From Camelus dromedarius (Eukaryota), in NCBI RefSeq assembly GCF_036321535.1, contig NC_087436.1, forward strand, positions 69,876,001-69,940,000: DNA of 64,000 nucleotides. The letters are read 5' to 3'. The number at the start of each line of letters is the position of its first letter. Position 1 is the stretch's first letter. Shown here in pieces: positions 1-64,000 of this stretch. The notes under the pieces are model-generated. The model was given only the letters and a program-made list of their open reading frames with translations, searched no databases and was not told where the DNA came from. The translations under genes and the position numbers were made by a program.

Positions 1-768
1 AGAAATCATCCATAGTAATTGGCAGGAAGACAGATTCACAAATTCAAATTACAGGGTACAGGGAAATATGATGGTAGAACTTGTGAATGATCTCTTTTGA
101 TTTCATCTATTTATTTTTTCATGAAATAAGGGGCAAGGTTATCAACTAAGAGTGAGGATTAGCAGGAAATGTTAGAAATTTGAAGGGGAAGCTATAATAA
201 GAAGATTCAGAAAGTGAACGGATTAAAGAACCTTATTATAATTACCATTCAGCATTAAGAGACACCTATAAGTGGTCATCGACTATGGATTTCTCTGAGT
301 GCAAGAACAAAGTGGATGGAGAGTTAGATTTACTCCAAATTGATGTTTTTCCAAGCAAGTACAATAACGCAAGAGCAGAATAGCAGAATGAGGTAATTAA
401 TGGTGTATGAAAAGGAGGGACTATAGAAATTGTTCATGGACTGTGAGTTGGATGAAAAGGACATTAAGGACTCACAAGGAGTAAGGAAGAGTTAAAAGTT
501 GGTAGGATCAGTGGACTGGAGGTGTTTACAAGGTTAAAGAATTGCTAGAATCAGGGTAGCAGAGGGCTTTGTTTCTAATAGGGATTGTTAGCAAAGGTAT
601 TTTATTTATAGCCATGAAAATGAGTGGCTAAAACAGAACAAGGGATAAGCATATAGGAAAAAAGAGTCAAGGAACTGAGAGAACAAAACTTTCAAAGCGT
701 CTTCTATGTGGACAGGAAATCACCAACAGTTGAAAAAGGAGTGGTTTAGTGAACCAGGAGATAAAATC

Positions 769-1328
769 TGTGATGGTTATTTTTATGTGTCAATTTGACT
801 GAGCCAAGGAGTGCCCAGATTAAACATTATTTCTGAGTGTGTCTGTGATGCTGTTTCTGGATGAGATTAGCATTTAAATTGGTGAACTCAGTAAAGTAGA
901 TCACGCTCCCCAATGTGGGTATGCATCATCCAGTCCTCTTGGATCTGAATAGAAGAAAAAAAGTGGAGGAAGAATGAATTTGCCCCCTTTTGCTTCCTTT
1001 CTTCCTTCCTGTTTTATTTGGGACGTCTATTTTCTCCTGCTTTTGGACAAGGATATACACCATTAGCTACCCTTGTTCTCAGGCCTTGAACTGGACTTGA
1101 TTGCTCTGGGTCTCCAAATTGCAGACAATTCATCCTGAGACTTCTCAGCCTCCATAATCATCTGAACCAATTTGTCATAATAAATCTCTTCATTCATATA
1201 TACACATGTGTGTAGGTTCCATATATATATATATATATATGGATACATGTACATATACATATACATACACATACATATACATATATATGTAACCTATTGC
1301 TTCTGTTTCTCTGAAGAGCTCTAACACA
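769..1328 (+). mobile_element. MLT2-like (ERVL) solo LTR with internal TA/CA microsatellite
   Basis: Begins TGTGATGGTTATTTTTATGTGTCAATTTGACTGAGCC and ends ...TTCTGTTTCTCTGAAGAGCTCTAACACA, matching MLT2 termini as I recall them; TG...CA ends; near-matching 5-bp flanks AAATC/AAATG. Confidence 0.75.
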
Positions 1329-4204
1329 AAATGTTTACAAGATTTGGGGGAGTTATTTAAGTGTCACTAAATGACTAGAGGCACTGGACATGTAGTGGAA
1401 GGTATATAATGACACCAGAGTCCAAGTTGGTGAAAGTTTATAGAGAGACACAAAGTGATCTGAAGCATCAGTAAAGAACAAGGGAGATATCTAACCCATC
1501 TCCAGGTTCAAAGGTGTAAGAGCCATAGAAAAGAGGCAAGATTTTAAACAGTTACAGGTAAAACCATGTCTTCAAGTTGGAGAAGCTTGATTTTAGATAT
1601 TTTGGATGTCATGAGGAATAAAGTGCATAATAAGATTAGTCTTCTTCATGGTCTCAAGGAAATAGTGGTGTTGAGTTTGGGGCTAGGAAGGGGTTAAAGT
1701 CTTGGGGCCTTGGATTCACTCTTATATATTGAGACATGAAGGTTCAAAAAGGGCCAGTCTTACCCCAGGTGGATGAGATTCTACTTTGAGCCCAGTGAGT
1801 ATAGTGACATGAAAAAGGGAGGATTTAACTCGCCTCGGAGTTCCCAGGGCTTCCTCTAGATCTCTGCTGGCCTTACTCTTGCTCCAGGCTATGCATGCTA
1901 TGGAGAAGCATGGGGATCAGACATTCTCTCTTTTTAACACAATCAACTCTTAGAATTCTCATTTCTGAGCCATTGTTCATTCTTTTTCTTACACCTAAAA
2001 AAATCTCACCTAAACTAACTCCAGTCTCAAAACTTACCCAAACTTCAAAGCCAAGAAACTTTCCAAAAAAAAGTTTCCCCCCTGCTCAACCACCAAAATA
2101 ATAGTCTTTTGACTATTGCATAACTCATTGGGCAGATTTTACCTATCGTGCTCCCCATATGTCACTCAGGGCCGGCTGAACCTTAAAGTTATCAGGCACC
2201 CAATTACTACTTGACTAGACATATGAATAAGTAAATGGCAGTGAGCATCATCATCATGTACATTCCTTTCACCCTAGAAGAGATTATAAATTATCTCCTG
2301 CTTTCCACAAGTGCCTTTCACAGACACCCAGTAAGTAGGTGTTGAAATGATAAGTATTCTCATCCATTAACCATATGGTACTAATAAGTTTAAAGATTCA
2401 ATAAAACAAAACAAGAATTCTGTGAAAATCAATTAGAGCTATGCCTATTCACTTTTGCCATGTAAGAATCACAACTACATATGGACACCAAAAAACCATT
2501 TTTCTATCTGTAGCACCTCCTTCAATATGATTATTTTAGTGTATGGGAAAACACTGGTGTTAGCCACATACATATTGTAGAGCACAATTTCCAGAAATAC
2601 TAAGTAAATTCATAACCGGAAATCATATGGAAAAATAAATGAATTTTTCACCTTGACAAGGCAGGGTGAGGGGGGCAATGAATTAGGACATTAGAACTTC
2701 TTGGACTGCAAAAAACAAAATTTCAAAGATGAAGTTTCTTAACAGACAAAGACTTGATTTCATTGTCCCAGGTTCAATTCTGGAAACCATGAGGTGGAAA
2801 TCTTAGCTATCTTAGATCTTATAAAGATGAATTAGTGCCAGCCAGGGATTCTAAGTCTGCTGGCGGCTTACTTCAAACGAAAAGATCTGCAAACATAATC
2901 TCTAACTGAATGAGCATTTCATCCTTACAAATGTATTATTGCACTAGCTTTCCAGCAATTACTTTAGTTCACTTAAAGAGCAATATTTAATATCATGGGA
3001 ATGGTATTTCCAAACTACTAAAGTGATAAGATTATAATCGTTCAACACATAACACGTTGCTTTTGATCTGAAGGTAATTGTTATGTACATAGATGCTTAG
3101 TGCATCAACACTCTGCCTGATTAAAAGAACAATCCAGTGAGTCTTGGACATAACTTTGGGGATTCAGTATTTGTTCCAATGCTTAATAAAAGTATTAAGA
3201 CGATCCAGAGGATAGGGAAAATTGAAGAAGACTGAAGGAAAAAAAAATGATGTTAGACTTATTCGCCTTTCTACCTAGTTAGCCCTGTATGTCACAACAT
3301 TAGGGCTACCTGATATGAAAGAAGTATGTGGGGAAAAAAAAAAAAAGATATAATTACCATTAAGCAAATTTTTAGGTATCCTCAAATGAAAAGAGAAAGT
3401 AAGCCAATTAAATTCAGAATGAGTGTCCATGTTGTCTGATAAAATTACTGTTAACACCACGCCTTGTATAGCATAAACCGAAAGTCAACAACAATTTAAT
3501 TTCAAAATTTTTATGGTGGTTTTAAAATATATATCAATGAATCACCTCAGCAAGTGACACAATAGCAATAATATAGTTTGGTGGATTTCAGGTAAATAGA
3601 CAATTAGCTTCAGAAACTGAAGTTAAAAGCCATATCGGCCAGTGTTGAGTTTACCAAGGGAAGTAGGTATTTAAGAGATCAGCATAACTTCTGTACAAAT
3701 CATACAGCAAAGAAAAACAGACTGTCATAAGCATGTTATTTTTTAAAATTTTTTCTTCTATGTTATAAACATATTTTTCACACACTCAAACAAACACAAT
3801 TCTGTCCTTAGGAAAACCACAGCCTCCTAAGGTGAATCCCGACTTAAGTTACTAAATGGTAAAACATGTTAAACGCTATCACAGTGAATTCAAATTTTGC
3901 TGTGTAAGCAGAGAAAGGAACAACTGAGAAAAACAAGAGAATAGGGAAGAAGCAGCACTAGAAGCTAGGGAGTTAATTTTTTTAAAGGCTTTTATATTTA
4001 AAATATGAGCCTTGCCCTGTTCAATCTGAAGATAAGCTAACAGGTTCACTCTGTGCCTGAGAGATGCATGCACACAGCTAACAGATTTCACCTCCTTTCT
4101 TTTGTTTGGGGATTAGCTCAGAAGGGATCCCTTATATGTGAAACTTTTTCTCTCCCCCACTGAAATAAAGGAAGAAGAACGAGGAGCGTGCGTTTCTTTC
4201 CTAG

Positions 4205-4312
4205 ATTCAAACCTTCTCATCATGGATTTTATCTTCGTGCATTGCTGAACCAGGCTGATTTGGTCAAGAGTTGTAGCTTGAAGGTGGCTTAAAGGAAAGC
4301 TTCATTTGCAAG
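4205..4312 (+). other. Candidate 5' non-coding exon of the giant SCPP-like gene
   Basis: Pyrimidine tract plus AG (gtttctttcctag) before 4205 and donor AAG|gtaaat after 4312; lies just upstream of the signal-peptide exon. Splice motifs are the only support. Confidence 0.3.
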
Positions 4313-4889
4313 GTAAATGATTGAATAAATTAGACGGTTCAGAGCCATTCTTTCTTCAAATACCTACTCTTTCTGATAACCCATTGGCATGAGGAATCTA
4401 CTTAGATATGTATATTTAAACTCTGGCTAAATACACATTCAGTAAATTAACTTTTGTCTAAATAGTCCTCAAAAATGCAACAAATAGATTACGTACCTAT
4501 TATTAACATGAGAATAAGAATGAATTTTTACGATGGAGGCCTCACTGAAGTACTCTGTCCAAATGTATCTGCTAGTTAGATTGTTTACTCCTTGATTGTC
4601 TCTAAGCTTTAAAGAATAGTTAAAACTCTTCCTATTCTCGTTAATTGGTAAAAATGAGATTGACTGCAGCAAACAGAGTAGCCTAATCCACTTATTATCA
4701 CTTCTAATAATGCACTAGAATTTCTTAAGTGCTGTCTTTGTCTTTTTAATCAAGTGAGCATGTAAGTTAAGGTCAACTATTTAAGTACAATAAAGATTCC
4801 TGATTTTTTAAATTGTCATTTAAATTGTCAATGAGTTAATGTAACATGGGACAATCTTGCATCTTAGTCGCCTGGAAGAACAAGACAAA

Positions 4890-4943
4890 ATGAAGACCCT
4901 AGTCCTGACACTGACCATCTTGAATTTTGTGGCTTACTGCCCG
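4890..4943 (+). CDS. Signal-peptide exon of the giant gene (MKTLVLTLTILNFVAYCP)
   Basis: aaaATG start, M-K-hydrophobic core, 18 codons, strong phase-0 donor CCG|gtgagt. Same 54-nt length as the SMR3-like signal exon at 49993-50046. Confidence 0.8.
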
Positions 4944-5487
4944 GTGAGTCTCAGTATTTTGAATAACAGTATATTTATGGAACTGAAAAATTATATGGAG
5001 GAAAAAAAATGTATTTAGAGCTTCAGCTTATGTTTAATGCAAGAAATAACATTTTGCTAAACAAAACATCATTGTATTTTTAATATTCTATTTTCTATTT
5101 ATAAATTTCCTTCTTTTAAAATTAATCATATACATATGAAGTAAAGATAACAGAAGTTATAATGCATGATAGCATAAGATTTGAAGGGGCTTCTCCTTGC
5201 TTTTTTATACTATAAGAGATTCCTTACTGAAAGTTTGCTATCGGACACCTGGATTTATATTTACAGAAGGTACATAACCCTAACATATTAACTGTTCCTT
5301 TTCACATTGATATTGTGTATTTCTAACTTGATTGACTTAACAACCAATGGATAAAGAGAAAGCAGAGACCTTCAGAATGATGCTTTATTTGATCAATTTA
5401 ACGATGTGACAAGTGATTTCAGGTTTTTAGTAAAACATAATCTACAAGGTGAACCTCACAAAAAATATTGTACTTCTTTCCCTTTAG

Positions 5488-5790
5488 TATAATGGGAGTC
5501 AGGAAATAAACAATCAGACAAATCAACATTTGTCTGCCAATCTGCCTTTGTCCTCACCAGTCAGCCACTCAGCAAGTCAATTCTCATCCCTTCTAAGAAC
5601 AAAAGAAAATTCTGCACCTACAGACAATTCAAAGAGCTACTCTGAGTCTACTGACAGAGGAACAAAGCTTTCTGGATCTCTTTCGAAGAGAAACCACTCA
5701 GAGACGCTTCAAGCTAGGATATATAACCTTTCCCCATTTGGGGGTGATGCACCAAGTAACTCTTCAACCAACCAACCAGACTTCAGCTAG
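5488..5790 (+). CDS. Start of the giant exon (YNGSQEINNQTNQHLSANLP...), open for 100 codons to TAG
   Basis: Acceptor tacttctttccctttag| at 5487/5488, in frame with the listed ORF 5530-5790 (offset 42 nt). The spliced product would be 118 aa. Confidence 0.65.
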   Translation, partial: YNGSQEINNQTNQHLSANLPLSSPVSHSASQFSSLLRTKENSAPTDNSKSYSESTDRGTKLSGSLSKRNHSETLQARIYNLSPFGGDAPSNSSTNQPDFS

Positions 5791-6062
5791 CTTTGCTTAT
5801 ACTGAGGACACAGTAGACAACTCTATTCCAGCAGAGGCTCCAAACAGCAATGTGTCACCTTCATACGCTGCTATGCAGGATGCTTCTGTGGTCAGTATCA
5901 CAATTTCCAGATTTTCACCCAACTCCAGAATAACACAGAGCAGGATGACTGTTTCTGGGGAAAACAGCATCTCAGCACCTGTATCCATGACTACCCATTA
6001 GTTTAAACCTGATTCCACTGTTACTTCCTACTTTCAGACAGACTCCAAAACAATTCAGAGTC

Positions 6063-8132
6063 TTGAACCTTTCTTCCCATTCACTGGAAGATCTAAACAA
6101 GTTTGCCCCTAATCTTGCCACGTACATCCAAAATGCTGAGAATAAGTTCAGTGCCTCTGCAGATGACGGTACCATTGTCATGTCAAATGCAAACAACTTT
6201 CACATGGAAGAAGCAGGACCAGACAGTACACCCTTTATTGGTACCACATCCCTTATGAAGGAAGGCAATACAGCAAAAATTGATGCCACAGACATTCTAG
6301 AAGACTACACAACTCTGCTTGATGTTCCTGACATGGAGGACAAAAACATAATTATAATCGATACTAAATACCTAGGAAGATTTGGCAAAACTGTGAGCAA
6401 TGCTCCTGAAATTTCACAGAAAGACAATTCTATTGTAATTGATGCCACAAACATGAAGGATCATGGTAGAACTATAGTTGATGTTCAAACATCTAGCATT
6501 TTATCTGCAAATAGTATCAATGACTTTGAATCTATTCCTATTCCGAGTACTTACAACAAAGCCAATACCAAATCTATCATGACTGGCACTGACACTGATG
6601 AAGCTATTTCCAATATCAAACCCATTAATACTACAAAGTCTTTTCCTAATTATAGAATATATAAGAAAATCAATAATGTTATTAGTAATTCCAATGATAT
6701 CAAAATAATATTAGATGTACCTAAAAATACTATGCATGTGGGGGACATAATTATTTCCAAAACAAATGACATCACTTCTACAAAGCATTATGCTAACCCT
6801 AACTCCATAAAGCCAATGACTAACACCAACACGAACTTTAAAATAACTTGGCCTTTAAAGGAAGGTACAATAATAGAGGGCAAACACACTGTTCAAATGG
6901 AAAACATCACAACACATAACAATAACAATATTGCTAAAACACCTGGATCCAAATTAAATGGTTCAGTAATTAAGTACCATTCTAATATTCCTGCCAATGT
7001 ACACCTTAAAACTGTTAGAAACTATTTTAATTTTGTGAATACTGATCAAATTGAGAATTTCAGTCCTGTGGTCCAAGAAACTGTGAACATGGATCAAGAC
7101 GATGGAGTTGTAGAGGAAGTCATCTTCATTCGTCCAGATACTCCCACAACAGAAATTAGAAGGAAAGGTTACTCTCTTAACCCTGATGCAAATTATATCC
7201 AAGCAGCAGGAAGCAAAATCATCCCCTCTTCTTACATTGCCAATATGTTCAATCCCCTATTCAAAGATAAAACAAAGCCTTTTACAATGGACAGCACAAA
7301 CCTCATTAACAACAGAGGTGACCACAGAACTCCCACCACAATTACAACAAATGATGCCAAAGCCAAAACAGATGTTGAAAGAGCTGCTGTGTTTAAAACA
7401 GCCAATTTCCAGAGTAATATCATCCCTATAGTTTCTGTCACTCACCCTGGAACTGTTGGGTCTGTTGATTTTAGTGAAGACAGTGTAGCTGACATGACCT
7501 CAGATTCAAAGGTCACTATCACTCTTTCAGATAAATCTACTGACTCTGTGGATGAAATCATTAATCTTTCTCATAACAACAAGCATGCCGATGATGCTGC
7601 AGGTCCCAACCCTGAAACAGACTTTCTTATGTACAAAGGATACACTTGTCTGTCAGTAGCAGAGTCATCCACCCTAATGCCCAGTGCTCAAAATAATCAA
7701 GCTCAAAACTCTCTGCTAATTAAAGGTGACTCCTTGACTGAAGTTTGGGTATCAGATCCTGTGGCTAAAAATCCTCATGTCAATGATACCATGATACAAA
7801 AATGGAAAATCAATAAAGTATCAGATCCTTTGAAAATTCCACTGGAGTCTACTTCTCTTACAGCTGATTTCACCTCTCCCAACGATCAATACAATGCCAC
7901 TGCCAATGCAGGTAAGGGGACCACAAATAGGACTGACAGCTCTGAACTGATGATTAACAAGGCCACCATTCCAGAAGGAAGGCCCACCATAGCCATTACC
8001 CCACTGCCTGCAAAGACAGCTGTTATTCTTACACCAAGAAAAAGATTTGGAAGTTTCATAGACAAAGAAATGGCTAATGAAGAAGAATCAACCCCCTCCT
8101 CAGAAGTAAAGTCTGCAGGAAGATGCAGATAA
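6063..8132 (+). pseudogene. Giant exon segment, 689-codon ORF
   Basis: Long S/T/N/D-rich ORF that overlaps the next ORF by a frameshift at about 8120. Confidence 0.75.
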
Positions 8133-9490
8133 AAGAACATCTTCCACCTGCACATAATTTCAAGTACTTTGAATCAGGAGAGAGTGGCTTTAAAAGGAAT
8201 GGATTTGTGTCTGTTGACGCCACAAAGTCTCTTTCCCAATTAACTAGCAGTGCACCTACTGCTGAAATAACAATAAGTGACACTGACCTCTCCACTGCTG
8301 GGGAAGAAAACGATGTTCTACATGGTGTCACTAAACCTGAAAATGACAAAATATATTTTCAGACATTGGCCGCCAAAACAATAGCTAATGGCTTGGGTGA
8401 AAGTGTAGCTGTGAAACAGAATGTGGAAGGAGCAGAAGGCACTGAATTCCTTCCACCTAGCAGTTCTATCCCCCAAACTGGGAGAATGGATAATCCCATA
8501 CTCCATAACTTATACTATAATGTAATCACTGATAATCCACTTACTATCACCAAAGAGAACTCAAATGTTGCTCAGAACATCATAAAGCATAAACCATCAC
8601 TCTCCACAGTGGACAATGCAGATTTTATTGATTACAGAGATGGCCATCAGACCCCTGCTGCCATCAGTGCAAGCAATGCCAAGAGACTGGCCAATAAAGG
8701 TAAAATGGCTGGGTCTCAAACAACGAATATCCCTCTTAGCATTACTCCTGTATCTGGTGATAGTTCCTATGTGAATAAAAACACCAAAGTTACAACAGAT
8801 TTGGCTTCAATAGCTGCCACCTCACCAATAAAGAGAGGCATTCTTGCCATGAATGAAGTTAATACTTTTAACAATAAACCTAATAAACTAGGAGATGACC
8901 TAACCATTTCCAGAGAAGATCTCAATGCGTCTAGAGATGACGGCACTTTGTTAATGGCTGATTCTTCTACCTTGAAGTCTGTTGCTCCTCTCAATCAGCC
9001 TCAAGCAACAAACCTTGCAAAAGAGATCTCTTCAGCAGATATTATAATACCAAAAACTTCTCATAAGTCTATGCCAGCAGCTTTGACTGTCACCACTGCT
9101 GCTCAAGGAGGTGCTGACACCATGTTTTATGTCCCAAGATATGAATCTAAAAATTCTTTCAAGGAAGATACAACATTGAACTACAAAGCAGATCCCCAAG
9201 CAGACATAGGCATTACGGCAGAGGACAAAGATATACTTAAAGAAGAAAATTCAGAGACCATGTTTATGTTATACCTACTGCAAATTATAATGTTCCTAAA
9301 GGCAACAGCTTGGCAGATAAACATTATTCTCTTAACTCTGATGTATATAGCTCCACCAGTTTCAAAGGGTCAACCAAAACCACAGCTGACCAACTTGAAT
9401 TTGAGAATCCTGCATCAACCTATACGACTGAAGTCTCAAAACCTCTACTTGGAAAATTTACTTCTGAGTCTCAAGGAAAAGTGTTTGTGA
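8123..9490 (+). pseudogene. Giant exon segment, 455-codon ORF (true frame switches at about 9250)
   Basis: S/T-rich until about 9250; the tail after that is out of frame, while the alternative frame reads DHVYVIPTANYNVPKGNSLADK into the next ORF. Confidence 0.7.
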
Positions 9491-12400
9491 GAAACAGTAA
9501 TACTCATTTTGAAAATGATGAATTCTTTGATGATGATATTCTTTATCCAATGATGGAAGAAAATGTCCCAAAAGGATATGACTTTTCCCCTGAAAGAAGA
9601 TCTACTTTTACAACACCAAATTTTATGATTCCAATGAAAGATAAGATAAATCCTGCTCTGGGCCACACTGTCGTACTAGGTAAAGGAATTTCCAGAAAAA
9701 AATTTGCATTCTATACTAATGAACAAACAGATCTAGGAACAGAAAAAGACCAAATTGCTACAGGTAGCGTAACCAATTCTTATACCCTCATTATACCTAT
9801 GACCTTCTCCACTCCTGTCTCCTCTAAAAACATAAATGTGGAAAATGATTACCATATATCTGAAACGGGTATTCCTTTATCACTGGGATATGCAAATACG
9901 TTGGGAGATGATTCCTTTATTCTTTGGCCTGGAACTACTCCAGCAAAGGAAAATAATCTAAATGCTATGGAGTGGATCATCATCGAACCTGATAAAAGTG
10001 ATTCTGAATATACTTCAAGTAAGCATGCCTTTGAACTATGGAAGGAAAAAAATCATCTTATTAAAAAACCTATTCAATTTACATGGGGACCAAATGGATT
10101 TGTATCTCAAACACCATCCTCTAAAGATGAGGCCTCAAAGAGTCTTCTGTACAGAATAATTCACCCTGAGTTTGAAACTAAAGACAAATATCAAAACACC
10201 ATTCTCAAAGAAGAAAATATGGACTCTAATATTGTTGACACTTCTTTCAAAGATGACTCCAAAATCTTCAACACTCAGCATCTGAAAACCATGGCACCCT
10301 CCTTAACAGATACAGCTGAGACTGTTCCCCCTGAGCTTCTAAAAAGATCATCTGCGGAAAAAGGCACTCTATATGAAGATGATGACATCGTCATTCTCCC
10401 TGAAGATTCTGGTTTGGGAAATAAAAAAATCAAGTGTCTCTTTTTACCACACACAGAAACAATTGTTACCATGGGAGAGAGCAGAACATTTGGCACCATC
10501 CCCACTGATTATGCTGTGACCACCACATCCATAAAAAGTCAAGGCCATTTCTACAAAAAAGGCATTTCATCCAATGTTGGTAACACATCTGCTCCAGAAT
10601 TGGCAGACACCACCACATCAAAAAACTCAAAAGTCAATGAAAATAAAATGGACTTAGCTGAAGTGGAACCTTCAGAAGATTACATTAACCACTTGGCTCA
10701 TGATATTGCCTCCCAACCTGAGAATATCTCTTCTGGTGGTGATGTTACTAAGGGTATAATCAAAACAGCCTCGGTAGCTTCTCTTAGTCCTATTAATACC
10801 ACCAAAAAGACAACAAATGCCACCACCATTTCACTTAATGTCGTCTCTGCCTTTGACTCTAAGGAAAGCGATAAAAATGATGACTCCACCATGCCTGAGG
10901 CAGATGGTGTTCTGTCCATAAAATTAAAATCTCTATTAATTCCCAATCAGAAAAGACCTAGAACTGCAGTTGTTCTTAGTGAAGACGATTCTTTATCAAA
11001 TAAATCTGTGACAGTAGAGGCATCAGAGCTGCGGGGTGAACACTCTACTATCAGGGACCAAAACTGGAAAATCACCAAGGTGCAAGGTGACCCTCAGCTC
11101 TTCTCCATGGTCTCCTCTGTTCCTCTGGAAAATCCTATTACTTTTTCAGAGAATTCTATAAATATACTCACTGACATGCCTACCACTGAAAATGGGAGCA
11201 TTAATGATAATGCTGACACCATAGCCTTTTCACCTAACATAGCCCTTCAACCCATAATCCCAGAAAAGGAGCAGATAAATAAAACTTCTGACTATGCTGT
11301 GAGTCATCATGTAAATAAAGCAGTTATCAGTCCATCTGCAAAAGAAATCACTATCTCAGGAAGTGAGGTTAATGAATTGTTCAGTAAAGCTAAGGCTATT
11401 GTAGAAGATAAGTCCTGTATTTCTGAAGCCAAAATTCCAGTGAACTTAAGAGAGGTAAATTCAGCAAACATTAATCCTTTTATTCTTAAAATTGATGTTA
11501 CTCCTGCTGAACAGAAGGTACCTGGAACTTTTAAGGAAACATTTTATCCTGATTCCACAATAAGCACAACAAAGCTGACAAAGGCCAAGGCTAGGGGCTC
11601 ATCTTCTCTTGATAATGGTAACTTAGAGAGGTCTGTCACCAACTCTTACAGCAAGTTATATCATCTACCCCAGAAACCAACTCTTCTTCTTACTGATTTT
11701 GTTGCTAATGTTATTAAAATCAATAATTCTGAACTTGATCCAGCGCTTATTACTGGAGAGAGCAACATAAAAATGACCGATGAGTCTATAATATCTAAAG
11801 ATGTAACTGTTCTACCTAAAAAAGAAATCATTTCATCTGACAATATTATATTTACTTATGACAAAAGGAACATTATAAATGGAAAAAGATACATAGATTC
11901 TGCAGAAAAAGATAATGTAACTCCATATGAAGTAACTCCTCTTAAAAAAGACTTTTCAGCAGAATCAGATGTGGTTTTACTGGCAGAGGAAAACAATCCA
12001 AATAATATGAATCTAATGACCATTGAGCTTGACAACAGTACTCTTAAATATTCATCAGAGGAAAATTCCTTTTATGTTGGAGAAGGAAAGAGCCCCACAA
12101 CAAAAACACCTACCTTTGTTCAAAGGCTCCATAGATTTGCATCTCATGTTCCCTTCCACACACCTGTCACTGAAAGTCTACTGAATGAAAATCCTGTAGA
12201 ACTCAAAACTAAAGAAAACCACCAAACACTGATCTCCAGAAAAGGAAACTCTGATTCTGATAATGTTGGTTCCTTTCTCAAAGATTATACCACCAAGTTC
12301 AGAAGTAAGTTACCTAGAGCCACAACTCACTCCCTAACCAATGGAAACAGAAAAAATTTCCCCAAGTTTCTAGATGATTTATCTCCAGCAAGCAGCACCC

Positions 12401-12600
12401 TAAGTGAAAATGGGATTATTATCAATCTTCCAGAAGGCAAAAGTGTTGAGCATATTAATGCTCCAGGCCCAAAATCAGTGCAAACTGTGGGAGAAAGCAG
12501 GATGTTCCCAGATGTAGTCACTGATCTCACCAGCAGCACAAATCCAATAATAAGCAAAGATCAGCTCTACAGGAGATACAGCTCATTCACTACTCTTTAA
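9310..12600 (+). pseudogene. Giant exon segment, 1096-codon ORF (repeat units 1-2)
   Basis: Long ORF ending at TAA 12598-12600; the same frame continues as 12619-12849. Confidence 0.75.
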
Positions 12601-12964
12601 GACCAGAGGGTACCCACTATGTCACCCACGTCAGAATACAATCAAGACAAAACTTTCAAGGAAGAGAGTTACCATTCACAGGATGCCACTGCTCCTTTAG
12701 TTACATTCAGTGTCAACCTTGATAACGAACTTCCTTTGGTTGATGAAGATTCTGTGAATAAAGAAAACAGGGCTTCAGTTTCTTTTTTACCTATGAAATC
12801 AACTCACAATATGGCTGATACCATTGCTCTTTCCCGAGAACAGTTATGAATGGGGTGATCCTATGCGACCTAGTGAAAATGTTAGGGCTAGAGAATCCCC
12901 ATTTCCACTAACGACTGAAAATATCATTCTCACACCCCAAGTCTTAACTTAGGATTCTGTTCTA

Positions 12965-15601
12965 ATGAGTGACAATTCCTTGACTGACTCCTCAAAGTTA
13001 GTATCATTAGTACCAGAGACAATGACTGAATACCTTGATCTTATTCATGGAACTGATATTTCAGAAAATCAGGACATTAAAATTCAAACAGACCTTCAGC
13101 CCCACTCCTTGGACTCAATAATTCCCTCTATTCATTCAATAATTTTTACCAGGAAATCCACAAATGATGACGCTGATTCACCATCCATTGTGGACAGAGA
13201 AATTGTTAACAATTCTAAAATTAAAACAGATGTTCAACCTCTGGATACAACAATGAAAGTCCTTTCACCTAGGCAAATAAGCCTTTTCCCTTCTGAAATA
13301 AGGAAAACAGCCAAGCTCTCTGCTGAGGAAGACACCATTCAATGTAAGTCATATTATAAATGCAACAGTTTTCATTCCAACTTCGGAGAAAACACTTCCC
13401 TCAACCCTGAGCTCAGTTCTCTCTCCAAGAGCAATAATAACAAGGAGGAGGAACTCATTGTTGAAGCAGGCAATTTTGTTTCAGGAGATTCAAGGACATT
13501 AAAAGACAATTCTTTTGTTGGTAAATTTAATATTTCTGCTATACCTCAAGCTCCTCCTAGTTTAAAAAGAATACTTTTGACTGATTCAACCATGTCTCTA
13601 TAAAAGACTTCAGAGTCTAAGGTTAAAAACTCTGCTCTTCCCGGTGAAGATACAGGTTCTACAGGTTTTCTTCATAATGTTCTCACTGGATCCTCTGAGC
13701 TGCTGTGGAAATCAACTCTTTCTCCTTTTGGGTCTACAAATTCTGTGAGTTCATCTAAATATTCTGAACCTGATCCAGTTGTCAAAATGAAAAAAGATCT
13801 TGCAACAAAGACTAATAATATTCCATTTGAGGAAAGAAAGTATCTGTCTCACAAAAACATCATTGCACCTAGTACCAATATTTCAACAAAAGACATGTTG
13901 AACACTATTTTTAATAAAAGATTTAGACAAAGAAATTTTGGGAAAGATATAAACACTGAATATGAAATAGTTCTTATTGCAGAAAACACTTCAGACATTA
14001 CTTTAAATGGTGAAAATATTCCAAATAACAAACATGTAATAAACATTGTGAATGATGACACAGCTCTTAAGTATGTTACAAATGAATACATCCTTCAACC
14101 ACAGGAAAAGAAAAACAATTCCACTATTAAAAAAACTGCTCTCATGTATGGCCCCAAAACGGTTGGGTCCCATCCATTCTACTCCAGTGGTGATGCATAT
14201 AAACATTTATTTCAAGGCGCCCCAACAGAAATCAAAACTAAAGAAATGCTGCAAAATTTGATATCTAGAGAAGAATATATCAGTTCTGACCTTGACGCTA
14301 CTGCTCTCAAAAGTTGCACTGACAATTTGAATTCTAAGGCTCCCAGATCCATGACTTACCCACCAACTCACACAAGTGAGAACTTTCACAAGTTTCTAGA
14401 TAAAACAACTCTGAAAAGGGATACTCTAGGGGAAGATAACACCATCATTATTTTTCCTGAAGACAAAAGGATGGACTATATCCTTGTTCCAGACGTAGGA
14501 ACAACAGTAACCATGGTTGAGGGAAGGATGTTCCAAGATGAACCCATTGCTCCCATGGTGATCACCTCTCCATTAAAAACTAAGAATCAATTCTACAGTA
14601 AAATCACTTCATCTGCTACTTATAACAATGATGCTCAAGGTAAAGCAGTATACATTTTATTACCCAGAGTGGACAATGTTAAAGGCAAAACTAATATGGC
14701 AGAGATGCCACACTCATGGGACAGCATTATCCCTCTGGCTGATTTCAGTGGCATCCCTGATGGTCAACTTTCTTTTATCAGTGAAGACACTGAAAATTTA
14801 AACAACAAAGTTTCAATACCTTCCTCACCTATGAACACAGGCCACACGGTGGGTGATACCAATACTCTTTCCACTGAGAGTAGTTATGACAGAGGTGATT
14901 CCATGCTTCCAGAAGGTAATATTAGGTTTAGAGGATTCCTAGCTCCACAACTCCCAGAAAAGCCCATTTTCATTGCCTCAGCTGCAAATCTTGAAAACTC
15001 TGACCCAGTGACAGATAACTCCTTGGCTAATTCTTCAACTGCATGGTCAAATATGTTTGAGACGATGATTGAATTCCTTAATACTACTAAGGATGGTGAT
15101 GATCCCATTACAAATAAAACTGATCTCAAGCCTTACTCCATCTCAGCTAGAACTCCCATTGGTCCCATTACTTTTGCAGACAATCCCACAAATAATGAGT
15201 TTGATTCACTGCCCTCGATAAGCAGAGAAACTACTGACATTTCTAAAATTAAGACAGATAAAATATATTTTGAACCTCACAGAACAATCATGAAAGCCTT
15301 TTCTCCTATAAAAGTTTCTCAATATAAAGTCTATGGAGAAGAAAAAATAGCTAATTTTTCTGATCAAGAAGATCCAACTACTAAATTTAATTTAAGTCAC
15401 ATTACAAACGCAACTGCTCTCAGTCCAGCTGGGGAGAAAACATTTTCCTTAGCAAATGAGTCTAATACTCTGTCCAAGAATGACAACAATGTGGAAGAGG
15501 AAGTCAATATTTCTGAAGCAGGCAATTCTTTTCCAAAAGATGCAAATATATTGAAAGAGAGTTCTTTCCCTGTTAAATTTGATGCTTGCTACTTCTACTA
15601 A
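12965..15601 (+). pseudogene. Giant exon segment (units 2-3): ORFs 12965-13603 and 13745-15601 share one frame separated by a single TAA
   Basis: Read-through after TAA 13601-13603 gives KTSESKVKNSALPGEDTG...LLWKSTLSP...SSSKYSEPDP, homologous to LPLWKSTPLS...SPSKYYKLDP in the next unit. Confidence 0.75.
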
Positions 15602-18600
15602 ATTTCAAGCACACTCCAATTTAAAAGGAATCTCTTCATTTGGTTCCATATTAACACTTCCAGAAGCATCTGGGTCTAATGATCAAAGCTCTTCTCCTGA
15701 GGTCACTACTGGAGAAGGAACCATTACAAACACTCCTACTGGAACATATAGTCTACCATTATGGAAATCAACCCCTCTTTCTTCTGATTTCACAGCATTC
15801 ACGAGTCCGTCTAAGTATTACAAACTTGATCCAGCTGTCAAAATGAAAAAAGACATCATAACAAAGACTAATACTAATACTTTACCTGGAGAAAGAAATA
15901 CTCCATCTGTCAAAGCCATCATTACCCCAACTACAATTGTTTCATCAAAAGGCATGAAAAACACAATTGATAACAATAAATTTGAAGAAAAGACTTTTAT
16001 AGAGAAAGATACACCCATAGAAGTAGTTCCTTTTACAGAAAGCATTTCAGAAGAGGCACATGACACCCTTTTGGCAGTTCAAAATATTCCAAATAATGAG
16101 GATATAGTAACTATTATACCTGTTGACAGTGCCCTTGAATATGCTGCAGATAACTATATCATTCAACTAGTGAAGGAAGGAAATGGTCTCCTTACAGGAA
16201 AGCCCACACTTACCAATGACTCCAATGTACCTGAGTCTCATGAACCCTATGCCAGCGCTGCAGTCTCCGAACATTTATCCCAAGGATCTCTGATTGATAT
16301 CAAAGCTAACAAAAACCACCAAAAGTTCCCCAAAGAAGAAATTCCTAATTCTGATAATGATCCTACTGTTGTCAAAAGTTCTATTGCCAATTTTAATACT
16401 AAGGCTCCCAGGTCCATGATTTATTCTCTAACTGATTCAAGCTGGACTTTTTCACCTATGCTTCTAGATGAAACAATTATAGAAAATAGTCCTTCAATCA
16501 GTGATAACACCATCATCATTCTCCCTAAAGGCAAAATAATGGAGTATCCGTGTGTTCCAGACCCAGAACTAGTGACAAGAATAGGAGAGAGCAGAGTATT
16601 CACAACTAATTCTATTGATCCTGCAGTGATCACCAATCCTGTAGACTATAAAGACCAGTTCAACAGAAAAGGTGTCTCATCTGTTTTGTATAATAGTGCT
16701 GCATTGGAGGGAGCAAAAACCACCATATCATTCAGATTTGATGCAAATAAACATAAATCAAACTTGGCAGATATGCCCCATTCACAGAACAATATTTCTC
16801 TGGCTGAATTCAGTGTCGTTCCTGATGATGATCTCCCATTCATCAATAAAAATACTGATGAAGCAAACAACAGAGCTTCAATCTATTCCTCAACTACGAA
16901 TAAGGAGGCCAGCACTGTGGCAGACTCCATTGTTCTTTCCACTGAAGGTACTTACAGAGGAGGTGATTCTCTGTTACCTGGAGAAGGTAATGTTAAGTCT
17001 AGAAGATTCTCATCTCTACTAATATCTGCCATGTTTATTCCTAATTCCTTAAATGAAAATACTGAAACTTCTGGACAAATGACAGATAACTCCTTGTCTG
17101 AATCTGTAACACCTAGGTTAGAAATGTTAGAGAGAGAAACTGAATATGCTGATGCCATTAATGAAGGGGATATTCCAGAGAGGCAGGGCATAGAAATGCC
17201 AGCTCACATTCATTCCTATCCATTGGCCTGGAATGGTCTTCTAACTGAACCACCTATTTTTTCAGATATGTCCACAGACGGTGAAATTGATTCACTTTTC
17301 TCTCTGAATAGAGATATTCCTGAAAATTATAAAACTAAGGCTGACAAAAAATTTTCCAAGTCTCAAAGGGCAATGATGAAAGCCTTTTCCGCCCTAAAAG
17401 ACTCTCAAAACAGTGTCCGTGAGAGAAGGGAAATAGCTAATCTCTTTGATCAAGAAAATCCAGCTGCTGAATCTGAATTAAGTCACTTTATAAATGCAAC
17501 AGCTCTCATCCCAGCTGTGGGGAAACTCCTTTCATCAGCAACTGAGCCCAATCCTATCTCCAAGAGCAACAACAATGTGGATAATTCTTCCCTTGTTAAC
17601 GTCTACACTACTTCCTTCAAAGTTCAAACACCTCCTAATTTTAAAAAAATCTTTTTAGCCGTTTCTCTTCCAGAAGCATCTAGGCCTGCCTCTCATGATA
17701 AAGTTACTAACACAGAAGGATCCATCACAAACACTCCAGCTGAATTAGGTGGCCTACAATATGGGTCAACTTTTCCTGCTTCTTTTGCAACATCCCTAGG
17801 AACGTCCAAATATTCTGAACTTGTTCCTGTTCTTACTATGGGAGAAGACACCACAAGAATGACTGATTATAGCATTACACCTGATGAAATAATTTTTCCA
17901 CCTAATAAAGTTATCATTTTGCCTAATACCATTACCTCTGAAAAAGATACAGCCAGTACTTTTAAAGGGAATATATTTAAGAACAAAGAGTTTATAGACA
18001 GAAATTCAGCTGCTGAATATGAAATCATTTATTTAACAGAAGACATTTCAGAAAGGGTCGTTTTAGCTGCAGGCAAAATCACTCCAGCATACGTGGACTA
18101 TATAAAAATTATGCCTAATGATGGTGGTTCTGAGTATGTCCCAGATAAGCATGCCTTTGAATTCGAGGATAAAGCAAAAAATCCCCTTATAAAAACAAGT
18201 ACATTCATATATGCCCCTGAGACACATGCGTCTCATGCACCATATACCACAGTTGCTGCTTTAAACCATCTGTCTAAAGCGGCATCCCCAGAGTTCAAAG
18301 CTAAAGAAAGTTACCAGGCTGTGATCCCTAGACAGGAAAACAAGAACTTTGACACTGTTGTCATTGCTATCAAAGATTCAAATGACAATGTCAATACCAA
18401 CAGACCCACAGCTCATTTCCTAATTGATGCAAGTAAAAGTTTTTCTTCTAGTTTTTCTGACAAAACATCTGTGGGGAAAAGCACTATAAATGGTGATGGT
18501 GATACCATAATTCTCTCTGAAGGCTTTAACTTAGGGAATAAAATAATTGATTATTCCCTTTTTCCAGACACAAAACTGGTAGTTGAGAACAGGACATTCA

Positions 18601-18746
18601 CAACTGGTACTAATAACACTTTAAAAAACAGTGATCATTTCTTCAGGAAAAACATATCCCCTACCATTTTTAAGACAGTTACACCCAGGAGAGTAGACAC
18701 TACCACATCCAGAGTATCTGATTTTACTGAAGGTGAACAGGTATAG
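15579..18746 (+). pseudogene. Giant exon segment, 1055-codon ORF (units 4-5)
   Basis: Long ORF with clear similarity to the preceding ORFs; frameshift at about 18735 into 18749-18952. Confidence 0.75.
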
Positions 18747-21700
18747 CTGTGGTATCTGATTCAAGGTTTAATAAGTTTCTTTTAGCTCAGCATTCCAGTA
18801 GTGACATCTCCAGTGTGAATGAAAACACAAAAGGTACAATCAACACAGCTCTTACTTTCTTTTATCCTTTGAAAAAGATATCCACCAATATGCCAAATGC
18901 TCCTGCTATCTCTACTAGTGACCAAAAAAAAAAAAAAAATTGGCCATTATAGATTTCCATCATCAGAGAGTGTCATGTCTCTAAGACTTACATCTGAGGA
19001 ATTACTGAAACTCTCATCCTAACTTCTAATGCTCCTACTATAGAAACTGCAGCCCTCAAGACTTGTAAGTTGTAAATTTATATTACCCACAGTGCTAATA
19101 TCAGAGGCATTAGACCCTGCGTCTGCAGACTCGGCTTACTTTAATGAAGGCACTATCTCAGAAGGGCAAAATATGAAAAGTCAAATGGTCCAGAAGGTTC
19201 TCCCCTTGGTCTACATTGTTCTCCAAGCTGATTCCACTGGTTCTATAGATGACATGGCAGATGTCACACCTCAGACATCTGCTACTATTGTTGCCAAGGA
19301 CAAAATTTTTTATATTGATGAGTTTGGTGATCAAAATTCAGAATTCAAAGGAGTAACCACCACCAAGTTTTTTATGCCTTTGCCTTAATGACTGTAGTAA
19401 ACCAAATTTCTGTTATGTGAAGGAAATAACCAAAGCCACTGCAATGAAAGACATGGCTACAGAATTTGAAGTAAATCACCTTATAGATGTAAATATAATA
19501 AAAGAAAATGACCCAAGTATCCAGATGGGATCTAAAAGATGTTGACATAAAGCCTTATCTTGTGAATAAAGATGTCATTACTGATAATAAATCAGTCAAT
19601 AAGGATTATGACAGAGCTCCTGTAGCAGCCTACTCAAGCTTTCACATACCCAAGGCTTCCCTCTCAGGTGGATCTGTTCCTCAGGGAACCCATTTCATGG
19701 CTGGGAACTCAAACTTGCTCACAGAAGTAATTACCATTATTCCTACTGGTGAAAAATCTACATCTAACATGGAGACCGTTTCCTTGGTAAAAGGAAATTC
19801 TTAGTTGAAATTTAATATAGCCAATCTCAGAGCAACAAGACACTGAATTTCAAACTTCAGAAAGCACAAATGCTACATCTGAATCCATTGTTGAAATAGA
19901 AAAAAATTACCTAAATTAGGAGCAATTTCTATTGCACTACAGGCTAACAAGAGGTTGAAGTAGATACTTTCTTTAGGACTGATATCCCTTGGCCACAGAT
20001 AGAAACAATTACCCCAAAGGACACCGTTGAAGAACCTGCAAACAACAAAGCAAATATGAGAGTCACAACTGCTCCTAATGGAAATATCATCTTCCTTGAA
20101 AACAAAGAAACAGTAACCCCACAGGCCAACACATCCTTCAATTACAATTTCCTTACTCAAGCACCTAACACTCCAATCAATGGAGGGGAAGAGAACAAAA
20201 TGTGGACATTGACATAATCAAATCTCTAAATGCAATTGCTCCTCTCACTTCCTTTACTGTTTCTGAAGGTGAGAATTCTTTTGTGAATGAAGATATTGAA
20301 TCTGAAACTTCTTCAGTAACTGCATTTTAATAATGATTATAACTTCAATTAAGGTTAAGAACTCTATTTTCTCCAATAAATTTATAAAATCTGAAGATAT
20401 TTCTAAAATGGGAATTCTGGAAGACATAAAATAGGAGACATCATTTGTCTCAGTTGATTCTTTTAAACTTGCACATGACACTTCTAATAAATCTCAAGAT
20501 ATTCTCAATATAAAGAAAGTCTGAATGGTAGACACCACAATGACATCAGCATTTTAAAGTCTATATGTGAGGATTTTTCCTAGTCATGTATTCCTAAAAA
20601 TCATAAATGTGCCAAATGACTTTGCTGAGGGCTTACTGCAAAATCTCCCCCTCTTGTTGGCAGCTTTCACTTTTCATGAAAGAAAGAGAGAGAAAAAGGG
20701 AGAAAGAAAGAAAGCAAGATTTGTGTCACGGACTTAAAAAACTTGCCACCTAAAAGGAGGCATAATTACCAAGCCAAACATCTCAAAATTTAAAGCAAAT
20801 AAAAAATAAAAATGTTACCCAACCAAACTTGCTACAGCTGCCAAAATAAGGAAGATATATACCCTGACCTGTCGATAGATAATAAATTGATACTTCTCTG
20901 AGAAAAGATAAATGTTCACATTAGTGTGATAGACACTAAAACAATGGGGGAAAACACTCTTCATACAAAATGAAATTTATTTATACAATCTGATTCCCTG
21001 TCTTTAAGTCAGATAAATCTTTGATAGTAATGGTCTATTGGTCAAGTAAGAGTATACTATATTCCCTACAGCAGATGACTCCAGTTCCATCCTCAAGACT
21101 GCTAAAATCCAGCAGTCCTACCAGGATTTTCTCCATATGCTTCCTGCACTTTGATGGATGACACACACTCTCACTCTGGTGCCCTTTTTTGAGGTCAATA
21201 GTGCAAAAAACACATATAATCATAAAGTTATTCTCCATAGGAGAGAAAAGACTTATTATGCTACTACAATCAATGTGATTCTACCTCACAGCCATATTAG
21301 AAGTAGAGTTGATGTGACCACAGAAGTAATCTTTGAAATTAATTTGACAATTATTATCTATGAAGGTGACATCATCATTTTACCTGACATTTCTAACTGG
21401 GGATTCAGTGCTCATAAAAATGAATATTTTGCTCCTTGTTTTCACTCTATTCAACATTACAAATAACAAGTATTCCAAGATAACTTCTAGCGGTTATACA
21501 CCTAACTTCCATATTTCTCCCTTTTCATGCACACACACAAAAAAATCCCCCCCTAAAAATACCAAGTCTTCTGTTTATAGCATGCTTTATCCTGAATTAA
21601 GCTTCATAAACACCAAATGACGAGACAGAAAAAAGCAGAGGTTAAAAACTTCCCATTAAGATATCCAACACAAAGAAATTGCATTACCCTGTGATTTTCT

Positions 21701-23099
21701 TTACTACCACTGGAACTGAGAGTATTTCTACTTAGAAATTAAAAAAAAAAAAAAAAAAAAACCTGTGCCAGTCATTAACTTGAGACTTCCTTCCCTGTGC
21801 CGGATAATGACAGCACTCCCTATATTAAAAAGACATTTGAGCCCTCAATAGTGACATCCACTTGAAGCAAAAACGTATCTTTAAAATGAAAAATGTCCAT
21901 CTTAAAACTTATCCGATATTTCTAGAGTGATGATATATCTATTCCAGACCAATCAACTAAGAAAAAACATTGTTAACTTTGAGGTTAGCTTGAGTCCAGA
22001 TCTAATTAAGAAGAAGCATTTGCCCTTGAGGTAGAAACTGCTACTCTGCTGCTGCGGCCCTTTTTCAGATTTAGCTGTGTCTGAGTCTGAAAATTCTCTT
22101 TCTTCTAACGACACTGGGAAAAGATTAACAACAAACTGCAATCCCTTTTCATCCAATTAGCTAAAGCTTGAGGATGATAACAAAGTAAAATGACTGTTAA
22201 AACTAACATCATTATAGAAAATAATCCGTCTAAAATTGAGCATTAATTCTTAAGTCTAATACAATTATTCCACAAGCTGGTTTTGCCTCTGGGTTAATTC
22301 TGATATATAATGTCAAACCCCTGCCAAAAATTTTGGGGGTGTTAAAATAACAGGTCTCTACAGAAAAACATTCCTAAAAAAAAAAATTAAACCTACAAAA
22401 CCTGACAATCTCACTGTTACTCAAGTTAATTCAAGAAAAAGTAAGAATTATCATGAAGGAGAAAACTGCCAAGACTCTAACAAGCCAGTAACTTACTTTT
22501 TATTGTCCCTACTGAAAAAGTGAGAATTCCCTCTCTGAAGAACAGAACTGAAGTCTCTGCTACCTAATTACTTTCTGCAGCTACATTCACTGTCAAAATG
22601 CCATTAATTTGTTTTAGACATTTAAGTAGCGTGAATCTCAAGAGAGGACGCTTCATCTCGAAAAAACTCTGTTACTTACTTGAGACGCAGGCAACCTGAA
22701 GCTGATGCTGATAATCTGTGGCTCCTGGAGTTTCTCGTGTTGACACTAAACCCACAAAGTACCTGACAGACTCTGCTATGTCTGTTTCAAGTGACACTAG
22801 CTACATTTTGGAAGGCACATCCCTTATTAAAAGACACATGGTAAATCGCAAATTCCTTGCAATTGAAATATTCATCTGTGAATGTTGATTTCATAATCAG
22901 AGAGGACTGTATAGTCTTTTCATCTAATATCAATACTCGTAACTGGGGCAGAGCACAGAAACAACCTCAGGGAGAGCCAGTGCTGTCAGCCCTGTGGTTG
23001 ATGCAACAATCACCATGATGACCCATGCTTCAGTCACTATAATGAACACCACCACTCTCCTGCCTAGGGATACCACTGGGCCCAGGGAAAGACCTCTGA

Positions 23100-24287
<1,188 letters not shown>

Positions 24288-25047
24288 AAGCAACAAAAGA
24301 AATGCCACACAGAACTGTGCAATAGTCTAAACAGCTAGTTTTAACATCTAAGAAGTTTGTCTACCAAGCAAAAATCTTAATAAATGAAAGAATATGAGCA
24401 TTCAAGGCAAGTATGAAATTTAGAAAACACAGATGTTTTAAGAATAGTGGTAATGCAGGAGAATGTATTTATGGAAAGTTCAAAAACTCAGCAATACAAG
24501 AGTTTGCCTACTATCACAAAGTTTAATTGGGTTATCCAATAATTACTTGTTTTAATATAAAATCTTTAACAGCAGCCTTCAGGGATATTAAGAGAGAGAA
24601 AATAAATAAGGCTCACCCCTGCTGTATTTAATCTATATGTCATTTTAGTTAATCCTTAAAAGCATATTTCATTGTGAATTAAAGAGATGAAGAGAATCAA
24701 ATTAACAATATATCTCAAAAATAATTGTTTTAATATTAAAAGACCTTAAATGCTTATTATAAACAGATATTTTATTAGTATGCAACCAATGATTCTCTTC
24801 TATTAAAAAATAAATTTACAGTCCTCACTCAGAAAAATTAGAGCTCATTAGTAATTGTTTAGTATCCATATATAAGAAATACAAGAACTATTACAGGTTT
24901 CCTGACTCATGTTGAATGCAAACTAAGGCAAAATGATATTTTACAAATGTATGCATCTGTCAAAAACAATATTGTATATAAACATATGAATTAATTTAAT
25001 TTTATTTCTTTAAAATTTCCTTCCTGAATTTTGTCAATTTTTTTCAG

Positions 25048-25195
25048 GTCTTAAGCAGATACTGCACTCTTCTTATGCTTTTGGTTAGTAATTCAAGGAC
25101 ATATGTCTTCATTCTTTTTGGACAGACTTTTAAAATGGGTCTGTTTTCACTTTGCTGATTTTTCTTCAATAAATCTTTCTGACAGCAATCAATTT
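25048..25195 (+). other. CABS1: Probable 3'-UTR exon of CABS1 with polyadenylation signal (AATAAA 25168-25173)
   Basis: Strong acceptor tttttttcag| at 25047/25048, AATAAA followed by a GT-rich downstream element; candidate donors near 24407-24411. Confidence 0.5.
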
Positions 25196-25904
25196 ACTGT
25201 GTGTAAATGTGATTGATATTCTAGCACAGAATTCTCAAATTAGGAGAGATATAAGTAAAATGAAAACCTATTGTTTGTTTAAAGAATAACTTAGCTCTAG
25301 ACACCAAAAATAGAATTATTCTATAAATACTTATAATTTTATTATATTAGAAAAAAGAAAAACAAAGCCAAGACGTTGGTTGAATAGTAAATGGTACATA
25401 CGTGGGAGGCAGATAGGGAGAAATAGGGCTTAACACCATTAGATAGGCTATAAACTAGAATAATATTAAACAAATATATGTCTAACCATAGATTGTGTTG
25501 GGTACACAGACAAAAATAATAAGAGATTATAGCTGCAAGACTTCACACAAATTTAAGTCCAGGGAAGTAGTGCCTGAGAAAATGAGATTTAAGCTAAAGA
25601 CTGAAAAATGTGGAGAGTTGGAGACACAACATGCCCAAAGTCCTGAGGCTAGAAATGGCCTCAACTTTTTCAAGCAAATGAACAGATCATGTGGTTGGAA
25701 CATGTAATCAGTTGGAATATGACATAAATTGAAACTGGAAAAGTAGACAGGAGGCAAATCATGTAGTGTTTGGTTGAACATTCTGGATTTTATTCAGAAC
25801 ATATTTGAAAGCTATTAAAGGTTTTAATCATTTTATCTTCAAATCAACCTTAGGACTGAAATAGGCAGCAAGCTGAAAAGCATCATTATTTTATAAACTG
25901 TAAC

Positions 25905-26254
25905 TATAGTTCCTTCCAGGGACTTTGCTTAGGAGAGAGAATCTTTCCTTGCTTCTTCCTAGCTTCTGGTGGTTGCTGGCAGTCGTTGACATTCATTGGC
26001 TTGTAGACATTATCACTGCCATCTTGGCCTCCTTCATCACATGATGTTCTCTTTGTGTGTCTCTGTGCCCAAATTTCTCCTCCTTATAGGGACACCAGTC
26101 ATTGGATTAACCCCTTAATTCAGCATGACCTCATCTTAACTTGGTTACATCTGCAAAGATCTCATATCTGAATAAGGTCACATTCACAGGTTCTATGAGT
26201 TAGGACTCCAACTTATTTGGGAGTAGGAGGAAAGACACATTTCAACCCATAACA
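25905..26254 (-). mobile_element. MLT1 (MaLR) LTR fragment
   Basis: Typical motifs CTTCCTAGCTTCTGGTGGTTGCTGGC, GGACACCAGTCATTGGATTA, AATAAGGTCACATTCACAGG and TTCAACCCATAACA. Confidence 0.7.
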
Positions 26255-26830
26255 CCTTCTTGTTTAATGTTTGTCTTCCCTACTAGATTAATGCTTGATA
26301 ATTAAGAAGGTCACATAATTTATCATCAAAACCAGAACACTTTTGAGACTGAAAGAGTACACTATTAATAATGACTCCAAACAACAGGCATAAACTAGGG
26401 CATCCTGAGTAAACAGTGCTCATCACCCCATCCTAAGGGAAGCAATCATATCCCCCTTGTCCACTGCTCAATTATGAGAGCTTTGAACACAGCAGATGCT
26501 CAACAAACATCTGCTACATGAATGAATTAAATGAAACAGTGAATGATGATTTCATTTATTAAGCTATAGGTGCTCTCAGAGGAAGGATGGCTATAAAGTG
26601 GATACTTAGAGACGAATGTGAGTTTACCAGGACAAAAAGGATATCACTGGTTTCAAGCTGAGGGAGGGGCAAGGGCAAAGACAGAAGCATAAAAGAACTT
26701 GGCGTGCTCAATAATACTGAAGAAAGGCTGGAGCAGCATGGATCTGAGAGAGAATGGTAACAGATATACTAAATTGTAAGTGATATTACAGCCCTTACAA
26801 AAGGAAAGATAACCAAACTGTGTGAGACTG

Positions 26831-27369
26831 TGTAAGTCAGTTAGGGTTCTCCAGAGAAACAGAACCAATCATGATATAGATGATTAGATAGATAGACAGA
26901 CAGACAGACAGATAGATAGATAGATAGATAGAAAGATAGATAGATAGATAGGGATATGGAGAGATTTATTTGAAGAAATTGGCATACGTAATTGTGGAGA
27001 CTGGCAAGTTCGGAATCCATGGCACAGACTGGTAGGCTGGAAATTCAATTAATAGTTGATATTGCAGTTTTGAGTCCAAAATCCACAGGACAAATCAGCA
27101 GGCTAGAAACTCAGGCAGAGTTTCTATGTTTCAGTCTCAAGGCAGAATTTCTCCTTTTAAGAAACTTCAGTCTTTGCTCTTAAGGCCTTCAGTTAATTAG
27201 ATGAGGCTCATTCACATTATGAAAGGTAATCTGCTTTACCTAAAGCCAGCTGATTGTAAATGTTAATCAGATCTATTAAGTGCCTTCACAGCAACATCTA
27301 GACTAGTGCTTGACCAAACAACTAGGCACCATAACCTAGTCAAGTTAACACATAAAATTAAACATCACA
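26831..27369 (-). mobile_element. MLT2-like solo LTR with GATA/GACA microsatellite (about 26886-26950)
   Basis: Reverse complement of MLT2 termini (TTAGGGTTCTCCAGAGAAACAGAACCAAT ... AACACATAAAATTAAACATCACA); related to 769-1328 in the opposite orientation. Confidence 0.75.
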
Positions 27370-27642
27370 CTATGTGTATAGCAACTTACGGTTAGAATTT
27401 CACATAACTAACAGCTCATATTTCCTGAGCTAATTTTACCAGAATTAATACGATTTTTTCTCAGAGCTAAAAAGATTTTCACAATAAAATGCACTGACTG
27501 ATGATGTTGGGGTGAATTTTCTGGAGTCTTTAAATGAGAATATGTACATTAAGTGTTCATGGAGCTATATTTTCACAGAGCTCCAGTAAATATCTCTAGG
27601 AACTAATGCTCTGTGTAACATGGTTTGAGAAGTGGTGATGTG

Positions 27643-29068
27643 GGAGAGGTGCCAAGATGGTGGAGTAGAGAGACACACAGCTCACCCTCTCCCACAAATA
27701 CACCAAGAATTACATCTACAAACCCACTGAATTGCACAGAACACCTACTCCACTGGCCCTGCAGGGAGGGAACAGCAAAGGAAGAAAGGCACCCTCTCTA
27801 GCCAAGAGGTCAGCAGGGACAGAAGCAGAGCTTCCGAGGCTCAGAGGAGTAAGCGGCAGCCACTTGGCAGTAGAACTAAGAGAAACTGGCATGGAGGGTC
27901 TCTGTGATCCCCAGCCCTAGATGCAAGCCAGCAGGGACAAGCAGGGACTGGCTACTAGGGATGGGGCATGAGCCCAGGGAGAGGGCTGGGGCCTCCTGCA
28001 CAGAGGTAGCCTTAGGGGACTGGAAGGCTGTGTGAGCTCTGACTGGGGTATGTGTGGAATGGAACACACAGGGACCCCTATAAAAAGGCACCACTGCTGG
28101 TGTGCATGTTAGGGACAGGCACAATGCAGCCAGGCCATAGCCACTTTCTCCGCTTAGCTCCATTGTTGGTGTGTTCTCACGAATAGAGAGGTGGGGCTTG
28201 GTCATAGCCATTGCCCCTGAGCAGAGTCAGGGCTGAAGGGTGAATCCATACCCAGGGGCCCTGCAACTTCACAGGTGGGACTGAGATTTGTTTACAGCTC
28301 CAGGCAGAGAGGATAGATTTGCTACACAAGTGCCTTTGTGAACCTGTGCCTCTGGGACGAACAGGCAGTGAGCAGAGCTCTGGCACACAGTAGGGCCGAG
28401 TAAGGGTATTTCAATAGGTCAGCATATGTGTCCTGTACACAGAGGCAGGGCTGGGGTCTGTGCAGACCCTGGGGCACACCACGGATTCAGGTGTGTGATA
28501 GCACATTCACTAGGGCGGGTCCTAGCACCTGACCTTGGCAGATCTGTGCTGCTGGTTCTGGGGGCCCAGAACCTGGGGGACACCAGAGCGGTGGCTGACA
28601 TTTCAGCAGCTAAAGCAGGGACAAAGGCAGCATCAACAAAGAGTACTCTGTAAGCCCACATGACAAGTGACAACACCACAGAGGGCACCTCCCAGTGGAC
28701 ATCTCCTGCCAACTCTTCTTCCCAGCTGAAGTGCTCAACCCTGCCTACCACACACACACCACAGCTCAGAAACGGGTCTAGAAGCCTCTATTCCAGCAAC
28801 AGGGGAGCAGACCCAGCCCTGTCAAGACTGTGACAACCACAGAACAAAAAAGGAGGCCCTGCTCAACAACAACAATCAGGGCAGACTCTGAACACCACAA
28901 CACCAACCACACCCCCAATCAAAGGGATAGCAGCCAACACCATGGAAGAAACACATGGCAACCATCCATACTAAGAATAATCCTACAACAAAACTATTAG
29001 ACACACAGTGTCTACACAGGAACGCTCCCACTTTAAATAAAAACAAACAAATCAAAAAGCAGCCCTTC
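27643..29068 (+). mobile_element. L1 5'-UTR-only insertion flanked by a target-site duplication
   Basis: Starts GGAGAGGTGCCAAGATGGTGGAGTAG (L1 5'-end-like) and is GC-richer than its flanks; direct repeats GAGAAGTGGTGATGTG (27627-27642) and GAGAAATGGTGATGTG (29069-29084). Confidence 0.65.
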
Positions 29069-30948
29069 GAGAAATGGTGATGTGAAAATAAGGGGCATCA
29101 AATTTTTAAACAAGGGATTAACATGTTAACTGTGCTTTAAAAAGATTATTTTTAAGAAAAAGTAAAAGTTAGATTGGGACGATAGAAGAAGCAAAGGCAG
29201 AGTGATAAGGTGTAGCGGGATCAACAAGAATATTTATCAACATAGTCCAATATTTACTAATGTATTCCATGCACACTATCAACAGAATGATGATAAAATA
29301 AGCACAAGCTTAGCTACGTAGACTGTTTGGCATGAAAATTCTATGTAGAAATCTGAAATCTCTAGTATCAGCCCCAGTCAGTAGCTATTCCCAGCCACGT
29401 TAGCTGATCCTCTTTGATGAGAACAAGCATCTTGTGAGCTGGAATCCTCCCATTTTCTCTCACTGTATAGAATCTTGGATTAGACATAACTTACAACAAA
29501 GTCAGAAAAGGAAAGGAAGTTTATATATATGAACTTGGTCAAAAGCATTATTAATCACCTAAATTTACTCCAGGAAATCGACTAGTTGATACAGATACAA
29601 AAATGCCTAAGACTCTGTCTACAGCTTACTCATTGTAAGAATTAGTCAAAATTTTTCCTAACAGACGTTAAACATGTTTAAAAATATCTTGGCACAGGGG
29701 AAAGAGAAAGCTTGGAGATAAACCTGGGTTAAAATACTGAGTCATGAGACTATGAGCTAGTTATTTTCTCAAGTTTCAGTCTCTTCATGTACAAAATTAC
29801 TTTCTATGTAGACGCACACAGATCTAGAACTGCATCTTGATTTAGATTTTAGGTTACCCTTATTGCAATAAGTTATCCTTAAAAAAATGTTAAGATAAGA
29901 ACAAATTGGAAAAAAAAATAACCAAGGAGACACTGTGTCCAGTGCACTCAGATTCAGCTTTAGGATAAAAAGGCTGGAAATCCTCATCTGATCTTCAATT
30001 CATCACTGGGTGAATGAATGCCAAGAAGTTATATCATTGTTAACAGCTAATTTGAAAGAAAAGCATCACAAGTTTGATTACCCACCAATAAACTTCCAAC
30101 GTGTAAGTACATGATTTTCCATCTTTCTGGTGATGAATGACATTTTCATGAAAAGTAAGACCTAGTGACATCAAAGCAAATGTCAAAAGACTACAATACT
30201 CACATTTTATATTTCTCAATAACTGGCACTTTTCTTCTGAGTAAAGAAATTTCTGTGGTGCATCAACACATCTTCTGTTACAATTTAAAGAATTATTATT
30301 AGCCTAGTGGTAAAGAGCATATTAAGTGTTGTCAAATAGTTCACTATTAATCCTTGTCTTATCTTTATGTCCAGAAAAGGCAAGAAAAGAATGCAATGTT
30401 TGCAGCTGCCCTCCAGCTACTAATACTTAAGTTGAGATAATTTTATAAGCTCTGAAAATTAACTTTCAGGAATGAAGTACTTTATCTTAAAAAGTTAATA
30501 ATGAATACAAAAGAAGCCACCATCATCTAATACTTCTTACTAGTTCAGAATCCACAATAGCACACAGTAGTAGGGCAAATACTGTAAATAACAGAATTAA
30601 TTACGAGAACATTCATTAGACCTAGGGTTTGTCAAGTTTCAATAATTATTGCTTTGTTAGTAAAATGTCAAGTTATTTAAGAAAACATCCAAAAATAAAG
30701 GAAAGAAGTTGACTCAAAATACTATTTTAAAATTATAAAGAACAAGCCTTCACTTTTTCTGATGCATAATTAGCCATGATGTTTTCTCAGGAAAACTGAA
30801 AAGGACAAATGTCAACTTTTGAAGATCATAACACTCCTTTTCTGCTTTGGGAAATAGTTTGGATTAGCCCAGAAGCAATTGCTAAAATAATAATACTACT
30901 TTGCTTAGCAATAAGAACAAAATAGAAAGGATAAAGGAGAGAAAATCC

Positions 30949-31051
30949 TTTATAAGTCATGAATCACTTGTACTCTTTCTCTGAGCTTCCAGACTTCAGA
31001 AGCTAAGGCAAAGCTGACATTCCTGACAACCAGAGAGGATCCTTTATTACT
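30949..31051 (+). promoter_or_regulatory. Candidate TATA box and non-coding first exon of the SCPP pseudogene
   Basis: TTTATAAG at 30949-30956 followed by a short exon-like stretch ending at a weak donor gtaaca (31052); arrangement parallels 48622-48739. Confidence 0.35.
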
Positions 31052-34000
31052 GTAACATTTTTTGAATTTCAAAAACTTAAACCTGTTTTTTCTAGACTTT
31101 GATTATATACAGTTTCTAATGAGTGTAATTATTATGAGATCTCAAACTCTTTTATTTCAAAGAGTTCTAATATAATGAATTTGATAGGAAATATAGAGAA
31201 AGAAAAGGAAATGCTTTAACAAATTCATCAAACTGTAAGTTCTATTCACTTTAATTAGTAAAATGTTAATTTCAGTAAGCCTGATAATAATATAAATAGC
31301 TTGTCCTCTGCAATCCCAAATAATTTGAAAGTTGCCCTTTTTAGACATGACTCAGTATTGTAGTTTTGCACCCATAAAAGTGAAAATGTTTTCAGTGGCA
31401 GAAACATCTATATATTTTACTAAATTACAAGAGAAATCATTGGGCTTGATTTTTTTTAATTAATTGAATGTTTCTGTTCTGTTATCTCTTTTATTACAAA
31501 GGAAAGGACATATAAACATCTAAATGTGTCTTATCTTTTACTTGAGATTGTGACTGTTTACATGATGGAGATACACTTTTTTGGTTTTCTTACAGTATTA
31601 GAATGTGACAATTTCATCAAATAAATTAATGACTTTACTTTAGAATTAGAAAAATGAGCCTCAGATAGGTTAAGTAATGTGACCACGGTTTGACAAATGA
31701 AGCTCAACTCTTAGGAATATTGATCCAGTGGTCTTTCCCCTAAAATCACAAGGAGATGCCCTAATGAATAAAGCCATTGTTAAAAGATAATAATTCTCCA
31801 TCAGTTACATTGTGGCTATCATGTTTTTAATGTTGTAACTTAAAGATTAGAAAAGCAGTCACATTTGAAGCTGAGATTTTGTAATCATAAGTAATTAGCC
31901 ATTAATTCCTCTACTTAGCGATTTTTCTTTGGGAGAGGAATTAAGTAAGTGAATGGTAAACCCCCCAAAAAACTGATTCATTACTGAAGTATGACATATG
32001 AATGCAAAATTATGAAAAGGGGTAATTTTATAACAGCCCTCAAAGAACTGCAATTGGAGAGATTTAGGTTCTCATTTGTTTGCTTTTCTATTGGCCGAGA
32101 GAATATAGCAATAATGATGATATCAAAACAGAAATGTCAAATCTCTAAAAGTTTCTTGCAGATAATAATAATGATACTGATGATAAGATTATATAAATAT
32201 TTCATATTTTTTACTATACACATTTTTAAGTTGTAAGTTAACTTAAAATTTTCTGTCTAGTGTCTTAGTATGCAAGGTCAAAATCAAAGCCAGAAGAGCA
32301 TTTTAATGGCAATTTCTCAATTTCTTTTGTGTGTTTAAATTATAAAATGGACAAAACATCATAATTTTTTAATAACAAAAAGTCTGCATATGAATTAAAC
32401 CATTATACCACATATTTTAATTTTTGCTTTTATTTTCCTGTCCTTATCCACTTGGATAATTTACATACAGTATGGTATTTAAATTTTTCACTTATCATTA
32501 AAACATAAGCATTTTTCGAGTTTTTACAAAGTCTTCATGATTATCAGTATCCATTATTTTTTAATTATAACTAACACTAGAGTGAACATTTAAAATTTTT
32601 TTCTATTAGTTAATTTATCAAGAATAATCCTCAAGACTGAGATTCTTTAAAAGTATAAACATTTTCATGTTTCTTTTGCATATTGCAGTCCTGCTTTTCA
32701 AAAAAAAAATTATCTTGATGAATAGAACCACTGGCTGCATGCAAGGATATCAACCTCACCACAATCTTGACTATGTTTTTGTTTTACTTTCTTAAATAAC
32801 TCCTTAGTAATTGTAAAACAGTAGGTCAAAAGAAAGTTCTATATGTTTTCTTGACAACGAAACAAGGTCTTTTGTCTACATTTTTGGTCTACATTTTTAT
32901 CTACTGTTCATTTTGTTATTGGAATTCATTATTCTTAACCTTTGCATCTATCTGTTGTACTCAATATTTTTCTTATATAAATTTCATAAGTTCTTATTAC
33001 ACCATAGGTACAATATATGCCATGGATGTGCCATAGCATGCATAAATGTTTTTCCTTTGGTTAAAATTTAGCAAAAACAAATTGGTATTTCTTTGATTTC
33101 CCCCCCAACCAATGAAGCATCTTTGCTGTCTATTTCTAGAAGACCCTAAGACAAGACAAAGGCTCTGATTTTGATTGCTGTCATCTTAACTTTCATTGCT
33201 TGCTTCTCAGTAAATATCAAATACCTTCACATATATTTATTTTCTCACTTGGTTCTCAGTCATAGAGTGTACATTCAGTTCACTGTTTTACGTCAACATA
33301 GATTTATAGTACACAGACCTTATTTTAATTTTATTTTTGCCTGAGACTTTAACTGAACTTTCTCTGTGATCTTGTGTTGACCTTGGGATACAATCAATAT
33401 TTTTCTTTTTTTTTTTCTACATATTGGTAGTCTTTAGAATTCCCAACATGTGTATGTAGCACACTGTAGTGTCATGATTTTAAATTGTGTACTGTGATTC
33501 TACTTCTGTAGTATCATTCCTGGATAACATTTAGTCTTTGTAGTTTCCTCAAAAAGAAAGAAAGATGTGTGAAAAAGAGAACCGATTTTAAGGGACACCA
33601 TAAAATAAATCTGCAACCTTATCAAAGATTTCATATCAGTCAAGTAAATTAAGAAATTTTAGACATGATAAATAATCTTCTATTAAGAGCACATGCTTGG
33701 TATCCTCACATTTTTAGGTCTGTTTACATAACGTTGCACCTAAATTACATTATCTAAAAGGTGAAGGGGACCTTGTCTAAGGCTTTGTGCTGCAAACAAA
33801 ATCCAGTATCATTTCAGAAGCAATAAATATCTTATGGGCACTGCTAACTATGGGAACTGGCTCTTCCAATCTTGTCCCATGCTAAAATGCAGCAGAGAGG
33901 ATTTTCCATCCAGTGAGAAACCTTATTCCAGAGTTCTTTGGATCACACATTTTTCTCTCCCACAAAAGACAGGCTGGTTTTTCCCTGCACCAAATCCACA

Positions 34001-35713
34001 AAGACATGGTTACATAATAGTCCCCAGGTTTGGCACCTGAGTGAATGACAGTTATTTTGATAAACGAAGCCAAAACTAGCACTACCTGGAGACTGGAGAC
34101 TGGTTGGCAACACACCCATGAGACTGTGGAAGGAGAGGAAGTCTTCTGCTTAAAGACCTCCAGAAAATCTGATCATCCTTAGCCCATGAACTGTGTACTC
34201 TGAATTGTTAGCAGGTCCCTCTTGTTTAATGATTACACCCAAAATTCTAAAATTGTATCCTATTCTATTGACTCTAACCCAGCCACGTTTTACCCTCATA
34301 AGTAATTTATAATCAGTATCCTAAAAATGTCATATATGTTCTGGGTCTAATTTTTAAATATATTTTAATCTCCGTCTCATTTTAGTCAACTGATGCACGA
34401 AAGCGAAAACTCCACAGAGAAATTAAGTTTTATTTATATTTCTGGTTATCATGTTACATTTTCATTCATAATCAAAGTCAGTTATGACTGAGGAGTTGGT
34501 AAGGTACATATATTTTCTTTGATTCCCAACCTAAGAAAATGTTAAGAGAGCCAGAGTCACCTAATTACCAAAGGCTAGGGACGCAATGGGAGTAGGTCTG
34601 AGCACCAAAACCAGCCTCCAGTTGCTTGACTTTAGGTATGCATTCACCTACAATGGGAGTAGGACAGCTTAGCTGAAAAGTAAAGTTCGTCCAGCCTTCA
34701 GTACCAAAAACTATCTGCATTTGTTTATTCAATGTAAATTTTCCCTCCTCATAAATATTGATGTCTTTTTAATATGGAACCTTCTTATAATCCTACAAAA
34801 AAGTAAAAGCTAGTTCCTTTTCTCAAAAATCAATGGTTTTGAACCGAAAAGGAAAGAAAATTCAGAATCATATGGAAAGACTTTTCAGAATGACAGATCC
34901 CTGTTTCCACCCTCTGACATTTCTAATTCTCATAACCCCGACTCCATGTCAGAATAGGGGTGGGCTGCACAGTAGGCTGTGTTATCTGAAAATATCTGTC
35001 ACATCATCCTGTTACATCCCCCTGCTCTCTTTTTTTCCCCCATTCCAAGACAAGTGTTCTAAATGAATCCTTAAAAACAAACAAACAAAAAGTTATCCTG
35101 CTTCTAATGCTATGGAATAGACATTGTCCAGGTTTAGTGATCCAAATTGTGCTGATACTTACAAAAAAAAATTTCAAACCTACCTTGAAAATTTATCACA
35201 GTTTTGGCAATTTATTTCACCTAAAAGTCAGGTATTTGACTATTTCTCAGAATTTATTCAGAACTAATGTTTCATGAAGAGGCAGGAGGTGTGTCATAGT
35301 TAGAATCCCAAGGATTAATTTCTGCCAGTGAAGACAAAGGAAGAGACAAGGGCCTAAATTGAAATCCTAAGGGAACACTATATTAAAAGTCCATGTACCT
35401 AAAGCGAATTAAAATTGCCCATGACTTTGCTGCAATGAGGCTATCACTGAGTAGATGTACACTGGCTGAGCTAAGACACTTCTAGTTCTTAGTGTGTGTG
35501 ATTCTGTGCAATTGTCAGCTACATGGATTCATGGAACGCTCTATCAGTCTGGTGTTAGGGGTCTAGGAAAAGAGCAATGCAAAGCTCCTATAATCTCCTT
35601 TTATTCTCTTTATTCAGAGCAGTAAAATGCATTATGCTATTTTTCAAGATAGAAATTGTAGCATGTCCCAAAAGGTTCTCCATGAAACACTAAAACACTA
35701 GAATGAAGACATG

Positions 35714-35715
<2 letters not shown>

Positions 35716-35749
<34 letters not shown>

Positions 35750-35762
35750 ATTCACACACACA
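35716..35762. repeat. (CA)n microsatellite
   Basis: Direct observation. Confidence 0.9.
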
Positions 35763-36807
35763 ATATTTCCATGGTGAAGCAAGTTCGGAAAATACTACAT
35801 ATCCCTTGGATAGGCTAAATCTTCATTGGCATATTACATTAACAATTCCAATAAGCTTTCTAGTAAAGAAATGTCCTTTACTTTACCAAAATGTTTTCCA
35901 TAGTCGTTTGACTACCAAAATCTTTTCAATGCAATGCCTACTATGGAACACATTTTGGGAAAATTTGTAGTAAAACTATTAGGCCTTGAGAATAGCAGAA
36001 ATATAGTTTACTTGATACACCAAAGATCATAATTCTGTCTACTTGGTAGGCACACCAATCAAATTACTTATGGAATGAAGTTAGAATATTTACACAAATT
36101 TAAGTGACAACATAGATACATATTGAAACCTGATTTCAAGCTAATTTATGCATCTAATCTGCATAAAAAAATTTTTTTTTGTATTCTCTTAAGTCTAGTG
36201 AAAGTTCTGAAGAGCATTTTAAACCATTTAAGCAAACACGTCTTTATGAGTCAAGACAGCGTTCTGCAAAATTTGGATAAGCTTCTGCAGATCCACATGG
36301 TTACCATGTCGTCAAGAATCCCCCATAGGCCATTATCCCTGCCATCCCCTTTTTCCCCACCGCCCACATGGTCCATCACCACACAGACCTACTTCACCAC
36401 CTGAGAATGTTGTAAACCCCAATTCTCAAGCACCACCAGCCAATTCCAGTGCTCCTCCATCTGCACTACCACTGCTGCTGCCATTGCTTCTGCTGCCTCC
36501 ACCAGTGAAACTACAAGCATTGCATCCAGCACCATGGCTCCCAGCACCCTCCAACCTGAGGCCACCACCAATGCCCAGCAGCATTCACCACAGCTGCCAA
36601 TCAGCAACAACCGCTTCCATAAATTCTACAACTTCTACGCTTACAAATGCATCAAGTCACAAGAAGACAAAGGCAAAACCAAGATAAACAACACTTTCCA
36701 AAGTATTTTCTAACCAAATGAATGACTTTAAGATGTGTCTAAGACCAGGTATTTTTTTGCCACATCAAAAAGAAAGATAAACAGATAGCTTCTAAATCTG
36801 CCATATG

Positions 36808-37446
36808 CTCCTGGGAATATATCCAGAAGGAACCCTACTTCAAAAAGACACCTGCACCCCAATGTTCATAGCAGCACTATTTACAATAGCCAAGACATGG
36901 AAACAGCCTAAATGTCCATCAACAGATGACTGGATAAAGAAGAGGTGGTATATTTATACAATGGAATACTATTCGGCCATAAAAAATGACAACATAACGC
37001 CATTTGCAGCAACATGGATGTCCCTGGAGAATGTCATTCTAAGTGAAGCAAGCAAGAAAGAGAAAGAAAAATACCATGTGAGATCACTCATATGTGGAAT
37101 TTAAAAAAAAAAGAACATAAATACTAAACAGAAACAGACTCACAGACATAGAATACAAACTTGTGGCTGCCAAGGGGGTGGGGGGTGGGAAGGATAGACT
37201 GGGATGTCAAAATTTATAGATACTGACAGGCACATATAGAATAGATAAACAAGACTATACTGTATAGAACAGGGAAATATATACAAGATCTTGTGGTAGC
37301 CCATGGTGAAAAAAAAAAAGTGACAATGAATATATGTATGTTCATGTATAACTGAAAAATTGTGCTCTACACTGGAATTTGCCACAACACTGTAAAATGA
37401 CTATAACTCAATTAAAAAAAGGAATTATAAAAAATAAATAAATAAA
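36808..37446 (+). mobile_element. 5'-truncated young L1 (ORF2 C-terminus, 3'UTR and A-rich tail)
   Basis: Translates to LLGIYP...[23 protein letters not shown] (L1 ORF2p C-terminus); perfect 15-bp TSD TAAATCTGCCATATG at 36793-36807 and 37447-37461. Confidence 0.95.
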
Positions 37447-39963
37447 TAAATCTGCCATATGGATTAAAAGCTCTTATTCTCTTTTAATTAAAAAATTAAA
37501 TTTGGTCTCCTTGGGCAGATAGGTTATATCTATAAACCCAATGCTAGCAGATCCCTACTAAAAGAAAGAAACAAAAGATTCACCAAATGTGTATGTATTT
37601 TGACCCTCTCCTCTCAATGCTGAAATGTGTTTTATTTTCCTGAAAAAAAAATCACTTTTAATTAGGGCTTTAGTAAACAAAAGTTAGTTTATACTTCAAA
37701 GTTTACTAAATTGTACAAATATACATTTGACATTGGGGGATTGCACCCCTCACTCTTTCAGGATCTATCAGCTCTAATAAGGCAAAAAAGATGAAATATT
37801 TTAGTAAATATTATGATTAGCCTCAAGAATAGAAATATAAACTAAATCACAACCCACAGAAGAGCTCTCTTGCTATAACCATTGACTGAAACACACGCAT
37901 CATGATATAAAATGATTCTTAAGAAGGAATTTTAAAGAATAGGAAAGTATCATATATTACTCCTGTTTCTGAATATTGGCACTTCTAATTATGAATATAA
38001 ATTGGAATTACCCCAAATATATATTATAAAAATCACAATGATAAATGCCAATTGTAGAACACAGAATAATTCTGATGTTACTGCATTAAATACTCCTTGT
38101 ACTAAACCTCATTTAATATTCATAGCATCCCTGTAAAGATAGATAACGTTGTCTCCTTTTTAAAGATGAGGCTATGAGAATTTTTGTGACTTTCCAAAGA
38201 TCTCAAATATAAACAGTAGGCCAGTTTGCAAATTTGCATCTATTTAACTCCATGGTCCCAGGTTTTAATGCCAGACCCACCATTAGGCTATTTTAAAACA
38301 ACAGAAGGAAGAGCTTGTGTACTTTTAATTAATGGCTTGTGGTATTTTGTCTTGTTTTGTTTTTATAGATCCTGAAAAATGGAATACTGATATATTTGTG
38401 ATCACCTTCTCTCATCATTTTGGTTTTAACAAAAATATAGAAAAAGATATAAAAATATAGGGATGTGGGTTCTTATTGCTTCTTTAGTTTTGCCTACTTT
38501 AAAACCTTTCAAAGATAACTTGATTTATCTTTTTGAACACATGTGTATTGGTCTCTTCTTTACTTCTCTGTAGAGTGCCACCAGTATTACCAGCACCTTC
38601 CCTCTTTCAGATGTTTCTATAACACACAAAGTATGTGTCCAGAAAAAAAAAATGTAAACACTTCATAAGCAAAAAATAAATTTTGAAGTCACCCTGTATA
38701 ACATCATGTTAAACTATTATAAAGCTCAGAAATTACTTTTTAATGTAAAATATCAGTGAACTTATTCATAACCAAATAACTACATATGTATAATTCATAT
38801 AAAATGTAATTTTATACATACAAATGTATGTACATGAAATTTTAACAATGATAAAAGCTACAAAGAAGTGCAAATATAATCCTACCCTCTAAGACGTAAT
38901 GTCAGTAGGACGTATTTTCAAAAAGCATAGAAGGAATAAATAAGTTAAATTTTTACAGATTTATATAATCTTTTCCCAAATATCTCCAACACTATTCCTT
39001 CATTAAAAGAGGTATTTTCTCCAGAGATTGTTCAACTGAAATTTTGTACAATTCCATGAATCATTTCATCTGAAAATATATTAGATCAATTTCTAGTTGA
39101 TAAATCATTCAACTGATCCAGTAAAAAATTTACCTAGATCAACGGCAGGAAACAGAAGAATACAAATACAAGTAACACAATCACTCAAAGGTTCAGGTGG
39201 CAAAGACAAACAAGGTAGTTCACTCCAAATAACTGCATCAGGAATCTATAGCAAATATTACATGCAAAGGCACAAACAATAATGAGCAAGCAGGGGAGGA
39301 GATATCTATTCCCCTTTAGGGAGAGCAAACATTTATGGAAAAACTATAAAGGACAAACTATTATGGAAGAAACAGATAATCACCAAATCTTGGTATCAAA
39401 GGGTTGAAAGTGAATTCAATAGCTAAGGGGACAAAACCTAGTCCTGAAGATACAGGAAGTAAAGTTCAACTAACTAACTTTGGCCCTAACTATGATTAAG
39501 GCCATAAAAAAATGATCCCCAGAATGTAGTATGAAATTTCAGTAAGAAGATTAAAAAGAAAAGTTTCCTAGCAGACATGAAAAAGAAAGGAATGATTTCA
39601 ACAGGCAGAAAAAAGGCAGGAGGCCCACTGCTGGATAAAAACACAGCAAGTGCATGGAGTTAAGAGAGCGAGTGGAATTCACACTCACACCCTCCAAACA
39701 CTTATTATGTGTACACAACATCCCAGGACTGCGATTCTGGAAATATAAAGATAGATAAAATATACATCACACTGTCAAGTCGCTCCTAATCCCATGAACT
39801 AGAAGTCAGCCATGAACAGAAGACATAATTACAAAAATGGATATCACAACAGGAAGTGATAATCATATTATCAAGGACCAGGATTAGGAGTTTGGCTTAA
39901 TTCCATAGAAAAGGGAAAATCAATGAAGGTTTCACCACAGAACATTATTATAAAAAATATGCC

Positions 39964-40085
39964 GGGGGAGGGTATAGCTCAGTGGTAGAGTGCATGCTTA
40001 CCATGCATGAGGTCCTAGGTTCAATCCCCAGTACTGCCATTAATAAATAAACAAACAAACCTAATTACCTCCACCCCTTAAAAAA
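39964..40085 (+). mobile_element. tRNA-derived SINE (camelid Vic-1-like)
   Basis: GGGGAGGGTATAGCTCAGTGGTAGAG (A box) ... GGTTCAATCCCC (B box), tail AAATAAA...AACCTAATTACCTCC; near-identical copy at 46000. Confidence 0.85.
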
Positions 40086-40099
40086 TACAGCATTTGTAA

Positions 40100-40103
<4 letters not shown>

Positions 40104-40151
<48 letters not shown>
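40104..40151. repeat. (TA)n(CA)n microsatellite
   Basis: Direct observation. Confidence 0.9.
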
Positions 40152-40152
<1 letters not shown>

Positions 40153-41500
40153 CTTATAAATAATAAAAAAATTTGATTTCTTACATGTGCCAAATTCTGT
40201 CTTAAGTGCTTGACGTATAACTGTTTAATACTCACTATAACCCTATAAAATAATTCCTATTATTACTGACACTCTAGAGAAAGGGAACCAGAGACACACA
40301 GAGATGAATCAACAATCAAGGACATGTACTAGGTAAATAAAGAGTGGGCACTCAGAACTGGCTAGCGTAGTCACCACGCTCTTCACTTCTCCCACCAAAA
40401 GTGCCTAGGGCACTAGAATGGAGAAACAAATTTAGAATTTACTGGGATGGCCCAGTCAGCTTTGTGTTTTGCTTATCCTGGAGCTTTATAAGAAAAATTT
40501 TCTTTCAACCTGGAGCACACAAACTCCATATTAGCCTAATCCATGTTGTCTTTATCATTAGCACATTTTCAAAACACAAGTTCTCCTGTATATTTATTAC
40601 TGTATAATTTTTAAAAGAGAAGAAGAGTTAGGAGGAAGAGAGAGGAATATGAAGGGGAGTGGTATGGAGTGGAACTTGAGAAAGAAAAGCAGGAGGGGTG
40701 GGGGGGTTGGGGGAGATAAAGGTAGAATCATGAGGGAAACCCATACCTAGACCAGAAGAAAGAAAAGCCAGGAAAGTAGATAGAAAAGGAGCAATCAGAG
40801 GTGAGAGAACTAAGAAATTTTTCAAAAAAGCCAAAAGGAAAAAAAGGTTAAGAAAGAATGTTCAAACACTTTTATAAAGAGAGGGAAGAAAAAAGAAGGA
40901 AAAAAGAGAAATACAAAGAGCACATGAACAACAAAATGTTTGGAAATAAGTATCTTAACATGGTCCAAATTATAGAAAAAAAGTTAAGGGTTGAAAAGTG
41001 TCCAAGCAGCAAAACTTGTTTTATATTAAAAAAGAAACAAACTAATGGCTTGAAAAGGCAATGCAATCAAGAGCATAATTTTGTATTAGGAAAGATGAAG
41101 GAGGAATTATATCCAGTTGAAAATGAGAAATTGACTGTTTAACTTTTTAAAAGGTGATAATTAATACAACTGCATCCTGCAGAAAGCACAAGGAATTAGA
41201 TTTTCAAAGATGAAGATCACTTCTTAATAAGAAATAAATGTACCCTCTCAAATGGGAGCTATTGATTCTTCGCCTCTCAATCGCAGGGAAGTAGGTGGAT
41301 TTGTCACTCTCTTGTCTGCTGCTTCCCGACTGTAGATGGTAGTGTAGTCATTCACTTCTACCTCCTTGAAAAAGAGGATTTTACATTTCCAATAGTTGCC
41401 ATAAGGTTTGCCAGGTATCCCTCCCTTTATGTAGATTATAGCTCCATAGCTCATCGTCAGGCTTGGCTCAAGTCACAATCAGCAAATTGAAAGTAGGAAT

Positions 41501-41504
<4 letters not shown>

Positions 41505-41538
<34 letters not shown>
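41505..41538. repeat. (CT)n microsatellite
   Basis: Direct observation. Confidence 0.9.
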
Positions 41539-41542
<4 letters not shown>

Positions 41543-43148
41543 CTCTTTCCTTTTTTTCCTCTATACTTAAAAGCTGTACATTTTAAACAGAGACTATTTC
41601 ATCAACCTGGATCCTGGACTGAGAAGACACCTACAACAGAGCTGCAGAACATGCTACCCAAAAGTTGCCAACACATGACATGAGAGAAATACTTTTTTTT
41701 TTTTTTTGGTTATTCATTTAGACTTTTGCTGCTGTTCTTACTGCAGTAAGGCCAATCAGCACAGAGACTGTTACTCTTCCAGTTCTCTAAAATACCCTCT
41801 CTACAGAACTTTGCATTGACAGTGTTTATCCCAAGCACCACCATAGTTCAGGGAAATGTCACAATCCACACTGACAATCCATTAAAACCCAGATTAATCT
41901 ATTCCTTGATTTTATCATCTTGAATGACCTTTATTTCCCATCAGCTACACAAGTAACCTGGACCTTGCTGTCATCACACAGATATACCCCACCTATAAAA
42001 TCTTATATCAAGATACACCTGATCAAAACCTCTTTGATCAAAACTTCCCATACTCCCAGATATTGCACTTAGTTAGTCTCACTACATGAACCCTTTAAAC
42101 TCAATAGGATCTCCATTCCTTGAATATTTAATATCTCCCCAGAGTCCCCCTTCAACTTTTATATCCTTAGATATAAAATCATCAATTTAGATGAGATCAG
42201 GCATTTTCAGGGTGGTATGGCCAATATCTTAAACACTAGCTTGCAAATACCATAAAATTAATTTTTTTTCTAATAGCTCATCAATTTGGTAAAATCTCAA
42301 TCTTTGGTTAATATAAATAATTACTTCCTCTGAATGTATTACAAAATGTACCTAGTGCTGCTGAGAAAAAACATCCAACTTTAGAAAGAGACACCACTCA
42401 AATTCAAGGCCCTCATACTCACAGGGCCCTCAGATCTGCCTGGCAATCCTTCTGTTACCCTGGTTTCCCTGTCCACCTCTCCATTTTGTCCACTACAGAT
42501 ATTATCCATGTAACCAACCTGTTGACTCAAACCCCTCTTAACTGAAGTTGAAACATTTCTGACAATTCCTACTCATTAATTTTATAACAGAAGTTCCATC
42601 TGTTGCTATATATACAGGTTTCCCTAGGAGCCCTGTTCTTGCTATTCACTCTTACTACTGTTATATCTGCCAGCCTAGGTTCAATGTTAACTACATATAT
42701 CCCATTCTCTTCTTCATATTTTTGGCCCATATGTCTCTGTTGTTCTGGAATGGGTTTCCAAGTATCTCCATATACCTTAGTCAAATCCAACCCCTCTGGC
42801 TCAAGTACCAACTTATTCCCGTAATTTTACCTAATTCATAGGCATCATCCTTGACATCACTCTCTTCTTCACCCTCTATATCCAATCTATCAAAAAGACC
42901 TGTTGATCACTTGAAAATCTCTTGATTCTGTTCATTTCACTGCACTCCCATTGCCACTACCCTAACCCCTCTGGATAAATTTAATAGCTTTTTAATAGAT
43001 CTTTCTTCCTCTAGTTTCACCTCCTACAATCCAATCTCTATACAGCTTTAAAGCCTAGAGTAGGCAAAAATCAAAAATACCCTGTAGAGAGCTAAACTTG
43101 AACAAGTCAATTAGGTGATGAAATCAGGAGTTATTCCTTCATCTAGAC

Positions 43149-43346
43149 TAGTGGTTCTCTACCAGGGGTAATTTTCTCCCGACGGCAGAAATTTTCTCCC
43201 AGCAATGTCTGGAACATTTTAGGTCATTACAGCTGGGAGGATGCTGCTGGCATCTAGTGGGTAGAAGCCAGGGATGCACAATATAGTCTCCCATAACAAA
43301 GAATTATCTGTCCCAAAATATTAAGTGTCAAGGTTGTCAAACACTA
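43149..43346 (+). mobile_element. MER20 (hAT-Charlie) DNA transposon
   Basis: AGTGGTTCTC...GCAATGTCTGGA...GGCATCTAGTGGGTAGAAGCCAGGGATGC...AAAGAATTATC...AAGGTTG, resembling the MER20 consensus as I recall it; degenerate terminal inverted repeats. Confidence 0.85.
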
Positions 43347-43413
43347 CAGCAGACTAAGCTCAACTTTAGATTCTTTAAAATTAAAAACTGAGGCACAAAG
43401 TTGGGGACATCAT

Positions 43414-43868
43414 ATGTAGTATTTATTGAATTAATGGCCCCAATTTTTCATACCTCCATTTATACAAGCCTTTTGGGGATCCTCTTACACTGTCTCTGGG
43501 CTTGACCACTAACATATTTTTGCCAGTGGGACAACACTGTATCAGTCAAACTTGAGAAAAGTAGAGATTTGAAAAAAAAACATTTACACATTTCTGGTTT
43601 TCTTATGAACCCCTCACATCACATGAATGCGGCCCTGACTATGTGGAGGGGTATGAAGCTGTTCCAGCCAAGGCCATTTTGGACAAGCCAGCCTCCAGCC
43701 AACACACCAGCTGAACACTCACATAAGCAAGCTCAGCCAAGATCAATCAAGCCTAGCCAGACCAGGATAACTTCCAAGCAAGCATATAGACATAAGAAAT
43801 ATTAAACTGTTGTGTTAAGCCACCAAGTTTTGCAGTGGTTTGTAACACAGAAAAAGCTAATTGATACA
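43414..43868 (+). mobile_element. MLT1-type LTR
   Basis: TG start; 3' end TTGTGTTAAGCCACCAAGTTTTGCAGTGGTTTGTAACACAG...GATACA typical of MLT1. Confidence 0.65.
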
Positions 43869-45999
43869 CCAAGACATCTAAAGATAAATCCATATTGCAG
43901 AGTCCCATTCCTCACAGGTCAAAGCGCTAAACTAGGTCTTGCAGATCTGCCTGGGTTAAGAATCCAGCCTTGTCTGGAATGCTGTTATTCTGGTGATTGA
44001 ATCCATGGTCTGGTCTTCAAATATTTCTGCCTTTCTATCTGCGGGAGATCAAAGTTTCTTTATACATGGAAGGAGAAGCCTGCTGAAATTCACATCTAGC
44101 CTTTAATAGCCTTTCCTGGCCGTTTTCCCAAAACATCAGTTGCTCTCAGTAACAGCTTCCAGTTGAAGTGAAAGAGGTGGTTTTCTTGTCTATTTCCAGC
44201 CCTTGGTTTGGATTCTGTAGGTGCTGTTCTGCTCAAAGTATACATTATAAAACACCAGTGTCAGAATTACCCATGGTTATTTACTAACAATGCAGTTTCT
44301 TGGGTCCCAACCAAAACCTAATAAAATCAGAACCTCAGCCACTTGATCCCTGAATTTTTCGGTATCACCAGCCTCCAGGTGGCTATCTGGCACATCAAAA
44401 TTTAGAACAAACGTGAGAATTTGAAAGGTCCAGGAGATTAATGACAATGCAAATGAAACTGAAGCTGAAGAATGCCCTTGCTGAGAACTTCATCCTTCTG
44501 AGGGTCTAATACAGTGTGTTTGAAAAGGCGCTTTTTTTTTCTTTAATTTGCAAAAGTAAGATATTTAAACTACTATCAGTTAACACTGCCTTCTCTTACT
44601 ATTTCAACTTAACCTTGGGCACATCTCCCATTATAACCAGCAGACTTTGGATGGCTGGTACCATCATGTATTCATAGTCCCCTATAACATGAACTTGGAT
44701 TGGCTGCAGGTATTTTGTAATTATAACTTTGTATACTTTTCCTTATAGTCAGCTCCCCAAATTATATAAGCTTTAGACCCTTCAAACCTAGATCTGCCTG
44801 CAATGGGGCAGGGAGCTTTACAATTTACCTTTCTCATTTTACAAAGAAGAAAATAAAACCATGATAGATTAATGAACTTTCTCCCAAGGCCATACTATTC
44901 ACAGGTAGCAAAGCCAATTCAAGAACTGAGGTTCTTTCGATTTCCATTTTAGAGAACAATGTGTCATTTTCCCCCAAAATACTGGGGCACAATCATTTAA
45001 GACTAACTTTCAGGAAATGATACATATAATCTAAATTGTTTTAAATAGACTATTTTTTAGAGTACTTCATTATTTTTACATAGCAATTCTTATCAAGGAC
45101 TATGAATAATTTTTTTAAGGAAAAAACCTTATCAAAAAAGAGTAATATGGTCTGAACAGTAACTCCACTCCTCAGGTCTTTCTCTGTTTAAAAAACTAGG
45201 ATGTTAATTTTTTTCCTGACAATATCATAGAGTTATTTTGCATGTTAAATGGAGAAATTAGAAAAATATGATATATAAATTAACAAATGCTACATTTATA
45301 ATTTAAATATTTAAGTACTGGATCTAGTTTACAGAGAAAACTTACATACAACCACATTTTTTTAATAAAATGAAATTGTGAGAAAGAAAACATATTTTGG
45401 ATATTAAGTGGAAGCCAGGACTATTGCCTCAGAGAGATCTTGAAAGGGAACTGATTTGTTTGGTTACACAATTGGAGTTACCAATCTAGCAAAATTCTGG
45501 TTGAAGGGCAATTGTATATTTATGGTCACATACTGAAGATATTCAGGTTATACAATGAAGAGTCCTTTCAAGTTTACAATAGAATAATAAATTTCCTCCT
45601 TGACAATAAATGAGAAATTTTCTCATGGTACTAAATAGTAGGAAAGGCACTTTTCTTAAGCATTAACTGTGATTTTGTTTTATGGACATTATGAAGTCTT
45701 TTTATCTGGTTGTATTTTTCTTTTAACTTGGCTACTTGGAAGTTCAAAAAAATTTATAGCCAACTTCTAGAAAGTTTACAGAACTTTCAGGTCTAGATCT
45801 CCTACTAGATCTCCTAGTTTCTATATGGAACGAATCAGAACTATAGCTTTTCTTCAATCTGCAAGCACAGTTATTAATCCCATATCACAGTACTAGACTC
45901 CTTCAGTCCAATAAATTATGTTTCCTCTTGAAGCCCAATAGCTTCACTGACTAAGCTCTCATAACAAATATTTCCTCACAAAATTTTAAAAGCAATGTG

Positions 46000-46177
46000 G
46001 CAGGGGAGAGTATAGCTCAGTCGTAGAGTGCATGCTTGGCATACACAAGGCCCTGGGTTCAATCCCCAGTACCTCCATTAAGATAAATAAATAAATAAAC
46101 CTAATTACCTACCCCCCAAAACAAAAACAAAAAACCCCACAAACAATAAATAAATAAATCATTAAAAATAAAATAAA
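46000..46177 (+). mobile_element. tRNA-derived SINE (Vic-1-like) with TSD
   Basis: A and B boxes, A-rich tail; flanks TAAAAGCAATGTG (45987-45999) and TAAAAGCAATCTG (46178-46190). Confidence 0.88.
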
Positions 46178-46900
46178 TAAAAGCAATCTGTAAATTCAAA
46201 AGCATGATACATATTTAAAGTGTTATTAACCCAGAAGCCAAATCATCTACTTATAAATAACCTAGAAGAAACACATTCATACTCTCTGCATAGATCCAAA
46301 GAAATTGCACAGCAGGGCAGCAGACTTCAAATATGCTGCTGCATGACTGAGTTTAATCCTGCAAATTCTAATTATATGAAAAAAAAAATATTTTCCATCT
46401 GCCACATAAGTCTCTGCACCAACAATATAGTGACTCTACTATCACCTTGAATTATCTGTGACCAGAGACATTAGCTCACTCAGGTACAGTTCTAGAGACT
46501 ATTCATTCATTCAGGATCTTTTAAAGCCAGGAATTAATTAAAGTTTAACTTGAGTGACTGTTTGTTTCTTAACAGACCTGTGCTTCCTTTGGCTTGTGTT
46601 GCTCTAATTCTTTGTTGGTCACAACCCCCTCAGAAGTTGTACTTCTGCTTTTCCTGTGTTCATTCTATGTCCTTCAGTGCCAGTGATCCGTTACGACATA
46701 GATCACACCTGTATTTGAAACACTTGGCTGATATACTGGCATCAAAACAGGAAACGAGACACTCATCTTCTGACAAGCTAAATTATTGTCAAAGAAGAAA
46801 GTGGTTTCTCGAACTCTCCATGTTAACTTAGAAAATAGAACCATCTTCACTGATGGGGCATGTCATTGTTCAGTCACTGACCAGAGCCTAAGATTAGCAA

Positions 46901-47003
46901 ATATATATATATATAAAAAACATATATATATGTTATATATATGTTTTATATATATATATGTTATATATATGTTTTATATATATATATGTTACATATATAT
47001 ATA
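46901..47003. repeat. TA-rich compound microsatellite
   Basis: Direct observation. Confidence 0.85.
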
Positions 47004-48621
47004 CAGTTTATTACACTTGATGATATCATTAGAATTTTTAAAGCAACTGAGTCAAAGCAAATGAAATGAAGTGCAAGAATTTAAAACTAAGATCAACTCT
47101 CAAAATGTGGCTTCTTTTTCCTATACCACCTATGAGTTCTGAAAGATTTTTAACAACAAACATGTGACTATTTTGTAACTTTAACAACTAGCACTATGTC
47201 TCACACCCAGTAGGTATTCAACAAATGGTGAATAAATGAATTAGTTAACAAAAGAATTACAAAACTCCACGGTACCAAAATTATACATGTCCACATTTTT
47301 CAAATGAAGAAATTGAGGCAAATGCAGTAAAACAGCTTGCCTGATATCACCCAGCAAATAAATACTGGTACTGGCCTTTGAAGTAAAATGACCTGACTAT
47401 AAATTCACTTGATTAATCTCTACAGCATACTAAAACATTGAATGTTAGTAAATTTATGAAGGTTATGTAGATTTGGGAAACAACGTGGAATCCTGCTTAA
47501 GTCAGAATTCAGGACTTGAAGTCAGGAGACTTAGGTTCATTAGTGCCCGGGTGTATATAAAGCAGAGGTGATAACAGAACTCATGCCATCCTGCCATGAG
47601 ATTTCTCAACCTAATAATGGCGAGCACCAGCAGACCTTTAGAACGCTCCCTCAGACCACTGTTTCAGTTCTTCATTGATAAAAGGATGCTTCCTTTAAAA
47701 TGTCCATTTAAGAATCTTTTAAATAACTTAAATACCTTGAAACAGTTACAGAGAATTAAAATACAGTTAAGATCGAGAACTGCATGAATCTTCTGACTTT
47801 TCTCCCCCTTCCACCACTAGATTTTTCTTTCTTGCCATTTCAAAAACCTAGATCAAAATCCTAATCCAAGTACTCATTTTTCAAATCCCTCAAAACTTTT
47901 ACTCAACTAAACCAATGGTAAGTAAATGAGAGAAAAAACATATAGGATCAGACATGTAGAAACGCCCAAGCACAAAAGAGTAATACAATTTCATCATCTC
48001 AACTGAAAAAAGAATAGAAACACAAAACACACAAGACAGAGTCTAGTGTTCCAAAGAGTCAAACAATGTATTCGAGATGCTCGGTGTGTAAAATTGGTCA
48101 CAGTGATGTGTGTGGTATTTAGCAATGTCTATTTAATAATGATTTCTCATTTTAATTCTAGATTTTCCCCCCAAATTATCTCTAGATCATGTCAGAGTTT
48201 AATTTTAAAATAATTTGATTTTTTAATTTCCCACATAACATAGTTAAATTTTAGATAAAATAGGAAATACGGTAATAGTAACACGTAACAAAAGATGACC
48301 CATTAAAATTACTTAAAATAGAACACCTTGTACTTTTTCTTTAAACTAAAGAGGCACTATCTTTATTGAGACAAACTCCAGACTATTTTTATTGAGACAA
48401 AAGGACATTGTGATTCATTGTATAAGGTATGTTTCCTCAGGAAACACCAAATACTGAATGGGTCAAAGCTCATCAGAAATGAAAAAAAAAAAATACATGC
48501 AGAAAAAGATTGCCAAATTGGCAACAATGACTTTCCTCCCTTTGTTTAAAGAACATCAACCCAGAAGTTATTTTATCTTCCAGTTGCCTTTTCCTTATTA
48601 TTACTAGAAACCCATTGCATT

Positions 48622-48739
48622 TATATAAAAGCTGAGATTTCTTGTTCTTGTCCTCCATTTGTCACCTTCCAAGAAGTAACTGGCAGGAGTCATTCTGACC
48701 AGCAGAATAATCAGCCCTGAGAAGGCTCCTAATACAACG
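48622..48739 (+). promoter_or_regulatory. TATA box (48622-48630) and non-coding exon 1 (about 48655-48739) of the SMR3/OPRPN-like gene
   Basis: TATATAAAA; the exon contains GGCAGGAGTCATTCTGACCAGCAGA, resembling the SMR3 5'UTR as I recall it; consensus donor ACG|gtaagt. Confidence 0.75.
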
Positions 48740-49992
48740 GTAAGTACATGAAAATATGAACCAAAGAATTTTCATTTCAAAACCTAAATTTTTCTCAGAC
48801 TTTCAAAGATACCAATTTTTATGGACTTTTTCTAGTACATTCACTTTTACCAAAAGAATAATACATGTCTTATATAAAATTTGTTTAGCCATAAAATGCA
48901 TTACATTTTTAGAAATTCTATATGTCAGAAGAAAGTATTTATTTAGAGCACTTAGGACAATTAATTTATCCAATTACACAATCAACTATTCTTTCTGATG
49001 AACCTTAATGGTTTTTGAGCTTCATAGTAACCAGAATACTATCAGATGTACTCTGAGAGAATTGTTCTACAATGCATTTTTATTATTTCTTTGGATTTGT
49101 TTTTCAAAGCTTCTGATAAGAATGTGTCATAGGAAAAGTGATCCTAAAAATATAATCATATGAACATATAATTGAATATTCAGTGAAATTTTGTCCTAAG
49201 ATCATTCTAAGATTCAGACTGACTGTTCAGCCAACATACTCAACCGATAGGCAGAGATGACTGTCAGAAAACTATTCTGCACAAAGGCGCATGGAGTTGC
49301 TTTCCCATAACTCAAGCTAACATGTACTTCAAATATTTTGTCAATTTTGAGCTAATTGAGAATGCGATACTTGGACACCTCTCTTTTCTCAGCCCAGGTC
49401 TTTGACGTACCATATATTAATTTTTAGCAGTTATTCGAGACCACTTATTATGGACTAAAACAACTTAGTAGAATGTTATTAAAACTAGGATTTATATTAT
49501 GTGATAATTTTTCTTTAAATTGTATCTACCAGGATGATTCTTTTTCTTTCTTTCTTTTGAGATATGCCAAGAAATTAAATTTAAAACATATGCTGTAGTT
49601 AAAAATTAATATCTCATATATGTCTGCAGAAGTGTACAAAGTAATGTAACCACTATTTAAAAATATCAAGTTGTTCAAACCCAAATAAGTGTCCATTTCA
49701 AAGTAGTAACTTCTGAAAGCCAAAATCTTAGTCATAAATGCTTCTACTGCATAAATGCTTTCTGAACAGTTTTTTGCCATTTACATGTCAAAAGTTAAAA
49801 TTAATTTCACCATTTATAGTTAAATGTTATAAACCTACCAATATTAATACTGCATCCAAAATAAGATGAGGTAAATTTCTTAAGTATTACTGCACTATAT
49901 CATACAACAAACCATAGGACACTTCCCCAATAATACTATAAAAAAGAAATGCTGATCAGCCATTGTGCTTCCTTTCAGGGGTAACTGTAAGG

Positions 49993-50046
49993 ATGAAACC
50001 ATTGTGCTGGACCTTGGGCCTTTTGGCTCTTGTAATGTGTTTCTCG
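49993..50046 (+). CDS. SMR3/OPRPN(PROL1)-family gene, coding exon 1: signal peptide MKPLCWTLGLLALVMCFS
   Basis: Acceptor cctttcag| at 49978/49979, ATG at 49993, 18 codons, donor TCG|gtaagt; resembles human SMR3A/B MKSLTWILGLWALAACFT. Confidence 0.92.
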
Positions 50047-50355
50047 GTAAGTCTCATTACTCATATCTTCATATATTTCTCAACTATTACTTCAGATTTA
50101 TTTTTCCATCGATGATATAACCCTCTCCTATATATTAGTAGCTATCAATCATTGATGAAACACTGTCTACTGTCTTAATTCACCTACAAATTTTAAACCT
50201 AATTTAATTTAAATAGCAACACATGGCTCACAGCTAGTACTTTGGAAAGTTTAAGTCTGTAATATCAGACTGCTTTACACAGACATGTATAAATGTGGGT
50301 CCCCATACATTAGCAATTTCACAAGTAGGTTATCCTTAGGAGAAAAGGTACTTTT

Positions 50356-50736
50356 TTTAACTTTAATCTATTTATTTTTTAATAAAGAAGCACATTTTAT
50401 TTTATTTTACTTTTGAGGGGGGTAAACACAGTTTATTCTAGGAAGAGCAACTCATTGAGAGATAAAACCATTTTAAAGCTTGCATATATGTACTGTTCAT
50501 TGTTTCTAACAACAGTTTAGAGCTTTAGCTTTTTAAATTTACATAGTTATCAAAGGAATAAAGCCAATCACAAAGTAAGAATCAACAGAATGCAGCAATC
50601 CAATCATAAAGGACAGTCAAATGTGCTTACACATATTCAAGAAATAAATCATCTAAGTTATAATTATAAGTAGTTCATCATCTGTGTCTTTTATTTTTAG
50701 ATTCCACATGTAAGCGATATCATATAGCATTTTTCT
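50356..50736 (-). mobile_element. Chimeric retro-insertion (short L1 3'-region piece, non-L1 sequence, poly(A)) in intron 2
   Basis: Flanks GAGAAAAGGTACTTTT (50340-50355) and GAGAAAGGGTATTTTT (50737-50752); T-rich tail at left; minus-strand AATAAA at 50432-50437; L1-like TTTTAGATTCCACATGTAAGCGATATCATAT at right. Confidence 0.5.
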
Positions 50737-52589
50737 GAGAAAGGGTATTTTTACCTAATTCTTTGTCTCAACAATGAAAATGATGTGAGATATTTTCCCA
50801 CAATAAGGATTTGTTTTCTTGCCAGTTGCAAATCAAGTCCTGAACTCTGCAAACCTTCCTAATTAGCCTTTGCACTGTCAGCCCTTGGGTCAAATGCCCT
50901 CCAAAATCCAATAAACTATCACTAGCTAGAGAGCACAAACATGAGAACTGGTTTCTGGAAATGCCTGGGCATTTTACTGCTTCCTTGGTAATGGCAATAA
51001 AAGAGTTTTAATGGCATGTTGGGAAGAAGCCAGTCTGAAGAGTGAATGGAAGTTAAGAAGTGGAGTTAGCAAACCTAGAATACCTTTTCAGAGAGCTTTG
51101 TATAAAAGAAAGAGGTGAAGAGAGAGTGATAACAACAAGGGAAGGCATGGTTGAAAGTGGACCTTTTTTAAGAAAGTAAATTGAACATAAATGGTAGTTG
51201 TTTCCTGAGGAAAACAAGCCAGGTGAGAAGGCACATCTTGAAGTTCAGAAAGGAAAAGGGAAAACTGACAGAGCCTTAAGAAAACACCTATGAAGGAGAA
51301 GGAGGTATCTAGGTATCAGTGACTATATGATTGTGTGCCTAGCAAATTGGTGGAGTTCATTTCTAATTGTTTGCATTATTTTAGAGAAGTAGGAAGAAAG
51401 TCATGTTGGCCAGGTAGATGAAGGTTGAGGAGAGCTAGAGAACTTTATAAAATTGGCATCAACTTGGAAAACCATCAGCCTCTCAAAAATGAGGTACAGC
51501 CAATCTAAGATTCTTGAATGAATTGTTGGGCAGCCCTGAAGGACCATAACTTTGTGAGATATGCTTGTGAGATAATGGTTGTGAGATCTGCCAGCATTGT
51601 TCAAGAACTTACAAATAGGTATCAATGAGCCAGATGATTCAGAGTCATCATAAAGTTAGAAATTATCAAAGGTGAAGTAACAGAAAAACCAAGAGGAGAT
51701 GGGCCAGAGGACAGCAAGAAGGGATGCAGTTGTGTGCCTGATATGAACCCCTTGTAGAGCAGGACCTGTGCCTTCTTACTCTGGAGCATTCACATATTTT
51801 CCCTCCACTTGGCACGCCCTCTCCCCATTTTATATTATTTAAGCCTCCTTCCAAAGGCTGCTTCCTCAGTGAGATAATCATTAATCTGTATTCTCTTGAA
51901 AATTAATCAATCTAAATCTCTAATGTATGTTTCCTGCACTATCTTTCAGCTATTTTTTCCAAAAGTTGTATTTCCAAAAATTGCAAACTCTATATGAGGT
52001 GTTCACATAACAAACGAGTAGTAGGTAACATTTCTTGAGCACCATACCCGAGCCAAACACCACACAAACACTTGACTGGAAATATTTCACAATGAATCTG
52101 ACAATGATCCCAGGAGGTGATCGTTGACGTTAGGAACGTCATTTTTCAGATAAGGAAAGAGAGTCTCAAAAGGATTCTGCATTGACACAATCTCTAACTC
52201 GCAGAAGCAGAGTTCAGACCCAGGCGGGAAACTCCCTGTGGGCCATTTTTGTACTGCTTTGTATTGTAGCTGCTTGTTGTGTAGACTCACAAAAGGCATG
52301 AGTGTATCCCCACACGTACTGCACAAAGCAGACACTCAATAATGTGTTTCACACTTTATTAGTGTTCAAAACCTGGACTAATCATGAACTCTTGGGTGCG
52401 ATATAAAGAGACATTTTTCCCATTTGGAATTGATTGCAAGGACACATTCTACTGTAAGTGAAGGGCATGGTTTTACCCACAATCTTTCTTTTTCTCCATT
52501 CAATATTATTTCAGCTTTCATTGAGATCCTAAACAATCTCTGGGCAAAAGAGAAACACCACCTTTTCTCTGATAGAGACTTTAGACACA

Positions 52590-53073
52590 TGTAGTAGTTT
52601 TCTATCGCTGCTTAACAAGTTACCACAAATTATGCGTTTTAAAAGTGCATTTATTTTCTTGCCAGTTCTTTGGTCAGACTCTGCCCTTGGCTAGATTCTT
52701 GATCAGGGTTTCAGAAGGCTCAGAAGGCCCAGAAGGTGTTGCCAGGATTAAGTTCCATCCTGGAGCTCAGGGTCCTCTTTCAAGCTTGCATAGTTGTTGG
52801 AGAATTCAGTCTCCTCTTAGTAGGACACTGCTGGCTGTGAACCATGGACCACTCCCAGCTCTCACTGCCCATCTACCATTTACTTCCAAATCATCCTCTC
52901 CTCAACATATCACTTTGCTTCAAAGCCAACAGAAGAGCATTCAAGTGTCTCTGACCTTTTCTGTCTCTGACTTGCAGGACCTGTTTTAAAAGGGATCACC
53001 AAGTAAATCAGGTCAGCATGTGCCAGCAGGAAGCAGGACCTTTGGGAGCCACCTTAGAATTCTGCCTAGCACA
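52590..53073 (-). mobile_element. MLT1 LTR
   Basis: TGTAGTAGTTTTCTATCGCTGC...TTACCACAAATT ... TTAGAATTCTGCCTAGCACA, the reverse complement of MLT1 termini. Confidence 0.7.
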
Positions 53074-53145
53074 TAAAGTATACATTCTTATGCTTGACAC
53101 TGAAATATCTAATTTAAAACTGTTTTCTTCTTTTTGTCCTCATAG

Positions 53146-53862
53146 TCTGGTGAGAGTCAAAGGGGCCACAGGCAACGCAGACCACCGCCACCTGTTCCTC
53201 CTGTCCCAGGACTTGTTCTACCCCCTCCTTTTTTTCCAGGTTTTCCATATCTACCTTTCCAACCGAGACCTTATCCACCTAGACCTCCACTGTTCCCAGG
53301 ATACCCTCCACTTTATCCTCCCTTACATCCACCTATATCCCAAATAAAAACAACTACAACAAAGGACTCCCCTACAACCACACAAGAACCCACCACCACA
53401 AACACAATCGACCCCACCACTGCCGAAACAGGCTCCACCACAAACACAATCGACCCCACTACTGCCGAAACGGACTCCACCACAAACGCAATCGACCCCA
53501 CTACTGCTGAAATGGGCTCCACCACAAACGCAATTGACCCCACTACTGCCAAAACAGACCCCACCACAAACGCAATCGACCCCACTACTGCCGAAACGGA
53601 CTCCACCACAAACGCAATCGACCCCACTACTGCTGAAATGGGCTCCACCACAAACGCAATTGACCCCACTACTGCCAAAACAGACCCCACCACAAACGCA
53701 ATCGACCCCACTACTGCCAAAACAGACCCCACCACAAACGCAATCGACCCCACTACCACCAAAACGGACTCCACCAACCCCACAAGTATATCTTCTACTA
53801 CCCAAAATTCAACGTTTCAGAAATTTTTAGATATATTTCTTTCCTTTTTCAGACAAGGATGA
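53146..53862 (+). CDS. SMR3/OPRPN(PROL1)-family gene, coding exon 2: Pro-rich domain, Thr-rich mucin repeats and hydrophobic C-terminus (whole protein 256 aa)
   Basis: Acceptor tttttgtcctcatag|; open frame SGESQRGHRQRRPPPPVPP...QPRPYPPRPPLFPG...STFQKFLDIFLSFFRQG*, in frame with the listed ORF 53512-53862. GESQRG.R and QPRPYPP.PP.FP are SMR3A-like; the tail is PROL1-like. Confidence 0.92.
   Translation, partial: SGESQRGHRQRRPPPPVPPVPGLVLPPPFFPGFPYLPFQPRPYPPRPPLFPGYPPLYPPLHPPISQIKTTTTKDSPTTTQEPTTTNTIDPTTAETGSTTNTIDPTTAETDSTTNAIDPTTAEMGSTTNAIDPTTAKTDPTTNAIDPTTAETDSTTNAIDPTTAEMGSTTNAIDPTTAKTDPTTNAIDPTTAKTDPTTNAIDPTTTKTDSTNPTSISSTTQNSTFQKFLDIFLSFFRQG
53395..53772 (+). repeat. Coding VNTR: 9 x 42 bp (TTNAIDPTTA[E/K][T/M][D/G][S/P])
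   Basis: Unit starts at 53395, 53437, 53479, 53521, 53563, 53605, 53647, 53689 and 53731. Confidence 0.95.
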
Positions 53863-53954
53863 GATATTCCAAAATCTCTGAGATTTGTGGAGAAAAAAAA
53901 TCTTAGAAAGAAATTGTAAAACAACATACATGAACATTATGCCAACAATGTGAA

Positions 53955-53960
53955 AATAAA
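53955..53960 (+). terminator. Polyadenylation signal of the SMR3/OPRPN-like gene
   Basis: AATAAA about 93 nt after the stop codon. Confidence 0.7.
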
Positions 53961-55630
53961 GCTTTGAGCAATGATATGAAACCTCCAGTGTCATCATGAG
54001 AGCCACCGGTTTGTCCCTACTTATGTCACCCAAATGAATATTAGTGATGCCAGAAACCTGACCTTGTACCATGAGGCCAAAGAGGTAATTAGGGAAACAT
54101 ACAATGAGATACCTGGACTTGCAGCTTAGGGTGATGAAGCTGGAAGAGCAGACAACAGGGTGCCTTCTTGAGTACTGCAACCCATCACACAATTACAAAA
54201 CACAAAATACATGTTAACAGATGATAACATTAAATAATCAGCTCTCCCCACAAAACGCCCCCTGACAACTTCCTCAGTACCACCTGATAATTACTTACAA
54301 ACTTTCACATGGTCTGTTCAATTCCAGAGCAGAAACACCTTCCTAGCAAATCTAAATATCTAAATGAGGTTAAATGAGGCACAAATCTTGGAATTTCATA
54401 TTAAAAAATCATTTTCCAAACAAAATGATGGTTTCAAACAACAACAGTAAAAGGCTGATGGCTAAGAGTTCCAAGTTTCCATCGCTTCCTACCATTAGGT
54501 AAGATTTTAAGCAAAAGTATTATGACCAATGTGGCCTCATTATATCTGGAGAACTGTATCTTTTCATATGTTTCTATCAAAGTATAAACTGCATTTTCTC
54601 TAAGGACACTTAACTACCCACATTGTCACCAAATACTTATGAATCAAAACTTCTCAAAGATACCTAAAGTAAACCTAACTCTGTTTACATATGTTTAGTG
54701 TTCTCTCTACTTCCACAGATGCATGTTGAGAATCTGCCATGATACAGGGACTATTCTAGTAACTAGCACTCAGCAATATGAAGGCAGTCAAAGTCATTGC
54801 CTTCATGAAGCTTACATTCTAATGTGACAAAAAGAAAAAACAAAGTAGACATTTGTAAATGTAATTTAAGGAGTGAGAAGCACTTTGAAAAATAATAAGA
54901 AGGGTAATGAGATAAAAAGAATTGGTGATTGACTGTTTTATTGGGGAAAACCATGGAGAATCTCTGATGAAGTGATATTTAAGCAATGACTTGAAGGATG
55001 TTAAGAAATAAAGTATTAAAAGATCTGCTGAAAGAACAATGAAGGCAGAAGTAATCAAAAATGGAAGGACCTGAAGCAGCAGTGCATTCTGTGTGCAGCA
55101 GGACCAGAAGGACATTAATGTGTCTAAGTCTTAGTAAGAAAGGAGATGATACCAAGAAGCCAGAGACAGATCACATCAAGGACATAGGATTTGAGTTTCA
55201 TTCTAAATGTGATGGGAGGTCCTTGGAGCTTTAAATAGGGGAATAACGTTATCTGATTGACATTTTCAAAGCTTCATCTCTGTGGCTGAATGAATACCAT
55301 ACTGTTTAGGAGGCCATGAATAGAGGCTATTTCAAGAAATCTAGTGATAGAGGTGGTGGCTTAGACTAGGCAGGGATCAGTGGAGACGGGAAGAAGGGGT
55401 CAGATATAGAAATAGCTAAAAAATATCCAAAAGTATTTGATCAGTGTTGGGTGTGGTTTTTAAAGAAAAAAAATCTAGAAATAACTCTGATATTATAGGC
55501 CCAAGTAAGTGTGTGAATAATGATGTCATTTGGTGACTGGAAAGACTCAAGAAGAATCAAGGTTTAAGGATTTGGAACATCCTAAGTTGCTGAAATGGAT
55601 ATATTAAGTTTGAGGTCTCTTTTTAACTTC

Positions 55631-56111
55631 TGTATTATTTTTATTACTACCATAACATGTCACCACAAACTTAGCATCTTGAAACAGTGCAAATGCATTA
55701 TGTCACAGTTCTATACATCAGAAGTCCATACAACTTCAAGGCTCAGGATCGTTCCTCTGCTTAGAGTCTCACAAGGCTGAGATCAAGGTATCAGCAAGGC
55801 TGTATTCCTTTGTGGAGGCTCTGGAGAGAATCTGTTTCAAGACTCATTCATCTCTCCCACACATGTCTTTTGCCTCATTCTTCTTCTCCTGCATCACTCT
55901 GCCTCCAGCCAGAGAAATATATCTACTTTGAAGAGCTCAAGTGATCAGAGTGGGCCTACCAAAATGATTCAGGATAATTTCTCTTTTTAAAGACCTATAG
56001 TTTAGTAATAACTGGAAAGTCCCTTTACAATACTACCTAGATTAGAGTTTGATTAAGTAACCAGGGGATGGAAATCATGAGGGGAAGATCCTTAGAAATT
56101 TGCCTACCACA
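55631..56111 (-). mobile_element. MLT1 LTR
   Basis: CACCACAAACTTAGCATCTTGAAACA...GGCTGAGATCAAGGTATCAGCAAGGCTG...CTTAGAAATTTGCCTACCACA. Confidence 0.7.
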
Positions 56112-58800
56112 ACTTCTAGGTAGAGACTCTGAGCAGGCAGGATATATGCAAGAGCAGGACAAGTGGGAGGACTGAGTGTAACCAGGAGCCCAGTTTTGCC
56201 AGGAGGGAAAGACAGAGCTAGATGGGGAAGAGGAGCTACTCACAAAGTTGTAGTTGTACATGAGCTAAGCCACATCACAAAGGCTGCTGCAAGTTTACAA
56301 AGTGAATTTAATGACAACTCAGACTTGGCTAAGTATAATTTCATTTTTTATTATCAGACATATAAACATGCAGGAAAATGATATGCAGAGATCAAGAAAA
56401 TGTGATACGAGTGAGTTGTGTGGCTCCCTGGTACTTCCCCTCTTCCTCATGTAGGAATACCCAAATTTAAGAGCATCACAACAGCCAAGATAGACTGAAG
56501 AATCCACCAGATCACAGAACCCAGAACTGACCTTTGAACATTTTAAACAGGGAAGGGGTGCATCACACTGAAAGTTTCCACTTTTAAGGAATTTTGTGTG
56601 AGCCAGATAGGTAGCTTGTTTTTCATACTTTTTTTCTTCATATGTCATCAAGACTAACCAAGGTTACTGAGCATGGACATGGTCTACGAGAGTATACAAG
56701 GAAAAGATTACAGGAGTGAACTATATAATCTAAGCTAGATAACAAAAAAAGACGTAAGAACTTGAAGAGTGTATTTAATATGCTGTATTGCCATTTGTCT
56801 TCAATTCCCAATAATTTATATGCACTTCTTATATGTCAGAACAGAAAAAATTAAAAATTATATTTCCAAGACACAGCTAGTAGTCTGAATGTGACTGGAT
56901 TCAATCCAGTAGGATACATTAACATGGGAATTAGAAGGCAGAAGTTGGGCAGAAGCCATCTTCTGGCTGCTTTGGCTACTAGCAAGCAAGATCAGACCAA
57001 TGTGTTTAAAGCATCACTACTGCTTCATGCATATGAGGAATTCTGCCTGCAGTGGAGTGGCAGAAACAGCTTTGCACTTTGACTCACAACTATTACTATA
57101 ACCATCCAATCCTAAGACCAATAGACAATGGAAGACCCCTAACTTCCATTTCTTCAATCATTCTTTCCAGCACTTCGTAAGCACATAGTTACCTCTACAG
57201 ATCCCCTTTCTACTTGAAAGATGCCGTCTTTTCTTGACTGGAACCCTGGCCAGTACAAAAGAAAATTTTGAAAGAAGGAATAGGGTCAATAGGTAGCAGA
57301 TCACTGTCTATATTATATTGAGTCAGCCCCTTCCACCATCTTAATAGAGTCTCTATTCTGTTACAAGCATGCTTCCCTCTGCTTTGGGTTCTCCCTTGAA
57401 TTATGAGCTAACTAAAACTGGAAGTTCCCTCACAACAGCATACATGCAACTTTTCTAATAAAAATAATCTTTATCCCACTCTCTATAAAGTATATGCCTC
57501 CAGGAAATTTTGCTTGATGCCCTCAGCCACAGTCAGATCCTTACATGACTGCCTTCATTGAAAAATTACTCCTCTTAAAAGTTTTGTATCACCTCCATCT
57601 CCTCATAAAGCCATAAACCAGCCTCTAGAACATGTATGCATCTTTGAAAGCCAGTTTTAGACCTTGCTCCATTTTTCCTCCCTGCACTGCCCTATCCCAT
57701 CCTGCACCATGTTAGACCCTTGTTTCACCACAATTGGTTACTAGTTTCCTAGCTTCTGACCACATCACTTTCCATGACCCACCAACATCACTTAAGCTAA
57801 TCACCAGAAGACCACACCCTTAAATACAGACATCCTGCTAATTTCCTTCATCTCAAATTTGATATTCTAGAACCTTCTTCTCTGACTGTTTTCTATCTTC
57901 TAAATTGCACTTCCCCTCCCTTTATTAAATATCCTCCTCAGTCTCACTAGGCTCCTAGAGTCCTGCTGACTTCTCAGTATCTGAGTACCATTTGGAGTTC
58001 ACATGTTTCCATTTTCTGCCTGGTTTCTAATATTGAAAAATACCAAATAGTTATACCTCATACTCACTAAATATTTTCAAGTTAACAATAAATTGACTAC
58101 AATATTTAATAACTACCAAGTGATGTAAATCTATTACAGGCTTGAAAATTACTATGCAAAGTACAGATATTGAAAGGTGAACAAATATACATGGATAGTT
58201 GATAGACAAATGATACAGATTTTATATATATACACACACTTATACACAGTTCTACCAATATAGCTAGACAATTGGTAGACAGATAGATAAAGATTTTATA
58301 TATATCAACTATTCTAAAAAAATGTATTAGTATTTTCCTTCTTCAGGTGCAGCTCAGAGAAATAAAATAACTTGGCTAAGAACAAGCATCACAGTAGCAG
58401 AGCCAGGTTTCAACTCAAGCAGATACAACTCCACATCCATATTCTTTACATAATACTTACCATTTCTAACATTCCTATTTTGACTTTTATGTTGTGTCTA
58501 CTCCCACTGTCTACTCTCTCTGCTCCCACCCTTAGGTCAATGAAATTGCAGAGGTAGATCACAAATCTATGCTGTCTGGACAGGCTACCCCTGCCAGTAC
58601 TGCAACCAGTCCATTTTGCTTACTGCCTCTCCTTTCACGGTGAGCAGCCCTAGAGCAAGTAGCAATCACTCAACTTCAAGAATATGCAAACTAAAATTTC
58701 AAGTATCTTGTAGATGAAAATAAAATTATACCTTGAGCTAAGATGAAGTAACGATACAAAGAAGACAACATGTATATACCTATTCCTCTATCCCAAGTGA

Positions 58801-61800
58801 TTTACATGCAGCTGTCCAGTTTTCCCAATACCACTTGCTGAAGAGACTGTCATTTCTCCATTGTATATTATGGCCTCCTTTGTCAAAAATTAATTGACCA
58901 TAGGTGTGTGGGTTTATTTCTGGGCTCTCTATTCTTTTCTATTGATACATATGTCTGTTTTTGTGCCAATATCGTGCTGTTTTGATTGCTGTAGATTTGT
59001 AGTATTGTCTGAAGTCTGGAAGGGTTATGCCTCTAGCTTTGTTCTTTTTCCTCAGGGTTGCTTTGGCCATTCTGGGTCATTTGTGGTTCCACATAAATTT
59101 TAGGATTATTTATTCTAGTTCTGTGAAAAAGTCCTGGGTACTTTGATAGGGATCACATTAAATCCGTAGATTGCTTTGGGTAGTACGGCCATTTTATCAA
59201 TATTAATTCTTCCAATCCAAGAGCATGGGATACCTTTTCATTTCTTTGAATCATCTTCAGTTTCCTTTATCAATGTTCTATAGTTTTCAATGTGTAAGTC
59301 TTTCACCTCCTTGGTCAAGTTTATTCCTAAGTACTTTTTGATGCAATTTTAAAAGGGATTTTTTTTTTAATTTCCCCTTCCAATATTTAATTGTTAGTGT
59401 AAAGATATGCAATGAGTTTCTATATGTGAATCTGGTATCCTTCTACCTTGCTAAATTCATTTATCGGTTCTAGTAGTTTCTGTGTGGAGTCTTTGGGCTT
59501 TTCTATATATAGTATCAGGTTATCTGCATATAATGACTGTTTTACCTCTTCTCTTCCAATTTAGATACCTTTTATTTCTTATCCGTATCTTATTGCTATT
59601 GCTAGGACTTCCAATAATATGTTGAATATAAGTGGTCAGAGTGGGCACCCGTATCTTATTTCAGATTTTAGTGGGAAGGCTTTTAACTTTTCACTGTTAA
59701 GTATTATCTTGGCTGTGGATTTGTCATAAATTTGATGTTATACTGACATAGGTTCCCTATATACCCACTTTGGTAAGAGTTTTTATCATGAGTGGATGTT
59801 GAATTTTATCAAATGCTTTTTGTGCATCTATTGAGATTATCATGTGATTTCTGTCCTTTCTTTTGTTGATGTCGTGGATCACATTGATTCATGTATGTTG
59901 AACCATCCTTGTTTCCCTGGGATGATTCCAAATTTATTGTAGTGTATGATCTTACTTATATGTTGTAGGATTCTGTTTGCTAATATTTTGTTATGAATTT
60001 TTGCATTTAGATTCATCAAAGATGTTGGCATGTAATTTTCCTTTTTGGTAGTGTCTTTGTCTGGTTTTGGTATCAGGGTGATAGTGGCTTTATGGAATGA
60101 CTTTGTGAGTGTTCCCTGCTTTTCAATCTTTTGGAAGAGTTTGAGAAGGACAAGTGTAAGCTCTTCTTTATATGTTTAGTACAATTCCCCAGAGAAGCCA
60201 TCTGGTCCTGGAATTTTGTTTGCAGGGAGGTTTTTTTTTACTGATATTATTTCACTTCTGGTGCTCAGTCTGTTCAAATTGTCTATTTCTTCTTAAGTTT
60301 TGGTAGACTTTTATGTTTCTAGAAATGTGTCCATTTCTTGTAGGTCATCCAATTTGTTGGCATGTAATTGTTTATAGTACTCTCTTATGGTTTTTTGTAT
60401 TTCTGTGGTATGGTTATTATTTCTCCTCTTTCCTTTCTTATTTTGTTTATTTGAGTCCTCCCTTTTTTTCTTCTTGGAGAGCCTAGCCAGAGGTTTGTCA
60501 ATTTTGTTTACCCTTTCATAAAACCAGCTCTTGGTTTTACTGTTTTTTCTATTCTTTTTTAATCTCTGTTCTATTTATTTGCTCTCTCCAATCTTTATTA
60601 TTTCTTTCCTTCTGCTGACTTTAGGTTTTGTTTGTTCTTTTTCTAATTCTTTTAGTGGTACCTTAAGTTGTTTATTTGAGATTGTTCTTATTTTTTGAGG
60701 AAGGCCTGTATCACTATGAACGTCCCTCTTAGGACTGCTTTTTCTGCAGCCTACAGATTTTGTGTCATTGTGTTTTAATTGTCATTTGTCTCAAAGGATT
60801 TTTTTAATTTCCTCTGTGATTTCATCATTCAGCCATTGGTTTTTTAGTAGCATGTTGTTTAGTCTCCATTCAGTCATTTATTTCTTGTTTCTCTTTCTGT
60901 GGTTGATTTCTAATTTAATGCTCTTGTGGTCAGAAAAGATGCTTCAAATAATTTCTAACCTCTTAAATTTGTTGAGGCTTATTTTGTGTCCTAGTGTGTG
61001 GCCTATCCTAGAAAATGTTCCATGTGCACTTGAGAAGAATGTGTATTCTCATTTTTTTTGTATGTAATGTCCTAAAAATATCCATTAAGTCTAACTGTTT
61101 TAGTGTGTCACTTAGTATTTCCATTGCCTTATTGATTTTCAGTCTGGAAGACCTGTCCAATGATGTCAGTGGGTTGTTAAAGTCTCCTACTACTATCGTA
61201 TTCCCATCAATTTCTCCCTTTATGTCTGTTTGTATTTGTTTTATGTATTTAGGTACTCTATATTGGGCTCATGTATGTTAATAAATGTAATATCCTCTTC
61301 TTGCACTGCTCCTTCTATCGTTATATAGCATCCTCTTTATCTTTCTTTATGTCCTTTGTTTTATTTTTTTTAACATTTTTTATTGAGTTATAGTCATTTT
61401 ACAATGTTGTGTCAAATTCCAGTGCAGGGTACAATTTTTCAGTTACACATGAACATATATATATTCATTGTCACATTTTTTTTTCACTGTGAGCTACCAT
61501 AAGATCTTGTATATATTTCCCTGTGCTATACAATATAATCTTATCTATTCTAAATTTTGAAATCCCAGTCTGTCCCTTCCCACCCCCCCACCACCTTGGC
61601 AACCACAAGTTTGTATTCTATGTCTATGAGTCTGTTTCTGTTTTGTAGTTATGTTTTGCTTTTTTTAGATTTCACATATGAGTGATCTCATATGGTATTT
61701 TTCTTTCTCTTTCTGGCTTACCTCACTTAGAATGACATTCCAGGAACATCCATGTTGCTGCAAATGGCATTATGTTGTCAGTTTTTATGGCTGAATAGTA

Positions 61801-62930
61801 TTCCATTGTATAAATATACCACATCTTCTTTATCCAGTCATCTGTTGATGGACATTTAGGCTGTTTCCATCTCTTGGCTATTGTAAATAGTGCTGCTATG
61901 AACATTGGGGTGCAGGTATCTTTTTGAAGTAGGGTTCCTTCTGGATATATGCCCAGGAGTGGGATTCCTGGGTCATATGGTAAGTCTATTCCTAATCTTT
62001 TGAGGAATCGCCATACTGTTTTCCATAGTGACTGCACCAAACTGCATTCCCACCAGCAGTGTAGGAGGGTTCCCTTTTCTCCACAGCCTCTCCAGCATTT
62101 GTCATTTGTGGACTTTTGAATCATGGCCATTCTGACTGATGTGAGGTGATACCACATGGTAGTTTTGATTTGCATTTCTCTGATAATTAGTGATACTGAG
62201 CATTTTTTCATATGCCTATTGATCATTTGTATTTCTTCCTTGGAGAATTGCTTGTTTAGGTCTTCTGTCCATTTTTGGATTGGATTTTTTTTTTCTTATT
62301 AAGTCGTATGAGCTGCTTATATATTCTGGAGATCAAGCCTTTGTTGGTTTCATTTGCAAAAATTTTCTCATATTCCATAGGTTGTTGTTTTGTTTTATTT
62401 ATAGTTTCCTTTACAGTGCAGAAGCTTGTAAGTTTAATTAGGTCCTATTTGCTTATTCTTGCTTTTATTTCTATTGCTTGGGTAGACTGTCCTAGGAGAA
62501 CATTTTTGAGATGTATGTCAGATAATGTTTTGCCTATATTTTCTTCTAGGAGGTTTATTGTATCTTGTCTTATGTTTCAGTCTTTGATCCATTTTTAGTT
62601 TATTTTTGTGTATGGTGTAAGGGAGTGTTCTAGCTTCATTGTTTTACATGCTGCTGTCCAGTTTTCCCAACACCATTTGCTGAAGAGACTGTCTTTATTC
62701 CATTGTATGGCCTTTGTTTTAAAGTCTGTTTTTTCTCACATGAGTATTGCTACCCCCACTTTCTTGTCATTTCCGTTTGAGTGAAATATCTTTTTCTACC
62801 CCCTCAATTTCAATCTATGTGTGTCCTTTGCCCTAAAGTGAGTCTTACAGGCAGCATATTGTAGGCTTTTGTTCTATTATCCAATCAGCCACTCTATGTC
62901 TTTTGATTGGAAGATTTAGACTACTGACAG
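58801..62930 (-). mobile_element. Older L1 ORF2 fragment, interrupted by a nested younger L1
   Basis: Antisense L1 ORF2 sequence throughout 58801-61363, resuming at 62706-62930; many stops. Confidence 0.9.
61364..62705 (-). mobile_element. Nested young 5'-truncated L1 (same family as 36808-37446)
   Basis: ORF 61723-62226 is the L1 ORF2p C-terminus; poly-T tail; TSD TATGTCCTTTGTTTTA (61348-61363) and TATGGCCTTTGTTTTA (62706-62721). Confidence 0.92.
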
Positions 62931-63489
62931 TGAAATGAGTTTCTTCATCAGAAAGATGTTGTGGTAGATTATCATTAGCAAATATAGCATTCTTTAAGTG
63001 CATAGCCTGTGTTTACAGGAGAAATATTATGGATAGAAAGGCAAATCCATATCTAGGGGATGTGTCTATTCCAGTGCAGACAAGTCTCTTTCCTCTCTGA
63101 TGGGTGGAGTACAATTTAAACAACTAACATCAGGTGTCCAGGAGATGTTTATCAAAAAGGTATTGGTTATTTGAAGAAGGAATGGAATTTTCTTCCAAAC
63201 TGAAAGTCTTGCTGCAGTTCTCCTACTGTTACTTGCCAGAGGATCCATACAGTATATCCCCAGTTGCCACATAAACCTTATCATCAGATCTGCTGAGTCT
63301 TAAAAAGCCCATTCTGAAGAGTAGCTAGTACAGTATACTTGATGTGCTTTAGGGCCTCTTGCTGCTTTGACCCCTACTCAGAACTGGCAGCTCAGTATGT
63401 TACTGAGATCATGGATAGCTCACTCAAATGTGGTATATGTTCCCACCAAAATCCAAAAAGCCCCAAAAAGCATTGTGCAAAAAACATAG

Positions 63490-64000
63490 AATGACATTTT
63501 TTAAATGATAAAAGTAAGTAACTGGAAACCTAGGATTATACATCCAATAAAAGTATCTTTCAAAAATAAAGAGATTTTCAGACAGAAAAACCCTAAGAGA
63601 ATGTGTCAACAGTTGACTCACAATAAAAGAAATTCTAAAGAGAAATACTCAAGCAGAAGGAATATGATCGTGGATGGAAATATGAAATGCAGGAAAAAAG
63701 AACTGGAAAAAATAATCATTTAGGTTCATCTAAATAAATAATGACAATTTTTTAAATACTAGAGATGTCTTCTGCATTTTAATATATGGAGAACTAGAAC
63801 TCATTTATAACAGTATAAAAGTTGAAAGTTAGTAAATTGAGTTAAATTATTGTAACAGTCTCACACTGCCTGGAAAGTAATAAAAGTACTAACTTAAGAC
63901 AAATTTTAATATACGAATGAGGCATATTTTAATCTCTAGGATAACCACTAAAATAATAATAAGAGAATGTATTGCTAACAAATGAATAGAAGAGAAATGA
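63490..64000 (+). mobile_element. Ancient L1 (L1M-type) ORF1-end fragment
   Basis: Translation PRIIHPIKVSFKNKEIF resembles the L1 ORF1p C-terminal PRILYPAKLSF motif. Confidence 0.55.

Follow-up and report, generated by a model that had tools for sequence, protein, structure and literature searches.

By the SCPP family criteria attributed to Kawasaki and Weiss, the signal-peptide exon of a member is reportedly closed by a phase-0 intron, with a non-coding exon 1 upstream, and a Ser-x-Glu kinase motif is said to stand where the mature protein starts. The P/Q-rich SCPP genes SMR3A/B, OPRPN and MUC7 encode the signal peptide in a separate exon that a phase-0 intron closes, have a single main coding exon and give a secreted oral product. 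Secreted mucins of the MUC7 type are large, S/T-rich and Cys-poor. A further member of the SCPP family is the mouse gene 2310003L06Rik, described as tongue-specific and as encoding a secreted, disordered protein (Ponting, 2017, BMC Biol 15:71, PMC5558704). The section on this gene in the same paper reports a protein length that is very variable across species (3.7-fold between mouse and dog), repeats within the proteins, and a gene that many therians keep intact and that has become a pseudogene in Catarrhini. An excerpt of the mouse saliva proteome has an entry for protein 2310003L06Rik (Q9CV82).

The window analysed here comprises 64,000 nucleotides of Camelus dromedarius contig NC_087436.1. 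Judged from its sequence, positions 4890–19816 on the + strand are most probably (about 0.93) the camel orthologue of mouse 2310003L06Rik, broken into a unitary pseudogene. The original prediction placed an unrecognised gene immediately upstream of CABS1. The location is right: a CABS1 coding exon lies at 23106–24287 on the + strand (start at 23106 or 23124; Pfam PF15367, E 5.2e-185) and begins 3.3 kb downstream of the relic on the same strand. It covers the PF15367 profile over positions 1–397 of 397 and has 153 homologues. Of 387 CABS1 residues in the window, 384 are the same in C. dromedarius and in C. bactrianus, 382–383 in C. ferus and 363 in Vicugna, which marks the window as camel DNA. 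CSN3 did not turn up in the list of ORFs for 1–4900.

The signal-peptide exon (4890–4943, +; MKTLVLTLTILNFVAYCP) holds 18 codons from the ATG, ends in phase 0 and is followed by gtgagt. The intron of 544 bp (4944–5487, +) closes with a pyrimidine tract and ag directly before 5488, where the giant coding exon, now a relic, begins (5488–19816, +; ∼14.3 kb of former coding sequence delimited by tblastn and a frameshift-aware DP alignment to an orthologue). The 18-codon signal exon with its phase-0 donor and the acceptor at 5488 were both seen again in the sequence, and the layout of signal exon, phase-0 intron and single giant coding exon supports the reading as an SCPP-locus gene of the secreted type. 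An ag 22 bases upstream of the ATG may be the acceptor of a non-coding exon 1. Near its start the mature protein would carry S-Q-E, at residues 4–6 of the giant exon, a Ser-x-Glu motif also found at this site in Tupaia, mouse, ibex and pangolin; the canid has N-Q-E and the felid N-E-E. Counted along its full length, the protein shows no enrichment of SxE (30 observed vs 34 expected).

From 5488 to 18746 the stop-to-stop frames on the + strand contain 100, 134, 713, 469, 1119, 216, 665 and 1063 codons, and the chain is prolonged by two more (19044–19388 and 19502–19804, +). The predicted chain of long + strand ORFs is therefore present, with a longest member of 1119 codons and not 1096. The relic region has a G+C content of 37%, and the open frames go far beyond chance, since each of the three + frames has 243–315 stops over 4800–19500. 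Alignment with the intact 4802-aa canid orthologue P0042 is colinear with residues 19–4802 from 5488 to 19816, with 2994 of 4723 aligned codons identical (63%) and no codon indel run longer than 3 codons. Because of this colinearity no splice is needed to join the frames and no element is inserted, just as had been proposed. The gene was originally thought to end at 18952 and to encode ∼4,500 aa; the relic reaches ∼19816 and its read-through amounts to ∼4,766 codons, or ∼4,784 aa with the signal exon included. A candidate polyadenylation signal (AATAAA, 20375–20380, +) lies ∼560 bp beyond the relic end, and it is a weak candidate because AATAAA is frequent in the A+T-rich window (166 matches).

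A phmmer search against 1.84 billion representatives gave 30 matches at E ≤ 0.001. The top matches were Phyllostomus and Tupaia proteins of 3,928–4,274 aa and a cluster containing “RIKEN cDNA 2310003L06 gene”. In a separate search all 19 long matches are relatives of 2,077–4,802 aa and none contains a Pfam domain, which bears out the expectation that the gene, disrupted here, is intact in other mammals. Gulo gulo, two goats (Capra hircus and Capra ibex) and the bats Glossophaga and Phyllostomus are among their sources; Tupaia, Vulpes lagopus, Prionailurus and Manis supplied further relatives, and intact proteins of 3,900–4,800 aa occur in carnivores, ruminants, bats, pangolin and tree shrew. 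Identity to the window per tblastn HSP is 50–60% for Tupaia, 56–63% for bat and, across the portions that mouse has kept, 37–46% for mouse. The signal exon is identical at 12 of 18 positions in the canid P0042, 14 in Tupaia, 13 in pangolin and 10 in mouse. Signal exon and junction are alike in mouse, Tupaia, pangolin, ibex and canid, and the orthologous proteins read FP followed by YNGSQE or YNGNQE, the same exon junction as in the camel. In Gulo the giant protein and CABS1 share a contig of 227,324 bp; they also share a contig in Tupaia, Vulpes, Glossophaga and C. ferus, and in Cervus they carry the adjacent locus tags G4228_004476 and G4228_004477. The camel copy shares with this orthologue group the position adjoining CABS1, the initiator, signal exon and splice site, and colinear similarity.

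Unlike these relatives, the camel copy has no open frame and is a pseudogene member of the group. The DP alignment gave 14 frame changes, two of which (13349 and 13407) were discounted because they compensate each other and the window frame around them is open. About 12 frameshifts remain, with frame changes near 5770, 6098, 8124, 9245, 12835, 15587, 18735, 18920, 18996, 19055, 19386 and 19528 (+). Alignment to P0042 also revealed four premature in-frame stops on the + strand: a TAG at 5999–6001 (Gln in the orthologue), a TAA at 12598–12600 (Tyr in the Camelus ferus model P0216), a TAG at 12950–12952 and a TAA at 13601–13603. With this many breaks a full-length product is impossible in the camel. 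No damage is seen in the signal exon, at either splice site or in the initial 94 codons of the giant exon.

Errors of the present assembly in a gene that is intact in camels could also produce such a pattern, and frameshifts do exceed stops by about 12 to 4. The C. ferus model likewise differs from the window in places: at ∼9250 one of its residues spans two window bases, as if it had one base more there, and its Tyr at 12598 means that this TAA is not common to both. However, four substitution-type stops cannot be produced by homopolymer indel errors, and no long homopolymers are found at the frameshift sites. Fourteen sequencing runs contain at least 0.97 of 1077 sampled words of 4850–14800; they include runs from four studies not flagged as possible assembly source, which share 0.97–1.00 of the words, whereas ten false breaks would cost ∼3% of them; a share shown as 1.00 could still conceal one indel. 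The independent C. ferus gene model, too, has to hop frame, around 8124 among other places, and after 12835 it ends at the same stop (12846). Assembly error is accordingly highly improbable: the stops, the word shares and the C. ferus model indicate that the breaks are real. At least two frameshifts appear to be common to the camel copy and C. ferus, as far as a predicted protein can tell. Decay of the orthologue would then have started before the split from C. ferus and would still be in progress.

The relic might keep a reduced function, as a transcribed non-coding RNA or as a short secreted peptide in which ∼100 residues follow the signal peptide, up to a stop at 5788–5790 past the first frameshift. 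The undamaged 5′ end speaks for this, but at the young age suggested for the camel loss (d about 0.008–0.015) chance alone would be expected to leave it whole, and we regard a retained function as unlikely. Equally doubtful, when its parts are taken jointly, is the scenario in which camels lost a protein of tongue and saliva with 4,800 residues at some time in the past ∼4–15 million years and the 5′ end might still give a secreted peptide or transcript. Among the sequencing data, runs that are RNA or were guessed to be RNA share 0.62–0.71 of the sampled words (two RNA-seq runs 0.70–0.71), which DNA carry-over or unspliced RNA could explain and which is therefore no sign of transcription.

The giant protein contains 6.4% P, 2.4% Q and 21.5% S+T, and four orthologues have 5.9–6.7% P and 2.1–3.6% Q. 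The Pro/Gln-rich composition of the P/Q-rich subclass, with which the gene had been compared, is thus missing. Nor does the proposed mucin-like character find support: there is no Pro/Thr/Ser-rich tandem-repeat domain, and NxS/T sequons number 53, fewer than the 77 expected from composition. TRF detected no short tandem repeats in 4800–19900 apart from one trivial 30-bp row. The protein instead has ∼4.5 divergent repeats of 670–700 aa each, which were detected by a chunked search (whole-protein BLAST self-comparison gave the identity match only), are 27–43% identical to one another and correspond to P0042 residues ∼1400–4400. Transferred through the tblastn HSP map, they would occupy approximately 9600–18630 of the window (+). 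AlphaFold2 predicted no fold for one repeat aligned with 16 orthologues (mean pLDDT 28.8, 0 residues ≥70), a low confidence that could also stem from the shallow 17-row alignment. Pfam profiles gave nothing above cut-off on six ORFs. A Gp7_6th match on a window ORF was rejected as chance-level (15.8 bits vs a cut-off of 27).

The intact protein would be secreted, intrinsically disordered, Cys-free and rich in S, T, N, D and K, with 3,900–4,800 residues arranged as a unique N-terminal part of ∼1,400 aa, ∼4.5 old repeats of ∼680 aa and a tail of ∼400 aa. It may act on the tongue surface and in saliva as a coating or decoy that is extended and hydrated and probably carries phosphate groups or glycans. 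This role seems likeliest because literature expression data give the mouse gene as tongue-specific and its product as present in saliva.

That the locus holds a hitherto unrecognised, mucin-like SCPP gene of the P/Q-rich type is hardly credible. Databases do call the orthologues “uncharacterized” or “hypothetical”, or name them wrongly (“Trypsin-6-Like” in Manis), and the clone name is absent from the portions of the SCPP-locus surveys PMC12457735 and PMC10888740 that were available. However, composition and repeats are unlike either class, and the section of PMC5558704 on the orthologous 2310003L06Rik already gives its SCPP membership, length range and pseudogenes. A match to an already characterised gene, which the original prediction had named as counting against it, was therefore found. 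Recent surveys of the locus, in the portions available, and most genome annotations omit or misname the gene, which leads readers of the locus to “rediscover” it repeatedly.

The camel locus is a known gene, real but not new, and nothing in the window is of a new kind; only the camel loss is possibly new. The section on 2310003L06Rik in PMC5558704 names Catarrhini and makes no mention of camels as a loss lineage. Camels would be the second placental lineage that appears to have lost the gene, and their ruminant relatives keep the giant protein. If true, the loss parallels the independent one in catarrhine primates, and if the 5′ end of the relic is still productive, the lineages would form a natural knockout series for the role of a giant disordered oral protein. 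Few single-exon genes of mammals are as large as this one, and an evolutionary study could start from the intact orthologues of 3,900–4,800 aa catalogued here and from the ∼680-aa repeats.

Compared with known systems, the giant gene resembles its neighbour CABS1 in being on the same strand, acidic, S/T-rich, fast evolving (canid–felid identity 73% vs 81% for CABS1) and in having a single coding exon, but CABS1 lacks a signal exon. Homology between the two is unsupported, as phmmer of the window CABS1 against seven giant proteins gave no match at E ≤ 10. With SMR3A/B, OPRPN and MUC7 it shares cluster position, exon layout and a secreted oral product, whereas the giant protein is 10–50 times longer, has no short tandem repeats, contains 6.4% P and 2.4% Q and resembles no Pfam family in sequence. 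Like the secreted mucins it is large, secreted, S/T-rich, Cys-poor and probably glycosylated, but it has no PTS tandem-repeat domain, its S+T+P content is 28% and its repeats are ∼680 aa long and a mere 27–43% alike. Mouse 2310003L06Rik differs in length (1,327 aa vs ∼4,784 aa for the camel read-through, ∼3.6 times) and in being unbroken. It agrees in the locus beside CABS1, the initiator, the signal exon, the FP|YNGSQE phase-0 junction and colinearity, and what PMC5558704 says in its section on the gene about repeats, length variability and lineage-specific pseudogenisation fits the camel copy as well.

The chain of open frames upstream of CABS1 starts from an 18-codon signal exon at 4890–4943 on the + strand, which opens with an ATG. 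Its translation, MKTLVLTLTILNFVAYCP, has a basic N-terminus followed by a hydrophobic core, and its complete final codon is followed by gtgagt. The acceptor of the big exon at 5488 (+ strand) directly follows a pyrimidine tract and ag, and from there slightly overlapping stop-to-stop frames of 100, 134, 713, 469, 1119, 216, 665, and 1063 codons succeed each other on the + strand to 18746. Two further + strand frames (19044–19388 and 19502–19804) extend the series. The DNA of the giant gene has a G+C content of only ~37%. As every + frame contains 243–315 stops over 4800–19500, frames of 700–1100 codons are not due to chance. The stop-to-stop frames and splice signals confirm the chain of long + strand ORFs described in the original prediction, although its longest frame has to be corrected from 1096 to 1119 codons.

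Analysis of the six large ORFs with Pfam gave nothing above the cut-off and one sub-threshold match (15.8 bits, cut-off 27). With phmmer, the 1119-codon ORF had 30 matches at E ≤ 0.001 among 1.84 billion representative proteins, 10 of them at E ≤ 1e-30. Cluster look-up of the top matches returned “uncharacterized protein LOC118499675” from the bat Phyllostomus discolor (3,928 and 3,968 aa), “hypothetical protein TREES_T100019234” from Tupaia chinensis (4,274 aa) and a cluster with “RIKEN cDNA 2310003L06 gene” from Mus (longest member 1,327 aa). A word-indexed search limited to proteins of 1,960–5,000 aa gave 19 matches, all of them relatives (59–65% identity) and none with a Pfam domain. Among these, or in their 90% clusters, are proteins from Gulo gulo (4,090 aa), Capra hircus (4,321 aa), Capra ibex (4,137 aa), Cervus hanglu (2,077 aa), Bos mutus (2,037 aa, partial), Glossophaga mutica (3,948 aa), Vulpes lagopus (4,731 aa), Prionailurus iriomotensis (4,809 aa), and Manis pentadactyla (P0194, KAI5278929.1, 4,003 aa). 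The record name of the last, “Trypsin-6-Like,” is almost certainly an annotation error. Intact copies had been expected in other mammals, and long orthologues are indeed found in carnivores, ruminants, bats and others.

The Tupaia, mouse, ibex, pangolin and canid proteins all begin with MK(I/L)L(V/I)... and have ...F(P/L) directly joined to YNGSQE or YNGNQE, a join that by sequence comparison corresponds to the junction 4943|5488 of the window. The signal exon of the window is identical to theirs at 10–14 of the 18 positions. Three contigs of ~15.5 kb code for the full 4,802-aa canid-type protein, including its signal peptide (P0042, P0191, and P0192), and sister contigs code for the same protein with a start within the big exon and the same C-terminus (P0193; P0039 and its cluster members). 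We infer that the former are spliced transcripts and the latter genomic DNA, and the gene would therefore have just two coding exons. The architecture of a signal exon and one giant coding exon was read correctly in the original prediction.

Tblastn with the Tupaia, bat, mouse and canid-type proteins traced one colinear path that switches frame along the window. Residues 19–4802 of P0042, the intact canid-type protein, were aligned to 5488–19900 by frameshift-aware dynamic programming; the alignment ended at 19816, with identical codons at 2994 of 4723 aligned positions (63%). The relic accordingly reaches ~19816, ~860 bases beyond the end at 18952 first proposed, and its read-through comprises ~4,766 codons plus the signal exon. 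Codon indels between P0042 and the window (61 deleted, 47 inserted) have a longest run of 3, and there is therefore no transposon inside the giant exon, where the original prediction had recognised none.

The raw count in this alignment was 14 frame changes and 5 in-frame stops. The frame changes at 13349 and 13407 were discounted as a compensating pair within an open frame of the window, and the stop at 19802 was not counted as premature, lying 5 codons ahead of the orthologue's own end. This leaves ~12 frameshifts (near 5770, 6098, 8124, 9245, 12835, 15587, 18735, 18920, 18996, 19055, 19386, and 19528) and four premature + strand stops at 5999 (TAG), 12598 (TAA), 12950 (TAG), and 13601 (TAA). 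The giant gene in this genome is a unitary pseudogene.

Regarding assembly errors as a source of the breaks, there are no long homopolymers at the frameshifts, one of which lies within a CCAA repeat, and the premature stops are substitutions, a type not made by indel-like assembly errors. According to the run index, 14 sequencing runs contain 0.97–1.00 of 1077 sampled words of 4850–14800, where ten false breaks would cost ~3% of the words and a share printed as 1.00 may conceal one indel. Of the 7 studies that produced these runs, 4 carry no flag as a possible source of the assembly.

The CABS1 ORF (23106/23124–24287, + strand) matches the full profile of PF15367 (E 5e-185), and its 90% cluster includes Camelus dromedarius, C. 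bactrianus, C. ferus, and Vicugna pacos. Identity to these is 384, 384, 382–383, and 363 of 387 residues, respectively, and only 75% to CABS1 of the next-closest named species, which assigns the window to Camelus or a very close relative. For the giant gene, a C. ferus model (P0216, “hypothetical protein CB1_001109007, partial,” 1,959 aa) shares 98.6–99.1% identity with four window segments: 6039–7931 in frame 3, 8174–9250 in frame 2, and 9253–11616 and 12241–12846 in frame 1. The model shifts frame by leaving out the stretch with the break at 8124 and ends at 12846, where the unshifted frame meets a stop, so the frameshifts near 8124 and 12835 would be common to both sequences. At 12598 it has Tyr where the window has TAA, and at 9250/9253 one of its residues covers two window bases, which suggests that this frameshift is absent from C. 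ferus. From these shared and unshared breaks, decay would predate the split of the two camels and have continued afterward. The model also skips 11617–~12280, where the window has ~640 bases of open frame, because of either a break specific to C. ferus or a gap in the assembly.

A stop arises from 2.3–3.7% of the point changes possible in the read-through frame, so that four or five stops correspond to ~0.008–0.015 substitutions per site since loss of constraint, with which 12 frameshifts in 14.3 kb agree in order of magnitude. At a neutral rate of 1–2e-9 per site per year, this would very roughly, and with wide error, place the loss ~4–15 million years ago.

The composition of P0042 (S 11.4%, T 10.1%, N 8.0%, K 7.4%, I 7.1%, D 6.6%, P 6.4%, Q 2.4%, and one Cys) does not fit the P/Q-rich type originally named. 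Nor is a mucin-like nature borne out by any feature examined, as NxS/T sequons are below expectation (53, where the composition predicts 77) and TRF found no short tandem repeats in the giant-gene DNA. SxE motifs number 30 against 34 expected. Comparison of the protein with itself in chunks gave offsets of 670–700 residues and multiples from ~1400 to ~4400, i.e., ~4.5 old repeats of 27–43% identity. The same pattern is seen in the window's own ORFs, and most of the repeat region is missing from the mouse protein. AlphaFold2 analysis of one repeat unit (13604–15598) with 16 orthologues, a shallow alignment, gave a mean pLDDT of 28.8 and a pTM of 0.14 with no residues at ≥70, which would fit intrinsic disorder. 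Judged by canid–felid (72.9% against 81.0%) and Tupaia–canid identities (53.0% against 65.8%), the giant protein evolves faster than CABS1. Still, a dozen or more species keep ~4,000–4,800 codons open, which in DNA this A+T-rich requires selection against stops.

Unlike the giant gene, the 238-codon + strand frame at 53146–53862 (no Pfam match) is a true mucin-type repeat exon, with a Pro-rich start and then ~10 Thr-rich units of ~14 aa reading ...TTNAIDPTTAETDS...; it probably belongs to a PROL1/MUC-type neighbour gene. A very Pro/Ser/Leu-rich + strand frame of 145 codons at 36250–36687, also without a Pfam match, is, given the usual locus order, probably the principal exon of a salivary gene of the SMR3/PROL type. 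A dinucleotide microsatellite at ~1180–1330 gives YIYIYMYM-type translations in several frames. The 190-codon frame on the − strand at 61723–62295 (no Pfam match at E ≤ 0.01) resembles by eye the C-terminal part of a LINE-1 ORF2.

Among the papers searched, the clone name 2310003L06Rik of the mouse orthologue was found only in two (PMC5558704 and PMC4355469). It is absent from the searched text of two recent SCPP-locus surveys (PMC12457735 and PMC10888740), and the gene table of one of them has CSN3 and then CABS1 with nothing between (PMC12457735). Contrary to the original statement, the gene is not unrecognised, since it was already treated by Ponting (BMC Biol 2017;15:71), who chose it as an example of a “twilight zone” gene (PMC5558704); its loss in the camel may be the sole new point. 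As described there, it is an SCPP family member within a tandem array, restricted to therians and with tongue-specific expression in mouse, and its product is secreted, flexible and disordered (PMC5558704). Conservation is confined to the initiator codon, exon number and splice sites, and mouse–rat divergence is close to the synonymous rate (PMC5558704). A mouse saliva proteome includes “Protein 2310003L06Rik (Fragment),” Q9CV82 (PMC4355469). Our best guess from the mouse data and the composition is that, where the gene is kept, its product would serve on the tongue surface and in saliva as an extended, hydrated protein, either a coating or a decoy, that may be phosphorylated at its N-terminal SxE motif.

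Ponting also noted lineage-specific repeats and indels in 2310003L06Rik (PMC5558704). The protein UPI00064A1663 (P0009, 4,541 aa) consists of a Lys/Pro/Ala-rich part, a Thr-rich mucin part and a giant-gene part, in that order, and looks like a fused gene prediction. Its giant-gene part has ~25 tandem copies of a ~100-aa unit absent from the other orthologues; this is a repeat expansion specific to its lineage, such as he mentioned.
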